A DNA stretch of 64,000 bases from Moorellales bacterium. GTDB taxonomy: Bacteria > Bacillota > DSM-521 > Neomoorellales > SLTJ01. Below, one piece after another: positions 1-64,000 of this stretch (within the stretch, counting starts at the first letter, position 1; each line of letters starts with the position of its first letter). Where the stretch lies: positions 16,782 through 80,781 of the forward strand of contig JBNARC010000004.1 in assembly GCA_049719955.1 (NCBI GenBank), in the 5' to 3' direction. Below the pieces are notes generated by a model. That model was not told the origin of the DNA. It made no database searches and saw only the letters and a program-made list of their open reading frames with translations. The position numbers were made by a program, and so were the translations under genes.

Positions 1-607
1 GAAGGTGATAGATCTTTGCCGGGTTCTAGCCCGCTACGTCGGCCCGCTTCGGCTGCATGTGGCCCACTTCACGGACATTCAAAAGGCCATCGTGCAATTT
101 TGCCCGGAGGAGCTCAGGGTTACCATCATGCGCCGAATGATGCTGCGGGTGGCGGCCCGAGTCGCCGAGGCTGAAGGCGCTATTGCCCTCATCACGGGGG
201 AGAGCCTGGGGCAGGTGGCCAGTCAGACCATGGAAAGCCTGGCGGTGATCGGCGCGGTCACGGATCGACCCATACTAAGACCCCTAATCGGCTTTGACAA
301 GGCGGAGATTGTGGAGCAGGCGCGGAAGCTGGGCACCTACGAAATTTCTATCCGGCCCTACGAGGATTGCTGCACCCTATTCGTTCCCGCGCATCCGGCC
401 ACCAAACCGAAGCCGGAGAGGGTTCAGGCCGCCGAGAGCCGGTTGGACGTAGAGGGCTTGGTGGAGGCCTGTCTGGCCCGAACCGAGATAATAGAAATAA
501 AGCCCTCTTTCTTGGAAAGGGAAGAAGGATTCCGGACGGGTGGGGGAGAAGTTGCAGGCCGGCAGGGGCCGCAGGGCTCTACTGAGGAAGGGGTAGAAGG
601 ATATTGA
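1..607 (+). CDS. thiI: tRNA 4-thiouridine synthase ThiI, C-terminal part (5' end lies outside the window)
   Basis: The reading frame is open to the window edge. Motifs 'ITGESLGQVASQT', 'PLIGFDKAEIV' and 'YEDCCTLFVP' are typical of the ThiI PP-loop region. Confidence 0.85.
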   Translation, partial: KVIDLCRVLARYVGPLRLHVAHFTDIQKAIVQFCPEELRVTIMRRMMLRVAARVAEAEGAIALITGESLGQVASQTMESLAVIGAVTDRPILRPLIGFDKAEIVEQARKLGTYEISIRPYEDCCTLFVPAHPATKPKPERVQAAESRLDVEGLVEACLARTEIIEIKPSFLEREEGFRTGGGEVAGRQGPQGSTEEGVEGY

Positions 608-2574
608 GCAGGAAATCAACTCCTCCCGGGGTAGACGACCGGTTGCTGAAACGGCGACTGGTGGAAAAGTGGCTGGAAACCTGTCGGCGAGGGGAGGTTA
701 ATCCTCGTTACGTCGGGAGGGCGGTTAGGCGCATATACGAAGAGGCCGGGCGGGTGTTCTTGGATATCCTTATCCGGGACCTGGAGGCAGTGCACATCCG
801 GGATCGGCATCTGGCCGCCGGCTGCCTGCTTGAGCTTCCTCCGGCTCCGGAGGTAAGGCTGGGCCTCAGGGAAGCGGTGGGTGATAGACGGAGGCATTTG
901 TGGGCTCGAGGAATCTGCCTGATCGCGCTTAGCGGCATGGGAGAGCCCATAGAAGGAATAATGCAACGCTACCCGGAGTTGTCCGAAGAGCTGCCGGCAG
1001 TAATGGCCCGCCAATATATCGATGCCCTCTGTGACGAGGAACTGAGCAACGGCCGCGGTTGGAACGACTTCCTACGTAATCCCGAGGAGGCCCAGGTAGA
1101 GGTAATCAACCTCCTGACCGACGTGGATGACGTCAAGGTGGTGGATTTTCTCTGGTGGGCTTCCGAGCAGGGATCGCCGCCGGTCAAGGAGGCGGCGCGA
1201 AGGGCGCTGGCGCGAATGCGGCTTTCGGGAGTAGACGTGGACCGAAACCGCCAGGCTCGGGAGCACGAGGTGTCGCCGCTGTTGGCGGTGAAGGAAGGCA
1301 ATGCCGCCATGCGGCAATGGCGTTTCGCTCGGGCCATCTTCTATCTTACCGGTGCCTTGCAAAAGCTTTCCCCTACGGATGAGCGTAGTTTTCCGGTTAG
1401 GCTGCAACTGGTCACCGCCCTGTTGCGGGACGGTCAGATTAAGGAAGCCTTGAAGCAGTGCGAGGAATTGGCCGTGGTGGCCGGGCCCGATCACTTTTAC
1501 GGTCGCAAGGCGGAGCAGCTCACCCGGGCCATAAGAGAAGTTTTGGCCTGTGGTCAGGGGGGGCAGGAGGCGGTGCCCCTGGATCCGGTGGAGGAAGCGG
1601 TACACCAGTTACTTGCGGGTTGCCGGGTGCCGTCGCGCTCCCTGGATCGGGCCCTGGTGATTTGGGACAATTTCCTGCGCTACACTTCCGACCCGGTGGG
1701 CCAAATAGACGACCCGCGGATTTGGGCGGCGGCGGTATTGGTATGCGCCCTCTTGTGGCTTCGGCCGAAAGCCCAGAAGCGCGAAGAGCTGAATCGGGTT
1801 ATAGCCGGTCTGCCGGCGGTAGAGGTAAGGCAGCGAGCGGCACTAATCTGGAACGCCCTGGGGCTCGGTGAGGACAGTCGCTGGTTGCGGCGGGAAATAG
1901 CTTATCTGGAATCCCTTAACCGTAACGGTGACCCGGACGAGGTAAGCCTTACCGTAGAGGAGTATTTGGCCGAGCTGGGCTGGGGCCGCTCCCCCAGTAC
2001 GGTGAGGCGCTATCGAGAAGGTTTGTCCCTTTTCCGGGAGTACTTGCTGGTCCAAGCCGATGTGGCTACTTTGGAGGAAATCACTCCCGAGCACCTGGTA
2101 GAGTTCCTCGCCTACTGGTACGTAGGAACCGAGGGCATCAAGCGTTCGGTGGCTAAGGCCAAGGCCCTGTTAAGCACCGTCCTCAGCTTCTGTCAATGGT
2201 TGGACAGGAGGAAGGGGACCGAGTTGGTGCCACCGTATTATCCCCTACACCAGCAGTTGAGACGGGACCTACCCCGGGCGCTTACCCTGGCGAGCCTGCT
2301 TCCCGGCTCCACCTTCGCCGGACCGCAGCGCTTCGAGCAGCAGGTCAGCGATTACTTCCGGGTGGAGAGCCTCGCCCAGCGTACCATGGCTGTGCAGGGC
2401 CTGCAGACCCGGCTCCAGTTGCGCGGAGTGGTGATACCGCCGGAGGGAAAGGAATTATTCCGGCCGGACGACATCCTTTACCTTACCCTGGGCAAGCGCA
2501 AGCGACGCTGGTATATCATCGATGCCGGGGCGGTCTTTCCTCCTTTGGCCGCCTCCTTTGTAGGCCGGGATTGA
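604..2574 (+). CDS. hypothetical helical-repeat protein with a tyrosine-recombinase SAM-like (core-binding) domain but no catalytic domain
   Basis: The TTG start overlaps the thiI stop (TTGA at 604-607), giving 656 aa. The N-terminal two-thirds is alpha-helical repeat-like. Around aa 450-540, 'VEEYLAELGWGRSPSTVRRYREGLSLFREYLL...ITPEHLVEFLAYW' resembles a phage-integrase N-terminal SAM-like domain. No R..HxxR..Y catalytic region follows. Confidence 0.6.
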   Translation: MSRKSTPPGVDDRLLKRRLVEKWLETCRRGEVNPRYVGRAVRRIYEEAGRVFLDILIRDLEAVHIRDRHLAAGCLLELPPAPEVRLGLREAVGDRRRHLWARGICLIALSGMGEPIEGIMQRYPELSEELPAVMARQYIDALCDEELSNGRGWNDFLRNPEEAQVEVINLLTDVDDVKVVDFLWWASEQGSPPVKEAARRALARMRLSGVDVDRNRQAREHEVSPLLAVKEGNAAMRQWRFARAIFYLTGALQKLSPTDERSFPVRLQLVTALLRDGQIKEALKQCEELAVVAGPDHFYGRKAEQLTRAIREVLACGQGGQEAVPLDPVEEAVHQLLAGCRVPSRSLDRALVIWDNFLRYTSDPVGQIDDPRIWAAAVLVCALLWLRPKAQKREELNRVIAGLPAVEVRQRAALIWNALGLGEDSRWLRREIAYLESLNRNGDPDEVSLTVEEYLAELGWGRSPSTVRRYREGLSLFREYLLVQADVATLEEITPEHLVEFLAYWYVGTEGIKRSVAKAKALLSTVLSFCQWLDRRKGTELVPPYYPLHQQLRRDLPRALTLASLLPGSTFAGPQRFEQQVSDYFRVESLAQRTMAVQGLQTRLQLRGVVIPPEGKELFRPDDILYLTLGKRKRRWYIIDAGAVFPPLAASFVGRD

Positions 2575-2594
2575 TCTTCGGGGGAAGATAAACG

Positions 2595-3113
2595 GTGGCC
2601 TGGGAACGATTGGGGCGTTGGTTACAGCCCGACCTTCAGGTGGAGCGCCTGGTGGAGGTGCCGCTGGAAAGTCTGTGGCGACGGGGGATTCGGGCCCTAA
2701 TCGTGGATCTGGATAATACGGTCACCTTTTGGAATAGCCCGGTGGTGCCCGAAGACGCCCGAGCATGGTTCCGGTCGGCTCGCGAACAGGGTTTTGGCCT
2801 TTGCCTAAGTTCCAATAATGTATACACTCGGGCCGCGGGTATTGCCCGGTCCCTGGGGGTGCCCGTGGTCTGTAGCGCCGGCAAGCCGCGTCGTCGCGCC
2901 TTCCGCCAGATGCTGGCCGTGCTGGGCAGCCGTCCGGAAGAGACGGCGGTAATAGGCGATCAGATCTTTACCGATGTCTTGGGCGGCAAGCGCCTGGGCC
3001 TTTTCACCGTCCTGGTACGGCCCCTGGGGCCGCAGGAATTTGTGGTCACCCGACTGCTGCGACGGCTGGAGCGTTTGGTGATGCGCTCCTGGCCGGAAAG
3101 AGGGTACGAGTAG
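2595..3113 (+). CDS. yqeG: YqeG-family HAD-IIIA phosphatase
   Basis: Motifs 'LIVDLDNTV', 'LSSNN', 'AGKPRRRAF' and 'VIGDQIFTDVLGG' match the family. The gene sits directly upstream of aroE, as in the Firmicute yqeG operon. Confidence 0.85.
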   Translation: MAWERLGRWLQPDLQVERLVEVPLESLWRRGIRALIVDLDNTVTFWNSPVVPEDARAWFRSAREQGFGLCLSSNNVYTRAAGIARSLGVPVVCSAGKPRRRAFRQMLAVLGSRPEETAVIGDQIFTDVLGGKRLGLFTVLVRPLGPQEFVVTRLLRRLERLVMRSWPERGYE

Positions 3114-4016
3114 TTGTCCGTGATTACCGGTCGGACCTTCGTATTGGGAATCATCGGTTGGCCGGTGGAGCACAGCGTTTCTCCGGCCATGCATAATGCC
3201 GCCCTGACCGCCCTGGGATTGGACGGGGTTTACGTGCCTTTTTCCGTGGCGCCACCGGACCTGGAAGCGGCCCTGAAGGGGCTTTGGGCCCTGGGAGTGC
3301 GGGGGGCAAACGTGACCGTTCCTCACAAGGAGGCGGTCATTCCTTTCTTAAGTCGTCTCAGTCCTGAAGCCAAAGCGATTGGAGCGGTGAACACCCTGGT
3401 TCGGGAAGACGGCGGCTGGACGGGGTATAACACCGACGGCGTCGGGTTCGTACGCTCTTTGGAAGAAGAATTAGGCCTGGCCGTAGGCGGTAGGCGGGCG
3501 CTGCTTCTGGGCGCGGGAGGAGCCGCGAGGGCGGTGGCCTTCGCTCTGGCCGGTGCCGGGGCCGGGGTGATCACCCTGGCTAACCGCAGCCGGGAGCGGG
3601 CCGAGGTGTTGGCTCGAGACCTCGCCCGGCAGGCGCAGGCGGAGGTCCATGTGCTGCCTCTGGAGCCGGAAGCCTTGGCCGGCGCTCTCGCGGAGAGTGA
3701 TCTCTTGATAAACTGCCTTCCGGTGGGCATGTACCCTCGGGTAGAGGAAATGCCCCCCGTGCCGGTGGAGAAGCTGTCTTCGAACCTGGTGGTTTGTGAC
3801 CTAATCTATAATCCTCGAAGCACGCGGTTGCTACAGGCAGCGCAGGCTCGGGGCTGCCGGACCCTGGACGGCCTGCCCATGCTGGTGGCTCAGGGGGCGG
3901 TGGCCTTCGAACTGTGGACGGGAAAGAGCGCGCCCCGAGAAACCATGCGCCTGGCGGCGGAGCAGGCCCTGGGCCGGGCCGGCGGTGGCGGGTTCCACGG
4001 CTCACCGGGACGGTAG
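3114..4016 (+). CDS. aroE: shikimate dehydrogenase
   Basis: Contains '[19 protein letters not shown]', '[11 protein letters not shown]', 'NTDGVGF' and the '[11 protein letters not shown]' Rossmann motif. Confidence 0.9.
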
Positions 4017-4032
4017 ACAAGGGGGAGAAGTC

Positions 4033-5223
4033 ATGGGCGCCCTTCGCTTCTTAACCGCCGGCGAATCCCACGGTCCCCAACTCACCGTGATTGTGGAAGG
4101 GGTGCCGGCGGGGCTGCCGCTGGAGGCGGAGTACATAAACCGGTGGCTCTCCCGGCGCCAGCAGGGGTACGGCCGGGGCGGCCGGATGGCCATTGAGCAG
4201 GATCGGGCGGAGATTGTGGCCGGAGTGAGGGGCGGGCTCACCCTGGGGTCGCCGATCGGGCTGGTAGTGCGCAACCGGGACTGGGAGAACTGGCGCGAGG
4301 TTATGGCTCCCGGTCCCGAGGCCCGGTTGGACGAGAGGGTAATAACCCGGCCTCGCCCGGGTCACGCCGATCTGGCCGGAGCCATGAAGTACCGGCACTT
4401 GGACCTGCGGAACGTGCTGGAGCGGGCCAGCGCCCGGGAGACGGCCGCCCGGGTGGCGGCGGGAGCGGTGGCGGCGCGCCTGTTGGAAGCGGTGGGGATC
4501 GAGCTTCGGGCCCACGTGGTGCGGATCGGGCCGGTGAAGGCGAGCGCCCCGGTCGATCCAGAGACCCTTGGCCGCGTTTGGTCTTCTCCCGTGTTCTGCG
4601 CCGACCCGGAGGCGGAGAAAGCCGTGATGGCGGCCATCGACCGGGCCCGGGAGGAGGGCGACACCCTGGGCGGCGTCTTTGAAATCTTGGTCCTGGGTCT
4701 TCCTCCCGGTTTGGGCAGCTACGCCCACTGGGATCGCCGGCTGGACGGAAGGCTGGCTCAGGCCCTCATGAGCATACCGGGGATAAGAGGGGTGGAGATC
4801 GGGCTGGGGTTTGAGGCCGCCTCCCGGCGGGGCTCGGAAGTTCACGACCCCATTTTCTGGGAGGCCGGGCGCGGCTTTTACCGGGGCAGCAACCACGCCG
4901 GGGGCCTGGAGGGCGGGGTTACCAACGGCCAGCCCTTGGTGCTGCGGGCGGCCATGAAGCCCATTCCCACCCTGCGCAAGCCGTTGGTCAGCGTGGACCT
5001 GCGCGACCGGCAGCCCGTATTGGCCGCTTACGAGCGATCGGATGTTTGCGCCGTGCCTGCGGCCAGCGTGGTGGGCGAGGCCATGGTGGCCCTGGTGCTG
5101 GCGGACGCTTTGCTGGAGAAGGTGGGCGGGGACAGCCTGGAGGAAGTGAGGGCCAACTTGGAGAATTACCGCCACCATCTGGCGGCCTTCGGCGGGGTGG
5201 AGGAAGATTCTAGAGAGAAGTAA
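4033..5223 (+). CDS. aroC: chorismate synthase
   Basis: Begins '[17 protein letters not shown]...' at ATG 4033, preceded by GGGGGAG. The 16 upstream codons of the track ORF are judged non-coding. '[10 protein letters not shown]' is also present. Confidence 0.9.
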
Positions 5224-5242
5224 TATTGTACTCATCGGCTTC

Positions 5243-5764
5243 ATGGGCGTGGGCAAGACCGCGGTGGGCAGGCGCCTGGCCGCGGTTCTTAATAAGCGCT
5301 TCGTCGATACCGATCTAGAAGTGGAGCGGGCTACGGGCCGGAGCATTCCCGAACTTTTCGCCCGTTACGGGGAGCCCCGGTTTAGGGAGGAAGAGGCGCG
5401 AGTGGTGGCCGAGGTGTGCCGGGGCCGGAATCAGGTCATCGCCACCGGCGGCGGGGCGGTGCTGCGGCCGGAAAACGCCGCCGTCCTGCGGAGTTCGGGC
5501 GTGGTGATCTGGCTCGAGGCGGCGCCGGAGGTAATATACCGTCGGGTGGGCAAGGGGAGCGGTCGGCCGCTTTTGGCCTCGGGGTCCGCCCGGGAGCGGA
5601 TCCGGGAGCTGCTGGCGGCACGCGAGCCTTACTACCGGGCGTTGGCCCACTTCCGCGTGGATACCTCCGGCCGCTCGGTGGAGGAAGTGGTGGCGGAGAT
5701 TCTGGCGCGGCTGAAGACCTTGAAAGGGGAGCCGGCTTCGCTTGGGGAGGGGTGGGGTCGGTGA
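5243..5764 (+). CDS. aroK: shikimate kinase
   Basis: Contains the 'GFMGVGKTAVGRRLA' P-loop and 'ATGGGAV'. The conserved N-terminus 'NIVLIGF' lies upstream of ATG 5243 with only ATT (5225) as an in-frame candidate, so the true start is uncertain. Confidence 0.85.
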   Translation: MGVGKTAVGRRLAAVLNKRFVDTDLEVERATGRSIPELFARYGEPRFREEEARVVAEVCRGRNQVIATGGGAVLRPENAAVLRSSGVVIWLEAAPEVIYRRVGKGSGRPLLASGSARERIRELLAAREPYYRALAHFRVDTSGRSVEEVVAEILARLKTLKGEPASLGEGWGR

Positions 5765-6975
5765 GGCGGGAGCTGTGGGTGGAACTGGGGCCGCGGCGCT
5801 ATCCCATCTATATCGGTCGGGGATTGCTGGACGGGCTCGCCCGGCACCTGGATTTTTCTCCGGCCTCTTCGGCGCTTCTGGCCGTCTCCAACCCCACGGC
5901 AAGAGCCCTTTACGGGCCGCGATTAGAGGCCGGGTTGACGACCGGCGGCTGGCGCTTCGGCTGGGCCCTGGTGCCCGATTCCGAAGAGGCCAAGAGCCTG
6001 TCCGTTCTGGCCGACCTTTACCAGCAGGCCCTGGCCCTGGAGCTGGACCGGCGCTCGGCGGTGCTGGCCCTGGGAGGAGGCGTGGTGGGGGACGTAGGGG
6101 GTTTCTTGGCCGCTACCTACCTGCGGGGAATTGCCTACGTACAGATTCCCACCACCCTGCTGGCCCAGGTGGATTCTTCGGTGGGGGGTAAGGTGGCGGT
6201 AAACCTTCCCCAGGGAAAGAACTTGGTGGGCGCCTTTTACCAGCCACGCCTGGTTGTGGCCGACCTGGACACCCTGGCCACCCTGCCGGCGCGGGAGTGG
6301 CGCTGCGGGCTGGCGGAAGTGGTGAAGTACGGGGTTATAGGCGACCCGGAACTTTTCGCGCTGCTGGAAGAAAAAGCGGAACTGCTCGCCCCCTACACCG
6401 GCGCTACCGGAGAGGCACGGCCGACAGGCGAGGGCCGGGGGCGCAGCGGCGACCACGCCCGGAAAACGCTTGCCGCCGAAGATCCCGCCTCGGTCACCGG
6501 CGGCCTTTCGGAGGAGGCGGCCGGGCTACTGGAGGAGATCGTCTGGCGCTGCTGTCGAATTAAGGCGGAAGTGGTGGCCCGGGACGAGCGGGAGGAAGAG
6601 GGGCACCGGATGATCCTCAATTTCGGCCACACCGTGGGCCACGCCCTGGAGGCGCTGACCGGTTACCGGGACTGGCGCCACGGCGAGGCGGTGGCCGTAG
6701 GCATGGTGGCGGCCGGCCGGCTGGCCGTGCGTCTGGGCCTCTGGACGGCGGCGGAGGCGGAGCGGCTGGAAGCCCTCCTGCGGGCGTTCGGCCTGCCCGT
6801 GCGCCTGCCGCCGGGGCCGGAGCCCGAGACCATCGTGGCCGCCATGTACCGGGACAAGAAGGTGGTGGGCGGCAGCCTCACCCTGGTCCTGCCGCGCCGC
6901 CTGGGCGAGGTGGAGGTAGTGCGGGGGGTGCCGGAGGAGCAGGTGCTGGCGGCGCTGCGGGAGACCGGCTACTGA
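5761..6975 (+). CDS. aroB: 3-dehydroquinate synthase (with an internal low-complexity insertion)
   Basis: GTG 5761 overlaps the aroK stop (GTGA). Contains 'GGGVVGDVGGFLAATYLRGIAYVQIPTTLLAQVDSSVGGKVAVN' and 'LNFGHTVGHALE'. The first 115 codons of the track ORF (5416-5760) lie in another frame of aroK and are rejected. Confidence 0.9.
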   Translation: MRRELWVELGPRRYPIYIGRGLLDGLARHLDFSPASSALLAVSNPTARALYGPRLEAGLTTGGWRFGWALVPDSEEAKSLSVLADLYQQALALELDRRSAVLALGGGVVGDVGGFLAATYLRGIAYVQIPTTLLAQVDSSVGGKVAVNLPQGKNLVGAFYQPRLVVADLDTLATLPAREWRCGLAEVVKYGVIGDPELFALLEEKAELLAPYTGATGEARPTGEGRGRSGDHARKTLAAEDPASVTGGLSEEAAGLLEEIVWRCCRIKAEVVARDEREEEGHRMILNFGHTVGHALEALTGYRDWRHGEAVAVGMVAAGRLAVRLGLWTAAEAERLEALLRAFGLPVRLPPGPEPETIVAAMYRDKKVVGGSLTLVLPRRLGEVEVVRGVPEEQVLAALRETGY

Positions 6976-7078
6976 TGCCGCCGGCGCGGGCGTAATCAAT
7001 CGGTGAGGCGCTGCGGAAGGGCCGATCTGGGCTGGGGTACTCCCCGGGAGGCGGAGTGACTATCTTCAGGGAGCCGGG

Positions 7079-8782
7079 GTGAGGGTGGTGCGTAAGCGTC
7101 TGGGCGAACTCTTATTGGAGGCCGGTCTAATAACCAGCGAGCAGTTGGATAAGGCCCTGGCGGAGCAGAAGCGTACGGGCGAGCGGTTGGGCAAGGTGTT
7201 GATCCGCCAGGGCCTGGTTAAGGAACAGGACATCATCAATGTGCTCGAGTTCCAGTTGGGCATACCCCAAGTGCGGTTGGCTCCCGGCACCCTCGACCGG
7301 GAATTGGCCCGCATCCTGCCGGAACCGCTGGCCCGGCGGTACCAGGCGGTACCGGTGCGGTGGGAAGGCGGCCGGCTGGTAGTAGCCATGGTGGATCCCC
7401 TAAACGTGACCGCGGTCGACGACTTGAGGCTCAGGACCGGCCGAGAGATCCTACCGGCCATCGCTCCCGAAGCGGACATAGAGCGGGCCTTGGCCGAGCT
7501 CTACGGCCAGCCTCTATCCCTGGAAGAGTTGGCTACGGTAGAGGAGGGTGAGGGCGCGCGAGCGCTGCAGGCGGAAGTTTTTGACCTGGATCGACCGGCA
7601 GCCGCCGCTGGGGCCGAGGCCCCGGTGGTGCGGCTGGTGAACGGCCTGCTCCAGCAGGCCCTGCGGGAGCGGGCCAGCGACGTGCACCTGGAGCCGCAGG
7701 CGGAAGCAATCAGAGTCCGCTACCGGGTGGACGGTACCCTGCGGCCGGTCATGACCCTGCCTAAGACCCACCACGCCCCCTTGGTTTCGCGAATAAAGGT
7801 CATGGCGGGCATGGACATCGCCGAAAAGAGGCTTCCCCAAGACGGTCGGGTGCAGATCCGGGTGGCGGGCCGGCAGGTAGACCTCAGGGTGTCCACCCTT
7901 CCCACCATTTTCGGGGAAAAAGTGGTGATTCGCCTTCTCGACCGCACCTCCGCCTATCTGGCGTTGGACGAGCTGGGCTTTGGGCCCAAGGCGCTGTCCC
8001 GGTACCGGGAGTTGGTCCGCCGCAGTTACGGCATGATTCTGGTTACCGGCCCGACGGGCAGCGGTAAGACCACCACCCTATACGCTACCTTGAGGGAAAT
8101 CAACACCCCGGAGAAGAACATCATCACCATAGAAGACCCGGTAGAGTACGTGCTGGAGGGCATTAACCAGATCCGGGTCAACCCCAAAGCCGGGCTTACC
8201 TTTGCTTCCGGGCTGCGCTCCATCCTGCGCCAGGACCCGGACGTGATCATGGTGGGGGAGATTCGCGACCGCGAAACGGCGGACATCGCCATCCGCTCCG
8301 CTAATACCGGGCACCTGGTGCTCAGCACCATGCACACCAACGACGCCGCCGGGGCGGTCACCCGCCTGCTCGACATGGGAATTGAACCGTTCCTGGTGGC
8401 CTCCTCGGTGATCGGGGTGGTGGCCCAGAGGCTGGTGCGCACCTTATGCCGCCACTGCCGGCGGCCTTACGAGGTACCGGCGGAGGCGGAAGAGCGGCTG
8501 CTCCTGGGCGAACCTCCGCACACGCCTCTGACTCTATATCGGGCCGTAGGTTGCCCGGAGTGCGGGGGGACGGGTTATCGTGGCCGCACCGCCATCCTCG
8601 AGGTCATGCCCATGACCGGTGCTTTGCGGCGCCTGGTTTTGGCGCGCGCTTCCAGCGAGGAAATCGCCGCCCAGGCCGTGGCCGAAGGCATGGTAACCTT
8701 ATGGCGGGACGGGCTGGAGAAGGCCCGCCAGGGTCTGACCACCCTGGAGGAGGTAGTGCGGGTGGCGTACGCCGGCGAATGA
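7079..8782 (+). CDS. pilB: type IV pilus assembly ATPase PilB (GspE family) with an N-terminal MshEN c-di-GMP-binding domain
   Basis: Contains Walker A 'GPTGSGKTTTLYA', 'RQDPDVIMVGEIRD' and the C-terminal tetracysteine 'CRHC...CPECGG'. The N-terminus carries a tandem 24-residue RLGxxLLxxGLI....L...L..Q motif. Confidence 0.92.
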   Translation: MRVVRKRLGELLLEAGLITSEQLDKALAEQKRTGERLGKVLIRQGLVKEQDIINVLEFQLGIPQVRLAPGTLDRELARILPEPLARRYQAVPVRWEGGRLVVAMVDPLNVTAVDDLRLRTGREILPAIAPEADIERALAELYGQPLSLEELATVEEGEGARALQAEVFDLDRPAAAAGAEAPVVRLVNGLLQQALRERASDVHLEPQAEAIRVRYRVDGTLRPVMTLPKTHHAPLVSRIKVMAGMDIAEKRLPQDGRVQIRVAGRQVDLRVSTLPTIFGEKVVIRLLDRTSAYLALDELGFGPKALSRYRELVRRSYGMILVTGPTGSGKTTTLYATLREINTPEKNIITIEDPVEYVLEGINQIRVNPKAGLTFASGLRSILRQDPDVIMVGEIRDRETADIAIRSANTGHLVLSTMHTNDAAGAVTRLLDMGIEPFLVASSVIGVVAQRLVRTLCRHCRRPYEVPAEAEERLLLGEPPHTPLTLYRAVGCPECGGTGYRGRTAILEVMPMTGALRRLVLARASSEEIAAQAVAEGMVTLWRDGLEKARQGLTTLEEVVRVAYAGE

Positions 8783-8801
8783 GCAAGCGGGGGGAGGGAA
8801 G

Positions 8802-9845
8802 GTGGACCTCGACGCGGTCCTGCGCGAGGCGGTAGAGCTGGGGGCCTCGGACGTACATATTACCGTGGGCCTGCCGCCGGTGTTCCGGATCCACGGCCAG
8901 TTGCGACGGCAGGACCACCTTCCGGTGGTGACCCCGTTGGTGGCCGAGCAGGTATTGCGCTCCCTGGTGCCGGAAGAGCTTTACCAGCGCTTTCAGAAGA
9001 CCGGCGACCTGGACTTCGCCTATTCCCTGGCCGGAGTGGGGCGTTTTCGGGTCAACGCCTTTAAGCAGCGGGGGAGCGTGGGCCTGGCTATGCGACTGAT
9101 AAATACCCGCATTCCCACTCTGGAGGAACTGGGCCTGCCGGCGGTGGTGGCGGAACTGGCCCGGCGGCCCAAAGGGCTGGTGCTGGTCACCGGCCCTACC
9201 GGCAGCGGCAAGTCCACTACTCTGGCGGCCATGATCGGGCTTATCAATCGGGAGCGGGCCTGCCATATCGTGACCCTGGAAGACCCCATCGAGTACGTGC
9301 ACCGGCACGGAAAGAGCGTAATCAATCAGCGAGAGGTTGGCAGCGACACCCTGAGCTTCGGGCAGGGGTTGCGGGCGGCTCTGCGGGAGGACCCGGACGT
9401 TATCATGGTGGGAGAGATGCGGGACCTGGAAACCATCTCCACTGCCATCACCGCCGCGGAGACCGGTCACCTGGTGCTGGCCAGCCTGCATACCGCCAGT
9501 GCCGCTCAAACCGTAGACCGCATAATCGACGTGTTTCCTCCCCACCAGCAGTCCCAGATCCGGGTGCAACTGGCCGACACGCTGGAGGGAATCGTCGCCC
9601 AGCAGTTGCTGGCCCGCGCCGACCGGCCCGGCCGGGTGGTGGCGGTGGAAGTGCTGGTGGCCACCCCGGCGGTGCGCAACCTGATCCGGGAGGGCAAAAG
9701 CCACCAGCTTCTCTCCGTGATGCAGACCGGCGCCCGGTACGGCATGTGCACCATGGAGGCCTCGGTACGGGAGTTGGTGCGGCAGGGCAAGGTGACGGCC
9801 GAGGAGGCGGCCCGGGTGCTGGGCAGCCTGGCAGGCGCCTACTGA
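8802..9845 (+). CDS. pilT: twitching-motility (retraction) ATPase PilT
   Basis: Contains 'GPTGSGKSTTLAAMI', 'REDPDVIMVGEMRD' and 'TGHLVLASLHT'. Length is 347 aa. Confidence 0.9.
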   Translation: MDLDAVLREAVELGASDVHITVGLPPVFRIHGQLRRQDHLPVVTPLVAEQVLRSLVPEELYQRFQKTGDLDFAYSLAGVGRFRVNAFKQRGSVGLAMRLINTRIPTLEELGLPAVVAELARRPKGLVLVTGPTGSGKSTTLAAMIGLINRERACHIVTLEDPIEYVHRHGKSVINQREVGSDTLSFGQGLRAALREDPDVIMVGEMRDLETISTAITAAETGHLVLASLHTASAAQTVDRIIDVFPPHQQSQIRVQLADTLEGIVAQQLLARADRPGRVVAVEVLVATPAVRNLIREGKSHQLLSVMQTGARYGMCTMEASVRELVRQGKVTAEEAARVLGSLAGAY

Positions 9846-9870
9846 GGGCGAGGTAAGGGAGGGGAGAAGA

Positions 9871-11094
9871 GTGCCTACCTACCGTTACCGGGCGCGCGAT
9901 GCCCGTGGCCGGCTTCACATCGGTACGCTGGAAGCAGAGAGCGAGGTGGCCGTGACCCAGGAACTGCGTCGGCAGCAGTTCTTCCCGGTGGAGGTGAGGC
10001 TCCAGCAGCGTGTGGGCCTCCCCTCCCTAGCCTGGTCAAAGGAAGGGTGGTTTTCTCCCCGGCCTAAGAGCGGCGACCTGGCTTTCTTGTGCCGCCAGCT
10101 CGCCACCCTGGTGGGGGCGGGAGTGCCGGTGGTGCCGGCCCTGCGGGCGCTGGCCGAGCAGACGGCCAACCGGGCGCTTAAGCTGGCCCTGCGCGGGGTG
10201 GTGGGGCGGGTGGAGGGCGGCGCGGCGCTGGCCGAGGCCCTGGACGCCTTTCCCCGCATCTTCCCCCGCCTGATGGTGCGCATGGTGGCGGTGGGCGAAG
10301 TGGGCGGCGTGCTGGACGAGGTGTTAGAGCGCCTGGCCGCACATTTTGAACGAGAGCACGAACTGTACCAGAAGATTCGTTCTGCCCTCACCTACCCGGC
10401 GTTCGTTTTTCTAGCCGCCGTGGCGGTAGTGATTTTTCTCTTCCTGTCCGTGCTTCCCGTCTTTGGGCGGATGCTGGCCTCTCTTAACGTGCCGCTGCCC
10501 CTGCCTACGCTGGTGATTTTGGGCATCGGGGAAGCAGGGCGAAAGTATTGGTATTTTGCACCCCTGCTTCCCGCGGTGGCAGCTTTAATTGTCCGGCAAC
10601 ACCGCTCCACGCCAGGGGGGCGGAAGTGGTGGGATCAACGTCTTCTTTACTTACCGCTAGTGGGCGGGCTGTACCGGCAAGTAATAGTGTCCCGCTTCAG
10701 CCGGAGTCTAAGCACGCTCCTGCGGGGCGGCGTGCCGTTGCTTCAGGCCTTGGAGGTACTGAAAGGGATACTGGGCAACCTGGTCATGGAGGAGGGGCTA
10801 GACCAGGTCCAGGAAGCCATCCGTCGCGGCGAAAGCTTGGTCGCAGCTTTGGAACGAACCGGACTATTCCCGCCAATGGTCACCCAAATGATCGCTGTAG
10901 GCGAGGAATCGGGCACGCTGGACGCCCTCCTGGAGCGGGTCAGCATATTTTACGACCGGGAGGTGGAGGCAGCTACCGCTCGGCTATCCAGCCTGATAGA
11001 GCCCATACTGATCCTGGTGATGGGCGGGGTGGTAGGTACGGTGGTGGTTTCGGTGTTGCTGCCCATGCTGACCGTAGTGCGGAACGTACGTTAG
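9871..11094 (+). CDS. pilC: type IV pilus platform protein PilC (T2SS F family)
   Basis: The 407-aa protein has two T2SF repeats ('FPRLMVRMVAVGEVGGVLDEVLERL' and 'FPPMVTQMIAVGEESGTLDALLERV') and three hydrophobic segments. Confidence 0.9.
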   Translation: MPTYRYRARDARGRLHIGTLEAESEVAVTQELRRQQFFPVEVRLQQRVGLPSLAWSKEGWFSPRPKSGDLAFLCRQLATLVGAGVPVVPALRALAEQTANRALKLALRGVVGRVEGGAALAEALDAFPRIFPRLMVRMVAVGEVGGVLDEVLERLAAHFEREHELYQKIRSALTYPAFVFLAAVAVVIFLFLSVLPVFGRMLASLNVPLPLPTLVILGIGEAGRKYWYFAPLLPAVAALIVRQHRSTPGGRKWWDQRLLYLPLVGGLYRQVIVSRFSRSLSTLLRGGVPLLQALEVLKGILGNLVMEEGLDQVQEAIRRGESLVAALERTGLFPPMVTQMIAVGEESGTLDALLERVSIFYDREVEAATARLSSLIEPILILVMGGVVGTVVVSVLLPMLTVVRNVR

Positions 11095-11150
11095 TTGGGG
11101 TCGAAGATTTTTTTGATCCCCCGCGAAAAGAGGAAGGAGTTGGCTAGGTG

Positions 11151-11179
11151 TTGTAGAATAGCAAGGGTACAAATATTAA
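11151..11179 (+). promoter_or_regulatory. candidate sigma-A promoter for the pilA leader
   Basis: TTGTAG (11151-11156), a 17-nt spacer, then TATTAA (11174-11179). It lies in an AT-rich patch just upstream of the riboswitch. Confidence 0.45.
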
Positions 11180-11204
11180 TCTAAGTAAATCTTCGGGTAT
11201 TGGA

Positions 11205-11302
11205 GAGGATACCGAAAGGGCAAACCCGGCGAAAGTCGGGGGCGCAAAGCCGCGGGCCTAAGGACCGAGGGCGGGTCTAAGGTGGCCGGGCTGCCGAAGT
11301 CG
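11205..11302 (+). promoter_or_regulatory. c-di-GMP-I (GEMM-I) riboswitch aptamer
   Basis: 'AAAGGGCAAACCCGGCGAAAGUCGGGGGCGCAAAGCCGCGGGCCUAAGGACC...GGUCUAAGGUGGCCGGGCUGCCGAAG' aligns almost position for position with the Vibrio Vc2 aptamer. Shared elements are GGGCAAACC, a GAAA tetraloop, GGGACGCAAAGCC, CCGGCCUAA and GGUAGCGGGGUUACCGA. Confidence 0.85.
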
Positions 11303-11331
11303 ACCAAGAGCGGCAGCTCGGTTTAGTTTTT
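11288..11331 (+). terminator. intrinsic terminator forming the riboswitch expression platform
   Basis: The stem pairs GCTGCCG (11290-11296) with CGGCAGC (11311-11317), around a 14-nt loop, and is followed by GGTTTAGTTTTT. The 5' arm is also the 3' strand of the aptamer. Confidence 0.65.
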
Positions 11332-11550
11332 GCGGGCGGACAGAAGCGGGGGTGAGGAAGGAGGAAAGGGAAGGACGGTTGAAGCCCAGAATACGTAGCG
11401 GCGTGCTTCGGTCTTCGGCTACTTAAGTAACGGTGGTGCGAGAAAAGCTGTGGACTGGGCGGCAAATGCGGCCCGACATCGGAAAACATCAAGAGGTACT
11501 TAGAGGTTCGACCCAACGGAAAGTTTGATTTGGTAAGGAGGCGAGTGGGA

Positions 11551-11970
11551 ATGCGTTGGATGCGGAGGCAACTTAACCGCGCCCGTCGTGACCGGGGTTT
11601 CACGCTCATTGAGTTGATGGTGGTTATAATCATTATCGGCATCTTGGCTGCTATTGTCCTGCCGAACTACTTGGACTTGGGAGAGAAGGCCAAGAAGGGT
11701 CGGGCCAAAGGGGAGCTGAAGGCCCTGGGTGCGGCAGTCGGGCTTTATCGTGCGGATAAGGGTGTGTGGCCGGAGGATACCGACCTGGAAGGCAACCTCG
11801 AGGACTATGGTTTTAGCGAGCGGCCTGACGATCCATGGGGAAAGGAATACAAGTGGGATAAGAACAATAAGTACATCTACAGCCTAGGTCCTAACGGGGA
11901 ATGGAATAGCTACGGTGGGGATGACATTTATTACGATGCTAATAAGCAGAAATTCGGACCCAATATCTAG
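11551..11970 (+). CDS. pilA: major type IV pilin (GspG/PulG-like pseudopilin fold)
   Basis: ATG 11551 follows TAAGGAGG. The prepilin leader 'MRWMRRQLNRARRDRG|FTLIELMVVIIIIGILAAIVLPNY' is present, and the C-terminal 'DPWGKEYKW...GPNGEW...GGDDIYY' is T2SS-G-like. Confidence 0.9.
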   Translation: MRWMRRQLNRARRDRGFTLIELMVVIIIIGILAAIVLPNYLDLGEKAKKGRAKGELKALGAAVGLYRADKGVWPEDTDLEGNLEDYGFSERPDDPWGKEYKWDKNNKYIYSLGPNGEWNSYGGDDIYYDANKQKFGPNI

Positions 11971-12028
11971 CCTAGGCGGGGTTGGTGTCAGGCCGACGAG
12001 AGCCTAAGCGGTTCGGGGAGATTGGACG

Positions 12029-12781
12029 GTGGAACAGGGGCTGGTTGTTATACTCGGCCTGGCAGTAGGAAGTTTCCTCAATGTGTGCATCTATCGTCTT
12101 CCCAGGGGGGAATCATTGGCGTTCCCCCCTTCTCGTTGTCCGACCTGTGGACACCGGTTGGCGCCGCAGGATTTGGTGCCGGTGCTGAGCTACCTATGGC
12201 TCAGGGGGCGCTGCCGCTACTGCGGGGAGAGGATCTCCCCTCTGTATCCCCTGGTGGAGCTGGGTGCCGGCGGCCTTTTTGGGCTACTCTACAGCATGTA
12301 TGGGCTTTCACCCGAGCTGATAAGCCGGCTAGTGCTGGCCTCGGGACTCCTGGTGGCGGCAGTGATTGACCTGCGCCATTACCGGATTCCCAACCAGTTG
12401 GTGGTGTTTCTGACTGTCGCCGCGCCCCTCCTTAACCTGTGGACCCGCGAACTCCCCTGGTGGCAGGTGCTGGCCGGCGCGGCGGTGGGGGCGGGGATTC
12501 TGGGGGCGTTGGCCGTCTTGAGCCGGGGCGGCATGGGCGAGGGAGATGTGAAGTTGGCCGCGGCTACTGGCCTCTACCTGGGTCCGGCGGGCCAGGTCCT
12601 GGCCATATTTCTGGCCGCGGCCGCGGGGGCCATGGTGGGGGGAGTGCTGATCGCGAGCGGCCGCAAGAAGCGCCGGGATCCTATTCCTTTTGCGCCCTTT
12701 TTGGGCATCGGTAGCTTCATTACTTACGTGTGGGGAGCGGACTTGTGGCGGCTTTATCTTTCCTGGGCGGGCCTAATGTAG
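12029..12781 (+). CDS. pilD: prepilin peptidase / N-methyltransferase (A24 family)
   Basis: Contains 'GSFLNVCIYRLP', the zinc motif 'CPTCGHRL...CRYCGERI', and the catalytic regions 'AAVIDLRHYRIPN' and 'GMGEGDVKLAAATG'. Confidence 0.9.
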   Translation: MEQGLVVILGLAVGSFLNVCIYRLPRGESLAFPPSRCPTCGHRLAPQDLVPVLSYLWLRGRCRYCGERISPLYPLVELGAGGLFGLLYSMYGLSPELISRLVLASGLLVAAVIDLRHYRIPNQLVVFLTVAAPLLNLWTRELPWWQVLAGAAVGAGILGALAVLSRGGMGEGDVKLAAATGLYLGPAGQVLAIFLAAAAGAMVGGVLIASGRKKRRDPIPFAPFLGIGSFITYVWGADLWRLYLSWAGLM

Positions 12782-12848
12782 CCGGATGCGCCTTTTAATC
12801 AAGGGAGCCGGGCAATGGGGCCATCGATGCGGGAGCGGTGTGGTATAG

Positions 12849-14993
12849 GTGCGATACCAAGGTGAAACCGGACGCGAGGTGTTGCTTTTGCCCGGGCGGG
12901 TGGTCACTATGGAGGGGCAGCAGGCCGGCGAGAGTTCGGCGCGAGCCTCTCCCGTGGCCTTTGCTCGCGCCCTATGGTCCAGGTCGGTTTGGCGGGAGCA
13001 AAATTACGCCTTCCTGGTCCTGCTAGCTGCGGTGGGTCTACTGCCCCTTTTCCACAATGGGTACCAGCATCCCGCCACCAGGTGGGTGGGGTTCGCAGTG
13101 GCGGCCGCTACCTTCTGGGCGGCCGGAGGCGAACCGAAGTACAAATCCTTGTCTACCAGACCGGCAACCGACGTCCGGGTCTTTGCGGCCGTTCTTGCCT
13201 ACGTGCTCTGGGCGGGCGGGAGCGTTTTTTGGTCAGTGAACCGGACGAATTCGCTAGGGGAATGGTTTTACCTGGGCACCTACGGGTCGGCCTTCTACCT
13301 TGCCTACGGTTACCTTTCCCGCCAGGAAGCCGCCAAGCTGGTTCGGTTTCTCGTAATCTTTGGCTCCCTACTTTCCGTTGCCGGCATCGCGGAGTACTTG
13401 CTTCTGAACCCTGGCCGGATAGTCGCAACCTTCATAAACCCCAACCCTCTCGGTGGGTACCTGGCCATGCTTTGCCTACTGGCCCTGCCCCGGTGGCTTA
13501 CGGCGGCGGAAAACGGTCGCGGTCGGTGTTTTCTTTTCGGCGGTCTGGGCGCCTTTGCCGTCCGTCCGGCGCTCTCCCTTGCTTTGTTGCTCATGCTAAC
13601 CGGTTTGGCCCTCACCGGGTCCCGCGGAGCCTGGATGGCTTTTGCCTTCGGCTCTGCAGCGCTGTTTATCTTGCGCCCCCGGGCCCGGAGCTTGCGAGTG
13701 GGGTGCGCCTTCGGCCTGCTGCTGGCCGTGGTAGCGCTGGTCGCCGTAGGTCTAGCGCATATCGCGGCCTGGTTACAGCAAACTGAAGGGGCGCGGTGGC
13801 TTGCCGGGAGGCTTCTAGAGGCCAACCTCATCCGGGCGGAGAGTTTCGGCTCTAGCTCCGTCGGTGGTCGTCTTTCCTTTTGGGGGGTGGCACTCCGAGA
13901 GGCGGCGGCGCGACTGCTAACCGGCTTCGGCCTGGGCAATTATCATGAGGTCTACTTCCTCTATTGGCCGGGAGACGAGTTTTACTCCAAGTACGCCCAT
14001 AACCACTATCTCCAGACCGCTGCCGACCTAGGCCTTCCCGGGGCCATCCTCCTAGCCCTGGCCTTGTCCCTCTTGGCCACGGCTCTATGGGGCCGGGTTC
14101 GGCGTTTGCGGGCGCACCCCCTTCCCCTAGGCCTGTTTGCCTCCTGCCTTGCCTTCCTGTTTCATAGCGGGGTGGACTTCACCTGGGATATGCCCGCCGT
14201 AACCCTCACCTTTTGGGTGCTGGCCGGAACCGCCTTGGGGCTGAGTCGCAACCATAGGGTCCCAACAGGCATGAACCGATACCGAGTGGCCTTCCGGGCG
14301 GTGGCGCTGGCCACGGCACTTCTGGCCGTCCACGCCTGGGTGGTAGACCACTATTTGAATCTAGGAGTGGAGGCGGCCCGGGAAGGCGAAAGCTCTCGAG
14401 CGTTGGCGTCGTGGCAAAAGGTCGAGGTGCTGGCGCCGTGGTCGCCTGCTCCCTGGTACTATAGGAGTCGGCTTTGGACCGGGGAGCCGAACCGGGGGGA
14501 GAGGGCGGCGGCCGAGGCGGTTAGACGTTCTCCCTACGATAAGGATCTTCGCCTAATACTGGCCCGCTTTCAGGAGCAGCTCGGCCATATGGAAGCAGCC
14601 GAAGAGAATCTGCGCCTGGCCCTGAGTCTGGGCGGTTACTACCCTGGTCCCCATCTTACCTTGGGACAATTCTATTTGCGTCAGGCTCGGTGGTCGGAGG
14701 CGGAAGAGGTAATGGCCCGGGGCCTGGCATTGAAGGACTTCGCCCTGGCCCGGGCTCCTAACGCCAAGGAGACAGCGCGCCTGGAGGAGCAGATCCTGGG
14801 GCTGCGACTGGGTCTGAGCCGGGCCTACGCAGAACAGGGGCGCTTCGAGGCGGCGGTGCAGCAGCTTACCGAAGTGCTGCGGGCTCACCCCAACCATGAG
14901 GCGGCGCGGCAACTACTGGAGCGTTACCGCGCCCAAGCGGCGATGGCCACCGAGCAGGAAAGGCTTCCTCAGATGTCGAATGGGGGCTACTGA
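12849..14993 (+). CDS. polytopic O-antigen ligase-like (Wzy_C) membrane protein with a C-terminal TPR domain; candidate pilin O-oligosaccharyltransferase
   Basis: The 714-aa protein has at least 10 hydrophobic helices. The Wzy_C signature 'YAHNHYLQTAADLGLPGAILL' is present. C-terminal TPR-like repeats include 'LTLGQFYLRQARWSEAEEVMARGLAL' and 'YAEQGRFEAAVQQLTEVLRAHPNHEAA'. The start is uncertain (GTG 12849 or ATG 12909). Confidence 0.75.
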   Translation: MRYQGETGREVLLLPGRVVTMEGQQAGESSARASPVAFARALWSRSVWREQNYAFLVLLAAVGLLPLFHNGYQHPATRWVGFAVAAATFWAAGGEPKYKSLSTRPATDVRVFAAVLAYVLWAGGSVFWSVNRTNSLGEWFYLGTYGSAFYLAYGYLSRQEAAKLVRFLVIFGSLLSVAGIAEYLLLNPGRIVATFINPNPLGGYLAMLCLLALPRWLTAAENGRGRCFLFGGLGAFAVRPALSLALLLMLTGLALTGSRGAWMAFAFGSAALFILRPRARSLRVGCAFGLLLAVVALVAVGLAHIAAWLQQTEGARWLAGRLLEANLIRAESFGSSSVGGRLSFWGVALREAAARLLTGFGLGNYHEVYFLYWPGDEFYSKYAHNHYLQTAADLGLPGAILLALALSLLATALWGRVRRLRAHPLPLGLFASCLAFLFHSGVDFTWDMPAVTLTFWVLAGTALGLSRNHRVPTGMNRYRVAFRAVALATALLAVHAWVVDHYLNLGVEAAREGESSRALASWQKVEVLAPWSPAPWYYRSRLWTGEPNRGERAAAEAVRRSPYDKDLRLILARFQEQLGHMEAAEENLRLALSLGGYYPGPHLTLGQFYLRQARWSEAEEVMARGLALKDFALARAPNAKETARLEEQILGLRLGLSRAYAEQGRFEAAVQQLTEVLRAHPNHEAARQLLERYRAQAAMATEQERLPQMSNGGY

Positions 14994-15002
14994 GGGAGGA
15001 AT

Positions 15003-15506
15003 ATGCTGAAGATCAAGCGCCCTTGGCCTAGTGTGTCTGGATGTCCTGGTTTTACCCTTTTGGAGGTCCTAATGGTGGCGGTAATTTTGGGGATTCTGGC
15101 TGCCACCGTGGCCCCCCAGGGTGCGGCGCTAGTACAGTCCTACCGGCTAAAGGAGGCGGCGGAAATGGTGGCCGCCGATCTCCGGCTGGTACAGCAGCGG
15201 GCGGTGGCCGGTGAGGGCCGGAACTGGCGCCTAATCTTCAACCTGGGAGGCAACCGGAGCCGATACCTGGTACAGCAGGGTACCGGGGGAGTGAACCTGA
15301 TCCGGGACTTGCCTAAAGGCATAGTTTTCGACGGAGACATCAAGGTTGGGGCAGCGTACAATGAGGTGTGGTTTGACTTAGAGGGTACGCCTAACTCCGG
15401 GGTGGTGGACATCGTCATCCCCCTGAAGGACGAGCAGAGCGGCCGTTATCTTTTTGTCCAGGTTGGCGGGACTACCGGTCGAGTATCGGTTACCGAGCGC
15501 CTGTAG
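15003..15506 (+). CDS. minor pilin (GspH/FimT-like), prepilin-type N-terminal cleavage/methylation domain
   Basis: The leader 'PG|FTLLEVLMVAVILGILAATVAP' is present, in pilus-operon context. Confidence 0.8.
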   Translation: MLKIKRPWPSVSGCPGFTLLEVLMVAVILGILAATVAPQGAALVQSYRLKEAAEMVAADLRLVQQRAVAGEGRNWRLIFNLGGNRSRYLVQQGTGGVNLIRDLPKGIVFDGDIKVGAAYNEVWFDLEGTPNSGVVDIVIPLKDEQSGRYLFVQVGGTTGRVSVTERL

Positions 15507-15543
15507 GGTGGCGCTCGGTTAGGAGTCCAGGAGCGGATGGCTA

Positions 15544-15993
15544 ATGGGGCGAACCGGGCCAAGGAAGAGGGTACGCGAGGATGGTTTTACTCTTATAGAA
15601 GTACTTGCGGCCCTGGCCATTCTGGCCGTAGCCCTGATACCACTTATGGATGTATTCGGGCAGAGCCTAAGACTGGGAGAGCAGGCAGGCGAGGAAAGTG
15701 TTGTAACCTATCTGGCGCAGGAAAAGATGGAGCAGTATCTCTTCTGGTTCCGCCAGCACCGAGGCCAGGGTCTGGAACTTCGGGCCAAGCTCGAGGCGGA
15801 TCACGTTGACCTCGATCCTGACGACGGCGAGGATCCCGAGTTTCGGCCTTTAGACGATTTCCCCGGCTACGCCTATCGGGCCTGGTTGGCTCCGGAATAC
15901 GGTAACGGCGAAGCCAGGCAGTTGCGGCGGCTTAAGGTGGAAGTTAGGGGGCCAGAGGGCCGGCCGGTCGTGCTAACCACTTTGGTTTGGTGA
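15544..15993 (+). CDS. minor pilin (PilV/GspI-like)
   Basis: The leader 'REDG|FTLIEVLAALAILAVALIPL' is present. Length is 149 aa. Confidence 0.8.
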   Translation: MGRTGPRKRVREDGFTLIEVLAALAILAVALIPLMDVFGQSLRLGEQAGEESVVTYLAQEKMEQYLFWFRQHRGQGLELRAKLEADHVDLDPDDGEDPEFRPLDDFPGYAYRAWLAPEYGNGEARQLRRLKVEVRGPEGRPVVLTTLVW

Positions 15994-16006
15994 GGACTAA
16001 GGGACC

Positions 16007-16588
16007 ATGGTGAATCATCAGTCCCTGAGAAGGTCGCCTGGAGGACAGAGGCGGTTGCGCCTTGGCGACGGCGGGTTTACGCTTCTGGAGGCCCTCTTGG
16101 CTGCCATGTTGATGGTAACCGTCGTGGCCTCGGCCTACGTCCTGCTTGAGCAAGGGGCGCTCTCGTGGCAGGTGCAGGCCGACCGGCGGGAGGCCCGGGA
16201 GAACTTGCGCGTGGCCCTGGCCAGAATAGGTAAGTACGCCCGGGAAGCCACGGGAGTAAAGGTAGAGGCCAACGGAGCCGCGCTCACCCTTTCCTGGTAC
16301 GATCTGAGTAACGCTCAGTGGAAGCAAATCCGCTACCAGGTAATGCGGGGCGCCCTTTGGGAAGGGCGCCGCAACAAGTCCGGTCCGGAATGGGTATCTA
16401 CGCCCAACCCTTCGACCGACTACGTCTGGAAGGTGTTGGCCGAGCGCATAGTGGAAGCCCGGTTTACGACCGAGGGAAACGGAGACGCCAGGCTGGTGAG
16501 CGTGGGGCTGGTCGCGAGGGACCGTCGCGGAGTTGAGCAGGCGGTGAGTACCAAGTTAATGGCGCGGGTGGTCTCGGTGAATCCGTAG
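16007..16588 (+). CDS. minor pilin (PilW/GspJ-like)
   Basis: The leader 'GDGG|FTLLEALLAAMLMVTVV' is present. Length is 193 aa. Confidence 0.8.
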   Translation: MVNHQSLRRSPGGQRRLRLGDGGFTLLEALLAAMLMVTVVASAYVLLEQGALSWQVQADRREARENLRVALARIGKYAREATGVKVEANGAALTLSWYDLSNAQWKQIRYQVMRGALWEGRRNKSGPEWVSTPNPSTDYVWKVLAERIVEARFTTEGNGDARLVSVGLVARDRRGVEQAVSTKLMARVVSVNP

Positions 16589-16638
16589 CCCTTCGGGACA
16601 AGCCTGGAAAGCATCTGCCGGACAAGGGGCGGGCTTCG

Positions 16639-17862
16639 GTGTGGGGTGATGAACGCCTGAGCAGCGCAGCGAGTCGGCCCTGCTGGATTGAGGATCAGGG
16701 CGTGACCCTGATGACCGTCCTCGTGGTTCTAACCGTATTATTGGGGTTGGGCCTGGCGGCCTTGGCTCTTACCCTGATCCATAAAGATATCAGTCGCACG
16801 GAGGTGCGAAGCCTGCAGGCCTTCTACGCCGCCGAAGCGGGCATCCAGGCGGCCCTGGCCCAATTAGCGGCCAGCCTTGAATGGCCGGGGTATGACCCTT
16901 CTAGAGGGATAGGCAGCTTACCGGCGATTGCCGATCAACTGGAGGGTGCCCGGATCAAGGAGATTCTGTTGACGCCTCAGGGAGAAGTGTTGCAGGTTGA
17001 GGCCCGGGGCGAGGCTGGTGACCTCACCCGCCGGGTGGCGGCTTTGCTTCGGAAGCCTGCCTGGGCTTTCGGTTTGATTCTTTACCAGGCCACGGCACCG
17101 GTGAGCATCGGAGGTAACTCTTACCTGCGAGGCACTTTTATCTTTGCCGGCGACGTTACCATCGGGTCGTCCGTGCAGGTGGGGGATTCCCAGGCCAGAG
17201 ACGGGTGGATTATCTCCGGTGGCAATGTAGTCAACAAGGGAGTGGTTTACGGCGGGGTGAAAGCTCGGGGAGTGGTTGACAATTCTCAGGGAACGATCGT
17301 GGGGGTTCTGGAACAGCGGGCGGAAGTCTTCATTCCTCCGGTTACGGCTCCAGATCTACAGTATTACTACATCCGCGCCGACGAAAGGTTGGCCGAACCG
17401 GATGGCGAGGTTGAGTTGACGGGTGAGGCCCTGCAGGCTTTCATCAATGCCGGAAAACGTATTGTTTACGTGGACGGAGATCTGGTTTTGGACGAAAAGG
17501 GTAACCGCAACATCGTTTACGAGGGACAAATCGCCCTCGTGGCCAGCGGTAGTATAGAAATAAGAGCAGATGTGGTCAGGGGGCCCGGAACCCAAGAGAC
17601 TAGCGTCTTGGCCTTAATCGCTGGTGGAAACATTATAGTGCACAACCAGGAAGTGGAAGCTCTGCTATGGGCGGGCGGTGAGCTTTGTACCTACGGTAAT
17701 CCCTCCATACGCGGAGCGGCGGTAGCGGCCACCTTAGAGGCAAGCGGTGGGTGTAACCTCACCTATGACCTTATCCTTACCAGTCAGTTTTGGAATAGCT
17801 TTCTCTTGCCGCCGGACGAGTTCGGCCTTAAGATGGTACGCTGGTGGGCGAAGGGGTCGTAG
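16639..17862 (+). CDS. large PilX-like minor pilin / putative tip protein with a Gly/Val-rich beta-solenoid-like C-terminal region
   Basis: The N-terminus 'GVTLMTVLVVLTVLLGLGLAALALTLIH...AFYAAEAGIQAAL' resembles a PilX_N-type anchor and lacks Glu5. The C-terminal 250 aa contain repetitive G-x-V/I strands. Confidence 0.7.
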   Translation: MWGDERLSSAASRPCWIEDQGVTLMTVLVVLTVLLGLGLAALALTLIHKDISRTEVRSLQAFYAAEAGIQAALAQLAASLEWPGYDPSRGIGSLPAIADQLEGARIKEILLTPQGEVLQVEARGEAGDLTRRVAALLRKPAWAFGLILYQATAPVSIGGNSYLRGTFIFAGDVTIGSSVQVGDSQARDGWIISGGNVVNKGVVYGGVKARGVVDNSQGTIVGVLEQRAEVFIPPVTAPDLQYYYIRADERLAEPDGEVELTGEALQAFINAGKRIVYVDGDLVLDEKGNRNIVYEGQIALVASGSIEIRADVVRGPGTQETSVLALIAGGNIIVHNQEVEALLWAGGELCTYGNPSIRGAAVAATLEASGGCNLTYDLILTSQFWNSFLLPPDEFGLKMVRWWAKGS

Positions 17863-17873
17863 GGGGGGGCCAT

Positions 17874-18881
17874 TTGATTCCCTTTGTTCACTTTCGAAAG
17901 AAACGATATATTGGCTTTGACCTGGGAGCCAGGGGGGTGCGGGCGGTAGAGGTGCAGGGCCGTGCCGGAAGTTGGCAGGTGAGTTCCGCCGTGGTTCACC
18001 CCTTACCGCCGGGGGCGGTCCGAGATGGGATGGTATTGGTGCCGGATAAGGTGGTCGCTGCCCTAGATAAACTTGCGGCCGAGCAAGGGTGGAAAGGTCG
18101 CAGGGTATTTGCCTCCGTCGGTGGTAGCCGTCTCATTACCCGGCATTTACGTCTCCCCCTCATGCCCCGGGAGGAACTGGATAAGGCCGTACGTTACGAG
18201 GCCGAGCAGTACCTGCCTGTGGGGACAGCGGAACTCAGCACGGATTTCGCCGTGCTGGGGAAGGAGCAAGATGGGGAAGGGGAGAAATTGGAGGTACTGC
18301 TGGCCGCTGTTCCCCTGGATACGGCGCGCACCTACGCCGAGTTGTTCGAGGCCGCCGGGCTATCCTTGATGGCGCTGGACATCGTGCCCCTGGCCTGGCA
18401 GCGGGTGTTGGTCGCCGCGCTGGGCGATTCCCTGGCCGATCAGGCGGTAGGGGTGCTGGATCTGGGATATTCCTGTACCCACATTGTGATACTCTATGGC
18501 TCCCGGGTGGAACTGTGCCGCTCGTTACCGCAGGGGTGGGGTGTGGCAGAGGCGAGTTCAGCGGCTTACGAGGCCGCGGCGGCCATGGCTCCGCCTGTGC
18601 CTCCGGCGCCGTCTGCGGGGACGGCCCTGGAGGAGGTCTTAGGAAGCATCTTGAACGAGATGCGTCGGTCGGTGGACTTTTTTCGTGTCCAGAGGCGGTC
18701 GGCAGTTTGGGGGAGTCTCTACCTTGGCGGTGCGTTAGGCGGGTCTTCTGAGGTATGCGCTTTGCTTGAGGCGGAGATCGGGGTGCCAGTTAAGCCCTTT
18801 TGGCCCTTAGCGGAGGGTCTGGTAGCCGATCCAGAGTTGGTGGTAGCGCTTGGAACCGCCCTGCGGCAGGTGATACCCTAG
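17874..18881 (+). CDS. pilM: type IV pilus assembly protein PilM (actin-like ATPase fold)
   Basis: Contains 'KKRYIGFDLGARGVRAVEV' and 'YEAEQYLP'. TTG 17874 follows a G-rich Shine-Dalgarno sequence. The track ORF starts at GTG 17844, overlapping the previous gene; either start is possible. Confidence 0.85.
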   Translation: MIPFVHFRKKRYIGFDLGARGVRAVEVQGRAGSWQVSSAVVHPLPPGAVRDGMVLVPDKVVAALDKLAAEQGWKGRRVFASVGGSRLITRHLRLPLMPREELDKAVRYEAEQYLPVGTAELSTDFAVLGKEQDGEGEKLEVLLAAVPLDTARTYAELFEAAGLSLMALDIVPLAWQRVLVAALGDSLADQAVGVLDLGYSCTHIVILYGSRVELCRSLPQGWGVAEASSAAYEAAAAMAPPVPPAPSAGTALEEVLGSILNEMRRSVDFFRVQRRSAVWGSLYLGGALGGSSEVCALLEAEIGVPVKPFWPLAEGLVADPELVVALGTALRQVIP

Positions 18882-19423
18882 TGCCAGCGGTCAATCTTCT
18901 ACCTCTTGAGCTCCGACCTCCTTCCCAAGGTGTCTCCGGGCGCCGGTTGGCACTTGTGGCCGCGTGTCTGGCCGCAGCCGCGGTTACGGGCCTGGCAGCC
19001 GCCAGTTATTGGCGTCTGACCCGGGAGTTACAGGCGGTTACCGCGGCCAGGGTGGAGCTGGCAGAGGTGGCGGCGGAAGCCGAGGAGTTGGAACGGGAGT
19101 TGAGTCAGATCGAGCAGGAGCGGACGGCACTACAGGAGGTATGGCAGAAGCGTTTTTCGTGGTCGCGCTTCCTCTCGGATTTGTGGGCCAGCTTGCCCTC
19201 AGGGGTATGGCTGACCGATCTTTCGGTAAAGGGTTCGGAGCTAACCCTGCAGGGAGGTGCCGCCTCAGCCGGTAACGTAGCTCAATTCCTCCAACGGCTG
19301 GTGCTAGTCGCCGGGGTCCGGGCACCCCAGTTGGTTAAGTTGGAAGGTAACCCGGGGCTGAGATTTACCGTAAAGGCGACGCTGGAAAGGCCCTTGCTTC
19401 CGGAGCGAGGAGAAGGGGATTGA
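18881..19423 (+). CDS. pilN: type IV pilus assembly protein PilN
   Basis: GTG 18881 overlaps the pilM stop (TAGTG). The protein begins 'VNLLPLELRP', followed by a single TM helix and a coiled coil. Confidence 0.8.
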   Translation: MPAVNLLPLELRPPSQGVSGRRLALVAACLAAAAVTGLAAASYWRLTRELQAVTAARVELAEVAAEAEELERELSQIEQERTALQEVWQKRFSWSRFLSDLWASLPSGVWLTDLSVKGSELTLQGGAASAGNVAQFLQRLVLVAGVRAPQLVKLEGNPGLRFTVKATLERPLLPERGEGD

Positions 19424-20265
19424 CTCGAACGGCACGGGAGAAATATCTATTGGCTGCCCTTTGTGTGGTCCTCGGAACCGTGGCTTTTTACCGGCTAGGG
19501 GTGGGCATAGCGTGGCCTCGTTACCTAGAGCTCCGGGAGAGGCTGGTCACGGAAATCGAAACTCTGGCTCAAACCCGGCGTGAGGTCCAGCGTCTGCCCG
19601 CGCTTAAAGAGGAGGTTGCTGGAGCCAGGATTAAATTACGAGAGTTGCGACAACCCTTCGAAGCGGTGGGGCGGGAAGGAGCCTTGACCTACCTTCTGCA
19701 TTTGCTGCCCGCGGGTGTGCAGCTCAGAGAATTGGTGCCGGAAACAGATGAAGATAAAGGCTATTATCGGGTTTCCCCGGTGCGCCTTAGGCTGGTTGGC
19801 CCTTTCCCCGAAGTACAGGTGTTTCTGGACAAGCTCGAGGCTCTCCCGGTTTACATTCGCGACTTGCGCATGGGCCCGGTCGAAGACGGATCGGGAATCG
19901 AAGTAGAGGTGAAACTGGATTTGTTCTTCCGGTCCGTGGCGCCTGCGGCGGCATCGTCGCGGCAGGTATTTGGGGTGGCCTTGAGAGACCCTTTTGCGGC
20001 CCCAATCGAAGCTGTGTCCACAGAGCCTCGGGCGGCCGTTACGGGCGGTACCACAGGAGCGCAGACTGAAGTGAGGAAAGTACACGGGCGAGTTCCGGAA
20101 GGCGGTGCCAGTGAGGCTGCGGCTGTAGTAGCCTCCCCAAGAGAGGTTTCGGACGGTCGTCGGCAGGAGGAGGAAGCCACAACACCGGAAGCGTCGTACG
20201 TCTGGCCTAAAGGAGAGGGGCCGGACGCCCTCAACCGCCAGTACACCTTCCCGGTGCGGCGGTGA
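19420..20265 (+). CDS. pilO: PilO-like pilus assembly protein with an extended Ala/Glu-rich C-terminus
   Basis: The start overlaps the pilN stop (TTGA). It has an N-terminal TM helix, a coiled coil and a PilO-like core ('LELRERLVTEIETLAQTRREVQRLPALKEE'). Confidence 0.7.
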   Translation: MTRTAREKYLLAALCVVLGTVAFYRLGVGIAWPRYLELRERLVTEIETLAQTRREVQRLPALKEEVAGARIKLRELRQPFEAVGREGALTYLLHLLPAGVQLRELVPETDEDKGYYRVSPVRLRLVGPFPEVQVFLDKLEALPVYIRDLRMGPVEDGSGIEVEVKLDLFFRSVAPAAASSRQVFGVALRDPFAAPIEAVSTEPRAAVTGGTTGAQTEVRKVHGRVPEGGASEAAAVVASPREVSDGRRQEEEATTPEASYVWPKGEGPDALNRQYTFPVRR

Positions 20266-20298
20266 GAGACTCAGGCTAAAGGTAATGGAGGGCGGCAG

Positions 20299-21084
20299 AT
20301 GACCCGGGGTGGCGCGCTCTGGAAATGGTGGATGCTCGGGTTGGCGCTTTGGGCAGGGGTGGCCGTAGCGCCGGCCCTGGCCGGTACCAAATGGACCCCC
20401 GTCCGCGTCGCGGCGCTTTTCGGACCCTTGCGGGTGGTGGTTAACGGTCGGGATTGGCAGCCGGAAGTTAAGCCGTTCCTTCTCCAGGAGCGGGGCACGA
20501 TAATGGTCCCGCTGCGGGAACTGGCGACGGAGCTAGGGGTGCCGGTGCGCTGGGACCAGGCTACGGGCACGGTCTACGTCGGGTCTGCAGACGCGGCTGG
20601 GGGTTCGCCTTCCGGCGCGGGCTCCCCGGCGCCGGCCGCTTCCGGCTCCGCGTATGCGTGGCTGGAAGAACTGACGGTGCTCCGCAATATTGGCCCCTTT
20701 TACCAGCAGCCCCGGCGGAACTTCATGGTGGCGGCCCGACCCTTCAACCGGGGGGTGGCGGTGGAGCTGGACGGGAAAGAGGAGGCAGAAGTGGTAGTAG
20801 ACCTGGCCGGGCGCTACCAGAGCGCGGAAGGCTACCTGGGCATCGAGGACGCCACCTGCAACAGCCGGGGCGGAGCCACGGTGTCCTTTTATGCCGACGA
20901 CCGGTTGGTTTATACCTCCCCGTTGCTGAAGCCCTCTCAATACCCGTTTTTTGTGAGTAGCCGCCAGTTGGGAGGGTTAGCCGGGGTGAAACGATTGCGC
21001 GTACAGGTGCATTGGCAGGAAGTAGGGCTGGGGGACTACGACCGGGTGGTTGTGGTGTTGGCTCGTTTTCGCTTTTTCCGCTGA
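20299..21084 (+). CDS. secreted protein: copper-amine-oxidase-N-like domain plus NPCBM-like carbohydrate-binding domain
   Basis: A signal peptide 'WWMLGLALWAGVAVAPALA' is present. 'GTIMVPLRELATELGVPVRWDQATGTVYV' resembles Cu_amine_oxidN1. The C-terminal 'YLGIEDATCNSRGGATVSFYADDRLVYTSPLL' resembles NPCBM. Confidence 0.65.
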   Translation: MTRGGALWKWWMLGLALWAGVAVAPALAGTKWTPVRVAALFGPLRVVVNGRDWQPEVKPFLLQERGTIMVPLRELATELGVPVRWDQATGTVYVGSADAAGGSPSGAGSPAPAASGSAYAWLEELTVLRNIGPFYQQPRRNFMVAARPFNRGVAVELDGKEEAEVVVDLAGRYQSAEGYLGIEDATCNSRGGATVSFYADDRLVYTSPLLKPSQYPFFVSSRQLGGLAGVKRLRVQVHWQEVGLGDYDRVVVVLARFRFFR

Positions 21085-21102
21085 GAGGAGAGCGTAAGCG
21101 CT

Positions 21103-22416
21103 ATGCCTAACTGGCCTGGGTTGGTGGCGGCAGGGGCGGCGGCCGGGGTGGCGGTGGCTCTGTACCGGCAGAACCGGAGACTGCGGCGGGCCCGCTCGGC
21201 TTTGGAGCAAAAGGTCCGGGAACTGGCGGAGCGTAACCGGCTTCTGGAGGGGCTAGCGATAACCGACGGGCTTACCGGACTTTACAACCGCCGCTACTTC
21301 GAGCAGCGCCTGGCGGAGGAGATAAGCCGCTGCCAGCGGTACGAATCGGTGCTGGCGCTGGCCATGATCGACGTGGACTACTTCAAGTGCTACAACGACG
21401 CCTTGGGACACGTAGAGGGCGACCGGGTGCTGCAGGATCTGGGCGGCCTGCTCCGGGAGAGCGTGCGGGAAGGAGACGTGGTGGCCCGCTACGGCGGGGA
21501 TGAGTTTGCCGTCATCTTCGTAGAAATGGATTCTTTGGTGGCGCAGAAGGCCGGCGAGCGCATCCGGGAGAACATCGAGGCCTACGCCGCCAGGCTGGTA
21601 GGCTCCGGCTCGGGCGCGGCGGAAGAGCTGTTGACCGTTTCCGTGGGCATTGCCAGCTTTCCCAAGGACGCCGAGACCGCCGAAGAACTCATCAGCAAGG
21701 CCGACCAGGCCCTGTACCGGGCCAAGGAGGGCGGGAAGAACCGGGTGGTGGTCTACCAGTCTCCCCTGGAGGAGCTGGCCCAGGGGACGGAGATACCGGA
21801 GCAAGAAGAGGAAGAGGGCGACCTTGCCCTCCACCTCATGCGGGCCATACGCTCCATCCTCCTTTCCATCAACGCCCGCGACCGCTACACCTACGGCCAT
21901 TCCCAGCGCACCACCCGTTACGCCGAGGCCCTTTCGCGCCGCCTGGGGCTGGCTCCGGAGCGCGTGCGGCTGGTCAAGCGCGCCGCCCTGCTGCACGACG
22001 TGGGCAAGGTCAACATCGATAAAGAGATCCTTATTAAGTCTAAGCCCCTTTCTGCGGAAGAGAGGGAGATCATCAGGCGCCATGCCCTCATGAGCGCGCA
22101 GATAATCGAGCCGGTTAAGGAGCTGGCCCGGGTAATTCCCATTGTGGAGCAGCACCACGAGCGCTACGACGGCAAGGGCTACCCCCGAGGTCTGGCCGGT
22201 GAAGAGATTAGCCTTGAGGCCCGCATCCTGGCCATTGCCGACGCTTATGATGCCATGCGCTCCCCGCGGCCCTATCGCGACGCCCTAAGCTTTGCCGAGG
22301 CGGTAGCGGAACTGCGCCAGGGGGCGGGCACGCAGTTCGACCCTCACCTGGTAGAAGCGTTCATAGAAGTGATTCGGGAGCTGGAGATGGGGGCTGCCGG
22401 TCGGCCTCGCGCCTGA
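21103..22416 (+). CDS. membrane-anchored diguanylate cyclase (GGDEF) fused to an HD-GYP phosphodiesterase domain
   Basis: Contains 'DGLTGLYNRRYF' and 'RYGGDEFAVIF', with an RxxD I-site ('REGD') five residues upstream of GGDEF. The HD-GYP part has 'LLHDVGK' and 'HHERYDGKGYPRGL'. Confidence 0.9.
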   Translation: MPNWPGLVAAGAAAGVAVALYRQNRRLRRARSALEQKVRELAERNRLLEGLAITDGLTGLYNRRYFEQRLAEEISRCQRYESVLALAMIDVDYFKCYNDALGHVEGDRVLQDLGGLLRESVREGDVVARYGGDEFAVIFVEMDSLVAQKAGERIRENIEAYAARLVGSGSGAAEELLTVSVGIASFPKDAETAEELISKADQALYRAKEGGKNRVVVYQSPLEELAQGTEIPEQEEEEGDLALHLMRAIRSILLSINARDRYTYGHSQRTTRYAEALSRRLGLAPERVRLVKRAALLHDVGKVNIDKEILIKSKPLSAEEREIIRRHALMSAQIIEPVKELARVIPIVEQHHERYDGKGYPRGLAGEEISLEARILAIADAYDAMRSPRPYRDALSFAEAVAELRQGAGTQFDPHLVEAFIEVIRELEMGAAGRPRA

Positions 22417-22562
22417 CCGCCGGAAGGAAAACTTTTGGGCATCGGGAATAATAGTAGGGAAGTCCGGCAAAGGCGCCCGCTTGGGCGGCGGCCGGAAGAG
22501 GAATAGCTTACGACCACCGGCAAGGCAAACCGAGGGTGTGCCGGGCGGAAGGGGGGCTGTAG

Positions 22563-24041
22563 TTGGCGCCGGGTCTGGACAGGGAAGAGCTGGCAAGGGT
22601 TCTGGAGATCGCCTTGGCACGGGGAGCGGATTTCGCCGAAGTCTTCCTGGAGGAGCGGCAGGTTTGCGCCCTTACCTGTGAGGACGACCGGATCGAGCGG
22701 GTGACCACCGGCCGGGAAGTGGGGGCCGGGGTGCGGGTTATTAGCGGGGAGAGTACCGCCTACGGCTACACCAATCATCTCGAGCTAGACCGCCTGACGG
22801 ATCTGGCGCGCACCGTGGCCGACACCGCGCGCCTGAGGGGGAGCGGGGAGGTGGTGCTGGACTTGCGCTCCGTTTCCGCTCCTTACCTTTTGGAGATACA
22901 TAGGCCGCCCGAGCAGGTGCCGGTATCCGATCGGGTGGCGCTGGTGCGGCGGGCCAATGCCGCCGCCCGAGGGGAAGATCCGCGGATTAAGCAGGTGCTG
23001 GTCAATTATGCCGACACCCGGCAGCGGGTACGCATTGCCAACACCGAGGGGGACTACGTAGAGGACGAACGGGTGCGGGTCCGCCTGGCGGTGCAGGCGG
23101 TGGCGGCGGCCCAGGGGCGGTTGCAGACCGGCTACGAAGCCGTAGGGGGATTTATCGGCCTGGAGCTGTTCGAGCAGCAGCCGCCCGAGGAAGTGGCCCG
23201 CACCGCGGCCCGGCGGAGCCTCCTGATGCTGGAGGCCAGGCCCGCGCCCACCGGCCGGATGACCGTGGTGATGGCGGCGGAGGCGGGAGGCACCATGGTA
23301 CACGAGGCCTGCGGTCACGGGCTGGAAGCCGACCTGGTGCAAAAAGGTCTCTCCGTCTACGCCGGCCGTTTGGGGCAGGTGGTAGCCTCGCCCCTGATCA
23401 CGGTGATCGACGACGCCACCCTGCCCGGCCGGTTCGGTTCTTACCGTTTCGACGACGAGGGCACGCCCGGGCAGAAGACAGTGCTGATCGAGAAGGGCGT
23501 GCTTTGCAGTTACATGTACGATCGTCTTACCGCCCGCCGGGAGGGACGGCGTTCCACCGGCAACGGGCGAAGAGAGTCCTACCAATACCGGCCCCTACCC
23601 CGGATGCGCAACACCTACATCGCCCCCGGGGAGCACGACCCGGAGGAAATCATCCGCCGCACCGAGCGCGGCCTGCTGGTGAAGAAGATGGGCGGCGGCC
23701 AGGTGAACACCACCAACGGCGACTTCGTGTTCGAGGTGGCCGAAGGTTACCTTATCGAGGGGGGTCGGGTGACGGCGCCGGTGCGGGGAGCCACCCTTAC
23801 CGGCAACGGTCCGGAGGTACTGCGGGAGGTAGACATGGTGGGAAGTGATCTGGGGTTCAGCATTGGGGTATGCGGAAAGAACGGCCAGGGAGTCCCGGTG
23901 AGCGATGCCCAGCCCACCATTCGCATTCCTTCCCTGGTGGTAGGGGGAACGGCCTGTGAGGCCGAAGCGGAGGGCAAGACCGGGGACCGGGCCGGCCGGT
24001 ACGCCCGGGGGAGCGGGTGGCGAGGGGGCATGCGGCGGTGA
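22563..24041 (+). CDS. tldD: TldD-family metalloprotease
   Basis: Contains 'HEACGHGLEAD' (HExxxH), 'GGGQVNTTNGDFVF' and 'IPSLVVGG'. A ~30-aa Arg/Gly-rich tail overlaps the pmbA start. Confidence 0.88.
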   Translation: MAPGLDREELARVLEIALARGADFAEVFLEERQVCALTCEDDRIERVTTGREVGAGVRVISGESTAYGYTNHLELDRLTDLARTVADTARLRGSGEVVLDLRSVSAPYLLEIHRPPEQVPVSDRVALVRRANAAARGEDPRIKQVLVNYADTRQRVRIANTEGDYVEDERVRVRLAVQAVAAAQGRLQTGYEAVGGFIGLELFEQQPPEEVARTAARRSLLMLEARPAPTGRMTVVMAAEAGGTMVHEACGHGLEADLVQKGLSVYAGRLGQVVASPLITVIDDATLPGRFGSYRFDDEGTPGQKTVLIEKGVLCSYMYDRLTARREGRRSTGNGRRESYQYRPLPRMRNTYIAPGEHDPEEIIRRTERGLLVKKMGGGQVNTTNGDFVFEVAEGYLIEGGRVTAPVRGATLTGNGPEVLREVDMVGSDLGFSIGVCGKNGQGVPVSDAQPTIRIPSLVVGGTACEAEAEGKTGDRAGRYARGSGWRGGMRR

Positions 24042-25387
24042 GCGAGGATTTCGGAGCGGAAAAAGAGCTGGTTTGGGATCTGGTGGTGCGGGCCCGGCGC
24101 CAGGGGGCCTGGGCGGCGGAGGCCTATTTTTCGGAAGAAGAAGAGACCGCAATCGAGGTGCGGGACCAGAAGGTAGAGGATCTGAAAATCGCCCGGGAGC
24201 AGGGAGTGGGTCTCAGGGTGCTGGTGGGGCGGCGGCCCGGGTTCGCCTACACCACCGACTTCTCGCCCGAAAGCCTGAGCCGCCTGGTGGAGGAAGCACT
24301 GGCCAATGCCAACGGTGCGGACGAGGATCCCCACTACTCTCTGCCGGGCCCGGCGGTCTACGCCCAGGACTTGGACCTCTACGACCCGCGTCTGGAGGAA
24401 GTGCCGCCGGAGCAAAAGCTGGAGCTGGTCCTGCGCCTGGAGCAAGCGGGGCGGGACCTCGACCCGCGGGTGCGCCTGACCGAAAGCGCCAGCTACGAGG
24501 AGAGCCGCTACCGGGTGGTGCTGGCTAACTCCAACCACCTGCTGGCCGCTTACCGCGGCGCCCACTGCGGCCTGAGCGCGGTTTTCGTGGCGGTGCAGAA
24601 CGGCGATCAAGAAACCGGCTTTGCCTTCCAGTATCGAACCAAGTACGCGGAGTTGGACCCGGAAGCCGTGGGCCGGCAGGCGGCTTCCCGGGCGGTAGCC
24701 ATGCTGGGAGCCGGGCCGATTTCCTCCCGGCGAATTCCGGTGGTCATGGATCCCTACGTGGCCATCAACTTCCTGGGCTTGCTCATTCCCTCCTTCAGCG
24801 CCGAGGCGGTGCAGAAGGGCCGCTCGCTTTTGGCCGACAAGCGGGGTCAGAAGCTGGCCGGCGAGACGGTCACGGTGGTGGACGACGGACTGTTACGCGG
24901 CGGGCTGGCTTCCGCTCCCTTTGACGGCGAAGGCGTGCCCTGCCGTCGTAAGCTGTTACTGCGGGAAGGGGTGGTGGAGACTTTTCTCCACAACTGCTAC
25001 ACCGCCTCCCGCGCCGGGGAGGAGTCTACCGGTAACGCCGCCCGGGGGTCCTTCCGCAGCACGCCGGGGGTGGGCACTACCAACTGCTACCTCCAGCCGG
25101 GGGATCAGGACCCGGAGGCGCTGATCAAAAGCGTAGGCCACGGCCTCTACCTCACCGAAGTGCTGGGGATGCATACCGCCAATCCGGTGTCCGGCGACTT
25201 TTCCGTGGGGGCGGCCGGCCGGCTGATCCAGAACGGAGAACTGAGCGCGCCGGTGAGGGGCATCACCGTGGCCGGGAACGTCTTGGAGTGGCTGGCGGCC
25301 ATCGAGGCCTGCGGCCGGGATCTGACCTTTCTCGGCAGCACCGGCGCGCCCACGGTGCTGGTGGGCCGGCTCACGGTGAGCGGGTGA
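24038..25387 (+). CDS. pmbA: PmbA/TldE-family metalloprotease partner
   Basis: GTG 24038 overlaps the tldD stop (GTGA). Contains 'NPVSGDFSVGAAG' and 'APTVLVGRLTVSG'. Confidence 0.88.
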   Translation: MSEDFGAEKELVWDLVVRARRQGAWAAEAYFSEEEETAIEVRDQKVEDLKIAREQGVGLRVLVGRRPGFAYTTDFSPESLSRLVEEALANANGADEDPHYSLPGPAVYAQDLDLYDPRLEEVPPEQKLELVLRLEQAGRDLDPRVRLTESASYEESRYRVVLANSNHLLAAYRGAHCGLSAVFVAVQNGDQETGFAFQYRTKYAELDPEAVGRQAASRAVAMLGAGPISSRRIPVVMDPYVAINFLGLLIPSFSAEAVQKGRSLLADKRGQKLAGETVTVVDDGLLRGGLASAPFDGEGVPCRRKLLLREGVVETFLHNCYTASRAGEESTGNAARGSFRSTPGVGTTNCYLQPGDQDPEALIKSVGHGLYLTEVLGMHTANPVSGDFSVGAAGRLIQNGELSAPVRGITVAGNVLEWLAAIEACGRDLTFLGSTGAPTVLVGRLTVSG

Positions 25388-25414
25388 GGGGAGGGACGGA
25401 AGCTGCGTATTCTA

Positions 25415-25849
25415 GTGCTGCACGGCCCGAACCTCAACCTCCTGGGCGAGCGGGAGCCGGGGGTATACGGGACGGTCACCCTGGAGGAGATAAACCGCCG
25501 GCTGGAGAAGCGGGCTAAAGACCTGGGAGTGGAGCTGGAGATCTTCCAGTCAAACCACGAGGGAGCGCTGATTGACCGGCTGCACGAGGCGCGTCACCGG
25601 GTGCAGGCGGTGATCGTCAATCCCGGCGCCCTTACCCATTACAGCCTGGCCCTGCACGACGCCCTGAGGGCGGTTAACCTCCCGGCGGTGGAGGTGCATC
25701 TTAGCAACATCTATGCCCGGGAGGAATTCCGCCGCCATTCGGTGGTAGCACCGGCGGTTTCCGGCCAGATAAGCGGCTTTGGAGTCATGAGTTACCTGTT
25801 GGCTTTGGAGGCGGCGGTGTATCTCGCGGGCGGCCGGGTCCAATCCTGA
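25415..25849 (+). CDS. aroQ: type II 3-dehydroquinate dehydratase
   Basis: Contains 'LHGPNLNLLGEREPGVYG', 'QSNHEGALID', 'NPGALTHYS' and 'VEVHLSNI'. The conserved N-terminus 'RILVLHGPN' extends upstream of GTG 25415, where only CTG 25403 or ATT 25409 are in frame. Confidence 0.88.
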   Translation: MLHGPNLNLLGEREPGVYGTVTLEEINRRLEKRAKDLGVELEIFQSNHEGALIDRLHEARHRVQAVIVNPGALTHYSLALHDALRAVNLPAVEVHLSNIYAREEFRRHSVVAPAVSGQISGFGVMSYLLALEAAVYLAGGRVQS

Positions 25850-25884
25850 GGGGCCGTTCCCACCGGCACGGGGGAGGGAGTTCT

Positions 25885-26979
25885 TTGCCCGCCGATATCG
25901 GCAAGGAAACCTACCGTCTCCGCCAGGTCCGGCTCCTGGCGGAGCTGGAAGGCTCGGGCGCGGAAGCCTTATTGATCACCCGCCCGGAGAACTGCCTCTA
26001 CCTCACCGGGTTTTCCGGCGAAGGCACGGTGGTGGTATCGGCTTCCGGCACCTGGTTGCTGACCGACTTCCGTTACCTGGAGGTCGCGCAGGCGGAGGTA
26101 GAGGCCGCCCAACCGGTTCGGATAGAAGGCGGGTGGACGCAGACGGTTAAGAGGTTGGTCACTGACCAGGGGTGGGGCCGGCTAGCCTTTGAGGCCGAAC
26201 ATCTGACCTATGGCCGGTACTGTGAACTGGCTGAGGCCCTAGCTCCGGTTCTCCTGGTTCCCACCGCGGGCCTGGTGGAGCGGTTACGCCGGGTGAAGGA
26301 CGAGGCCGAGTTAGAAAGGCTGCGCCACGCCGCCTGGATCACCGATACAGCCTTCTCGTATGTACTGGAGCGGATACGCCCCGGTATAACCGAGAAGGAA
26401 CTAGCCTTAGAACTAGAGTATTACTTGGGCCGAAACGGCTCGGAGGGAGTTTCCTTTCCCACCATTGTGGCTGCCGGGCCCAGAAGCGCCCGTCCTCATG
26501 CCGTACCCCGGGAGGAGCCGGTCCGGGAGGGCGATCTCCTTCTCTTGGATTTTGGCGCGGTCTGGGAAGGCTATCACGCCGATTTAACCCGCACCGTGGC
26601 GGTGGGGCGGGCGGGAGCCAAGGAGCGGGAAGTTTACGCGGTGGTGAGGGAGGCTCAGGAGGAGGCCCTGGCCGCCATCCGGGCCGGGCGAACCGTCGCG
26701 GAGATCGATTCCCTGGCCCGGGAGGTGATAGCGCGGGCTGGGTACGGCGAATACTTCGGTCACCGTCTGGGCCACGGTGTGGGTCTGGCGGTACACGAGG
26801 AGCCGGCGCTGGGCGGGGAGGAGACGGTTTTGGAGCCGGGCATGGTGGTGACCGTGGAGCCGGGGATCTACCTTCCCGGCTGGGGCGGCGTGCGCATAGA
26901 GGACTTGGTGGTGGTGACCCGGGACGGGTGCGAGATCCTATCGCGGGCGCCTAAGGATTTTTTGATTGTAGGAAGGTGA
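25885..26979 (+). CDS. pepQ: Xaa-Pro aminopeptidase (M24B)
   Basis: Contains '[16 protein letters not shown]', '[15 protein letters not shown]' and '[17 protein letters not shown]'. Confidence 0.88.
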
Positions 26980-26983
26980 GAGC

Positions 26984-27541
26984 ATGATTTCTACCAACGA
27001 CTTTCGTACCGGGGTTAAAATCGAGGTGGACGGAGAGCTTTATGCAGTAGTAGAATTCCAGCACGTAAAGCCGGGTAAGGGTGCGGCCTTCGTGCGCACC
27101 AAGCTGCGAAACCTGCGCACCGGCGCGGTAATTGAGCGCACCTTCCGAGCCGGCGAAAAGGTGCCTCAGGTGCGGGTGGAGCGCCGGGAGATGCAGTACC
27201 TCTACAACGACGGCGAGAACTACGTCTTCATGGATACCTCCAGTTTCGAGCAGCTCAGCCTGCCGCGGGAGAAGCTGGAGGAGGCAGCGCAGTTCCTAAA
27301 GGACGATATGGTCGTGTACGTGTTGCTGTATGAAGGTGAGACCATAGGCGTGGAGTTGCCGAACTTCGTAGAGCTTAAGGTGGTACGTACCGAGCCGGGA
27401 GTGAGGGGCGATACGGTGAGCGGCGGTAGCAAGCCGGCCACTTTGGAGACCGGGGCGGTAGTGCAGGTGCCCCTGTTTATCGAGGAAGGGGACGTAATCC
27501 GCATCGATACGCGGACGGGAGAGTATATCGAGCGGGTATAG
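26984..27541 (+). CDS. efp: elongation factor P
   Basis: Begins '[20 protein letters not shown]...[20 protein letters not shown]'. Length is 185 aa. Confidence 0.95.
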
Positions 27542-27587
27542 GGGGTACATATACCTAGGGAATGACCTAGGGGGTACCGCGGACGAG

Positions 27588-28016
27588 ATGGCATCAACGG
27601 AACTAAAAGAGAAGATGGCCTATCTCCAGGGTATGGTTTCCGGGCTGGGTTTAGATACCGCCACCCGGGAGGGGCAAATTCTGAAAGAGATGTTGAGCCT
27701 TTTGGAAAGCCTGGTCGGAGTGGTGAGCGAGCTGCAAAAGGCGCAGGAGCAAACCGAGGAATACCTGGAGAGCGTGGATGAGGATTTGTTCCGGCTGGAA
27801 GACGAGGTCTACGGCCCGGAGCCGGAAGAAGAGGGGGAGCGGGAATACGTCGAGGTGGAGTGCCCGCAGTGTCGGGAGGTGGTCTGCTTCGAGACGGACC
27901 TCCTGGACGGCGAGGGCGAGCTAGAGGTGAGCTGCCCCCAGTGCGGAACGGTGGTCTATACCACCCGGACCGGTAGCCCGACGGACGGAGATCAAAGCCT
28001 AGAGCAACAGTCTTAG
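27588..28016 (+). CDS. acidic coiled-coil / zinc-ribbon protein of unknown function
   Basis: The 142-aa protein has an N-terminal helical region and a C-terminal 'CPQC...(24 aa)...CPQCG' ribbon. It occupies the conserved position between efp and spoIIIAA in Clostridia. Confidence 0.7.
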   Translation: MASTELKEKMAYLQGMVSGLGLDTATREGQILKEMLSLLESLVGVVSELQKAQEQTEEYLESVDEDLFRLEDEVYGPEPEEEGEREYVEVECPQCREVVCFETDLLDGEGELEVSCPQCGTVVYTTRTGSPTDGDQSLEQQS

Positions 28017-28064
28017 ACGTCTAGGCAGCGCGAAAACTTAGCTGGCCCGGGACATGTATATTAA

Positions 28065-28104
28065 GGCGATCGGAAGCTACGCAGCTGGTCGCCTTTTTGT
28101 TTTC
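28065..28104 (+). terminator. intrinsic terminator downstream of the zinc-ribbon gene
   Basis: The stem pairs GGCGATC (28065-28071) with GGTCGCC (28087-28093), with an inner AGCT/AGCT pairing, and is followed by TTTTTGTTTT. Confidence 0.6.
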
Positions 28105-28163
28105 TTGCCTACCGGGCATATCCTTCTCCGCCCGGTAATATCTATCTAGCGGTGGAGGGGAAA

Positions 28164-29201
28164 ATGTTGGCAGCGATCGGCGTTTGGGAACGGTTTCAAC
28201 GGGAGATCTTACCTTGGTTGGCCCCTTCGGTCCGGGAGCCGCTACGGCGGCTGGCGCCGGAGTTGGTTTCCGAGTTGGAAGAAGTAAGATTGCGGGCCCA
28301 AAAGCCGTTAGTGGTGGTGACGGCCGCGGCCATCCGCTTCGTTACTCCCGAGGGCCACCCCACTGACGAGGTACGGCGGGCCTACACGGTAACCGGCGAG
28401 GACTTACGGCGCACCCTGGAGGCCGTAACCCGCAGTTCCTGGTACGCCTTGACCGAGCAGTTGCGGGAAGGCTATCTCACCCTGCCGGGGGGGCACCGCC
28501 TGGGGCTGGCAGGAGAGGCGGTACCGGGCGAAGCCCGGGTGGCGGGTTTGCGGCATGTGGCCAGCCTCAACCTGCGCCTGGCCCGAGAGGTGCCCGGTTG
28601 CAGCCTGGGTATCTTGCCCTACCTGTGGGACCGGGCCGGCGGCCTTCCTTGGCATACCCTCGTACTCTCCCCTCCCCGGGCGGGTAAGACCACCTTCCTG
28701 AGGGATGTGGTGCGCCACTTTAGCTACGGCGTTCCCCAGTTTGGCATACCCCCCTCCAGCGTGGGGCTGGTGGACGAGCGGGGCGAGATTGCCGCCTGCT
28801 TCGAGGGCGTGCCCCAAAACGATGTGGGGCCCTGCACGGACGTACTGTCCGGTTGGCCCAAGGCCCAAGGGATGCTGGTGCTCTTGCGGGCCCTCTCACC
28901 CCGGGTGATCGCCACCGACGAAATGGGCGGCCCGGAGGACTTGGCCGCCCTGTACGAGGTGCTGAACGCCGGGGTAAAGGTAGTGGCCACGGTTCACGCC
29001 TCCGATCTGGAGGAGCTCAGGCGGCGTCCTGCCTGGCGGCGAATCTTAGGGCGCGGCGGGTTTGAGCGCCTGGTAGTGTTGAGCCGACGCTTGGGGCCGG
29101 GCACGGTGGAGGCGGTCTTAGACGGTTCGGGGCAACTTCTGTTTCGGGGCCCCTGGAGGGCGGTCGGGATTTGGTCTGCCGCCGCCAAAAGGAGGGCCTA
29201 G
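28164..29201 (+). CDS. spoIIIAA: stage III sporulation protein AA (ATPase)
   Basis: ATG 28164 follows GGAGG. Contains Walker A 'SPPRAGKTTFLRDV' and 'IATDEMG'. The track ORF begins at GTG 28152. Confidence 0.9.
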   Translation: MLAAIGVWERFQREILPWLAPSVREPLRRLAPELVSELEEVRLRAQKPLVVVTAAAIRFVTPEGHPTDEVRRAYTVTGEDLRRTLEAVTRSSWYALTEQLREGYLTLPGGHRLGLAGEAVPGEARVAGLRHVASLNLRLAREVPGCSLGILPYLWDRAGGLPWHTLVLSPPRAGKTTFLRDVVRHFSYGVPQFGIPPSSVGLVDERGEIAACFEGVPQNDVGPCTDVLSGWPKAQGMLVLLRALSPRVIATDEMGGPEDLAALYEVLNAGVKVVATVHASDLEELRRRPAWRRILGRGGFERLVVLSRRLGPGTVEAVLDGSGQLLFRGPWRAVGIWSAAAKRRA

Positions 29202-29202
29202 G

Positions 29203-29721
29203 GTGAAGCTGTTAGGTGCCCTGATGGTATTTTGGGCCTGCGGGGCCCTGGGGATGCTGCTGGCGGGCAACCTCGTCCGGCGGCAGCAGATCCTGCGGGA
29301 GCTGCAGGTTGCGTTGCAGCTTCTGGAGACCGAAATCACCTATGCAGCCACCCCCTTACCGGAGGCTTTCCGGCGGGTGGGGCAAAAGTGCCGGTCACCC
29401 GTTGGTCGACTCTTCCTCGCCGCTGCCAATACGCTGGACGCGGATCCGGGTATCACCGCCGGTGAGGCTTGGGAAGCGGGATTGGCCGCGCTTTGGGCGG
29501 TGGCCCCTATGGACCGGGAGGAGGTGGCGGTGTTATCGGATTTGGGACAAGGCCTGGGGCGAGGCGACCGAGAGGATCAAAGAAAGAAACTCGAACTGGC
29601 CCGGGCTCAACTTCAGCACCTGGAGCGAACTGCGGCCGAGGTACGTGCCCGCCAGACGCGGGTATGGCAGACTTTGGGTTTCCTAGGCGGAGTGACGATC
29701 ATCCTGCTTCTATACTGGTAA
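29203..29721 (+). CDS. spoIIIAB: stage III sporulation protein AB
   Basis: Begins 'MKLLGALMVFWACGALG...LQLLETEITYAATPLPEAF'. Operon position fits. Confidence 0.88.
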   Translation: MKLLGALMVFWACGALGMLLAGNLVRRQQILRELQVALQLLETEITYAATPLPEAFRRVGQKCRSPVGRLFLAAANTLDADPGITAGEAWEAGLAALWAVAPMDREEVAVLSDLGQGLGRGDREDQRKKLELARAQLQHLERTAAEVRARQTRVWQTLGFLGGVTIILLLYW

Positions 29722-29725
29722 ACGG

Positions 29726-29932
29726 GTGAGAGGTATGAACATCGAACTGATCTTCCGGATTGCCGGAGTGGGGATATTGGCGGCGGTGCTGCACACGGTG
29801 CTAAAGCAGGCGGGTAAGGAGGAGTTGGCCCACCTGGTGACCCTGGCCGGAGTAGGCTTGGTGCTGATGTGGGTGGTGCAACTACTGGCACAACTCTTTG
29901 AGCAGGTACGATCGGTATTCTATCTGTACTAG
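29726..29932 (+). CDS. spoIIIAC: stage III sporulation protein AC
   Basis: Contains 'IELIFRIAGVGILAAVLHTVLKQAGKEE'. An alternative start is ATG 29735. Confidence 0.88.
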   Translation: MRGMNIELIFRIAGVGILAAVLHTVLKQAGKEELAHLVTLAGVGLVLMWVVQLLAQLFEQVRSVFYLY

Positions 29933-29959
29933 GGACTGAGCAACCCGGGGGGAAAAGAC

Positions 29960-30346
29960 GTGGAGGCGGGACAGATCGTAGGGCTGGGGCTGATTGCGGC
30001 GGTTTTATTGGTAGTAGTCCGCCAGCAGCGGCCGGAGTTGGCCCTGTTGCTCAGCGTGGCCGCGGGGGGAGTGATATTCCTTTTGATACTGAGCCAGGTA
30101 GGTCGGGTAACCGAGGTGTTAGACCGACTGGCCACGGCGGCCCGGGTGGATCGCCTTTACCTAGGCACCCTCCTTAAGATTATCGGCGTGAGTTATCTGG
30201 CCGAATTCGGCGCCCAGGTCTGCCGGGATGCGGGAGAGCAGGCCGTGGCCGCACGGGTGGAAATGGCGGCCAAGATACTAATCGTAGTGCTGGCCTTGCC
30301 CATCGTAGTGGCGGTTTTGGACACGGTGATGAGGTTAGTGCCATGA
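29960..30346 (+). CDS. spoIIIAD: stage III sporulation protein AD
   Basis: The 128-aa protein has four hydrophobic helices and 'LLKIIGVSYLAEFGAQVCRDAGE'. Confidence 0.88.
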   Translation: MEAGQIVGLGLIAAVLLVVVRQQRPELALLLSVAAGGVIFLLILSQVGRVTEVLDRLATAARVDRLYLGTLLKIIGVSYLAEFGAQVCRDAGEQAVAARVEMAAKILIVVLALPIVVAVLDTVMRLVP

Positions 30347-31521
30347 GAGCGGTCATGGGACTGGCGGTGGGCGGTATCTTGGTTCTTTGGTGCCTTTGGG
30401 CGGGCGCGGCCGAGGCCGCGACGGAGGTGAACCCGGACCCGGTGGGGGGTATCCTTGAGCGTCTGGACTTTGGTCGTGCCGAGGCCCTGGTGCTGGAGGC
30501 AGGCCCCGAAGGGGAAAACCCTTGGCCTCAGGTGAGCCTCCGGGGCATATTGGCCGATCTACAGGCGGGCCGACCGGTGCTTGACTTTCGGACGCTTTTG
30601 TCTTCCCTGGGACGCTTTTTAGGGGGGGAGGTCCTGGCCGGTGCACGAGTGATGGGGCGGCTCGTAGTGCTGGCGGTGCTTTGCGCCGTGCTGCACAACC
30701 TTCAAGCAGCGTTCGAGCGCCGCACCGTGGGTGAGGTGGCCTATTTCGTGGTATTCCTGGCCCTGGTGGCGCTGGCCCTAGGGTCTTTCTCTTCCGCCCT
30801 ACAGTCGGGCCGGGAGGTGGTGGATAGGATGACCGCCTTTATGCAGGCCCTACTACCGGGACTGTTAGTCCTGCTCACCGCCCTGGGCGGAGCGGCCACT
30901 TCGGCGGTAGTCCACCCCCTAGTTCTGGGGTGTTTGGCCCTGGCCGGTACCCTGGTGCGGGACGTAGTGCTACCCCTCCTTTACCTCGCCGCCACGCTTA
31001 CCATAGTAGGGAGGATTTCCGATCGGTTTCCGGTTTCCCGCTTGGCGGATACCTTAAAGAGCGTGGCCGTCATCTGCCTGGGCCTGTTCATTACCCTGGC
31101 GGTTGGAATGCTGGCGGTTCAGGGAGCGGCCGCGGGCGCGGTGGACAGCCTTACCTTGCGGACCGCCAAGTTCGCTTCTACCGCCCTGGTGCCGGTCATA
31201 GGCAAGACCCTGACCGACGCGGTGGAGGCGGTAGCCAGCGCCTCACTATTGGTTCAGAGTGCGGCCAGTCTTCTGGGAGTGATGGGTTTGTTGGGAATGG
31301 CCTTGTTTCCCGCTCTAAAAATTGGGGTGCTGGCCTTGATCTTTCACCTTACCGCCGCGCTAATTCAACCCTTTGGAGACACCCGCATTAGCGACACCTT
31401 GGCGGCCATGGGAGGGACTTTGGGCCTGGTCTTCGCGGTAGTGTTGGCCGTGGCCTTGTTCTTCTTCCTGGCCTTGAGCGTGGTGGTGGGGCTGGGGAAC
31501 CTTAAGGCCCTGTGGTGGTAG
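30343..31521 (+). CDS. spoIIIAE: stage III sporulation protein AE
   Basis: The start overlaps the spoIIIAD stop. It is a polytopic membrane protein of 392 aa with 'TAKFASTALVPVIGKTLTDAVE'. Confidence 0.88.
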   Translation: MRAVMGLAVGGILVLWCLWAGAAEAATEVNPDPVGGILERLDFGRAEALVLEAGPEGENPWPQVSLRGILADLQAGRPVLDFRTLLSSLGRFLGGEVLAGARVMGRLVVLAVLCAVLHNLQAAFERRTVGEVAYFVVFLALVALALGSFSSALQSGREVVDRMTAFMQALLPGLLVLLTALGGAATSAVVHPLVLGCLALAGTLVRDVVLPLLYLAATLTIVGRISDRFPVSRLADTLKSVAVICLGLFITLAVGMLAVQGAAAGAVDSLTLRTAKFASTALVPVIGKTLTDAVEAVASASLLVQSAASLLGVMGLLGMALFPALKIGVLALIFHLTAALIQPFGDTRISDTLAAMGGTLGLVFAVVLAVALFFFLALSVVVGLGNLKALWW

Positions 31522-31556
31522 CGGTGCTGGAGCTGACGTATCCCCGATTTCCCTAA

Positions 31557-31769
31557 GGCGGTACCGGGTGCTCCCCGTTCGTACTGTCACCTCGCCGACC
31601 GAAGTAGGGCTTGGTCTTCGCCCTCCAGCGGGCGCCCGGCGGAAGCGCCATCCGTGGCGCCCCGCCGCTTCGGCCGTCCTGAGGCCTGGCGCCCGCCTTC
31701 GCGCTCGCCCTCGCCAAGGTCGGTATCCGGCGAGGTGCCAACGTACTCAGAAGAGCACCCGGTACCGCC
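31557..31769. repeat. ~213-nt palindromic (long-hairpin) element in the spoIIIAE-spoIIIAF spacer
   Basis: A perfect 17-bp inverted repeat pairs GGCGGTACCGGGTGCTC (31557-31573) with GAGCACCCGGTACCGCC (31753-31769). A second 10-bp pair is CACCTCGCCG (31588-31597) with CGGCGAGGTG (31728-31737). The GC-rich core contains three GGCGCCC(C)GCC-like units and nested hairpins. Confidence 0.8.
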
Positions 31770-31797
31770 AGCGAACGCGGAAGAGGGGATAACTCAG

Positions 31798-32343
31798 GTG
31801 CTAGAAGTGTTGACCGACCTGGTACGTACTGTCGTCCTGTTGGTACTCCTGGCAGTACTGGTAGAGATGCTTTTACCTTCCGGGGAGTTGGCCCGGTTTG
31901 TGCGGTTGGTGATGGGGCTGTTCGTGCTGGCCGCGGTCCTGGGAGCGGTGGGGCGGTTCCTGCCCCATCTGGGAGAGGCGGTTCCCAGTCTCGCGCCGGC
32001 GGGGAACGGGGCGGTGGCGGTGGACGAGCGGATTCGGTCCCTGGAGGCCTATCAGCGGGAGGCGGTCTGGAGCCTCCTGGAGCACCAGCTCAAGCGGCAG
32101 GTCGAAGCGGCGCTAACGAGTTTGGGCCTTGAGGTCAGGGAAGTAAAGATTCGAGCAGATTCGGAGTGGCGGTGGGGTCAAGGGCCCACCTGGGACGGCC
32201 TGGAGGTTTACCTGAGTCGAGCCGGCGCGAAACGCCACTCGGAACCCGGAGAACTGGCTCGGTACCAGGAGGAGGTGAGGCAGCAACTGGCGCAGGTTCT
32301 AGGCCTTTCCCCAGAGCAGATAGAAGTAAACTGGACGGAATAA
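31798..32343 (+). CDS. spoIIIAF: stage III sporulation protein AF
   Basis: GTG 31798 follows GAAGAGGGG. The N-terminus 'VLEVLTDLVRTVVLLVLLAVLVEMLLPSG' aligns with the start of Bacillus SpoIIIAF. The 48 upstream codons of the track ORF lie inside the palindromic element and are rejected. Confidence 0.82.
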   Translation: MLEVLTDLVRTVVLLVLLAVLVEMLLPSGELARFVRLVMGLFVLAAVLGAVGRFLPHLGEAVPSLAPAGNGAVAVDERIRSLEAYQREAVWSLLEHQLKRQVEAALTSLGLEVREVKIRADSEWRWGQGPTWDGLEVYLSRAGAKRHSEPGELARYQEEVRQQLAQVLGLSPEQIEVNWTE

Positions 32344-32371
32344 GCCGCCTGGGCTAGGGGGGAAGTAGTAA

Positions 32372-32938
32372 ATGCGCATCAGCCGCGAGCAGTGGCCGCA
32401 GCTTATCTGGCTGGTGGTGTTGGGGGCCTTGGGAGTAGCGTTGCTGATGGTGGGCGGGCGAGGGGGAAATGTCCGGGACTGGTCCTCGACGGCCTCTCCG
32501 TCACCACAAGAGCTTCCGGCTCAGGGACTGGCCGCAGCGGAGGAAAGCTTAGAGGCCAGGTTGGAGGCCATTCTGGGACAGATCGAGGGAGCGGGAGAGG
32601 TAAGGGTACGGGTTACCCTCGCGCGGGGGCCAGTGTACGACTACGCCGTTAATACCAATACTAATGAGCGCCGGGTAGAAGAGGGAGGAGAGCGGGAGAA
32701 CCGACGGGTTACTACGGAGGAAGTGGCCCAACAGCAATTGGTAATGCGGCAGGTGGGAGCCAGCCAAGAACCGGTGGTGGTGCAAGAGAGCCGCCCGGCG
32801 GTGCAGGGGGTTCTGGTGCTGGCTCGAGGAGGCAACGATCCCTTGGTTCGGGCCCGGCTTATCCAGGCGGTTCAAACCCTGCTGGGGGTGGCGGCCCACC
32901 AGGTGGCGGTATTACCCATGAATGGTTCCGGTGAATAG
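32372..32938 (+). CDS. spoIIIAG: stage III sporulation protein AG
   Basis: It has an N-terminal TM helix, plus 'VRVRVTLARGPVYDYAVN' and 'VQGVLVLARGGNDPLVRARLIQAVQTLLGV'. Confidence 0.88.
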   Translation: MRISREQWPQLIWLVVLGALGVALLMVGGRGGNVRDWSSTASPSPQELPAQGLAAAEESLEARLEAILGQIEGAGEVRVRVTLARGPVYDYAVNTNTNERRVEEGGERENRRVTTEEVAQQQLVMRQVGASQEPVVVQESRPAVQGVLVLARGGNDPLVRARLIQAVQTLLGVAAHQVAVLPMNGSGE

Positions 32939-32968
32939 TAGAATAGTTCGGAGAGGAGAGGTTCGGCC

Positions 32969-33592
32969 GTGATGGTGGTCACCCGAAAGGAAACCTTGGC
33001 TTCTCTGGCGTTGCTGGTTTTGGCGGGAGTGTTTCTCTATCTCGGTTTTACTCAACAGCGGCCTTCCTTGAGCGAGCTGGCGCAGGCACCCGTGCCCACC
33101 TCGGCTCCTTCGCAGGTTTCAACCGAGGCGGGGTCCGGGGCGAAGGCCTCCGGAGGCCAGAAGGGTACGTCGGTGACGCTGCCGCAGCCGGCGGCCAATC
33201 CCTTGGAGGGAGCGCAGGCCAGTAATCTCAGGCAGAAGCGGGGCTCGGAGTTCTTTGTGGAATACCGTCTGGAAAGAGACCGGGTACGCAGCCAGGAGAT
33301 TCAGTTGCTGCGGGAGGTAATTAATAACCCCAATTCCAGCCCAGAGGTCAAGAGCGAAGCCCAGCAGCGGCTGATAAGGCTTACCGAGTACATGGACCAG
33401 GAAGTACAGCTTGAGACTCTCCTGCAGGCTAAAGGCTACACCGAAGCCGCAGTACTTATCCAGCCCACTACGGTGAACGTAGTCGTTCGCGCGGCGCAGC
33501 TAAAGCCGGAAGACCTGGCCCGTATCGGGGAACTGGTGGCCCGCACTACCGGCCGGCGGCAGGAAGAAGTAGTCATAATCCCCTGGCCTTAA
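32969..33592 (+). CDS. spoIIIAH: stage III sporulation protein AH
   Basis: It has an N-terminal TM helix, plus 'FFVEYRLERDRVRSQEIQLLREVINN' and 'AAVLIQPTTVNVVV'. Confidence 0.85.
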   Translation: MMVVTRKETLASLALLVLAGVFLYLGFTQQRPSLSELAQAPVPTSAPSQVSTEAGSGAKASGGQKGTSVTLPQPAANPLEGAQASNLRQKRGSEFFVEYRLERDRVRSQEIQLLREVINNPNSSPEVKSEAQQRLIRLTEYMDQEVQLETLLQAKGYTEAAVLIQPTTVNVVVRAAQLKPEDLARIGELVARTTGRRQEEVVIIPWP

Positions 33593-33599
33593 GTTATGG

Positions 33600-33629
33600 T
33601 TGTCCGCCGATGGAGAGTTCTGGTATAAT
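33600..33629 (+). promoter_or_regulatory. candidate sigma-A promoter (extended -10) for the asp23 operon
   Basis: TTGTCC (33600-33605), an 18-nt spacer ending in TGg, then a perfect TATAAT (33624-33629). Confidence 0.5.
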
Positions 33630-33670
33630 AGCGCCATAGACGAAGCAAAACAACCTGGGGGAGGAAAAAC

Positions 33671-34078
33671 ATGGCTCAGAACAGCGCGGTGGGGGTAGGT
33701 CACAACGTGGAGACCGATTTGGGCTCTATTCGCATCGCCGACGAAGTAGTGGCGGTGGTGGCGGGGTTGGCCGCCACCGAGGTCGCCGGAGTGGCGGGAA
33801 TGAGCGGCGGCATTGCCGGAGGAATTGCCGAGATGCTCGGCCGCAGGAACCTGGCCAAGGGTGTGAAGGTGGAGGTTGGGGAGAAAGAAGCGGCCATCGA
33901 CCTTTTCACCGTGGTGAACTACGGGGTGCGGATACCGGACGTGGCTCTGGAGATCCAGCAGAAGGTGAAGGAAGCGGTAGAACGCATGACCGGTCTGAAG
34001 GTGGTTGAGGTTAACGTACACGTCCAGGGCGTAGCCTTTGCCGGGGATGAGGAAGAAGAAACCCGCCGGGTGCGCTAG
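33671..34078 (+). CDS. Asp23/Gls24-family alkaline shock protein
   Basis: Contains 'IRIADEVVAVVAGLAATEVAGVAGM' and 'VNVHVQGV'. Confidence 0.88.
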   Translation: MAQNSAVGVGHNVETDLGSIRIADEVVAVVAGLAATEVAGVAGMSGGIAGGIAEMLGRRNLAKGVKVEVGEKEAAIDLFTVVNYGVRIPDVALEIQQKVKEAVERMTGLKVVEVNVHVQGVAFAGDEEEETRRVR

Positions 34079-34107
34079 CCGGGCCTAGCCAAGAGGGAGC
34101 GGAATTC

Positions 34108-34641
34108 ATGGGCATGTTGGCGCGGGCAATTGCGCTCTTGTATACCTTGGTCCTCGCGGGGCTGGGGATGGTGGTGGCCGCTATCGCCGCAGGTTGGCAG
34201 GAGCCGGTTTGGTATTGGAACGGGGTGATGGCCTCCCCCCAGGAGCGTTGGATAATAGGGGCTCTGGCCGTTGTGGTGGCCCTGGTAGGGCTATGGGCCG
34301 CAGTAGGATCGGTCGGTTCCCGAGGACCAGATCAGATCCTGGTTCACAGTACTTCGGTAGGGGAGGTATTTATGAGCCTGGCGGCGGTAGAACATACGGT
34401 CGGCCGGGTGGCGCGCCAGGTTCGCGGAGTGCAGGAGGTTCATCCCCGAGTACGAGCCGGCCCGACGGGGGTGGCGGTAACGGTGGAGGTGGCGGTGCAG
34501 CCGGAGGTATCGGTTCCGCAGGTAACCGGCGAACTTCAGGAGAAGGTGCGACGCCAGATTGAAGAAATGATCGGCCTGCAGGTGCTGGAAGTTAGAGTCT
34601 TGGTAGAGAGCGTGCTGCGGGGCCGCTCCCGCGTGCGCTAG
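34108..34641 (+). CDS. amaP: alkaline-shock response membrane anchor protein AmaP
   Basis: It has two N-terminal TM helices and an Asp23-like C-terminal part, and lies directly downstream of asp23. Confidence 0.75.
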   Translation: MGMLARAIALLYTLVLAGLGMVVAAIAAGWQEPVWYWNGVMASPQERWIIGALAVVVALVGLWAAVGSVGSRGPDQILVHSTSVGEVFMSLAAVEHTVGRVARQVRGVQEVHPRVRAGPTGVAVTVEVAVQPEVSVPQVTGELQEKVRRQIEEMIGLQVLEVRVLVESVLRGRSRVR

Positions 34642-34650
34642 GCCAGGGCG

Positions 34651-34866
34651 GTGATCGGTGTGGACGGAGAGTATTGGCGCCGCCACCCGGGCCGGGCGTG
34701 CGGCCTGGCCGCAGGGATGCTTTTCGGGCTTCTAGCCGTGGTGCTGGGTTTCTGGCAAGCGGTCTTCATCTTTTTCTGCGCCGGGGTGGGTTATCTACTG
34801 GCCTGGTGCTTGGAACCCTACGGGGGATTGTACGCCTTTTTGTCGCAGATCCTACGTAGACGTTAG
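34651..34866 (+). CDS. DUF2273-type small integral membrane protein
   Basis: The 71-aa protein has two TM helices and is the third gene of the asp23-amaP module. Confidence 0.65.
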   Translation: MIGVDGEYWRRHPGRACGLAAGMLFGLLAVVLGFWQAVFIFFCAGVGYLLAWCLEPYGGLYAFLSQILRRR

Positions 34867-34882
34867 GAGGAGAAAGCCTCAC

Positions 34883-35311
34883 TTGAGCAGGCGATTTGCC
34901 CGCCAAAAGGCCTTTCAGGTTCTTTTTCAGGTTGACGTTGGACGCACCCCCCTGGAGCTGGCGTGGCAGCAGGTCCTGGAAGAAGGGGGCCGACTGGCCG
35001 AGCCGCACTTGGGTTACGCCCGGGCGCTGGTGGACGGTGTGTTGGCCCACTTAGAGGAAATCGACCGGCTCATAAGCCACCATTCTTTTGACTGGCGGCT
35101 GGAGCGCATGGGCAGCGTGGACCGCAACATATTGCGGCTGGGAGCGTATGAGTTGCTTTATTGCCCGGACACGCCGGCCAGTGTGGTTATAAACGAGGCC
35201 ATTGAATTGGCCAAGCTTTACCATGACGAAGAAGCGGGTCGTTTCGTCAACGGTGTCCTGGATGCCATTAACAAAGCGCACCGGCCGGCAAAGGCAGACG
35301 AACAGGCCTGA
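34883..35311 (+). CDS. nusB: transcription antitermination factor NusB
   Basis: Contains 'RQKAFQVLFQVD', 'ERMGSVDRNILRLGAYELLY' and 'VVINEAIELAK'. Confidence 0.92.
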   Translation: MSRRFARQKAFQVLFQVDVGRTPLELAWQQVLEEGGRLAEPHLGYARALVDGVLAHLEEIDRLISHHSFDWRLERMGSVDRNILRLGAYELLYCPDTPASVVINEAIELAKLYHDEEAGRFVNGVLDAINKAHRPAKADEQA

Positions 35312-35386
35312 AGGACCGGCAGGAATGAACGGGAGAGGTTTCGAAATGATCTAAGGAGCTTTCAGTATAGAGGGGGGCCAGCATTA

Positions 35387-36247
35387 GTGGCAGCACAAAT
35401 TATTGACGGTAAGAAGATCGCGGCGGAGATTCGTGAGGAGATCCGGGCGGAGGTGGAGCAGCTCAAAGGTCAAGGACTGGAACCGGGACTGGCGGTGATA
35501 CTGGTGGGGGACAATCCGGCCTCGCAGATTTACGTCAATAACAAACACAAGGCCTGCGGAGAGCTGGGCATTTATTCGGAAGTGCACCACCTTCCCGGTG
35601 ATACCACGCAGGAAGAGCTACTGGCGTTGATCGATCGGCTTAACTCCGAACCCCGCATCCACGGTATTCTGGTACAGTTGCCGTTACCCCCACAGATTAA
35701 CGAAAAGGCGGTCATCGACGCCATCAATCCCGCGAAGGATGTAGATGGTTTTGGCCCGGCCAACGTGGGCAATCTGGTAATTGGCGAAGATTGTTTCTAT
35801 CCCTGTACCCCTCACGGTATCCTGGTTATGTTAGATAAGATCGGAGTAGACCCCAAAGGCAAGCGGGCGGTGGTGGTGGGTCGGAGCAATATTGTGGGTA
35901 AGCCCGTGGCTATGATGCTGTTGCACCGGCACGCCACCGTGACCATTTGTCACAGCCGCACTCCGGATCTGGCGGCAGAATGCCGGGGCGCGGATATTCT
36001 CGTGGTGGCCGTGGGTCAGCCGCGTCTGATTACCGGCGACATGATAAAGGAAGGGGCGGTAGTGATCGATGTAGGGGTCAACCGGCTGGAGAACGGCAAG
36101 GTGGTTGGGGACGTGGACTTTGCCAGCGCTTCCGAAAAGGCCGGCTGGATCACTCCGGTTCCCGGCGGAGTGGGCCCCATGACCATTACCATGCTTATGA
36201 AGAACACGGTGGAGGCGGCCAAGCGTCAGTGGAACCGCGGGTCTTAA
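35387..36247 (+). CDS. folD: bifunctional methylenetetrahydrofolate dehydrogenase/cyclohydrolase
   Basis: Contains '[12 protein letters not shown]', '[13 protein letters not shown]', 'GILVQLPLP' and '[14 protein letters not shown]'. Confidence 0.95.
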
Positions 36248-37473
36248 CGGTTTCCGAGCTTACCGCCTACCTGCGGGAACTCCTGGCCGGCGACCCGGTG
36301 TTGGCCGATGTCTGGGTGAAGGGGGAGATAACCAATTTTCGTCACCACTCCTCCGGTCACATGTACTTCTCCCTTCAGGACGGAGGAGCGGTAGTGAGGT
36401 GCGTAATGTTTCGCGCCCAAAACGGGCGCCTTTCTTTTAGACCGGCCAACGGCTTGGAGGTTATCGCCCGGGGCTATGTGTCCGTATATCCTCGGGACGG
36501 CCAGTATCAACTTTACGTCCGAGAAATGTGGCCAGGAGCAATGGGTAGTCTGTTTCTGGCCCTTCAGCAGCTCAAGGAGAAGTTGGCCCGCGAGGGCTTT
36601 TTCGCCGACGATCGCAAACGTCCCTTACCCCTATTGCCCCGACGGGTAGGGGTGGTCACCTCTCGTGACGGTGCCGCCCTACGTGATATAATCAGTGTGA
36701 TCCGGCGCCGGTGTCCGGTCATCCAGATTGTGCTGGCCCCGGTATTGGTACAAGGAGCAGGCGCTCCTCAGGCCATAGCCCGGGCCATCGGGTTGCTGAA
36801 TCAATACGGCGATGTGGACGTACTGATAGTGGGCCGGGGGGGCGGTTCAGGAGAGGATCTGGCCGCCTTCAATACCGAGGAAGTGGCCAGGGCCATTTAT
36901 TCTTCTCGGGTCCCGGTGGTGGCAGCGGTGGGTCACGAAATCGACTATACCATCGCCGATCTGGTGGCGGATAAGCGCGCCCCCACTCCTTCGGCGGCGG
37001 CGGAAATGGTGGCTCCTTCTCGGGTCGAGCTTCTTCAGCACCTGGCGGCGGTAGAAGCCCGAATGGAAGCCTCCTGCCGGCGCCGGCTGCAGGCGGCCGC
37101 TCAGCGCCTCGAACTGCTTGCCAGCCGTCCCTGCTTAAGCCGACCGGAAGTTCACCTAGATCGGTTTCGACAGCACCTGGACGAGTGCGCGGGAGATCTG
37201 GAGCGAGGATATACTTTGTTTCTAGAGGGGCTGACCCGGCGGCTGGAGCTGCTGGCGGCCAAATTGGACGACCTCAGTCCTCTGGCTGTGCTGAGGCGGG
37301 GTTATAGCGTATGTCGGCAGGAAGGGAGAATAATCCGGCGGGCCGACGAGGTGGAGTTGGACCGCCCGGTAGAGGTCTTGCTCTCACGAGGCCGACTTTG
37401 GTGCCGAGTAGAGGGAAGGGAAGAAGAGGGGGAGGAGTTTGGCGGAAACCATAACCTTCGAGGAGGCCCTTAG
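36229..37473 (+). CDS. xseA: exodeoxyribonuclease VII large subunit
   Basis: GTG 36229 gives '[19 protein letters not shown]...[24 protein letters not shown]'. The 94 upstream codons of the track ORF lie in an alternate frame of folD. Confidence 0.9.
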
Positions 37474-37690
37474 GCGCCTGGAGGCTATTGTTAAGCGTTT
37501 GGAAAGCGGAGACCTATCTCTGGAGGAGGCCCTGGCCGGCTTTGAAGAGGGAGTGAGTCTGGTCCGCTTTTGTCGGCAACGGCTCACGGCGGCCGAGCAG
37601 CGTCTGCAGTTGTTATTGGAGCAGGCCGACGGCACGGCGGTATGTCAGACCTGGGAGGAAGATCCCGGTGCCGGCCGCTCCGAACCCTAG
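37439..37690 (+). CDS. xseB: exodeoxyribonuclease VII small subunit
   Basis: Contains '[27 protein letters not shown]'. Length is 83 aa. Confidence 0.9.
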
Positions 37691-37708
37691 AGGAAGGAAG
37701 ACCTTGAC

Positions 37709-38599
37709 TTGGATCTGGCAGCCTACCTGGAAGAGAAACGCCGGTTGGTAGATGCCGCCCTGGATCGATATCTACCCCCGGAAACCGCTTATCCTCCGCG
37801 CATACATCAGGCCATGCGCTACAGCTTATTCGCCGGTGGCAAGCGCTTACGGCCGATCTTGGTGCTCATGGCCTCGGAAGTGTGCGGGGGCAGCGAGGAC
37901 CGGGTCTTGCCGGCGGCCTGCGCCGTGGAGCTGGTGCACACCTATTCCCTGATCCACGACGACCTGCCCGCCATGGACGACGACGACTTGCGCCGGGGAC
38001 GGCCTACGTGTCATCGCGCCTTCGACGAAGCCACTGCCATCCTGGCCGGAGACGCGCTCTTGAGCTACGCCTTTTGGTTGTTGGCGCACGAGCTCCCACG
38101 CGGCGGAGTATCGGAGGCGGTTACCGTGGCGGTGATTGAAGAGCTGGCTGAGGCCGCCGGCGTAAGGGGCTTAATCGCCGGGCAGGTGGCGGACCTGGCA
38201 GCCGAGGGTCGGCGGGTAGATGAGGAGGAGTTGACCTATATTCACCGTCACAAGACGGCCTCGCTATTTGTAGCCTGTCTCCGTATAGGCGGTCGGCTGG
38301 GCGGGGCGGGAGAGAGGGAACTGGAGGCGCTTGAGGAGTTCGGGCTGGAACTGGGGTTGGCATTTCAGATAGTGGATGATATACTAGATGTGACCGGGGA
38401 AGTCTCCAAGCTGGGTAAGGAGCCGGGATCGGATCAAAGGCGGGAAAAGGCCACATTTCCGGCTCTTCTCGGCCTGGAAGGAGCCCGGCGTAGGGGGCGG
38501 GAAGCTACCGAAAGGGCGCTGGTCGCCGCCGAGCGGCTGGGGCCCGGAGCCTGGCGGTTGCGGGAACTGGCCCTATACCTCCTAGGCCGGGACCGTTGA
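37709..38599 (+). CDS. ispA: (2E,6E)-farnesyl diphosphate synthase
   Basis: Contains 'GGKRLRP' and both Asp-rich motifs, 'IHDDLPAMDDDDLRRG' and 'FQIVDDILD'. Confidence 0.92.
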   Translation: MDLAAYLEEKRRLVDAALDRYLPPETAYPPRIHQAMRYSLFAGGKRLRPILVLMASEVCGGSEDRVLPAACAVELVHTYSLIHDDLPAMDDDDLRRGRPTCHRAFDEATAILAGDALLSYAFWLLAHELPRGGVSEAVTVAVIEELAEAAGVRGLIAGQVADLAAEGRRVDEEELTYIHRHKTASLFVACLRIGGRLGGAGERELEALEEFGLELGLAFQIVDDILDVTGEVSKLGKEPGSDQRREKATFPALLGLEGARRRGREATERALVAAERLGPGAWRLRELALYLLGRDR

Positions 38600-38719
38600 G
38601 TACCGACTACCGTGGACCTAGTACCGCAAGCAGTACCAGAGGCGATCGGCATTCCTGAGGACGGGCCGGGCTTCGCCTAGAGGCGGGTCTGATCGGTCCG
38701 GGAGCGCTTCGCCTTTTTG

Positions 38720-39370
38720 CTTCTTTATCGGCGCGAGCCTCCGATCGGTAGGTGGTGCAGTATTCTAGTCAGGAAGGCTTCTTCTGAAGGCGGGCCTAAA
38801 AATCCGCCAAGGGCACAGCGATGAAGCTTCTGGTGCTGGCCGCTGACGCCCAGTCGGGGGCTGGTGCTGGGAGACTAGGGGGCCGGGCAGCCCGCAATGG
38901 CATGCGGGTGGCGTCCCGACCTCCGCGGAGACCTGAGTGCGTGGTCTGGCGGCTACGGCTCAGGAGAGAAACCTGCATGTCGGTACGTCGGGTGCTGGCT
39001 GCAGTGTAGCCTGCCCTGAGTGGTACGGGCGGATGTTGGCGATGACCCGTCGAGCCTGTGGGCCGCAGGCTCGGTTCGGTAGCGGCTGAAACTCGTGCTG
39101 CAAAAGGGGCTAGGAAGAGGCCGGACTGTCGAGGAAAGCTCCTAGACTGCCTACCGCTAGGGTAGGGCCCAGCCGGGATTAAAGTGTGCTCTAAGTGGTA
39201 ATCTAGCCCTGCCTTGGGCGACCGGGCAGTGCGGTCCTTAAAGGGAAACCGCCGGGTCGGCGACGGCCGGTGGACCGTAGGGAAAGCCTGCTAGACCTTA
39301 AGGCGCAACGTTTACCGGCTGGGCTACCACCTGCCGTAGGTTAATTCATTCGTCAGAGGAATCGGGGTGG
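38720..39370 (+). ncRNA. ole: probable OLE (ornate, large, extremophilic) RNA; boundaries approximate
   Basis: The 778-nt gap has no credible ORF and lies exactly in the ispA - X - small membrane protein - dxs context known for OLE RNA. Numerous GC-rich local helices are visible. The consensus could not be aligned by eye. Confidence 0.65.
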
Positions 39371-39377
39371 AAACCGG

Positions 39378-39938
39378 ATGGCTAAGTCCGGGGTTTCCGG
39401 TCGAAGGGCATTGCTTGCAGGTAGCGGTGCCTTTTTTTTGGCCGCCTTGGTAGGGGCCGGTTCTCAAACGGTGGTCGGCAACCTCGCCTCGTTGCCGCTG
39501 GCTTTCGGCCTGCTGCTGATGGTGGTTCTTGCAGGCATAATTTTTGATATAATTGGCGTAGCGGCCACGGCGGCGCGGGAAACCGGACTTCACGCTAAAG
39601 CCGCGCGTCGGGTGGCCGGTGCCAAACAGGCGTTGAACCTGGTGCGCAACGCCCACCACGTGGCCAGCTTTTGCAACGACATGGTGGGCGACATCTGCGC
39701 CACCCTCAGCGGCGCCATGGGAGCGGTGATAGTCTTTCGGCTGGCCGAGCCGGAAAACCGGTTGTGGGCAGGCATACTGATGACCGCCGCTATTTCCGGC
39801 GCTACCATCGGGGGTAAGGCCTGGTGCAAGGGGTTGGCCATCGGTCGGGCGGATGAGATCACCTTCCAGGTGGGCCGCCTCCTCTACGGACTGCAGCAGG
39901 GACTGATGACTTTGGGCAGACGGAAAGGGAAGCGATAA
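39378..39938 (+). CDS. oapA: OLE-associated protein A-like small four-helix membrane protein
   Basis: The 186-aa protein has four hydrophobic segments. Its stop overlaps the dxs ATG (TAATG). It lies immediately downstream of the large non-coding region. Confidence 0.65.
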
Positions 39939-41830
39939 TGTGGTTAGAGAGAATAGAAGGCCCCCAAGATCTGAAGCACCTCACTGCCGGGCAGTTGGAA
40001 CAGTTGGCGCAGGAAATTCGGGAGGAACTGGTACGAACCGTGGCCTGCAATGGCGGGCACCTGGCAGCCAACCTGGGAGTGGTGGAACTGACCATTGCCC
40101 TTCACCGGGTATTTGATTCTCCACGAGACAAGATAATCTGGGACGTTGGGCACCAGTGCTACGTTCACAAACTGCTAACCGGAAGACGGCGCGAGTTTGC
40201 CAGTTTGCGTCGGTACGGGGGGCTCAGTGGCTTTCCTAAACGAGAAGAAAGCCCCCATGACTCTTTCAATACCGGCCACAGCAGTACCTCCATTTCCGCC
40301 GCGCTGGGTCTGGCGCTGGCAAGGGACCTCAGGGGAGACCACTTCGAGGTGGTGGCGGTTATCGGCGACGGAGCCATGACCGCCGGCATGGCCTTCGAGG
40401 CCATGAACCACGCCGGCCACCTTCGGACCCACCTTATTGTGGTTCTCAACGATAACGAACGCTCCATAGAGAATAGCGTAGGGGCCATGGCCGCCTACCT
40501 GGCGCGGTTGCGGGCCAGCACCACTTATGCCCGTAGCAAGGAGCGATTCAAGGAGATGCTGCGGTCGTGGTCGCCTGCCGGATCCAAGGTTCTTAAGGTG
40601 GCGGAGAGGCTGAAGGGCAGCCTAAAGTACTTAGTGGTGCCGGGCATGGTATTTGAAGAGCTGGGCTTTACCTATTTGGGGCCGGTGGACGGGCACGACC
40701 TGGAGGCGCTGCAGGAGGTGCTATCCTGGGCGAGAAGGATAGAAGGGCCGGTGCTGGTCCACGTTCTGACCCAGAAGGGGAAGGGTTACCCGCCGGCAGA
40801 GAATAGCCCGGAGGTTTTTCACGGCATCGGGCCTTTTGATCCGGCGAGCGGCCGACCCAAGGATCAGTCTCCGGTCCCCTCTTACTCGGCGGTTTTCGGT
40901 CAGACGCTGGTGCGCCTGGCCGAGGAAGACTCCCGGATAGTGGCCATTACCGCCGCCATGACGGGCGGAACCGGACTGGAGGAGTTTGCCCGTCGGTTCC
41001 CCCAGCGTTTCTTCGACGTGGGAATTGCCGAGCAGCACGCGGTAACTCTGGCGGCGGGTCTGGCGTGTGCGGGACTGAGGCCGGTAGTAGCGGTCTACTC
41101 TACCTTTCTTCAGCGCGCCTACGATCAGGTGGTACACGACGTTTGCCTCCAGCGCCTTCCGGTGGTGCTGGCGGTGGATCGTGCCGGCCTGGTAGGGGAG
41201 GATGGCGAGACCCATCAGGGGGTTTTCGACCTGGCCTACCTGCGACATATTCCCCAAATAGCGGTAATGGCTCCCAAAGATGAGGCCGAACTGCAACACC
41301 TCTTGCTTACGGCGCTAGAGTTGGGGGGGCCGGCGGCGCTGCGTTATCCTCGGGGACGCGGCCGAGGGGTGGGCCTGGCCACCAGGCCCTGGCCCTTACC
41401 GGTGGGACGGGGAGAGTTGTTGCGGGAGGGTCGACACCTGGTAATCGCCGCCATAGGCCCCTTGGTTTACGAGGCGCTGAAGGCGGCAGAACTGTTGAGT
41501 GCCAGGGGAATAGAGGTGGCAGTGATTAACGCCCGGTTCGTCAAGCCCCTGGACCGGGAGTTGATTGTGGAGCAGGTACGCCGTACCGGCTACCTGCTCA
41601 CGGTGGAGGAGCACGTATTGGCCGGCGGTTTCGGTAGTGCGGTACTGGAGTTGCTCGCCGCCGAGGGCATAAGGCCGAATGGGGTTCGCTGCCTGGGTAT
41701 TTCGGATTGTTTTGTGAGTCACGGCCGCCCGGACGAGCTACGCGCCGAGCTGGGCCTAGACGCTCGGGGAATCGCGGCCGCAGCCGAGGCTATGCTTCGG
41801 CCGGGATACGCGTGCGCCGGGTGGGGATAA
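39938..41830 (+). CDS. dxs: 1-deoxy-D-xylulose-5-phosphate synthase
   Basis: Contains '[18 protein letters not shown]', '[15 protein letters not shown]', '[13 protein letters not shown]' and '[11 protein letters not shown]'. Confidence 0.95.
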
Positions 41831-41850
41831 AGCTGCGGAAGGCAGGGCTC

Positions 41851-42717
41851 ATGAAGGCGGATCGGCCTACCGGGGAGGGATCGCGCCCAAGGTTGGGGGT
41901 GGATGCGCCGACGGATAAGCAGCGCTTGGACGTACTACTGGTGCAGAGGGGCCTTTGTGCCAGCCGCGAGCAGGCGCGAGCTCGCATTCTGGCCGGTCAG
42001 GTAACGGTGGACGGCCGGCTGGTAGACAAGCCCGGAACCAGGGTAGAAGAGAGCGCTCGAATCCGGCTGGAAGGTGAGCCTCAACGCTACGTCAGCCGAG
42101 GCGGTTTGAAGCTCGAGCGGGCCCTGGCGGTATTTGGCGTGGACCTGAGCGGCAGGGTGGTGCTGGACGTAGGCGCGTCCACGGGTGGCTTTACCGATTG
42201 CGCTCTGCAGCACGGGGCCGCGAAGGTTTACGCCGTGGACGTGGGTTACGGCCAGTTGGCCTGGAAACTGCGCCAGGATCCGCGGGTGGTGGTGCTGGAG
42301 CGGACCAACATACGCTACCTGGACCGTTCGCGGCTGGGCGAGGCGGTAGACTTGGCCACGATTGACGTCAGCTTCATCTCCCTACTGAAGGTGCTACCGG
42401 CGGTGAGCCGGTTGCTGCGGCCGCAGGGCCAGGTGTTGGCCTTGGTGAAGCCCCAGTTTGAGGCCGGTCGCGACAAGGTGGGCAAACGGGGAGTGGTGCG
42501 GGAGGCCGCGGTTCACCGCCAGGTCCTGGAGCGAGTTGTCCTCGGGGCGCAGGAGCACGGATTCTTTGCCCGGGGAGTTACCTATTCCCCGCTGAAGGGG
42601 CCGGAAGGAAATATAGAGTTTTGGCTCTGGATGGGACTCGAACAGGGACCGGGATCGGGCATGGTACCGGACCAACTGGAGCGGGTGGTGGCCGAGGCTC
42701 ACCGGGTGTTGAGATAA
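41851..42717 (+). CDS. tlyA: TlyA-family rRNA (cytidine-2'-O)-methyltransferase (S4 + FtsJ domains)
   Basis: ATG 41851. Contains 'RLDVLLVQRGLCASREQARARILAGQVTVDG' and 'VLDVGASTGGFTDC'. Confidence 0.88.
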   Translation: MKADRPTGEGSRPRLGVDAPTDKQRLDVLLVQRGLCASREQARARILAGQVTVDGRLVDKPGTRVEESARIRLEGEPQRYVSRGGLKLERALAVFGVDLSGRVVLDVGASTGGFTDCALQHGAAKVYAVDVGYGQLAWKLRQDPRVVVLERTNIRYLDRSRLGEAVDLATIDVSFISLLKVLPAVSRLLRPQGQVLALVKPQFEAGRDKVGKRGVVREAAVHRQVLERVVLGAQEHGFFARGVTYSPLKGPEGNIEFWLWMGLEQGPGSGMVPDQLERVVAEAHRVLR

Positions 42718-42733
42718 GTGAAGGGGCCGAAAG

Positions 42734-43618
42734 ATGCAGACCTTGGGCTTGGTTCTCAATCCTACCAAGGATACGGTACCGCAAATCGCCCGGGAAATGG
42801 CGGAATGGCTGCGGCGCCGCGGGGTGAAGGTGGCGCTTTCTCCCGCTCACGCCCGTCTGGCCGGGATGGAGCAGTGGGGGGTGGAGGAAGAGGAATTGGT
42901 TCGGCAGGTTGACTGTCTGGTAGCCCTGGGCGGAGACGGGACTCTGCTGGCTGCGGCCCAATTGGCCGTAACCGGAGATAAGCCGTTATTGGGGGTTAAC
43001 TTGGGCCACCTGGGTTTTCTTACCGAGGTAGAACTGCCGGATCTGTTCCCGGGACTGGAAAGGTTGCTGGCCGGGGACTACCGCCTGGAGGAGCGAATGT
43101 TGTTGAAGGGCGAGGTATGGCGAGAAGGCGAGCGAGGCGGAAGCTTTTGCGCCCTCAACGATCTGGTAGTTAGCAGGGGAGCTTTCTCCCGTCTCTTGGA
43201 GCTGCGCACCTATGTGGAGGAAGACTTCGTGGCCACCTATCCTGCTGACGGGCTCATCGTTAGCACTCCCACTGGTTCTACCGCCTATTCTCTGGCCGCA
43301 GGGGGACCCATAATTGTGCCCTCATTGGAGGTAATACTGCTCACCCCCATCTGCCCCCACACTTTTTACGCCCGACCTTTGGTTATCGAGGCCGACAGGC
43401 AGGTGCGGATTCGAGTGGAAACCGAGAGGGCCGAGGCCATGCTGACGGTGGACGGCCAGCGGGGTTATCCCTTAAGGTGGGGGGACGAAGTGCGGGTTAC
43501 CAAGGCGCCGAGGCGGTTGCGGCTGGTCAAACTGGGAACGCGCTCCTTTTTCCAGATCATGCGTCAAAAGCTGCACTTGGGTGAGAATAAGGGAAGTGGT
43601 GGCCTTTGGGCAAACTAG
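42734..43618 (+). CDS. nadK: NAD+ kinase
   Basis: Contains 'LGGDGTLL', 'GVNLGHLGFLT' and 'DGLIVSTPTGSTAYSLAAGGPI'. Confidence 0.92.
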   Translation: MQTLGLVLNPTKDTVPQIAREMAEWLRRRGVKVALSPAHARLAGMEQWGVEEEELVRQVDCLVALGGDGTLLAAAQLAVTGDKPLLGVNLGHLGFLTEVELPDLFPGLERLLAGDYRLEERMLLKGEVWREGERGGSFCALNDLVVSRGAFSRLLELRTYVEEDFVATYPADGLIVSTPTGSTAYSLAAGGPIIVPSLEVILLTPICPHTFYARPLVIEADRQVRIRVETERAEAMLTVDGQRGYPLRWGDEVRVTKAPRRLRLVKLGTRSFFQIMRQKLHLGENKGSGGLWAN

Positions 43619-44067
43619 CTCGGCAGCGGGCGGTCTTAGAGATTATTGCCGAACAGGTGGTATCTACCCAGGGGCAACTGGCCTCCGAGCTGCGTAAGCG
43701 GGGCTACCTGGTGACCCAGGCCACGGTGTCTCGCGACATAAGGGAGTTGGGGTTGATTAAGGTTCCGGCCGCCGGGGGAGTATACCGTTACGCTCTACCG
43801 GGTGAGACCCCGCCGTCGGCCGAGGCTTACGCCCGCCTTAGGCGGCTCTTTAGGGATTCGGTAGTCAACGTGGATTATAGCGAAAACCTCATCTTGATCC
43901 GCACCCTGCCCGGCACCGCCCAAGCGGTGGCCTCTTGTATTGACGGCGTCCGCTGGCCGGAGATCTTGGGAACGGTGGCCGGAGACGATACCATTCTGGT
44001 AATCGTGAAGCCCAAGAAGGCGGTGCCTCAAGCGGTACATAGGTTTAGGGAACTAATGGCCGAATGA
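43606..44067 (+). CDS. argR: arginine repressor
   Basis: Contains 'QGQLASELRKRGYLVTQATVSRDIRELGLIKV' and 'GTVAGDDTILVI'. Confidence 0.9.
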   Translation: MGKLARQRAVLEIIAEQVVSTQGQLASELRKRGYLVTQATVSRDIRELGLIKVPAAGGVYRYALPGETPPSAEAYARLRRLFRDSVVNVDYSENLILIRTLPGTAQAVASCIDGVRWPEILGTVAGDDTILVIVKPKKAVPQAVHRFRELMAE

Positions 44068-44148
44068 TCTCTCTAAAGGCGACGCAAGTATCTTAGGTTG
44101 GCACACGATACGCCCAAAGAATGGGGACACACCGGAAGGGTGAGAGCG

Positions 44149-45825
44149 GTGCTGGCCAACCTTTACGTAGAGAACCTGGCGTTGTTGGAACGACTGGAAC
44201 TGGATCTGGGCCCGGGCTTTAACGTGCTCACAGGTGAGACCGGAACCGGCAAGTCCCTGGTGGTAGACGCGGTAAACTTGCTGCTCGGGGCGCGGGCGGC
44301 CACCGACCTGATCCGCACGGGCACCGAACGGGCAGTAGTCCAGGGGGTTTTTTATTGCCCTCAGGTGGAAGCTCTGTGGTTGCGATTAGAGGAAATGGGG
44401 CTGGCTCAGGACCGCAAGGAGGCGCTGGTACTCACCCGAGAGCTCAACCGGAGCGGCCGGCACCTTTGCCGGGTAGGCGGCCGGGCGGTGGGGCTAGGTG
44501 CGTATCAGGAGTTGGCGCGTTTCCTGGTGGACGTTCACGGTCAGCACGAGCACCAGTCCCTGCTGCAGGGGGAGGTGCAATTATGGCTGCTGGACGTATT
44601 CGGGGGTGCCGATCTTCTGGCCCGGCGGCGCGCGGTAGAGGCGGCGTGGAGGAAATGGCGCCAAGCGGAGAGTATCTGGGCGGATCTCCTGCGGCAACAG
44701 CAGGAAGGGGAACGGGAGAAGGAGCTTTGGGAGTTCCAGGTGCGAGAGATCGCCGCGGCCGCTCTCAGGCCTCAGGAAGAAGAGGAGTTGGAGGCACAGG
44801 AGAGACTCCTCGCCGGGGCGGAAACCCTGGCGACGGCAGCGGAGGAGGTCTACCGGTTGCTGTTCGAGGCCCGGGCCGGAGCCAGTGCTTACGACCAGTT
44901 GAGCCGGGCGGCGGCGCAGCTCCGAGCGGTTCAGAACTTAGATCCGGTTTTGGGGGAGTTGGCCCGGGGCTTAGAAGAGGTAGCGGTGGGCCTTCAGGAG
45001 CAGGCGCGGTTTCTGCGCAACTATCGGGAGAACCTGCATTTCAGCGCCGAGCGTCTGGCGGAGGTGCAGGCGCGTCTTGCGCTAATCCGTCAGTTGCGCC
45101 GCAAGTATGGCGGCACGGTGGAGGAAATATTGGCGCGGGCGCAGGAACTGGAGCGGCGGCTGGAGGCGGCTTCGGATCGGGCCCAGGAAGTGGCAAGAGC
45201 CGAGAAGGAACGGGCGGCGGCGGAGGCGGATTACCGCAAGAATAGTGCGGCCTTGTCGCAGGCGAGGCGGGAAGCGGCCCGGCGGTTGGAGGCGGAGTTG
45301 GCGGCGGTGCTGGCCGACCTGGCCCTGCCTAATACGGTATTTTCGGTGGAGTTTAGGCCCACTGGACCCGGGCCTGCGGGGGAAGAGACGGTGGAGTTTA
45401 CCTTCAGCTCCAATCCGGGTGAACCGCCGCGGCCGGTGGCCAAAATCGCTTCCGGCGGAGAACTGTCACGCCTGATGCTGGCCCTGAAAAGCCTCATGGC
45501 CGAACACGATGCCATTCCCACCCTAATTTTCGACGAGATAGACGCCGGTCTAGGGGGTATGGCGGCCCGCGCCGTGGGTGAGAAGTTGCGGGAATTGAGC
45601 CGGTGGCACCAGGTAATTTGCGTAACTCACGCTCCACAGATCGCCGCCTATGCCGATCGCCATTTCGTTATCAGCAAGGAGGAAACCGAGGGACGCACGG
45701 TAACTCGGGTGCAGGAGTTGGACTGGGATGGAAGGGTAGCGGAATTAGCTCGCATGCTGGCCGGACGGGTAGATGAAGCGGCTCTATCCCACGCCCGACG
45801 GTTGCTAGAGCAAACCCGGGCATAA
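44149..45825 (+). CDS. recN: DNA repair protein RecN
   Basis: GTG 44149 lies 8 nt after GGAAGGG and gives 'VLANLYVENLALLE...VLTGETGTGKS'. The C-terminal 'SGGELSRLMLALK' and 'IFDEIDAG' are present. The track ORF starts at TTG 44098. Confidence 0.92.
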   Translation: MLANLYVENLALLERLELDLGPGFNVLTGETGTGKSLVVDAVNLLLGARAATDLIRTGTERAVVQGVFYCPQVEALWLRLEEMGLAQDRKEALVLTRELNRSGRHLCRVGGRAVGLGAYQELARFLVDVHGQHEHQSLLQGEVQLWLLDVFGGADLLARRRAVEAAWRKWRQAESIWADLLRQQQEGEREKELWEFQVREIAAAALRPQEEEELEAQERLLAGAETLATAAEEVYRLLFEARAGASAYDQLSRAAAQLRAVQNLDPVLGELARGLEEVAVGLQEQARFLRNYRENLHFSAERLAEVQARLALIRQLRRKYGGTVEEILARAQELERRLEAASDRAQEVARAEKERAAAEADYRKNSAALSQARREAARRLEAELAAVLADLALPNTVFSVEFRPTGPGPAGEETVEFTFSSNPGEPPRPVAKIASGGELSRLMLALKSLMAEHDAIPTLIFDEIDAGLGGMAARAVGEKLRELSRWHQVICVTHAPQIAAYADRHFVISKEETEGRTVTRVQELDWDGRVAELARMLAGRVDEAALSHARRLLEQTRA

Positions 45826-45906
45826 AACCCCAAACCTCAGGTTAACTTAAGCCTAGATCATCCTGGCCAGGACGTCGCTACAAACCAGGAGCGTGGTCTA
45901 GTACCT

Positions 45907-47193
45907 ATGCTTTCCGGTAGGCGCCGGACGTTCTGGCTTTTCTCTTTCTTGGTAGCCGTAAGCCTGTTTTTCTGGTATGCCCTCTACCTGGTGCCGGAGG
46001 AGCAGTGGCTAAGCACCGGCGAGGAAGTGCGCTTACACCTGGCTTTTCCGGCCAACATTCTGGCCCGCATGGGGAAATGGCAACCGGCCAGTCCGCAGAA
46101 CTGGCCGGTGGCAACCAGTCCCGGTCGGCTGGACCTTACGCTAGAGTTTCTGGGCCTTATTCCCGTTAAGACGGTAGTGGTGCGGATTGTTGAGCCGCCG
46201 CGAGTGGTTCCCGGAGGCCACTGCATAGGGGTTCTTCTAAGAACTTCGGGGGCGGTGGTGGTGGGTTTTGCCCCCGTCACAACCCGAGACGGTGAAACCC
46301 TCAACCCCGCTCGAGAGGCCGGCTTTCTCTTGGGGGACACCATTGTCAAGATCAACAACCAGGTGGTTGCCAGTGACGATCAGGTGGCTTGGCTGGTAGA
46401 TCGGGCCGGCCGGTCAGGCAGGCGGCTGCGGGTAACCGTTCGCCGGGCCGGAGAACAGAAGATCTTAGAGGTGCGGCCGCGCTTCTGTCGGGAGACCGGT
46501 AGGTACCGCATCGGGCTATACGTGCGGGATAGCGCCGCCGGGGTGGGCACCCTTACTTTCTATCTGCCACGGGAAAAGATATTCGCGGCCCTGGGACACA
46601 TGGTGGTAGACAGCAACAGCGAGCCTTTACCCTTGGCCGAGGGCCGCATCGTAGGGGCCAGCATCCAGGGGATCCAGCAGGGTAGGCGGGGTGAACCGGG
46701 AGAGAAGATCGGCCTTTTCTTGGACCAAGGAGATCTGGAGGGACGAATTGTTCGCAACACCCGTTTCGGCATCTTCGGGATCCTGGACAAGTTGCCTAAG
46801 ACGTTGCCAAACGCCCAAGCAGTGCCGGTAGCGCTGGCGCACCAAGTGCATCCCGGGCCGGCGGAAATGCTTACGGTGGTAAACGGAGAAGACATCGAAC
46901 GGTTCGATCTGGTCATCGAACGGGTAATGCCGGATCGTTGGGAGGAGGGGCGGGGCTTATTGCTGCGGGTGAATGACCCTCGTCTCCTGTCTCTAACCGG
47001 AGGAATTGTGCAAGGGATGAGCGGTAGCCCCATACTTCAGGACGGCGCCCTGGTGGGAGCGGTCACTCACGTCTTTATCCATGATCCAACGCGGGGCTAC
47101 GGGGTGCTGGCCGAGTGGATGCTGGAGGAGATGGGGTTGTTGGCCCGCAACCAGGTCGAAAAACCAAAAAGATTGGCGAACGGGTGTTGGTAG
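45907..47193 (+). CDS. spoIVB: SpoIVB signalling serine peptidase (PDZ + S55)
   Basis: It has an N-terminal TM helix, a PDZ region ('GFLLGDTIVKINNQ'), and 'AAGVGTLTFY' and 'GIVQGMSGSPILQDGALVGAVTHVF'. Confidence 0.9.
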   Translation: MLSGRRRTFWLFSFLVAVSLFFWYALYLVPEEQWLSTGEEVRLHLAFPANILARMGKWQPASPQNWPVATSPGRLDLTLEFLGLIPVKTVVVRIVEPPRVVPGGHCIGVLLRTSGAVVVGFAPVTTRDGETLNPAREAGFLLGDTIVKINNQVVASDDQVAWLVDRAGRSGRRLRVTVRRAGEQKILEVRPRFCRETGRYRIGLYVRDSAAGVGTLTFYLPREKIFAALGHMVVDSNSEPLPLAEGRIVGASIQGIQQGRRGEPGEKIGLFLDQGDLEGRIVRNTRFGIFGILDKLPKTLPNAQAVPVALAHQVHPGPAEMLTVVNGEDIERFDLVIERVMPDRWEEGRGLLLRVNDPRLLSLTGGIVQGMSGSPILQDGALVGAVTHVFIHDPTRGYGVLAEWMLEEMGLLARNQVEKPKRLANGCW

Positions 47194-47220
47194 CAGGGAT
47201 TCCTAATCCGGACGTCGAAC
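47193..47220 (+). promoter_or_regulatory. candidate sigma-H-type promoter of spo0A with an overlapping 0A-box-like sequence
   Basis: GCAGGGATT (47193-47201), a 12-nt spacer, then GTCGAAC (47214-47220). Against the consensus RNAGGAWWW-N11-12-RNNGAAT this has two mismatches. cGTCGAA resembles TGNCGAA. Confidence 0.3.
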
Positions 47221-47269
47221 AGCCTTCTTACAGGAAGAAGTTGCCAAGGATCGGGGAGGGGAAACCAAA

Positions 47270-48034
47270 GTGAGCGAACCCATTGGGATCCTGATCGCCG
47301 ATGACCACCGGGAGTTTTGCCAAGTCTTAGTGGATTACGTTAATTCCCAAAGCGATTTTCGGCTGGTTGGGGTGGCCTACAACGGCGAAGAGACACTGAG
47401 ACTAATAGCCGAAAAGCGGCCGCAGGTCGTGTTACTAGATATCATCATGCCGCACCTGGACGGTCTGGGAGTGTTGGAGCGGCTTTCGAGCGTTCCACCC
47501 GGCCAGCGGCCCCGGGTTATCGTGGTAACTACGGTGGGGAACGAGGCCACCACCAAGCGCTGCCTGCAATTGGGGGCGGACTACTACGTGCTGAAACCGT
47601 TCGACCTGGAGGTTCTGGGCACGCGCATTCGCCAGTTGGCCAACGGTCAGGTTCCGCCGCCTCCCGCCTCTACGCGAGCCCGCAATCTCGATTTAGAGGT
47701 AACCAAAATCATCCACCAGGTGGGGGTGCCGGCGCACATCAAAGGGTACCAGTACTTGCGCGAAGCCATCCTTATGGTAGTGGAGGAAATGAGTCTGCTG
47801 GGCGCGGTTACCAAGGAACTATATCCCTCGATCGCCCGCAAATACAATACCACCCCCAGTAGGGTGGAGCGGGCCATTCGCCACGCCATTGAACTGGCCT
47901 GGGAGCGGGGAAACCTGGAGACTATCAACCGCATTTTTGGGTATACCGTGCGTATGGACAAGGGGAAACCGACCAACTCGGAGTTCATTGCCATGATTGC
48001 CGACAAGCTGCGACTGGAATGCCGGGCTTCCTGA
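47270..48034 (+). CDS. spo0A: sporulation master regulator Spo0A
   Basis: It has a receiver domain ('[10 protein letters not shown]', '[13 protein letters not shown]') and the Spo0A-specific C-terminal '[17 protein letters not shown]' and '[12 protein letters not shown]'. Confidence 0.95.
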
Positions 48035-48106
48035 CCTCTCGAAGCTGATCGGAGATGGGCCGGGCACCGGTATTATTTCCCGGAGGCGGTTACATAATAA
48101 CTCCGG

Positions 48107-49294
48107 GTGATGAGCACGGAAACCTCCGGAACCGCCCGGGGCAATCCGGGAAGGTGCCAAGGGGATAAGGGCTTACGCCTTAAGGGTCGGGCAAGGGTAG
48201 ATCGCCTGACCAAGCGTTTGGTGCAACGGCTCAGGCCGAACGAGATTGCGGTCATCGATCACCCGGACCTCGACGGCGTGGCCGCGGAAGCCCTGCTGCG
48301 CTGCCGCCCCCGAGCGGTAGTCAACGCCAGTCTTTCAGTTACCGGCCGTTATCCCAATCCCGGTCCTTTACGTCTGCTCCAGAACGGGGTGCCGATCCTG
48401 GACGCCGTGGGTCCAGGCGTCATGGAGCAGGTAAGGGAAGAGGATGAAGTGGAGATCGTAGGCGCAGAGCTTTACTGCCGGGGACACCGGGTAGGTGAGG
48501 GGCGGCTTTTGACGATCGAAACGGTGGAGGCGGCGCTAATCCGGGCACGAGCGGACTTTCCCCGTCAACTGGCCCGTTTTGTGGAGAATACCCTCTGTTA
48601 CGCCCTGGAGGAGGTAGAGGCCGTTCTGGGGGGACTGGAGATTCCCCCGCTGGAAGTGGAGCTTAGGGATCGCCAGGTATTGGTGGTAGTGCGGGGCGAG
48701 CATTACCGGGAAGACCTGCGGGCCCTCAGACCTTTCATTCGGGAAGGCCGACCGATACTGGTGGCGGTGGATGGGGGAGCCGAAGCGCTCTTGGAATGCG
48801 GCTATAGGCCGCACCTTATTGTGGGGGACATGGACAGTATCGGTGATGCCGCCTTGAATTGCGGGGCGGAGTTGGTAGTTCACGCCTATCCGGACGGGCG
48901 GGCACCAGGTCTGGAGCGGGTTCGTTCCTTGGGATTAACGGCCAAGGTGGTGCGGGCTCCCGGAACCAGCGAAGACCTGGCCTTGTTGCTGGCCTATCAA
49001 CTGGGGGCCTCTCTGATCGTTACTGTGGGCAGTCACTTCAGCGTACTGGATTTCTTAAGTAAGGGCCGTCAGGGCATGGCGAGTACCTTGCTTACGCGCC
49101 TAAAGGTGGGCTCCCGGATGGTAGATGCTAAAGGCGTTAGCGTGCTCTACCGACAGTCGTTTCGTTTACGCCTGTTGCTAGAACTGGTGGCCGCTGCCCT
49201 GGTACCGGCGCTCACCTTGCTACTGGCCGCGCCGGTAACCAGTCAACTGCTGCGACTGGCGGCCTTGCGGTTGCGACTGGCGTTAGGGGTCTAG
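48107..49294 (+). CDS. steA: SteA-like protein (thiamine-pyrophosphokinase-like catalytic fold, C-terminal membrane anchor)
   Basis: Contains 'GRARVDRLTKRLVQRLRPNEIAVIDHPDLDGVAAEAL' and 'VAVDGGAEALLECGYRPHLIVGDMDS'. The C-terminal hydrophobic helix is 'LLLELVAAALVPALTLLLAAPV'. Confidence 0.8.
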   Translation: MMSTETSGTARGNPGRCQGDKGLRLKGRARVDRLTKRLVQRLRPNEIAVIDHPDLDGVAAEALLRCRPRAVVNASLSVTGRYPNPGPLRLLQNGVPILDAVGPGVMEQVREEDEVEIVGAELYCRGHRVGEGRLLTIETVEAALIRARADFPRQLARFVENTLCYALEEVEAVLGGLEIPPLEVELRDRQVLVVVRGEHYREDLRALRPFIREGRPILVAVDGGAEALLECGYRPHLIVGDMDSIGDAALNCGAELVVHAYPDGRAPGLERVRSLGLTAKVVRAPGTSEDLALLLAYQLGASLIVTVGSHFSVLDFLSKGRQGMASTLLTRLKVGSRMVDAKGVSVLYRQSFRLRLLLELVAAALVPALTLLLAAPVTSQLLRLAALRLRLALGV

Positions 49295-49309
49295 AACACT
49301 AACCCCGGG

Positions 49310-49990
49310 GTGGCGGTGGGAGTGCTGGCGGTGATAATTCCGGCTTACAATGAGGAAACCACGGTCGCCTTAACGGTAGAGGCTTGCTCTCGGTTGCGGC
49401 CGGTATCGGAAATAATCGTGGTAGATGATGGGTCCCGTGACGGCACGGCCGAGGCGGCCAGGCGGGCCGGGGCTAAGGTGTTGCGCCTCGGCCGTAACTG
49501 TGGAAAGGGCGAAGCCTTAAACTTGGGTTTGCGGCATACCCGGGCCCCTTACTTGGCTTTCGTGGACGCGGATATCGGGGCCACGGCCGGGGAGCTGAAG
49601 CGGCTGTGGGAGCCGGTGGAGGCAGGGATCCTGGATATGGCGGTCGGCGTACTATCCCCTTCGGCACGGCGAAGCCCGGGTTTGGTAAGAACTTTGGCCA
49701 GGGTGGGAGTGTACCGCCTGGCCGGTTGTCGCCTGCGGGCTCCCCTTTCCGGTCAGCGGGTCCTGGACGCTCGGGTGGCGCAAAGCTTATATCCCCTGGC
49801 CGGCGGCTTCGGGGTGGAGGTAGACCTGACCGTACGGGCGCTGTGGGCGGGTTTCCGGGTGGGAGAACTGCCGGTTGCCATGAGCCACCGCTATACCGGT
49901 AACGATTGGGCCGGTATCAGCCACCGGAGCCGCCAGCTATGGGAGGTAGGGTGTACGCTTTGGCATATCTCCCGGACGCGCCGGTGTTAG
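49310..49990 (+). CDS. family-2 glycosyltransferase (polyprenol-phosphate sugar transferase-like)
   Basis: Contains 'VIIPAYNEE', 'VVDDGSRDGT', 'GKGEAL' and 'AFVDADI'. Confidence 0.85.
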   Translation: MAVGVLAVIIPAYNEETTVALTVEACSRLRPVSEIIVVDDGSRDGTAEAARRAGAKVLRLGRNCGKGEALNLGLRHTRAPYLAFVDADIGATAGELKRLWEPVEAGILDMAVGVLSPSARRSPGLVRTLARVGVYRLAGCRLRAPLSGQRVLDARVAQSLYPLAGGFGVEVDLTVRALWAGFRVGELPVAMSHRYTGNDWAGISHRSRQLWEVGCTLWHISRTRRC

Positions 49991-50787
49991 GTCTCGGAGC
50001 GGCCTTTCTAACGGCGGTGGCCGTTACCTATCTGGCCGTGGCCGGGTGGCCGTTTTGGCCGAGGCGCTCTAACTATCGCGGCCACCTTGTACCCCAGGCG
50101 GGCGCGGCCGTGTGGTGGGGTGCGGGGGTGGGCCTCTTGACCCTTTGGTGGAGGGGATTCGATCGGGTCGAAGCCGGACTGATGCTGGCAGCGGTAACGG
50201 TCCTGTTCTTGGCTGGCCTCCTGGACGATTGCTGGCCGGGTATTCAGGGCAAAGGCCTCCGGGGGCACCTGCGCTACTGGTGGCAGATGGGACCGGACCC
50301 CGCCCTGATCAAGGCGGCCTCGGGGGTGGCGGTGGGGCTGGCTCAAGCAGCCTTCAGAGGCCTGCCCTGTTGGCAGGGGATCCTGGACACGGCCACAGTG
50401 GCCCTGGCGGCTAATACCATAAACCTTTTGGATCTGCGCCCCGGCCGCGCCCTGAAGGGTTTGCTTTTTCTGGCCGGTTTGCTGCTGGTTCTGACCGGGG
50501 GGCAAGCTCTTGCCTTGCTGGCTCCGTTGGTGGGCGCGGCGGTGGCGTTTCTGCGCTCCGATCTGAGGGAACGGGCTATGTTAGGAGACGCGGGTGCCAA
50601 CGCCTTAGGAGCGGGGCTGGGGATGGCGGCGGTACTGAGCCTGGGGCCGGCGCCAGAGGCGGGACTGACCGGGGCTCTGTTTGTACTTCACCTTTACGCC
50701 GAAAGGGAATCCTTAAGCCGGTTGATAGAGCGGGTGCCTTGGCTGGCCCGATTAGACGGTCTGGGGCGATACCCGGCAGAGAGGTAG
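49906..50787 (+). CDS. MraY/WecA-like (GT4 family) polyprenyl-phosphate sugar-phosphate transferase homologue
   Basis: It is a polytopic membrane protein with 'AANTINLLDLRPGRALKG' and 'MLGDAGANALGAGLG'. The start is uncertain: ATG 49906, ATG 49939, or GTG 49984 overlapping the GT2 stop. Confidence 0.7.
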   Translation: MGRYQPPEPPAMGGRVYALAYLPDAPVLGLGAAFLTAVAVTYLAVAGWPFWPRRSNYRGHLVPQAGAAVWWGAGVGLLTLWWRGFDRVEAGLMLAAVTVLFLAGLLDDCWPGIQGKGLRGHLRYWWQMGPDPALIKAASGVAVGLAQAAFRGLPCWQGILDTATVALAANTINLLDLRPGRALKGLLFLAGLLLVLTGGQALALLAPLVGAAVAFLRSDLRERAMLGDAGANALGAGLGMAAVLSLGPAPEAGLTGALFVLHLYAERESLSRLIERVPWLARLDGLGRYPAER

Positions 50788-50794
50788 CGGGAAC

Positions 50795-51892
50795 TTGCTC
50801 AGCAGCCGAGTAGGAACGATAATAGAGGTTCGGGAGAAACGACCAGGATGCTCGGAACTCACGGTAGAGATCGAGGGTGAGAGGTCTTTAGCCGTAAACT
50901 ACGAACCCCTGACCGGACCGGCAACGGTAGGAGACCGGGTACTGTTAAACGTAACCGCGGTTCAACTGGGGTTGGGGACCGGCGGTTATCATTTCGTCAT
51001 GGCCAATCTTTCCCGGCAAACTACCGTTGCGGACGGGCCGGGCCATATCATTAAACTCCGGTACACGCCCCTGCAGTTCAAGGTACTGGCAATAGAGGAG
51101 GAAAACTCTCCTTACCGTCCGGCCTTAGAGGCCTGCGATTCCTTGGAGGGCATGCCGGTCATCGCCGCCCCCTTACATAGCTTACTGGCTCCGGCGGTGG
51201 GCGGGGTCAAGCTCGCCAATCCCGGGTTAAAGGTCGCCTACGTTATGACCGAAGGCGGGGCCCTTCCTTTAGCCTTTAGCCGCCTGGTTCGCCAGTTGCG
51301 GGAGAAAGGTTTGTTGGTGGCCACGGTCACCGTAGGGCAGGCGTTTGGAGGAGATTTGGAGGCGGTTAACCTTTATAGCGGACTTTTGGCCGTCCGGGCA
51401 GTAGTTAAGGCCGACGTGGCGGTGGTGGCCATGGGACCCGGCCACGTGGGAACCAACAGCCGCTGGGGTTTCAGCGGTCTGGAGCAGGGGCAGACCATAA
51501 ACGCGGTCTGGGCGCTTGGCGGCAAAGCCGTGGTCGTACCGCGCCTGAGCGTTGCCGATCCCCGGGCGCGGCACCGGGGACTCAGTCACCATACGGTTAC
51601 CGTTTTGGGACGGGTGGCCTTGGCGCCGGCAGTTATCGCCTTACCCGAACTGTCTTCGGAACTCCGGCAGCGCGTGTATCAACAGATCCGGGAAGCCGGT
51701 CTCCAAGAGCGGCACTTATTGGCGGAAATAGACGGCCGCCCCGCCCTGGACCTGCTGGAAGGAGAGGGTATCCAAATGGAGAGCATGGGCCGGGGTCGGG
51801 AGCAGGATGAGGTCTTCTTCGCCGCGGGAGGTGCCGCCGGTATACTTGCCGCTCGCCTGGCAGCGGGCCAGTTTTCCGGTTCGTCCCTATAG
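50795..51892 (+). CDS. DUF3866-family protein
   Basis: The 365-aa protein contains 'VGDRVLLNVTAVQLGLGTGGYHFVMANL'. No characterised function is known to me. Confidence 0.7.
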   Translation: MLSSRVGTIIEVREKRPGCSELTVEIEGERSLAVNYEPLTGPATVGDRVLLNVTAVQLGLGTGGYHFVMANLSRQTTVADGPGHIIKLRYTPLQFKVLAIEEENSPYRPALEACDSLEGMPVIAAPLHSLLAPAVGGVKLANPGLKVAYVMTEGGALPLAFSRLVRQLREKGLLVATVTVGQAFGGDLEAVNLYSGLLAVRAVVKADVAVVAMGPGHVGTNSRWGFSGLEQGQTINAVWALGGKAVVVPRLSVADPRARHRGLSHHTVTVLGRVALAPAVIALPELSSELRQRVYQQIREAGLQERHLLAEIDGRPALDLLEGEGIQMESMGRGREQDEVFFAAGGAAGILAARLAAGQFSGSSL

Positions 51893-52035
51893 GCTCTCTC
51901 GGGGGGCCCGGCATGGCGGCGCAAGAAAAAGAGACGGCCGACCGTGCTGCCGTCCCACCGTGGCCTTCCCGGCTTGGCGGCTGCGGTAGTGGAGCGCTAT
52001 ACTGGGTTTGCACCGGGTTGGAAGGAGGAAGCCGC

Positions 52036-52566
52036 ATGGTGGGAGAGGAGAAAACTTTGGATTCCAGACGAATATTCTCGGGACGGGTAATCGGGCTTCG
52101 GGTGGACCGAGTAGCCTTGCCTTCGGGCGGCGAAAGTTTGCGGGAAATTGTTGAGCACCGGGGGGCAGTAGTGATAGCGGCCGTAAACGAGCGGCAGGAA
52201 GTAATGCTGGTCCGGCAGTACCGCAAGGCGGTGGAAGAAGTCCTTTGGGAGCTCCCTGCCGGTACCTTGGAACCGGACGAGGAACCGTTGGCCTGTGCCC
52301 GGCGCGAACTGAAGGAGGAGACGGGCCTGGAGGCCAGGGAGTGGCAACTTTTGGTGCAGTTTTATTCCAGTCCCGGTTTCTGCACCGAAAGACTATATCT
52401 GTTCATGGCCACCGGTCTCACCGAAGGTCGGCAGGCGACCGATACCGACGAGAACCTTACCTGTCACTGGGTTCCCCTGGAGCAGGCGTGGGCCATGGCC
52501 CGGCGGGGCGAAATAGCCGACGCCAAGACGCTGGTAGGACTGCTGGCCTTGAAATGCTGGGCGTGA
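52036..52566 (+). CDS. NUDIX hydrolase (ADP-ribose pyrophosphatase-like)
   Basis: ATG 52036 follows GGAAGGAGG. The Nudix box 'GTLEPDEEPLACARRELKEETGL' is present. Confidence 0.88.
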   Translation: MVGEEKTLDSRRIFSGRVIGLRVDRVALPSGGESLREIVEHRGAVVIAAVNERQEVMLVRQYRKAVEEVLWELPAGTLEPDEEPLACARRELKEETGLEAREWQLLVQFYSSPGFCTERLYLFMATGLTEGRQATDTDENLTCHWVPLEQAWAMARRGEIADAKTLVGLLALKCWA

Positions 52567-52634
52567 CTACGGACGGTGTAAGAGTGGAGGGATAGGAGCT
52601 GAGGGTTCGTCTGGCAGCCGATGCCAGCGGAGCG

Positions 52635-53297
52635 GTGGAAGCGGCAGCCAAGGGTGAGGCGGTGGTAATAGTCGACGTGGTAGATATGTCTACCACCCTG
52701 GAAAGCGCCCTGGAAGCGGGGGCGGTAGCGGTTTTTGGCGCCAGCCCTTTATTCCACTGCTCGCCGGTACCCGTGTCGCCCGGGCGCGTGGGCTACGCGG
52801 CCGGACAAGAAGCCCAGAGGCGAGGAACGGAGGTAGTAGTAGTCGCCGAACCCCGAGTAGGCCCGGAGTGCGAGCGCCGTCGCCAGGCCGGTGCGGTGCT
52901 GGCGGGAATTCGGGCCGGAGGGGCAGAGGTAGCTGCGGTGTTGCCCAATCTGGGAAAGGAAACCCCACGTCTTTTTCCTCTGACGGGGCGAGTGGTGGTG
53001 GCGGTAACGGGTAGCGGCGGAGTGGCCTTCGATGCTGCGTTTAACGCCGGTACACCGGTTACCACGGCTACCGTGGCCAGGACTTACCGGAGCCGAGGAC
53101 TGGAGCCGGCCGTGAAAGGCGCCCGCCGGGCCTTGGCTTTGGCCCGCCTTCATAATCGAGACCTATGCGTAGTCGCAGCCAGCGGTCGTTGCCTGGAAGA
53201 CCTGCTGGCGGCCCGTTTCCTGGTTCATTTCCTGGCCAGTGTCGGACGGAGAGAATGTTTTCTACCTTCAAGGAATAACGATCTAATATCGGTGTGA
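52635..53297 (+). CDS. hypothetical protein (weak N-terminal resemblance to the ComB / 2-phosphosulfolactate phosphatase family)
   Basis: It is a 220-aa ORF on the operon strand. 'VVIVDVVDMSTTLESALEAGA' resembles the ComB-family 'VVVIDVLRATTT' motif. No other support was found. Confidence 0.45.
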   Translation: MEAAAKGEAVVIVDVVDMSTTLESALEAGAVAVFGASPLFHCSPVPVSPGRVGYAAGQEAQRRGTEVVVVAEPRVGPECERRRQAGAVLAGIRAGGAEVAAVLPNLGKETPRLFPLTGRVVVAVTGSGGVAFDAAFNAGTPVTTATVARTYRSRGLEPAVKGARRALALARLHNRDLCVVAASGRCLEDLLAARFLVHFLASVGRRECFLPSRNNDLISV

Positions 53298-54010
53298 GGC
53301 CACAAGGAAAGAGCCGGGAGGAGAATAGGTTGTGGGGGAGGCCCATTAGTAGCCACTCGTTCCCGGGTGACCCGCGTTTCTTTCTGCTGGTAGCAGTGTT
53401 CTTCCTGGGCGGTCTGACGGCGGGAGCGGCGGTAGTTCACAGCCTTAACGCCGAACAGAGCGCCGAACTGAGCCAATTCCTGGACCTCTCGCTAGCGGGG
53501 CTGGTCTCCGGCAGTCTCGAAGGAATGGCTTTGGTCCGTAAGGCCTGGGGTCAGAACCTGAGTTACGTCCTTCTTCTAGGATTTCTTGGATTGACGGCAG
53601 TGGGAGTACCGGCGGTCTTGGCTCTGCTGGCCTGGAGGGGCTTCACGCTGGGCTTTACCGTGGGCTTCCTGATTACCGACAAGGCGGGTACCGGCCTGCT
53701 GCTGTCGGCTTTGGCGGTACTGCCGGCCAACGTCTTTTACGTACCCGGTTTCCTTTTGGTGGGTACGGGAGCGGCAACCCTTTCGTGGCATCTGATGCGC
53801 GGGGGGCGGTTCTCTTTCCCCTTGAGTTGGTGGGAGCAGTTTCGCAACTACCTGGCGGTAGTGGTAGTGGCCATGCTCTTGGTGGGCGTTGGCGGTTTGA
53901 TAGAGGCTTATGCCGCTCCGGCGGTCATACGCTGGCTACTCTCCCCGCTTCTGCCGGGAGGAAGGATTTCGGATCTCGGCGTGGAACTCATGTTAGGACT
54001 GGGGCAGTGA
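53294..54010 (+). CDS. spoIIM: stage II sporulation protein M
   Basis: It is a five-helix membrane protein with 'WRGFTLGFTVGFLI' and 'LPANVFYVPGFLLV'. The likely true start is TTG 53330. Confidence 0.78.
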   Translation: MRPQGKSREENRLWGRPISSHSFPGDPRFFLLVAVFFLGGLTAGAAVVHSLNAEQSAELSQFLDLSLAGLVSGSLEGMALVRKAWGQNLSYVLLLGFLGLTAVGVPAVLALLAWRGFTLGFTVGFLITDKAGTGLLLSALAVLPANVFYVPGFLLVGTGAATLSWHLMRGGRFSFPLSWWEQFRNYLAVVVVAMLLVGVGGLIEAYAAPAVIRWLLSPLLPGGRISDLGVELMLGLGQ

Positions 54011-54011
54011 A

Positions 54012-54920
54012 ATGGCAGAAGAGGGAAGGACCATGGAAGTTTGGGTAGATCGGTTCTTGCACTACCTGGCGATTGAGCGCGGTTTGGCCGAGAACTCGCT
54101 GGCCTCTTATCATCGAGACCTTCAACAGTATTTGAGCTTTCTGGCCGAACGGGCGGCCGGGGTAGAAGAGAGTACCACGGGTCTGGTTTTGGCCTATCTG
54201 GGAGAGTTGGAGCAGAAGGGCAGGAAACCATCTACCATTTCCCGTCACCTGGCCAGTCTGAAGGCGTTTTATCAGTTCCTATTGCGAGAACAAGTGGTGA
54301 GTCGCGATCCTACCGCGGAACTGGAGGCTCCGCGGATTGGGCGGCGTCTTCCCAGGGTCCTAAGCGTGGAGGAAGTGGAGTTCCTGCTGGGGCAGCCTCA
54401 AACCGGCCGGGCCGCCGGCCTACGGGACAAGGCGATGCTGGAACTATTATACGCCACGGGCTTTCGGGTGTCGGAGCTGGTATCCCTGAACGTGGGGCAG
54501 CTTAACCTGGATCTCGGCTTTGTGCAATGCGTTGGCAAAGGGCAGAAGGAACGGGTAGTGCCCATGGGTTCGGTAGCGATTTTCTGGCTGCGTCGTTACC
54601 TAGAACGGGGTCGGCCCCAACTGGTTAAGGAAGGGGGAGATATGGAGGCCCTGTTCGTAAACCACCAGGGTCAGCGCCTCACCCGCCAGGGTTTCTGGAA
54701 GATCCTCAAGAAATACGCCCGCAAGGCCAACCTGGATACCAACATTACGCCCCACACCCTCCGACATTCGTTTGCCACCCACCTTCTGGAGAACGGGGCC
54801 GATCTCCGGGTGGTGCAGGAGCTCCTGGGTCACGCCGACATTGCCACTACCCAGATCTATACCCACCTAACCAGGCGTCACCTGCGGGAGGTCTACCGGC
54901 TGACCCATCCCCGGGCCTAG
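54012..54920 (+). CDS. xerD: site-specific tyrosine recombinase XerD
   Basis: Contains 'RDKAMLELLYATGFRVSELVSL' and 'HTLRHSFATHLLENGADLRVVQELLGHADIATTQIYTHL'. Confidence 0.92.
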   Translation: MAEEGRTMEVWVDRFLHYLAIERGLAENSLASYHRDLQQYLSFLAERAAGVEESTTGLVLAYLGELEQKGRKPSTISRHLASLKAFYQFLLREQVVSRDPTAELEAPRIGRRLPRVLSVEEVEFLLGQPQTGRAAGLRDKAMLELLYATGFRVSELVSLNVGQLNLDLGFVQCVGKGQKERVVPMGSVAIFWLRRYLERGRPQLVKEGGDMEALFVNHQGQRLTRQGFWKILKKYARKANLDTNITPHTLRHSFATHLLENGADLRVVQELLGHADIATTQIYTHLTRRHLREVYRLTHPRA

Positions 54921-54938
54921 CCTACGGGAGGTAATGGT

Positions 54939-56123
54939 TTGGCTCGCGCGGCGGTAATAGTTTTGGACAGCGTAGGCGTTGGGGCTTTACCGGATGCGGA
55001 CCGATACGGAGACGCGGAGGCCAACACTTTGGGGCATGTCGCCGAGGCGGTAGGGGGGCTAAATCTTCCGCATTTGGGCCGATTGGGATTGGGCAACATC
55101 GTTCCCATAAGGGGAGTGAGGCCCGAACCTTGTCCCCGGGCGCATTACGGAAAAATGGCCGAGCGTTCAGCGGGTAAGGATACTACTACCGGACATTGGG
55201 AATTGATGGGATTGGTGACCGAGCAACCCTTTCCGGTATATCCCCAGGGCTTCCCCCCCGAGATAATCGAACCCTTCGAAAAGGCCATCGGTCGGCGGGT
55301 GTTGGGGAACCGTCCGGCTTCGGGCACCGAGATCATTGCCGAGCTGGGGGAAGAACACCTGCGAACCGGCCGACCGATAGTCTATACCTCCGCAGATTCG
55401 GTTTTTCAAATTGCCGCCCACGAAGAAGTAATATCGGTAGAGGAGCTCTACCGGTACTGCCTTTTGGCCCGGCGTCTGCTCACCGGCAAACATGCGGTGG
55501 GCCGCGTAATCGCCCGCCCCTTTCTCGGTCGGCCGGGGTCCTTCTATCGCACTTCCCGACGTCGGGATTTCGCCCTTCCTCCCCCTCGCCCCACCCTTCT
55601 GGACCGCTTACGGGAGCAGGGGCAGGAGGTGATAGGCATAGGAAAGATCGAGGACATCTTTGCCGGCAGGGGCTTAACCCGGGCCTATCATACCGAGGAT
55701 AACGCCGACGGGATGGAGACCACCGTGAAGATCCTTCGGCAACCTTTTTCCGGTTTGGTTTTCACCAACTTAGTGGACTACGACATGCGTTACGGCCACC
55801 GAAACGATCCCCAAGGTTATGCTCGGGCTTTGGAGGAGTTCGATTCCCGGCTGCCCGAACTCCTTTCCGTGTTAGGGGCCGACGACCTTCTGATAATCAC
55901 GGCTGACCACGGCTGTGACCCCACCACCCCCGGCACCGATCATACCCGGGAATACGTACCTATACTGGCTTGCTTGGAGGCCTCGCAACCGGGCCGCGAC
56001 CTAGGTACCCGGGAAACCTTCGCCGACGTGGCCGCGACTTTGGCGGAGATGTTCGGCCTAGCGGCCCCGGAAGTGGGGACAAGCTTCTGGGGAGAGATGC
56101 ACAACGGACTGGACGGTAATTAG
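54939..56123 (+). CDS. deoB: phosphopentomutase
   Basis: Contains '[15 protein letters not shown]', '[10 protein letters not shown]' and 'TADHGCDP'. Confidence 0.92.
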
Positions 56124-56157
56124 CGAAACGGTTACCCATCTTGAGCCCCGGCTGGGG

Positions 56158-56922
56158 TTGTCACCTCAAATAGGCCTGGTTTTAGGCTCGGGCCTGGGTG
56201 AGGTTGTAGAATCCCTAGAAGTCAAGGTTACGGTGCCTTTTTCGGAAGTACCCCATTTTCCGCCTGTCACCGTACCCGGACACCAAGGGCGACTGCTGGC
56301 GGGATATTGGGGGCGCTGGCCGGTGTTGGTCTTTCAGGGGCGATTTCACTACTACGAAGGCTATTCGCTGGCCCAGGTCACTTTTCCGGTACGGATACTG
56401 GCGGCCCTGGGGGCCAAGGCGATCATCCTCACCAATGCCGCCGGTGGCTTGCGCGAGGATTGGCGGGTGGGCGACCTCATGCTCATCCGCGATCACCTGA
56501 ACTTTATGGGGGACAATCCTCTGCGGGGTCTTACCGATCCGCGACTGGGGCCTCGGTTTCCGGGACTAGGCGAGGCTTACGACCCGGAACTGCGACGCCG
56601 GGCCAAGGCGGCGGCCGAGCGGCGGGGTCTTCCCCTGCGCGAAGGAGTTTATGCGGCCGTGCCCGGCCCCAGTTACGAAACCCCGGCCGAAGCCCGTTTT
56701 CTTCGGGCGGCGGGGGCGGACGCGGTGGGCATGTCGACGGTTCCCGAGGTAATTGTGGCCCGCCAAGTGGGACTACGGGTATTGGCTGTTTCATGTTTGA
56801 CCAATATCCTCTTCGCTTTTGAGGCTGCGGATCACGAAACCGTAGTGCGCCGGGCCCGGCAGGGTTCCCTCGCCTTGGCGGGGTTGCTGGAGGAGTTTTT
56901 AAGGGAGTTGGAAGAATTATGA
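56158..56922 (+). CDS. punA: purine nucleoside phosphorylase (PNP-I/PunA type)
   Basis: Contains 'GLVLGSGLG', 'GHQGRL', 'GRFHYYEG' and 'VGMSTVPEVIVA'. The N-terminus appears shorter than usual, and the start is uncertain (TTG 56158 or CTG 56152). Confidence 0.88.
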   Translation: MSPQIGLVLGSGLGEVVESLEVKVTVPFSEVPHFPPVTVPGHQGRLLAGYWGRWPVLVFQGRFHYYEGYSLAQVTFPVRILAALGAKAIILTNAAGGLREDWRVGDLMLIRDHLNFMGDNPLRGLTDPRLGPRFPGLGEAYDPELRRRAKAAAERRGLPLREGVYAAVPGPSYETPAEARFLRAAGADAVGMSTVPEVIVARQVGLRVLAVSCLTNILFAFEAADHETVVRRARQGSLALAGLLEEFLRELEEL

Positions 56923-58226
56923 ATCTAGGGGCGGCGGAACTAATCGGGCGAAAGCAGCGGGGGGAAAAGCACACCCCCGAGGAGATCGCGTTCCTGGTGG
57001 AAGGTTACCTGCGAGGGACGGTTCCCGATTACCAAATGGCCGCCTGGTTAATGGCCGTATACTTCCGGGGTCTGGACTCGGAAGAGACTTGGGCCCTAAC
57101 CCGTTTACTGGTGGATTCGGGAGAGGTTCTTAATCTAGAGTCGGTTCCAGGAATCAAGGTGGACAAGCACAGTACGGGCGGAGTGGGAGACAAGACCACT
57201 CTGGTAGTAGTTCCCCTGGCGGCAGCCTGCGGGCTGACGGTGGTGAAATTGGCCGGCCGCAGCCTGGGCCATACCGGTGGCACTCTCGACAAGTTGGAGG
57301 CCATCCCGGGAATGCGGGTAGAGCTCTCTAGGGAAGAGATTATCTCTCAGGCCACCCGAATAGGAATGGTGCTTGCCGGCCACACCGCCGAACTGGTTCC
57401 TGCCGACCGCAAGCTCTACGCCCTCCGTGACGTTACCGCCACCGCCGAATGCCCTCCCCTCATTGCCGCCAGCATTATGAGCAAGAAAATTGCCGGGGGC
57501 GCTCAGGTTATCGTGCTGGATGTTAAGGTGGGAGAAGGAGGTTTTTTGCCTGGCCTGGAAGAGGGCAGGAACTTGGCTCGGGCAATGGTAGAATTGGGAA
57601 GGAGGGCCGGGCGTCCTGCGGCCGCGGTGCTGAGCCGCATGGACCAGCCTTTGGGCCGGGCGGTGGGCAACGCCCTAGAAGTAGAGGAAGCGGTGGAGGT
57701 ACTTCAGGGACGGGGACCGGCGGACGTAAGGGAGCTTTCGCTGGTGTTGACTTCCCAACTCCTAGTGCTCGCCGGCAAGGTCGAGAACCTGGAGAAAGGC
57801 CGGGAGCTGGCGGAGGAAGGTTTGGACCAAGGTCGGGCCTGGGAGAAGTTCAGACAACTGGTGTCGGCGCAAGGAGGCCGGGTAGAAGTTTTGGAAGCAG
57901 GAGGGTTGGCTCAAGCCCGTTATCGGGTGCCAATTGTGGCCGCCCGCGAGGGTTATGTACAGAAGGTGGCCGCACGCTCCGTGGGAGAGGCGGCCCGGGT
58001 CCTGGGTGCCGGCCGGCAGGCCCTGGGCCAGGCGGTAGACCCGGCGGTGGGCATAGTAGTTCTGGCCAAGACCGGCGATTACGTTACTGCCGGCCAACCC
58101 CTGGCGGTTATTCATGCCCAGGACCGGGACCGGGCCGAGACCCTGGCCGGGCACCTGGCTTCAGCCTGGGAAATTACCGAGTATCCTCCCCCTTACCGTC
58201 CCCTAGTATTCGAATATTGGAGTTAG
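56919..58226 (+). CDS. pdp: pyrimidine-nucleoside phosphorylase
   Basis: Contains 'VDKHSTGGVGDKT' and 'GRSLGHTGGTLDKLE'. Length is 435 aa. Confidence 0.92.
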   Translation: MNLGAAELIGRKQRGEKHTPEEIAFLVEGYLRGTVPDYQMAAWLMAVYFRGLDSEETWALTRLLVDSGEVLNLESVPGIKVDKHSTGGVGDKTTLVVVPLAAACGLTVVKLAGRSLGHTGGTLDKLEAIPGMRVELSREEIISQATRIGMVLAGHTAELVPADRKLYALRDVTATAECPPLIAASIMSKKIAGGAQVIVLDVKVGEGGFLPGLEEGRNLARAMVELGRRAGRPAAAVLSRMDQPLGRAVGNALEVEEAVEVLQGRGPADVRELSLVLTSQLLVLAGKVENLEKGRELAEEGLDQGRAWEKFRQLVSAQGGRVEVLEAGGLAQARYRVPIVAAREGYVQKVAARSVGEAARVLGAGRQALGQAVDPAVGIVVLAKTGDYVTAGQPLAVIHAQDRDRAETLAGHLASAWEITEYPPPYRPLVFEYWS

Positions 58227-58300
58227 TACGTTCGGCGCTTCCGCATATTTGCCACCTTCCGGTGTCAAGCTGATAGTGTAGGAGTTCACGCCGGGAGGGA

Positions 58301-59485
58301 ATGGTTTTGCGCCGGGCTAAGTCATACCTAACCGGGCTGTTGTTAGCCGCTCTGCTCCTCGTGCCGGGCTTCGCCGCCGCAGCCGAGGAAACGGCGACGC
58401 CCCTGCGAGTAGAGGGGAAGGGGGCGTTGTTGATGGAGGCCGAGGGCGGAGACGTACTGTTTGCTCAAGAGGCGGATACAAAATGGTATCCGGCCAGCGC
58501 CACCAAAATAATGACCCTAATCTTGGCTCTGGAGGCGGTGAAGCAAGGCCGGGCGAGTCTTGACGACAAGGTAGTAACCAGTGAACATGCCGCCGGTTAC
58601 GGGGGATCGCAAGTTTGGCTGGAACCGGGAGAAATCTTCACTCTGAGGGAAATGCTTCTGGCCATAGCCGTGGGTTCGGCCAACGATGCCAGCGTGGCGG
58701 TAGCCGAACACCTGGCCGGATCTGAGGCCGCCTTCGTAGAACAGATGAATGCCAAGGCCCGAGAGATAGGGGCCACCAATACCCATTTTGTAAACTGTCA
58801 CGGACTGCACCACCCCGACCACTACACCACGGCGAGAGATTTGGCGCTAATGGCCCGCTACGCCGTCCACCAAGTTCCGGAAATTCTGGATTTCACCTCG
58901 GTGAAGGAGTACACTTTTCGCGAGAAACCCAGGCTGGTACTGTACAACACCAATAAGCTTCTTTGGTGGTATCCCGGGACTCTGGGGCTTAAGACCGGCA
59001 CCACGCCCGAGGCCGGGCGTACCTTGGTCACGGTGGCGGAGCGGGACGGTCTAAGGCTGATCGGCGCGGTTCTGGGCGTAGACCGGCCTCGCGGCCATTT
59101 TACCGAGTCCATGAAGCTTCTAAATTTCGGCTTCGCCCAGTACCGGTGGCAGGAATTCTTCCCCGCCGGGACCACCGTGGGAGAGGTCAGGGTAGCCAAA
59201 GGGGCGGGCGCTAAGGTAGCGGCGGTACCGGAGCAAAGGGTAGGAGTGGCCCTCCGCAAGGACGGCCGGGAAAAGGCGGAGGTTCGGGTAGAGCTGGAAG
59301 CGGAAGTAGCGGCTCCGGTGCGGGAGGGACAGGTCGTGGGTACGGTAGTGATCCTGAAGAACGGTCAGGAGGTACGGCGGGTGCCATTAGTGGCCTCAGC
59401 CGAAGTTCCCCGGGCTACTCTTTGGCAGGAGATGGGAAGAACTTTAACCAGGCTACTGATTATTGGAAATACTGGTACCATCTAG
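58301..59485 (+). CDS. dacF: sporulation-type D-alanyl-D-alanine carboxypeptidase (S11)
   Basis: It has a signal peptide, the 'PASATKIMT' SxxK motif, 'SANDA' and 'KTGTT'. It lies directly upstream of the spoIIA operon, as dacF does in Bacillus. Confidence 0.88.
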   Translation: MVLRRAKSYLTGLLLAALLLVPGFAAAAEETATPLRVEGKGALLMEAEGGDVLFAQEADTKWYPASATKIMTLILALEAVKQGRASLDDKVVTSEHAAGYGGSQVWLEPGEIFTLREMLLAIAVGSANDASVAVAEHLAGSEAAFVEQMNAKAREIGATNTHFVNCHGLHHPDHYTTARDLALMARYAVHQVPEILDFTSVKEYTFREKPRLVLYNTNKLLWWYPGTLGLKTGTTPEAGRTLVTVAERDGLRLIGAVLGVDRPRGHFTESMKLLNFGFAQYRWQEFFPAGTTVGEVRVAKGAGAKVAAVPEQRVGVALRKDGREKAEVRVELEAEVAAPVREGQVVGTVVILKNGQEVRRVPLVASAEVPRATLWQEMGRTLTRLLIIGNTGTI

Positions 59486-59511
59486 CAGGAATTTGGCTTC
59501 CTCCGGCGAAT
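59485..59511 (+). promoter_or_regulatory. sigma-H-type promoter of the spoIIAA-spoIIAB-sigF operon
   Basis: GCAGGAATT (59485-59493), an 11-nt spacer, then GGCGAAT (59505-59511). This matches the consensus RNAGGAWWW-N11-12-RNNGAAT with no mismatch. Confidence 0.55.
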
Positions 59512-59548
59512 CCCCGAAGCTAAGAAGGGCAACTACGGGGGGAGCAAA

Positions 59549-59902
59549 GTGCGGCTGGATTGCATGGTCTGGGGTAGAAACTTGGTAGCCCGGCCGGTGG
59601 GCGAACTGGACTTGGCGGTAGCCGATCGGTTCCGGGCCGAGTTGGAACACTACCTGTCGATTGGGGAGGTTAGGAACCTGGTTCTGAACCTCTCCCGAGT
59701 TTCTTTTATTGATAGTTCCGGCTTGGGGGTGATTCTGGGCCGCTATCGCTACCTGCGCTCTTTGGGCGGGCAGGTGGCCATCGTGCGCCCCTCCCCGCCC
59801 GTGAATCGGCTGCTGGAGCTGGCGGGCCTGCACCGACTAATGCGTTTTTACAACAGCGAAGAGGAGGCGCTGGGGAGTCTGGAGAGGGGGAGCGGAGAAT
59901 GA
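59549..59902 (+). CDS. spoIIAA: anti-sigma-F factor antagonist SpoIIAA (STAS)
   Basis: Contains 'GELDLAVADRFRAELE' and the phosphorylatable 'FIDSSGLGVILG'. Confidence 0.9.
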   Translation: MRLDCMVWGRNLVARPVGELDLAVADRFRAELEHYLSIGEVRNLVLNLSRVSFIDSSGLGVILGRYRYLRSLGGQVAIVRPSPPVNRLLELAGLHRLMRFYNSEEEALGSLERGSGE

Positions 59903-60351
59903 GCAAGATATTGAATAGCATGCGGCTCGAATTCTTGAGTCTGAAAGAGAACCTGGGCCTGGCCCGAGTGGCGGTGGCCTCCTTCGCCTCGCAGTTAGAG
60001 TTTACCCTCAACGATCTGGAAGAAATAAAGGTGGCGGTGTCGGAGGCAGTAACCAATGCTATCGTGCACGGGTACCAGAACCAGGCCCTGGGTTTGGTGC
60101 GTATTGTTTGCAATCTTTACCCTGACGCCTTGGAAATTCTGATCTGCGACGAGGGAAAGGGTATGGAAGAGGTGGCGGCGGCGCTGGATCCTGCCCGGGC
60201 GCGAGAAGGCGACCACGTGGGACTGGGGTTCGTTTTCATGCGCTCTTTCATGAGCGAGGTGCAGGTGGATTCTGCCCCCGGTCGGGGAACCACGGTAAGA
60301 CTGGTCCGGCGCCTGGCCCAGCCGCTGGGAGCGGGCGTCGGCCAAAACTAG
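59899..60351 (+). CDS. spoIIAB: anti-sigma-F factor / serine kinase SpoIIAB
   Basis: The start overlaps the spoIIAA stop. Contains 'EAVTNAIVHGY', 'DEGKGM' and 'GLGFVFMRSFM'. Confidence 0.92.
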   Translation: MSKILNSMRLEFLSLKENLGLARVAVASFASQLEFTLNDLEEIKVAVSEAVTNAIVHGYQNQALGLVRIVCNLYPDALEILICDEGKGMEEVAAALDPARAREGDHVGLGFVFMRSFMSEVQVDSAPGRGTTVRLVRRLAQPLGAGVGQN

Positions 60352-60360
60352 TGACGGACC

Positions 60361-61134
60361 ATGCCCGGTTCGCTTTCGGATATGAACCTTCCCCGGTTCC
60401 CCATGCTCACCGAGGAGCAGACCCGAGAGCTTCTCAGGCGCGTCCGGGAGGGTGATGAAGAGGCCCGCCAGACCCTGATAAGTTGTCACCTTAAACTGGT
60501 CTTTAATCTGGTCCGGCGTTTCGAGCACCGAGGCTATGACCTGGAAGATCTGTTTCAGGTGGGAACCATCGGCCTCATTAAGGCCATCGACCATTTCGAT
60601 CTCGGTTACGAGGTGCGTTTCTCTACCTATGCCGTGCCCATGATCGTGGGCGAAATCAAACGGTTCTTGCGAGACGATCACCCCGTAAAAGTAAGTCGAG
60701 CCCTACGAGAAGTGGCCTGGCGGGTGCACGAGATGCAGCAGAGACTTAGTCGGGAGCTAGGCCGGGAGCCTTCGGTGGCCGAACTGGCCGAGGCCCTATC
60801 CATGCCTCGGGAAGAAATTGTAGCCGCCATGGAAGCCCTGCAATTACCGGAGTCCATTCACGAAAAGATTTATGAGGATGACGGCGATCCTTTATTGCGC
60901 CTGGATCAGTTGGCCGAGAATCGAGAGGCGACTTGGTTCGACAAAATTGCCATAAAAGACTTAATTAGGCGTCTACCGCCCAAGCAGCGGCAGGTAATTG
61001 TACTTCGGTTTTTCGCCGATTATACCCAGACCCAGGTGGCACAGATAATGGGACTTTCCCAGGTACAGATCTCTCGCCTGGAAAGGCAGGCCCTGGCCAA
61101 TCTGCGCAAGCTCCTGGAAGGGCAAGAAGGCTAG
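60361..61134 (+). CDS. sigF: sporulation sigma factor F
   Basis: Contains 'LVFNLVRRFEHRGYDLEDLFQVGTIGLIKAIDHFD' and 'TQTQVAQIMGLSQVQISRLERQAL'. Confidence 0.93.
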   Translation: MPGSLSDMNLPRFPMLTEEQTRELLRRVREGDEEARQTLISCHLKLVFNLVRRFEHRGYDLEDLFQVGTIGLIKAIDHFDLGYEVRFSTYAVPMIVGEIKRFLRDDHPVKVSRALREVAWRVHEMQQRLSRELGREPSVAELAEALSMPREEIVAAMEALQLPESIHEKIYEDDGDPLLRLDQLAENREATWFDKIAIKDLIRRLPPKQRQVIVLRFFADYTQTQVAQIMGLSQVQISRLERQALANLRKLLEGQEG

Positions 61135-61143
61135 CTGCTCCCG

Positions 61144-61173
61144 GCATATCCGACGCAGCAGCCGCAGATAATA
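61144..61173 (+). promoter_or_regulatory. candidate forespore (sigma-G/F-type) promoter upstream of dodecin-spoVAC
   Basis: GCATA (61144-61148), an 18-nt spacer, then GATAATA (61167-61173). Compare the consensus GnATA-N17-18-CATAnTA. Confidence 0.35.
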
Positions 61174-61210
61174 CAGACGCCAACACCGTTTGAATTAGGA
61201 GGGAAAGGTT

Positions 61211-61417
61211 GTGCACGTAAAAGTGATCGAGCTGGTGGGGGAATCACCTAATAGTTGGCAGGAGGCGGTAGAGAATGCGGTGGCCGAGGCCGCCCGGACC
61301 ATACCTAACATCAGTGGGGTAGAGGTCTACAACCTTACCGCCAACGTATCCAACGGTCGGGTAACCGAATACAAGGCTAACGTAAAACTGGCCTACACCG
61401 AGGGCGCTCCTCGGTAG
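61211..61417 (+). CDS. dodecin-family flavin-binding protein
   Basis: The 68-aa protein reads 'KVIELVGESPNSWQEAVENAVAEAARTIPNISGVEVYNLTANVSNGRVTEYKANVKLAY'. Confidence 0.85.
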   Translation: MHVKVIELVGESPNSWQEAVENAVAEAARTIPNISGVEVYNLTANVSNGRVTEYKANVKLAYTEGAPR

Positions 61418-61428
61418 GCAGGGAACGG

Positions 61429-61914
61429 GTGAGGCCCGTGCCCCAACCTCTGGATCGGCAACTTCGCGATCAGCAGCAGCATTACGACCAGATATCTTAC
61501 CAAAAATTAGTAGGACAAGTAAAACCCAAACCCCCGGTGGTGAGGAACGCGTTAGCCGCCTTTCTGGTCGGAGGCAGCCTATGCGCTCTAGCTCAGCTTT
61601 TTACCCTGATGCTGTTGCGGGCGGGTCTGAATGCGGCAGAAGCGGCACCCGTTACTGCCATGGTTATGGTTTTCCTGGGTGCCTTCTTGACCGGCCTGGG
61701 AGTTTACGATAACCTGGCGAAGTGGGGGGGAGCGGGAGCCATGATCCCCATCACCGGGTTTGCCAACTCCATAGTGGCTCCGGCCATGGAGTTCAGGCAC
61801 GAAGGATTTGTGTTTGGCGTGGGAGCGCGACTGTTCACCGTGGCCGGACCGGTCTTGGTGTACGGTCTGGTGGCGTCGGTATTGGTGGGGTTGCTGGCCT
61901 GGTTAAGTCGGTAA
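61429..61914 (+). CDS. spoVAC: stage V sporulation protein AC
   Basis: Contains 'NALAAFLVGGSLCALAQL' and 'ITGFANSIVAPAMEFRHEGFVFGVGARLFTVAGPVLVYG'. Confidence 0.88.
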   Translation: MRPVPQPLDRQLRDQQQHYDQISYQKLVGQVKPKPPVVRNALAAFLVGGSLCALAQLFTLMLLRAGLNAAEAAPVTAMVMVFLGAFLTGLGVYDNLAKWGGAGAMIPITGFANSIVAPAMEFRHEGFVFGVGARLFTVAGPVLVYGLVASVLVGLLAWLSR

Positions 61915-61971
61915 CCGCGTTGCCCGTGAGGAAGGCAAGTAGGGACCCGGCCGAATCGGGGGAGGGGTTCG

Positions 61972-63540
61972 GTGCCGGTAAGGCTTACCTTTTACGACGG
62001 TGTGGGGTGCATCGGCGGCAACAAGATTCTTCTGGAAGACGGACCGACCGGGCTGCTTCTGGATTTTGGAACCAGCTTTTCGGCCGAGGCCCGGTTCTTC
62101 GACGAGTTTCTGGGCCCGCGAAGCACTTTTGGTTTTTCGGACCTATTAGCCCTGGATATACTGCCTCCCTTAGAGGGGCTGTACCGGCCGGATTTGGAAT
62201 ATGTGGGGGTATGGGAGAGCTACCACCAGCACCCCTTGCACCGGCGGTTGGAAGTGCGGGCGGTGGTGCTATCCCATGCCCACCTGGATCACTGCGGTTA
62301 TCTTTCCTATCTGCGGACCGACATGCCCGTTTTTTCTACCCTAACTACGGCCCTAATCCTCAAGGCGGTTCAGGATACGGGATCGACTGCCCGGTTACAA
62401 GAACCGGTCTATACCACGCCCCGGGAGTTGCGCGAGGGGCTGTTGCGTCCGGCGAATTCCCGTCGGGTCGGGTATGTTCGGCGGCCCTTCCGGGTGCTGG
62501 CCCCGGGGGCGAGTTTCGACCGGGCGATTAGTTTCTGGAACCGCAGCTACGGTCTGAGGCCGCTTTCCGGGCCGCAATTGGAAACCTGGGAAGGTGTGCA
62601 GTCGGTGGAGGGGTTGGAGGTCCGACTCTGGCCCGTAGATCATTCTGTTCCCGGAGCCAGTGCGGTAGGGGTAAGAACTTCCTCCGGCTGGGTGGTTTAT
62701 ACTGGCGATCTCCGGTTACACGGTAGGCAGGCGGATCTAACGCGGCGATTTCTGCAGGAGGCGGCCCGGTTGCACCCGGTAGTCCTGATCTGCGAGGGCA
62801 CCCATCCTCAGGTAGCGCGACCGATAAGCGAGGAAGAGGTAAAGGACAATTCCTTCAAGGTAGTGAGAGCCTCTACGGGGCTGGTGGTGGCCGATTTCGG
62901 ACCCCGCAACGTAGAGCGTTTGCTATCCTTTCTGGAGATAGCCGACCTGACCGGTAGGTGTTTGGTGCTCACCCCAAAAGATTTCTACCTTCTGGAAGCT
63001 TTGAGCGCCGCCGGGGAGGCGGAAGTTCCCAACCCCGAAACCGACCCCAGGCTTTACCTCTACGCCAAGCCCAAGGCGGTACTAGCCGGATGGGAGAAGG
63101 ACCTCCTGGAGCGCTTTTCCGGACTGGCTCCGGAACGGGTGGTGGAAGCCCGGACCATCAGGAACAACCCGGCGCGGTTCATTTTGTGCTTTTCTTATTA
63201 CGACTTTCATGCCCTCTTAGACATCGGTCCGATCGGAGGCACTTATGTCTACTCTTCCAGCGAGGCCTTCGACGAGGAAATGCTTTTGGACCAGGAACGG
63301 GTGCGCAACTGGATAGACCGGTTCGGCTTTGAACTCTTCGGGACCTTAGGCCGGGAGCGGGAGAAATCGGGCTTTCATGCCAGCGGCCACATCCATGGTC
63401 CCGGGTTGGAGGAACTGGTACATACTGTCAAACCCCAGATATTGGTCCCGGTGCACACTCAAGAAGTGAGTTTCTTTGACCGTTTCCGCGAAACCTGCCG
63501 GGTAGTGGTTCCCCGCCGGGGTGAGAGCTTGGAGGTTTGA
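61972..63540 (+). CDS. beta-CASP / metallo-beta-lactamase-fold hydrolase (RNase J-like)
   Basis: Contains 'VVLSHAHLDHCGYL' (HxHxDH), 'VYTGDLRL', 'LICEGTH' and 'FHASGHIHGPGL...VPVHT'. Confidence 0.8.
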   Translation: MPVRLTFYDGVGCIGGNKILLEDGPTGLLLDFGTSFSAEARFFDEFLGPRSTFGFSDLLALDILPPLEGLYRPDLEYVGVWESYHQHPLHRRLEVRAVVLSHAHLDHCGYLSYLRTDMPVFSTLTTALILKAVQDTGSTARLQEPVYTTPRELREGLLRPANSRRVGYVRRPFRVLAPGASFDRAISFWNRSYGLRPLSGPQLETWEGVQSVEGLEVRLWPVDHSVPGASAVGVRTSSGWVVYTGDLRLHGRQADLTRRFLQEAARLHPVVLICEGTHPQVARPISEEEVKDNSFKVVRASTGLVVADFGPRNVERLLSFLEIADLTGRCLVLTPKDFYLLEALSAAGEAEVPNPETDPRLYLYAKPKAVLAGWEKDLLERFSGLAPERVVEARTIRNNPARFILCFSYYDFHALLDIGPIGGTYVYSSSEAFDEEMLLDQERVRNWIDRFGFELFGTLGREREKSGFHASGHIHGPGLEELVHTVKPQILVPVHTQEVSFFDRFRETCRVVVPRRGESLEV

Positions 63541-63543
63541 AAG

Positions 63544-63571
63544 GCACCCTCGCCCCAGCGTGGCGGGGTGC
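63544..63571. terminator. GC-rich hairpin between convergent genes (possible bidirectional terminator)
   Basis: GCACCC(T)CGCC (63544-63554) pairs with GGCGGGGTGC (63562-63571) around a 7-nt loop. The flanking U-tracts are weak. Confidence 0.35.
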
Positions 63572-63585
63572 GGTAGCGACGAAGA

Positions 63586-64000
63586 TTATGACCTCGGGGC
63601 ACGGAAGAATTCCCCAGCGATCGCTTCTACCCGGTGCTCGGGCGCCAGCAAAGTAACGTGATCGCCGCTGAGCAGACGCGTTTTGCCGTGCGGTAACAAT
63701 TCCCGGTTTCCTCGGCGTACGGCCACCAGTAGACAATCTTCCGGCAGGCCGGAATCCTTAATACGCCGTCCATCTATCCTGGAGCCGGCTTCCACCACTA
63801 GTTCCACCAGCTCTACTAAGCTCGTAGACTCCCTATTAACCCCTGTCTTTCTTTTCGCTTCGTCTTGTTCGAAGAGCATCTCGTAAACCGGCGGATTCTT
63901 TAGGATTTCAGCCACCACGTACGCCACCACGCAGGCCGCGAAGAGGGGTAACATATTTTGGTAGCTCCCAGTCATCTCTATTACCAGCACGATGCCCGTG
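63586..64000 (-). CDS. ClC-family chloride channel/antiporter, C-terminal part with an RCK_C (TrkA-C) domain (5' end lies outside the window)
   Basis: The frame is open to the window edge. Contains 'VLVIEMTGSYQNMLPLFAACVVAYVVAE', followed by 'VVEAGSRIDGRRIKDSGLPEDCLLVAVRRGNRELLPHGKTRLLSGDHVTLL'. Confidence 0.85.
   Translation of the reverse strand, partial: TGIVLVIEMTGSYQNMLPLFAACVVAYVVAEILKNPPVYEMLFEQDEAKRKTGVNRESTSLVELVELVVEAGSRIDGRRIKDSGLPEDCLLVAVRRGNRELLPHGKTRLLSGDHVTLLAPEHRVEAIAGEFFRAPRS

Follow-up and report, generated by a model that had tools for sequence, protein, structure and literature searches.

The window analysed here, a stretch of 64,000 nucleotides from a Moorellales bacterium (contig JBNARC010000004.1), carries at 48107-51892 a block of four co-directional and tightly packed plus-strand genes encoding SteA, a soluble GT2 glycosyltransferase, a short polytopic protein designated GT4L and a DUF3866 protein (Table 1). 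This block is evidenced by both the ORF list and the public gene calls, in agreement with a preliminary description of this DNA, the coordinates of which coincide exactly with the ORF limits listed in the table. The motifs pointed out there (IVGDMDS, NTINLLDLRPG, and MLGDAGANALG) were all found in the sequence, and the gene calls of the public record, the Moorellales MAG contig JBNARZ010000004.1 of GCA_049721505.1, reproduced the backbone tlyA-nadK-argR-recN-spoIVB-spo0A-...-nudix-...-spoIIM-xerD.

Table 1. Genes of the block and its surroundings (positions in the window).
Feature	Position	Strand	Evidence
steA	48110..49294 (called; ORF from 48107)	+	NF040608, PF12555, PF04263, PDB 9hmy
Soluble GT2 (GT-A) glycosyltransferase, 222-226 aa	49322..49990 (called; ORF from 49310)	+	PF00535
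GT4L, short PNPT (polyprenyl-phosphate N-acetylhexosamine-1-phosphate transferase)-fold protein, 282 aa, ~9 TM	49939..50787 (ORF from 49906)	+	PF00953, AF2/Foldseek
DUF3866 protein, 365 aa	50795..51892	+	PF12982
Nudix hydrolase, ADP-ribose/NDP-sugar pyrophosphatase type	52036..52566 (called start)	+	PF00293
spo0A (context), immediately 5' of steA	47270..48034	+	TIGR02875, 388 bits
spoIVB (context)	45907..47193	+	TIGR02860, 404 bits
Conserved 220-aa ORF, no family, between the Nudix gene and spoIIM (context)	52635..53297	+	Sub-threshold ComB-like matches
spoIIM (context)	53330..54010	+	TIGR02831, 130 bits; called gene
xerD-type recombinase (context)	54033..54920	+	Phage_integrase and SAM_1 domains

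Gene content of the locus

steA lies 75 nt downstream of spo0A and is separated from GT2 by 16 nt when counted from the ORF start of the latter, or by 27 nt from its called start. With the GT4L start of the public record (49939), the GT2 and GT4L genes share 52 nt, and a gap of 7 nt precedes the DUF3866 gene. SteA, GT2, and DUF3866 were assigned with profile scores far above chance, whereas GT4L passed the Pfam threshold marginally. The cluster of this window contains neither a flippase gene nor a gene for an extracellular ligase. The 220-aa ORF has homologs in the same position at 20 of 62 surveyed loci, with 31 invariant columns in the alignment; no relative was detected in the PDB and its matches in Pfam and NCBIfam were below threshold.

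SteA and the absence of SteB

SteA scored 487 bits against NCBIfam NF040608 (cutoff 150), matched the Pfam families SteA-like_C and TPK_catalytic, and aligned with the solved SteA structure of Mycobacterium tuberculosis with E = 5e-72. It contains the TPK-like nucleotide pocket motifs VDGGA...IVGDMDS and, by hydropathy, a membrane helix near the C terminus, at about residues 352-381, and it is predicted to be a cytoplasmic dimeric protein anchored by this helix. The phosphonucleotide pocket is conserved in SteA proteins and GDP or UDP stabilises the Corynebacterium glutamicum protein (PMC12977500).

steB is absent from the locus, from the whole 64-kb window and also from the closest relatives. 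The preliminary description assumed that the two glycosyltransferases and DUF3866 occupy the slot of SteB and pyrG. This view is contradicted by related loci, which hold steB and pyrG beside these same genes: steB was found between steA and GT2 or GT4L in 88 of 95 SteA loci, and the actinobacterial order is steA-steB-GT2-GT4L-pyrG-(M20)-DUF3866-nudix-xerD. Since steB and pyrG coexist with GT2 and GT4L in relatives, the transferases are old companions of steA and steB was simply lost in this lineage.

Conservation of the unit

Two neighborhood surveys, each built on the best 80 matches rather than on a random sample, were anchored on DUF3866 (genomes) and on GT4L (metagenome loci, without taxonomy). 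Among these best matches, SteA, GT2, and GT4L were present together in 40 DUF3866-anchored loci, jointly missing in 14 and partially represented in 1, while SteA, SteB, and GT2 accompanied GT4L in 40, 39, and 34 of 44 metagenome loci, respectively, with steA upstream of GT4L in 40/44. Thus, the conserved neighborhood and the coupling of SteA to glycosyltransferases extend well beyond this genome, as had been anticipated, and the genes steA-steB-GT2-GT4L make up a unit conserved across Clostridia, Bacilli, and Actinomycetota. The majority of GT2-GT4L junctions overlap or are within about 10 nt, and ORFs fusing both proteins, with the GT2 part N-terminal, occur in 12 of 80 loci as well as in protein P0178. 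In some actinobacteria the order is instead steA-steB-GT4L-MurJ-like flippase-GT-B: a MurJ-like flippase gene directly follows GT4L in Nocardiopsis (L082) and in L134, L136, L141, L152, and L166, and a GT-B transferase comes next in all of them except L134, where the contig ends within the flippase gene.

In Clostridioides difficile, the genes cdr20291_1053-1057 were essential in two Tn-seq studies with no function assigned, and their knock-down by CRISPRi produced chaining, short and swollen cells (PMC12548448); as this CRISPRi is polar, the phenotype is not assignable to single genes. Gene order agrees with that of the unit and the genes match the C. mangenotii locus L078 in size; the proteins of this locus are 47% (SteA), 38% (GT2), 32% (GT4L), and 42% (DUF3866) identical to those of the window. 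Orthology between the window and C. difficile was deduced through C. mangenotii and the matching protein sizes. In the SteAB publications examined the GT2 and GT4L transferases go unmentioned, and we found no published biochemical role for any of the four proteins, consistent with the preliminary description.

As the recN...xerD synteny spans phyla, the linkage could in part reflect an inherited gene order. That gene order alone explains the block, with four unrelated housekeeping genes retained in a very stable region, is nevertheless very improbable. The flanks tlyA-nadK-recN...nudix-xerD are indeed kept from Clostridia to Actinomycetota and DUF3866 does separate from the other genes; however, SteA, GT2, and GT4L behave in an all-or-none manner, start and stop codons overlap, GT2::GT4L fusions are recurrent and SteA::SteB fusions have been reported in the literature. 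Furthermore, the four-gene unit has moved intact into other genomic contexts, as in L085, where steA-steB-GT2-GT4L-GH18 lies beside molybdopterin genes, and depletion of all targeted C. difficile genes gave an identical phenotype, clouded by polarity.

The position next to spo0A, a Firmicute-type order present in 35 of 55 loci, together with the proximity of spoIVB, spoIIM, and the sigF operon, would fit a role in sporulation governed by Spo0A, either at the asymmetric septum or in making the cortex, a possibility that has been raised for clostridial SteAB (PMC12977500) and was considered in the preliminary description. Such a role is most improbable, as the unit is present in Actinomycetota lacking spo0A, Bacilli-type and other loci are placed away from spo0A (L089, L103, L107, and L156 showed no RecN or Spo0A match in the upstream sequence covered), the C. 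difficile genes are needed for vegetative growth, and no promoter or terminator signals above background separate or link the genes of the cluster.

The two transferases

GT4L scored 28.2 bits against PF00953 (cutoff 27) and had no NCBIfam match. Its AlphaFold (AF2) model (pLDDT 93) matched MraY and human DPAGT1 in Foldseek with TM-scores of 0.57-0.66 and probability 1.0, and the family profile recovered MraY in the PDB with E = 1e-7. The family signature comprises GLxDD, GLRGH, ANxxNLLDLRPGR, and MLGDAGANALG. Residues D96/D97, N159/N162/D165, and D217 align with the DD, NxxNxxD, and GD motifs of MraY; they are invariant in 48 diverse homologs and present in 49-51 of 51 homologs of a set gathered independently of these motifs. 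On the other hand, where MraY has DGxDGL, GT4L reads DLRPG and lacks the second Asp, and the loop-E HHH region, which binds the nucleotide substrate in MraY, is missing, so that the donor of GT4L, and even its activity, is uncertain.

GT2 matched PF00535 with 92.8 bits and displays the motifs PAYNE, DDGSxD, NxGKGEA, and the DAD form of DxD in conserved alignment columns. Its best full-length NCBIfam similarities were AglJ, PpgS, and a Dol-P-hexose transferase, all below cutoff, and its PDB neighbors were GpgS, ArnC, GtrB, and DPMS. Hydropathy analysis revealed no hydrophobic window or TM segment in this protein. GT2 could be the sole catalyst of a split GtrB/DPM1-like enzyme that produces a polyprenyl-monophosphate sugar, with a degenerate GT4L anchoring it and presenting the lipid phosphate, and a product that feeds the glycosylation of wall polymers or proteins outside the membrane. 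The similarity to polyprenyl-phosphate hexosyltransferases, the absence from GT2 of a membrane segment such as GtrB, ArnC, and archaeal DPMS possess, the N-terminal location of GT2 in the fusions, as in GtrB-type enzymes, and the incomplete MraY signature of GT4L all agree with this possibility. We regard it as unlikely, since invariance of the three Asp-containing PNPT catalytic motifs is hard to reconcile with a mere anchor and GT4L is found without any GT2 in 10 of 44 loci, some of which have the MurJ-like flippase and GT-B; in addition, though this carries less weight, with a fixed profile set no GT-C extracellular transferase or GtrA-like flippase was seen beside the unit.

The lipoteichoic acid of C. 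difficile and its relatives is a glycerate-containing GlcNAc-phosphate polymer, and we know of no enzymes assigned to its synthesis. The transferases might make a specific secondary wall or membrane polymer of this kind, with SteA and SteB loosely associated, as could be suggested by the essentiality and envelope phenotype of the C. difficile cluster, the resemblance of the N-terminal half of GT2 to glucosyl-3-phosphoglycerate synthase and the GlcNAc-1-P-type transferase fold of GT4L. This is quite unlikely considering that the unit occurs in thermophilic Clostridia, a Bacilli MAG and many Actinomycetota, a range far wider than is known for any single polymer type, and that the tightest partners of GT4L are SteA and SteB, not a polymerase or ligase.

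DUF3866 and the Nudix gene

The DUF3866 protein (433 bits against PF12982) is cytoplasmic. Structure prediction, suggested for it in the preliminary description, gave an AF2 model (pLDDT 94.6) with a small N-terminal beta-barrel and alpha/beta domain(s) that produced weak, partial fold matches only. The Nudix protein scored 86 bits against PF00293, with similarities below cutoff to NudE, YffH, and NudK. At 41 of 62 loci its gene directly follows DUF3866, and DUF3866::Nudix fusions appear in four independent protein clusters; DUF3866 is also accompanied by a PepT-like M20 peptidase. No DUF3866 gene follows GT4L in 15 of 36 loci, and 14 of 55 loci have DUF3866 but no SteA block. Hence DUF3866, initially counted in the SteA module, is a separable syntenic neighbor tied more tightly to the Nudix gene than to steA. 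The pair is probably an adjacent cytoplasmic sub-block for nucleotides or nucleotide sugars, found beside the unit frequently though not invariably.

Proposed pathway

Starting from what was observed, the identities and folds of the proteins, their conserved catalytic motifs and the conserved linkage and fusions of the genes, we give an even chance to the interpretation that this locus represents, in a version without SteB, an ancient and widespread Gram-positive envelope unit, steA-steB-GT2-GT4L, operating as follows. GT4L, with its catalytic aspartates kept, would transfer a sugar-phosphate to a polyprenyl phosphate carrier at the inner membrane face, and the soluble GT2, physically coupled or, in many organisms, fused to it, would add or transfer a further sugar from a nucleotide sugar. 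The lipid-linked product may then be flipped outward for use in the division-site wall. Membrane-anchored SteA, through its putative UDP/GDP-type pocket, could sense the nucleotide substrate or product of the enzyme pair, or organise the pair at the septum and, where SteB exists, the signal might pass to SteB, which would position a wall hydrolase. Four elements of this scheme are inferred from the genomic data, namely the carrier lipid, the sugars, export and the functional tie to SteA. The putative lipid-linked glycan pathway coupled to SteA that was envisaged in the preliminary description is supported by genomic context, and the gene fusions and the MurJ-like flippase neighbors fit it. It counts against this interpretation that GT2 is below cutoff for every NCBIfam equivalog, with soluble GpgS as near as the polyprenyl-phosphate transferases, that GT4L has an incomplete MraY signature and that a flippase and a ligase are missing from the cluster.

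Comparison with known systems

The SteA of the window is a clear ortholog of that of Mycobacteriales (SteAB: Rv1697/Rv1698; C. glutamicum cgp_1603-1604), sharing the pocket motifs, the C-terminal membrane helix and the flanks tlyA-nadK-recN upstream and nudix-xerD downstream. The locus differs in that steB and pyrG are missing and two transferase genes and DUF3866 follow steA; a RipA-type hydrolase partner is not known for this organism. The C. difficile cluster cdr20291_1053-1057 has the order SteA, GT2, GT4-family, DUF3866 in common with the window, as well as the location after spo0A, deduced by synteny with the Clostridioides/Romboutsia loci L044, L074, and L078, whereas it encodes between steA and GT2 a 291-aa SteB-like “exported protein” that the window lacks.

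GT4L has the fold and the DD, NxxNxxD, and GD(x)G motifs of the PNPT superfamily (MraY/WecA/TagO/DPAGT1) but is about 80-100 residues shorter, with about 9 helices instead of 10-11, DLRPGR in place of DGxDGL and no loop-E HHH, and shows features of its own, GLRGH and an amphipathic C-terminal tail (ERxSLSxxIE...LDxLGR). GT2 shares the GT-A fold, DDGSxD, NxGKG, and DxD with GtrB/DPM1/ArnC/AglJ/PpgS and GpgS, its top NCBIfam/PDB similarities, yet its scores fall far short of the cutoffs of these families; it lacks membrane or interface helices and instead has a PNPT-fold protein as its partner or fusion domain.

With respect to the lipid II pathway (MraY-MurG-MurJ), the second place in the window is taken by a GT-A enzyme (GT2) and a nearby flippase is not encoded, whereas some actinobacterial loci, where a MurJ-like flippase and a GT-B come after GT4L, offer matching steps of lipid-phosphate priming, second sugar addition and flipping, even though this MurJ-like protein scores 156 bits (MurJ equivalog cutoff 235) and the GT-B belongs to GT4/GT1 Pfam families and not to MurG.

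Organization of the steA region

The ORF scan of the window recovered steA and the genes encoding a soluble GT-A glycosyltransferase (GT2), a short membrane protein with a predicted MraY fold (GT4L, PNPT superfamily) and a DUF3866 protein as four co-directional ORFs on the + strand at 48107-51892, the same coordinates as in the preliminary description of this DNA. The spacing is tight, with 16 nt between steA and GT2, 7 nt between GT4L and DUF3866, and an overlap of GT2 and GT4L. The DUF3866 protein has a 100% match on contig JBNARZ010000004.1 of a Moorellales MAG (GCA_049721505.1), where the gene calls read dxs-tlyA-nadK-argR-recN-spoIVB-spo0A-steA-GT2-GT4-family-DUF3866-nudix-unnamed 220-aa gene-spoIIM-xerD. 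Because these calls give that order, the backbone proposed earlier (tlyA-nadK-argR-recN-spoIVB-spo0A-steA...nudix...xerD) is real. A promoter and terminator scan of the region gave a signal no higher than shuffled background, so that operon boundaries were not obtained; no Rfam match was found in 45000-55000, and the repeats around the locus were chance-like.

Features of the steA region and of a surveyed locus (L003) with an M20 peptidase gene
Feature	Position	Strand	Source or remark
SteA ORF	48107-49294	+	ORF scan of window
GT2 ORF	49310-49990	+	ORF scan of window
GT4L (MraY-like) ORF	49906/49939-50787	+	ORF scan of window
DUF3866 ORF	50795-51892	+	ORF scan of window
Conserved 220-aa ORF	52635-53297		between nudix and spoIIM
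PepT-like M20 peptidase	L003:8853-10004		TIGR01883, 373 bits

The 220-aa ORF did not match any Pfam or NCBIfam family, resemblance to 2-phosphosulfolactate phosphatases being limited to sub-threshold matches, and no relative was found in the PDB. Its homologues hold the equivalent position in 20 of 62 loci and share 31 invariant columns in an alignment of 13 sequences. The longest ORF of the Nudix gene starts at 51913 and the one called in the public record at 52036, a difference that corresponds to a 41-residue N-terminal extension (51913-52035). On the 3' side of xerD (54939-61900, gene calls of locus L001) lie genes for phosphopentomutase, purine and pyrimidine nucleoside phosphorylases and a D-Ala-D-Ala carboxypeptidase, together with spoIIAA-spoIIAB-sigF, dodecin and spoVA genes; these are typical sporulation and nucleoside-salvage surroundings, with nothing unusual in them.

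Conservation of steA with the transferase genes

Two surveys of gene neighbourhoods, each limited to the best 80 matches, were performed: one of genome loci around DUF3866 homologues, with ORFs annotated by means of the window proteins, and an independent one of metagenome loci around GT4L homologues. Among the 55 loci of the first survey with at least 9 kb on the 5' side of DUF3866, SteA, GT2 and GT4L were all present in 40, all absent from 14 and partially represented in a single one; the association is thus found well beyond the genome of the window. Clostridial loci usually read recN-spoIVB-spo0A-steA-[~290-aa gene]-GT2-GT4L-(optional insert)-DUF3866-nudix-(220-aa gene)-spoIIM-xerD, where the product of the ~290-aa gene is a member of the MctB/SteB family (PF11382, 110-163 bits), and the GT2/GT4L junction typically shows a 4-nt overlap or a spacing of few nucleotides. 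In the GT4L-anchored survey, the loci with enough upstream sequence contained SteA (40/44), SteB (39/44) and GT2 (34/44), and DUF3866 followed on the 3' side in 21 of 36. GT2 and GT4L were fused in a single ORF in 12 of the 80 loci of this survey, and a further fusion protein (P0178) is encoded directly after steA-steB. The unit was also found intact in another context, a Bacilli MAG (L085) that carries steA-steB-GT2-GT4L followed by a chitinase-like GH18 gene (L085:8419-9582) beside genes of molybdopterin biosynthesis, at a site distant from recN and devoid of spo0A and DUF3866.

The all-or-none pattern, the recurrent fusions, this relocation and the overlaps of start and stop codons argue for a unit rather than for a merely inherited gene order, and one functional unit formed by steA-(steB)-GT2-GT4L is the best-supported interpretation of the comparative sequence data. 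The same data speak against two suggestions of the preliminary description. A role in sporulation is probably not sustained, given that the L085 unit occurs without spo0A, and a sporulation-specific function was rejected. The proposal that the transferases occupy the slot of SteB and pyrG was likewise discarded, as several actinobacterial loci (L068, L101, L135, L147 and L159) keep both genes alongside the transferases in the order recN-steA-steB-(GT2)-GT4L-pyrG-(M20)-DUF3866-nudix-xerD. In mycobacteria the order is recN-steA-steB-pyrG-nudix-xerD. Since actinobacterial loci carry transferases beside steB and pyrG, the mycobacterial order looks like a reduced form of a fuller ancestral arrangement. 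In Nocardiopsis dassonvillei the genes are arranged as tlyA-nadK-recN-steA-steB-GT4L-MurJ-like-GT-B, with similar arrangements in L134, L136, L141, L152 and L166.

Two loci showed local peculiarities. In a Clostridia MAG (L053:4100-6268) the usual order is locally inverted, with spo0A and spoIVB located 5' of steA but encoded by the other strand, and the SteB-like ORF is shorter (E = 6e-21). An actinobacterial-type metagenome contig (L086:12615-14774) encodes a 719-aa pyrG::NUDIX fusion just before xerD; the quality of this assembly is doubtful because several genes, including steB and MurJ, seem to be fragmented.

SteA and the absence of steB at the locus

The SteA of the window matched NF040608 ("putative cytokinetic ring protein SteA") over residues 26-391 with 487.3 bits (cutoff 150) and the solved structure of Mycobacterium tuberculosis SteA (PDB 9hmy) with E = 5e-72, and by these matches it is identified as an unambiguous orthologue of SteA. 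It contains the motifs of the pocket related to thiamin pyrophosphokinase (TPK), VDGGA and IVGDMDS (family pattern DGGA ... GDxDS), of which D222/G223/G224 and G240/D241/D243/S244 recur in at least 90% of 47 homologues. The C-terminus matched PF12555 (SteA-like_C, 37.6 bits) and includes a hydrophobic stretch at ~352-381 that corresponds to a membrane helix.

In the SteAB system the adjacent steB gene (MctB family, PF11382) encodes the transmembrane partner of SteA, whereas steA of the window has no adjacent steB. When all 64 kb of the window were translated in six frames, a SteB profile derived from 44 loci gave no match at E <= 10. SteB follows SteA in 88 of 95 loci overall. An assembly error was ruled out, considering that the gene is also missing from the independent assemblies of L001, L087 and L088, all of one clade, and from three further loci. 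The two closest relatives (L087 and L088, from separate assemblies) show an identical steA-GT2 junction, and in a tree of SteA sequences that of the window groups with L087, L088 and L037 in a SteB-less clade, next to another one composed of L002 and L015. Since the relatives share the junction and SteB-less loci cluster in the tree, the loss of steB between steA and GT2 is a lineage trait.

The transferase pair

GT4L scored barely over the cutoff of PF00953 (Glycos_transf_4, MraY/WecA; 28.2 bits, cutoff 27), many of its homologues have no precomputed match to this family, and no NCBIfam model (including MraY, WecA and TagO) matched it. A family profile of 48 homologues retrieved MraY chains from the PDB at E = 1e-7. 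The AF2 model (pLDDT 93, pTM 0.90) matched significantly only MraY and human DPAGT1 in the PDB (24 chains, TM 0.57-0.66, probability 1.0), so that a polytopic MraY fold is confidently predicted. Regarding the catalytic motifs of the PNPT superfamily (DDxxK, NxxNxxDGxDGL and (F/M)xGDxGS), D96/D97, N159/N162/D165 and D217 of GT4L align to their counterparts in MraY and are invariant among the 48 aligned homologues; in a set of 51 homologues gathered without reference to these motifs, the DD, the N..N..D and the Mg-site aspartate of GD were present in 49-51.

Other features depart from MraY: GT4L reads DLRPGR in place of DGxDGL and thereby lacks the second Asp of this motif; conservation does not extend to the Lys of DDxxK; and the protein, of 282 aa, ends in a short amphipathic tail and has ~9 helices instead of the ten of MraY. 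The loop-E HHH motif, which in MraY binds UDP-MurNAc-pentapeptide, is absent in the form HH[HN] from all 51 homologues. GT4L probably represents a short, separate branch of the PNPT superfamily and is not MraY, WecA or TagO. Given the altered DLRPGR motif and the lack of loop E, its donor may be non-canonical or, alternatively, GT4L may be non-catalytic and, as a degenerate anchor, would present the lipid phosphate to GT2 as the sole catalyst, in the manner of a split GtrB; the invariance of the aspartates speaks against a mere anchor.

GT2 matched PF00535 with 92.8 bits (cutoff 23.3). The protein has 222-226 aa, a GT-A fold, the motifs DDGSxD, NxGKG and DxD and no hydrophobic or membrane segment, and at least 90% of 49 homologues keep D40/G41/S42/D44 and D86/D88. 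Among named families it comes closest to the polyprenyl-phosphate hexosyltransferases (AglJ, PpgS, Dol-P-hexose transferase, ArnC, GtrB and DPMS) and to GpgS. The C-terminal membrane or interface helices expected of DPMS, GtrB, ArnC, AglJ and PpgS equivalogs are absent from GT2, which scores far under the equivalog cutoffs (at best 79.5 bits for AglJ, cutoff 325, followed by 61.7 for PpgS, cutoff 370). The partner glycosyltransferase of GT4L is of the GT-A type in most loci and of the GT-B type in some.

DUF3866 and its neighbours

The DUF3866 protein of the window matched PF12982 at profile positions 2-318 of 318 (433 bits). A profile search of 1.84 billion proteins at E <= 1e-3 delimited a family of 2214 clusters (50% identity), and remote relatives were not present among the best 150 matches listed. 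The structure prediction that had been proposed for this protein yielded a very confident model (pLDDT 94.6), in which a small barrel at the N-terminus is combined with one or more alpha/beta domains and for which Foldseek retrieved only weak and partial P-loop-like similarities from the PDB, and the Walker A motif is absent. The profile did not match any PDB sequence, and when all 50 sequences of the alignment were compared with Pfam at E <= 10, only noise was returned apart from DUF3866 itself.

A Nudix gene lies directly on the 3' side of DUF3866 in 41 of 62 loci, and C-terminal NUDIX fusions occur in at least four separate protein clusters (P0019, P0260, P0371 and P0388; 548-574 aa). These fusions and the direct adjacency suggest that both proteins may share a nucleotide- or NDP-sugar-related function; the Nudix protein of the window belongs to the ADP-ribose/NDP-sugar pyrophosphatase group, with scores under the equivalog cutoffs. 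A PepT-like M20 metallopeptidase gene immediately precedes DUF3866 in 28 of 80 loci (e.g., L003, L009, L016, L018 and L066), including loci of Armatimonadota and Tumebacillus that lack the SteA block, and is absent between GT4L and DUF3866 in the window. Inserts at this position were found in 21 loci and consist of PepT-like M20, oxoacid:ferredoxin oxidoreductase genes, a transporter or pyrG. DUF3866 is often adjacent to the SteA unit and is part of the essential cluster of Clostridioides difficile, although we would not count it as a core component because it also occurs without the unit, is preceded by M20 in many loci and is fused to Nudix in some proteins; hence, its earlier description as an equal member of the module was abandoned. 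For DUF3866 itself, no more can be proposed than a role in the cytoplasm related to nucleotides or nucleotide sugars.

Possible function and comparison with known systems

The MraY fold with its catalytic aspartates, the partner glycosyltransferase and the MurJ-like flippase neighbours point to a polyprenyl-phosphate-linked sugar that would be extended and exported as the probable product of the unit. The core of the preliminary interpretation, SteA coupled to a probable lipid-linked glycan pathway, is thus upheld by genomic context. The sequence data show the identity of the genes, their folds, the conserved motifs and the linkage; we infer everything else, including which sugar is donated, which lipid carries it, what becomes of the product and how SteA is connected. 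It is plausible that SteA acts as a sensor or organiser of this predicted pathway because it has a UDP/GDP-type pocket, and SteB, where present, would provide the output to a wall hydrolase.

A more speculative reading, which we consider rather unlikely, is that SteA is the nucleotide-binding component of an ancient and unrecognised "shadow lipid II-like" pathway of Bacillota and Actinomycetota and not primarily a regulator of wall hydrolases. In such a scheme, GT4L as a PNPT-fold primer, GT2 or GT-B and the MurJ-like flippase would together produce a lipid-linked glycan where the cell divides, and the UDP/GDP-containing ligand of SteA would be a substrate or product of the neighbouring enzymes. 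The control of hydrolases by SteB would be an add-on kept by Mycobacteriales after the enzymes were lost, and lineages of the Moorellales type would have lost this add-on and kept the enzymes. If true, such a pathway would account for the essentiality of the cluster in C. difficile.

The structure of SteAB, a cell-separation system proposed as a drug target in M. tuberculosis, was solved recently. Only in Corynebacterium and Mycobacterium is SteAB known to localise to the septum and to activate an NlpC/P60 hydrolase (PMC6705760, PMC12977500). The structure paper of 2026 described a conserved phosphonucleotide pocket in SteA, whose ligand that work did not identify, the stabilisation of C. glutamicum SteA by GDP or UDP, and the location of steAB downstream of spo0A in some Clostridia (PMC12977500); it does not mention glycosyltransferases, lipid or MurJ, and glycosyltransferases are likewise not mentioned in the 2019 paper that named SteAB. 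Functional studies of SteA/SteB in C. difficile, of the strain 630 loci CD1215-1219, or of SteA with undecaprenyl or glycosyltransferases, were not found in the literature searched. The cluster is common, and part of what is described here was known before, namely its essentiality in C. difficile and the position of SteAB beside spo0A; the systematic SteAB-PNPT-GT2 link, the fusions, the flippase variants and the SteB-less form were not found described in the literature searched.

The C. difficile genes cdr20291_1053-1057, annotated as pyrophosphokinase (373 aa), exported protein (291), GT2 (230), GT family (274) and DUF3866 (355), were essential in two Tn-seq studies and by CRISPRi, and their knock-down produced short, swollen, phase-bright and chaining cells (PMC12548448). 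They are among 15 essential genes not assigned to any pathway, and essential genes of unknown function were regarded by the authors as a high-value set for antibiotic development (PMC12548448). Our data are linked to these genes through locus L078 of C. mangenotii, which encodes proteins of the C. difficile sizes (373, 291 and 230 aa); those of its proteins that have counterparts in the window are 32-47% identical to them. SteA is almost always encoded with an MraY-fold enzyme and GT2, these often being fused, and the MraY-fold gene is sometimes beside a MurJ-like flippase. This linkage provides candidates for what SteA binds (a nucleotide sugar or a lipid intermediate) and for the lipid-linked product of the enzyme pair, and is a concrete handle for both fields, that of the SteAB ligand and that of the essential cluster of C. 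difficile. Compared with the C. difficile order after spo0A (steA-steB-GT2-GT4-family-DUF3866), the window has four of the five genes in order, without steB, and its SteB-less lineage represents a natural experiment in which what SteA does with the enzymes is set apart from what it does with SteB.
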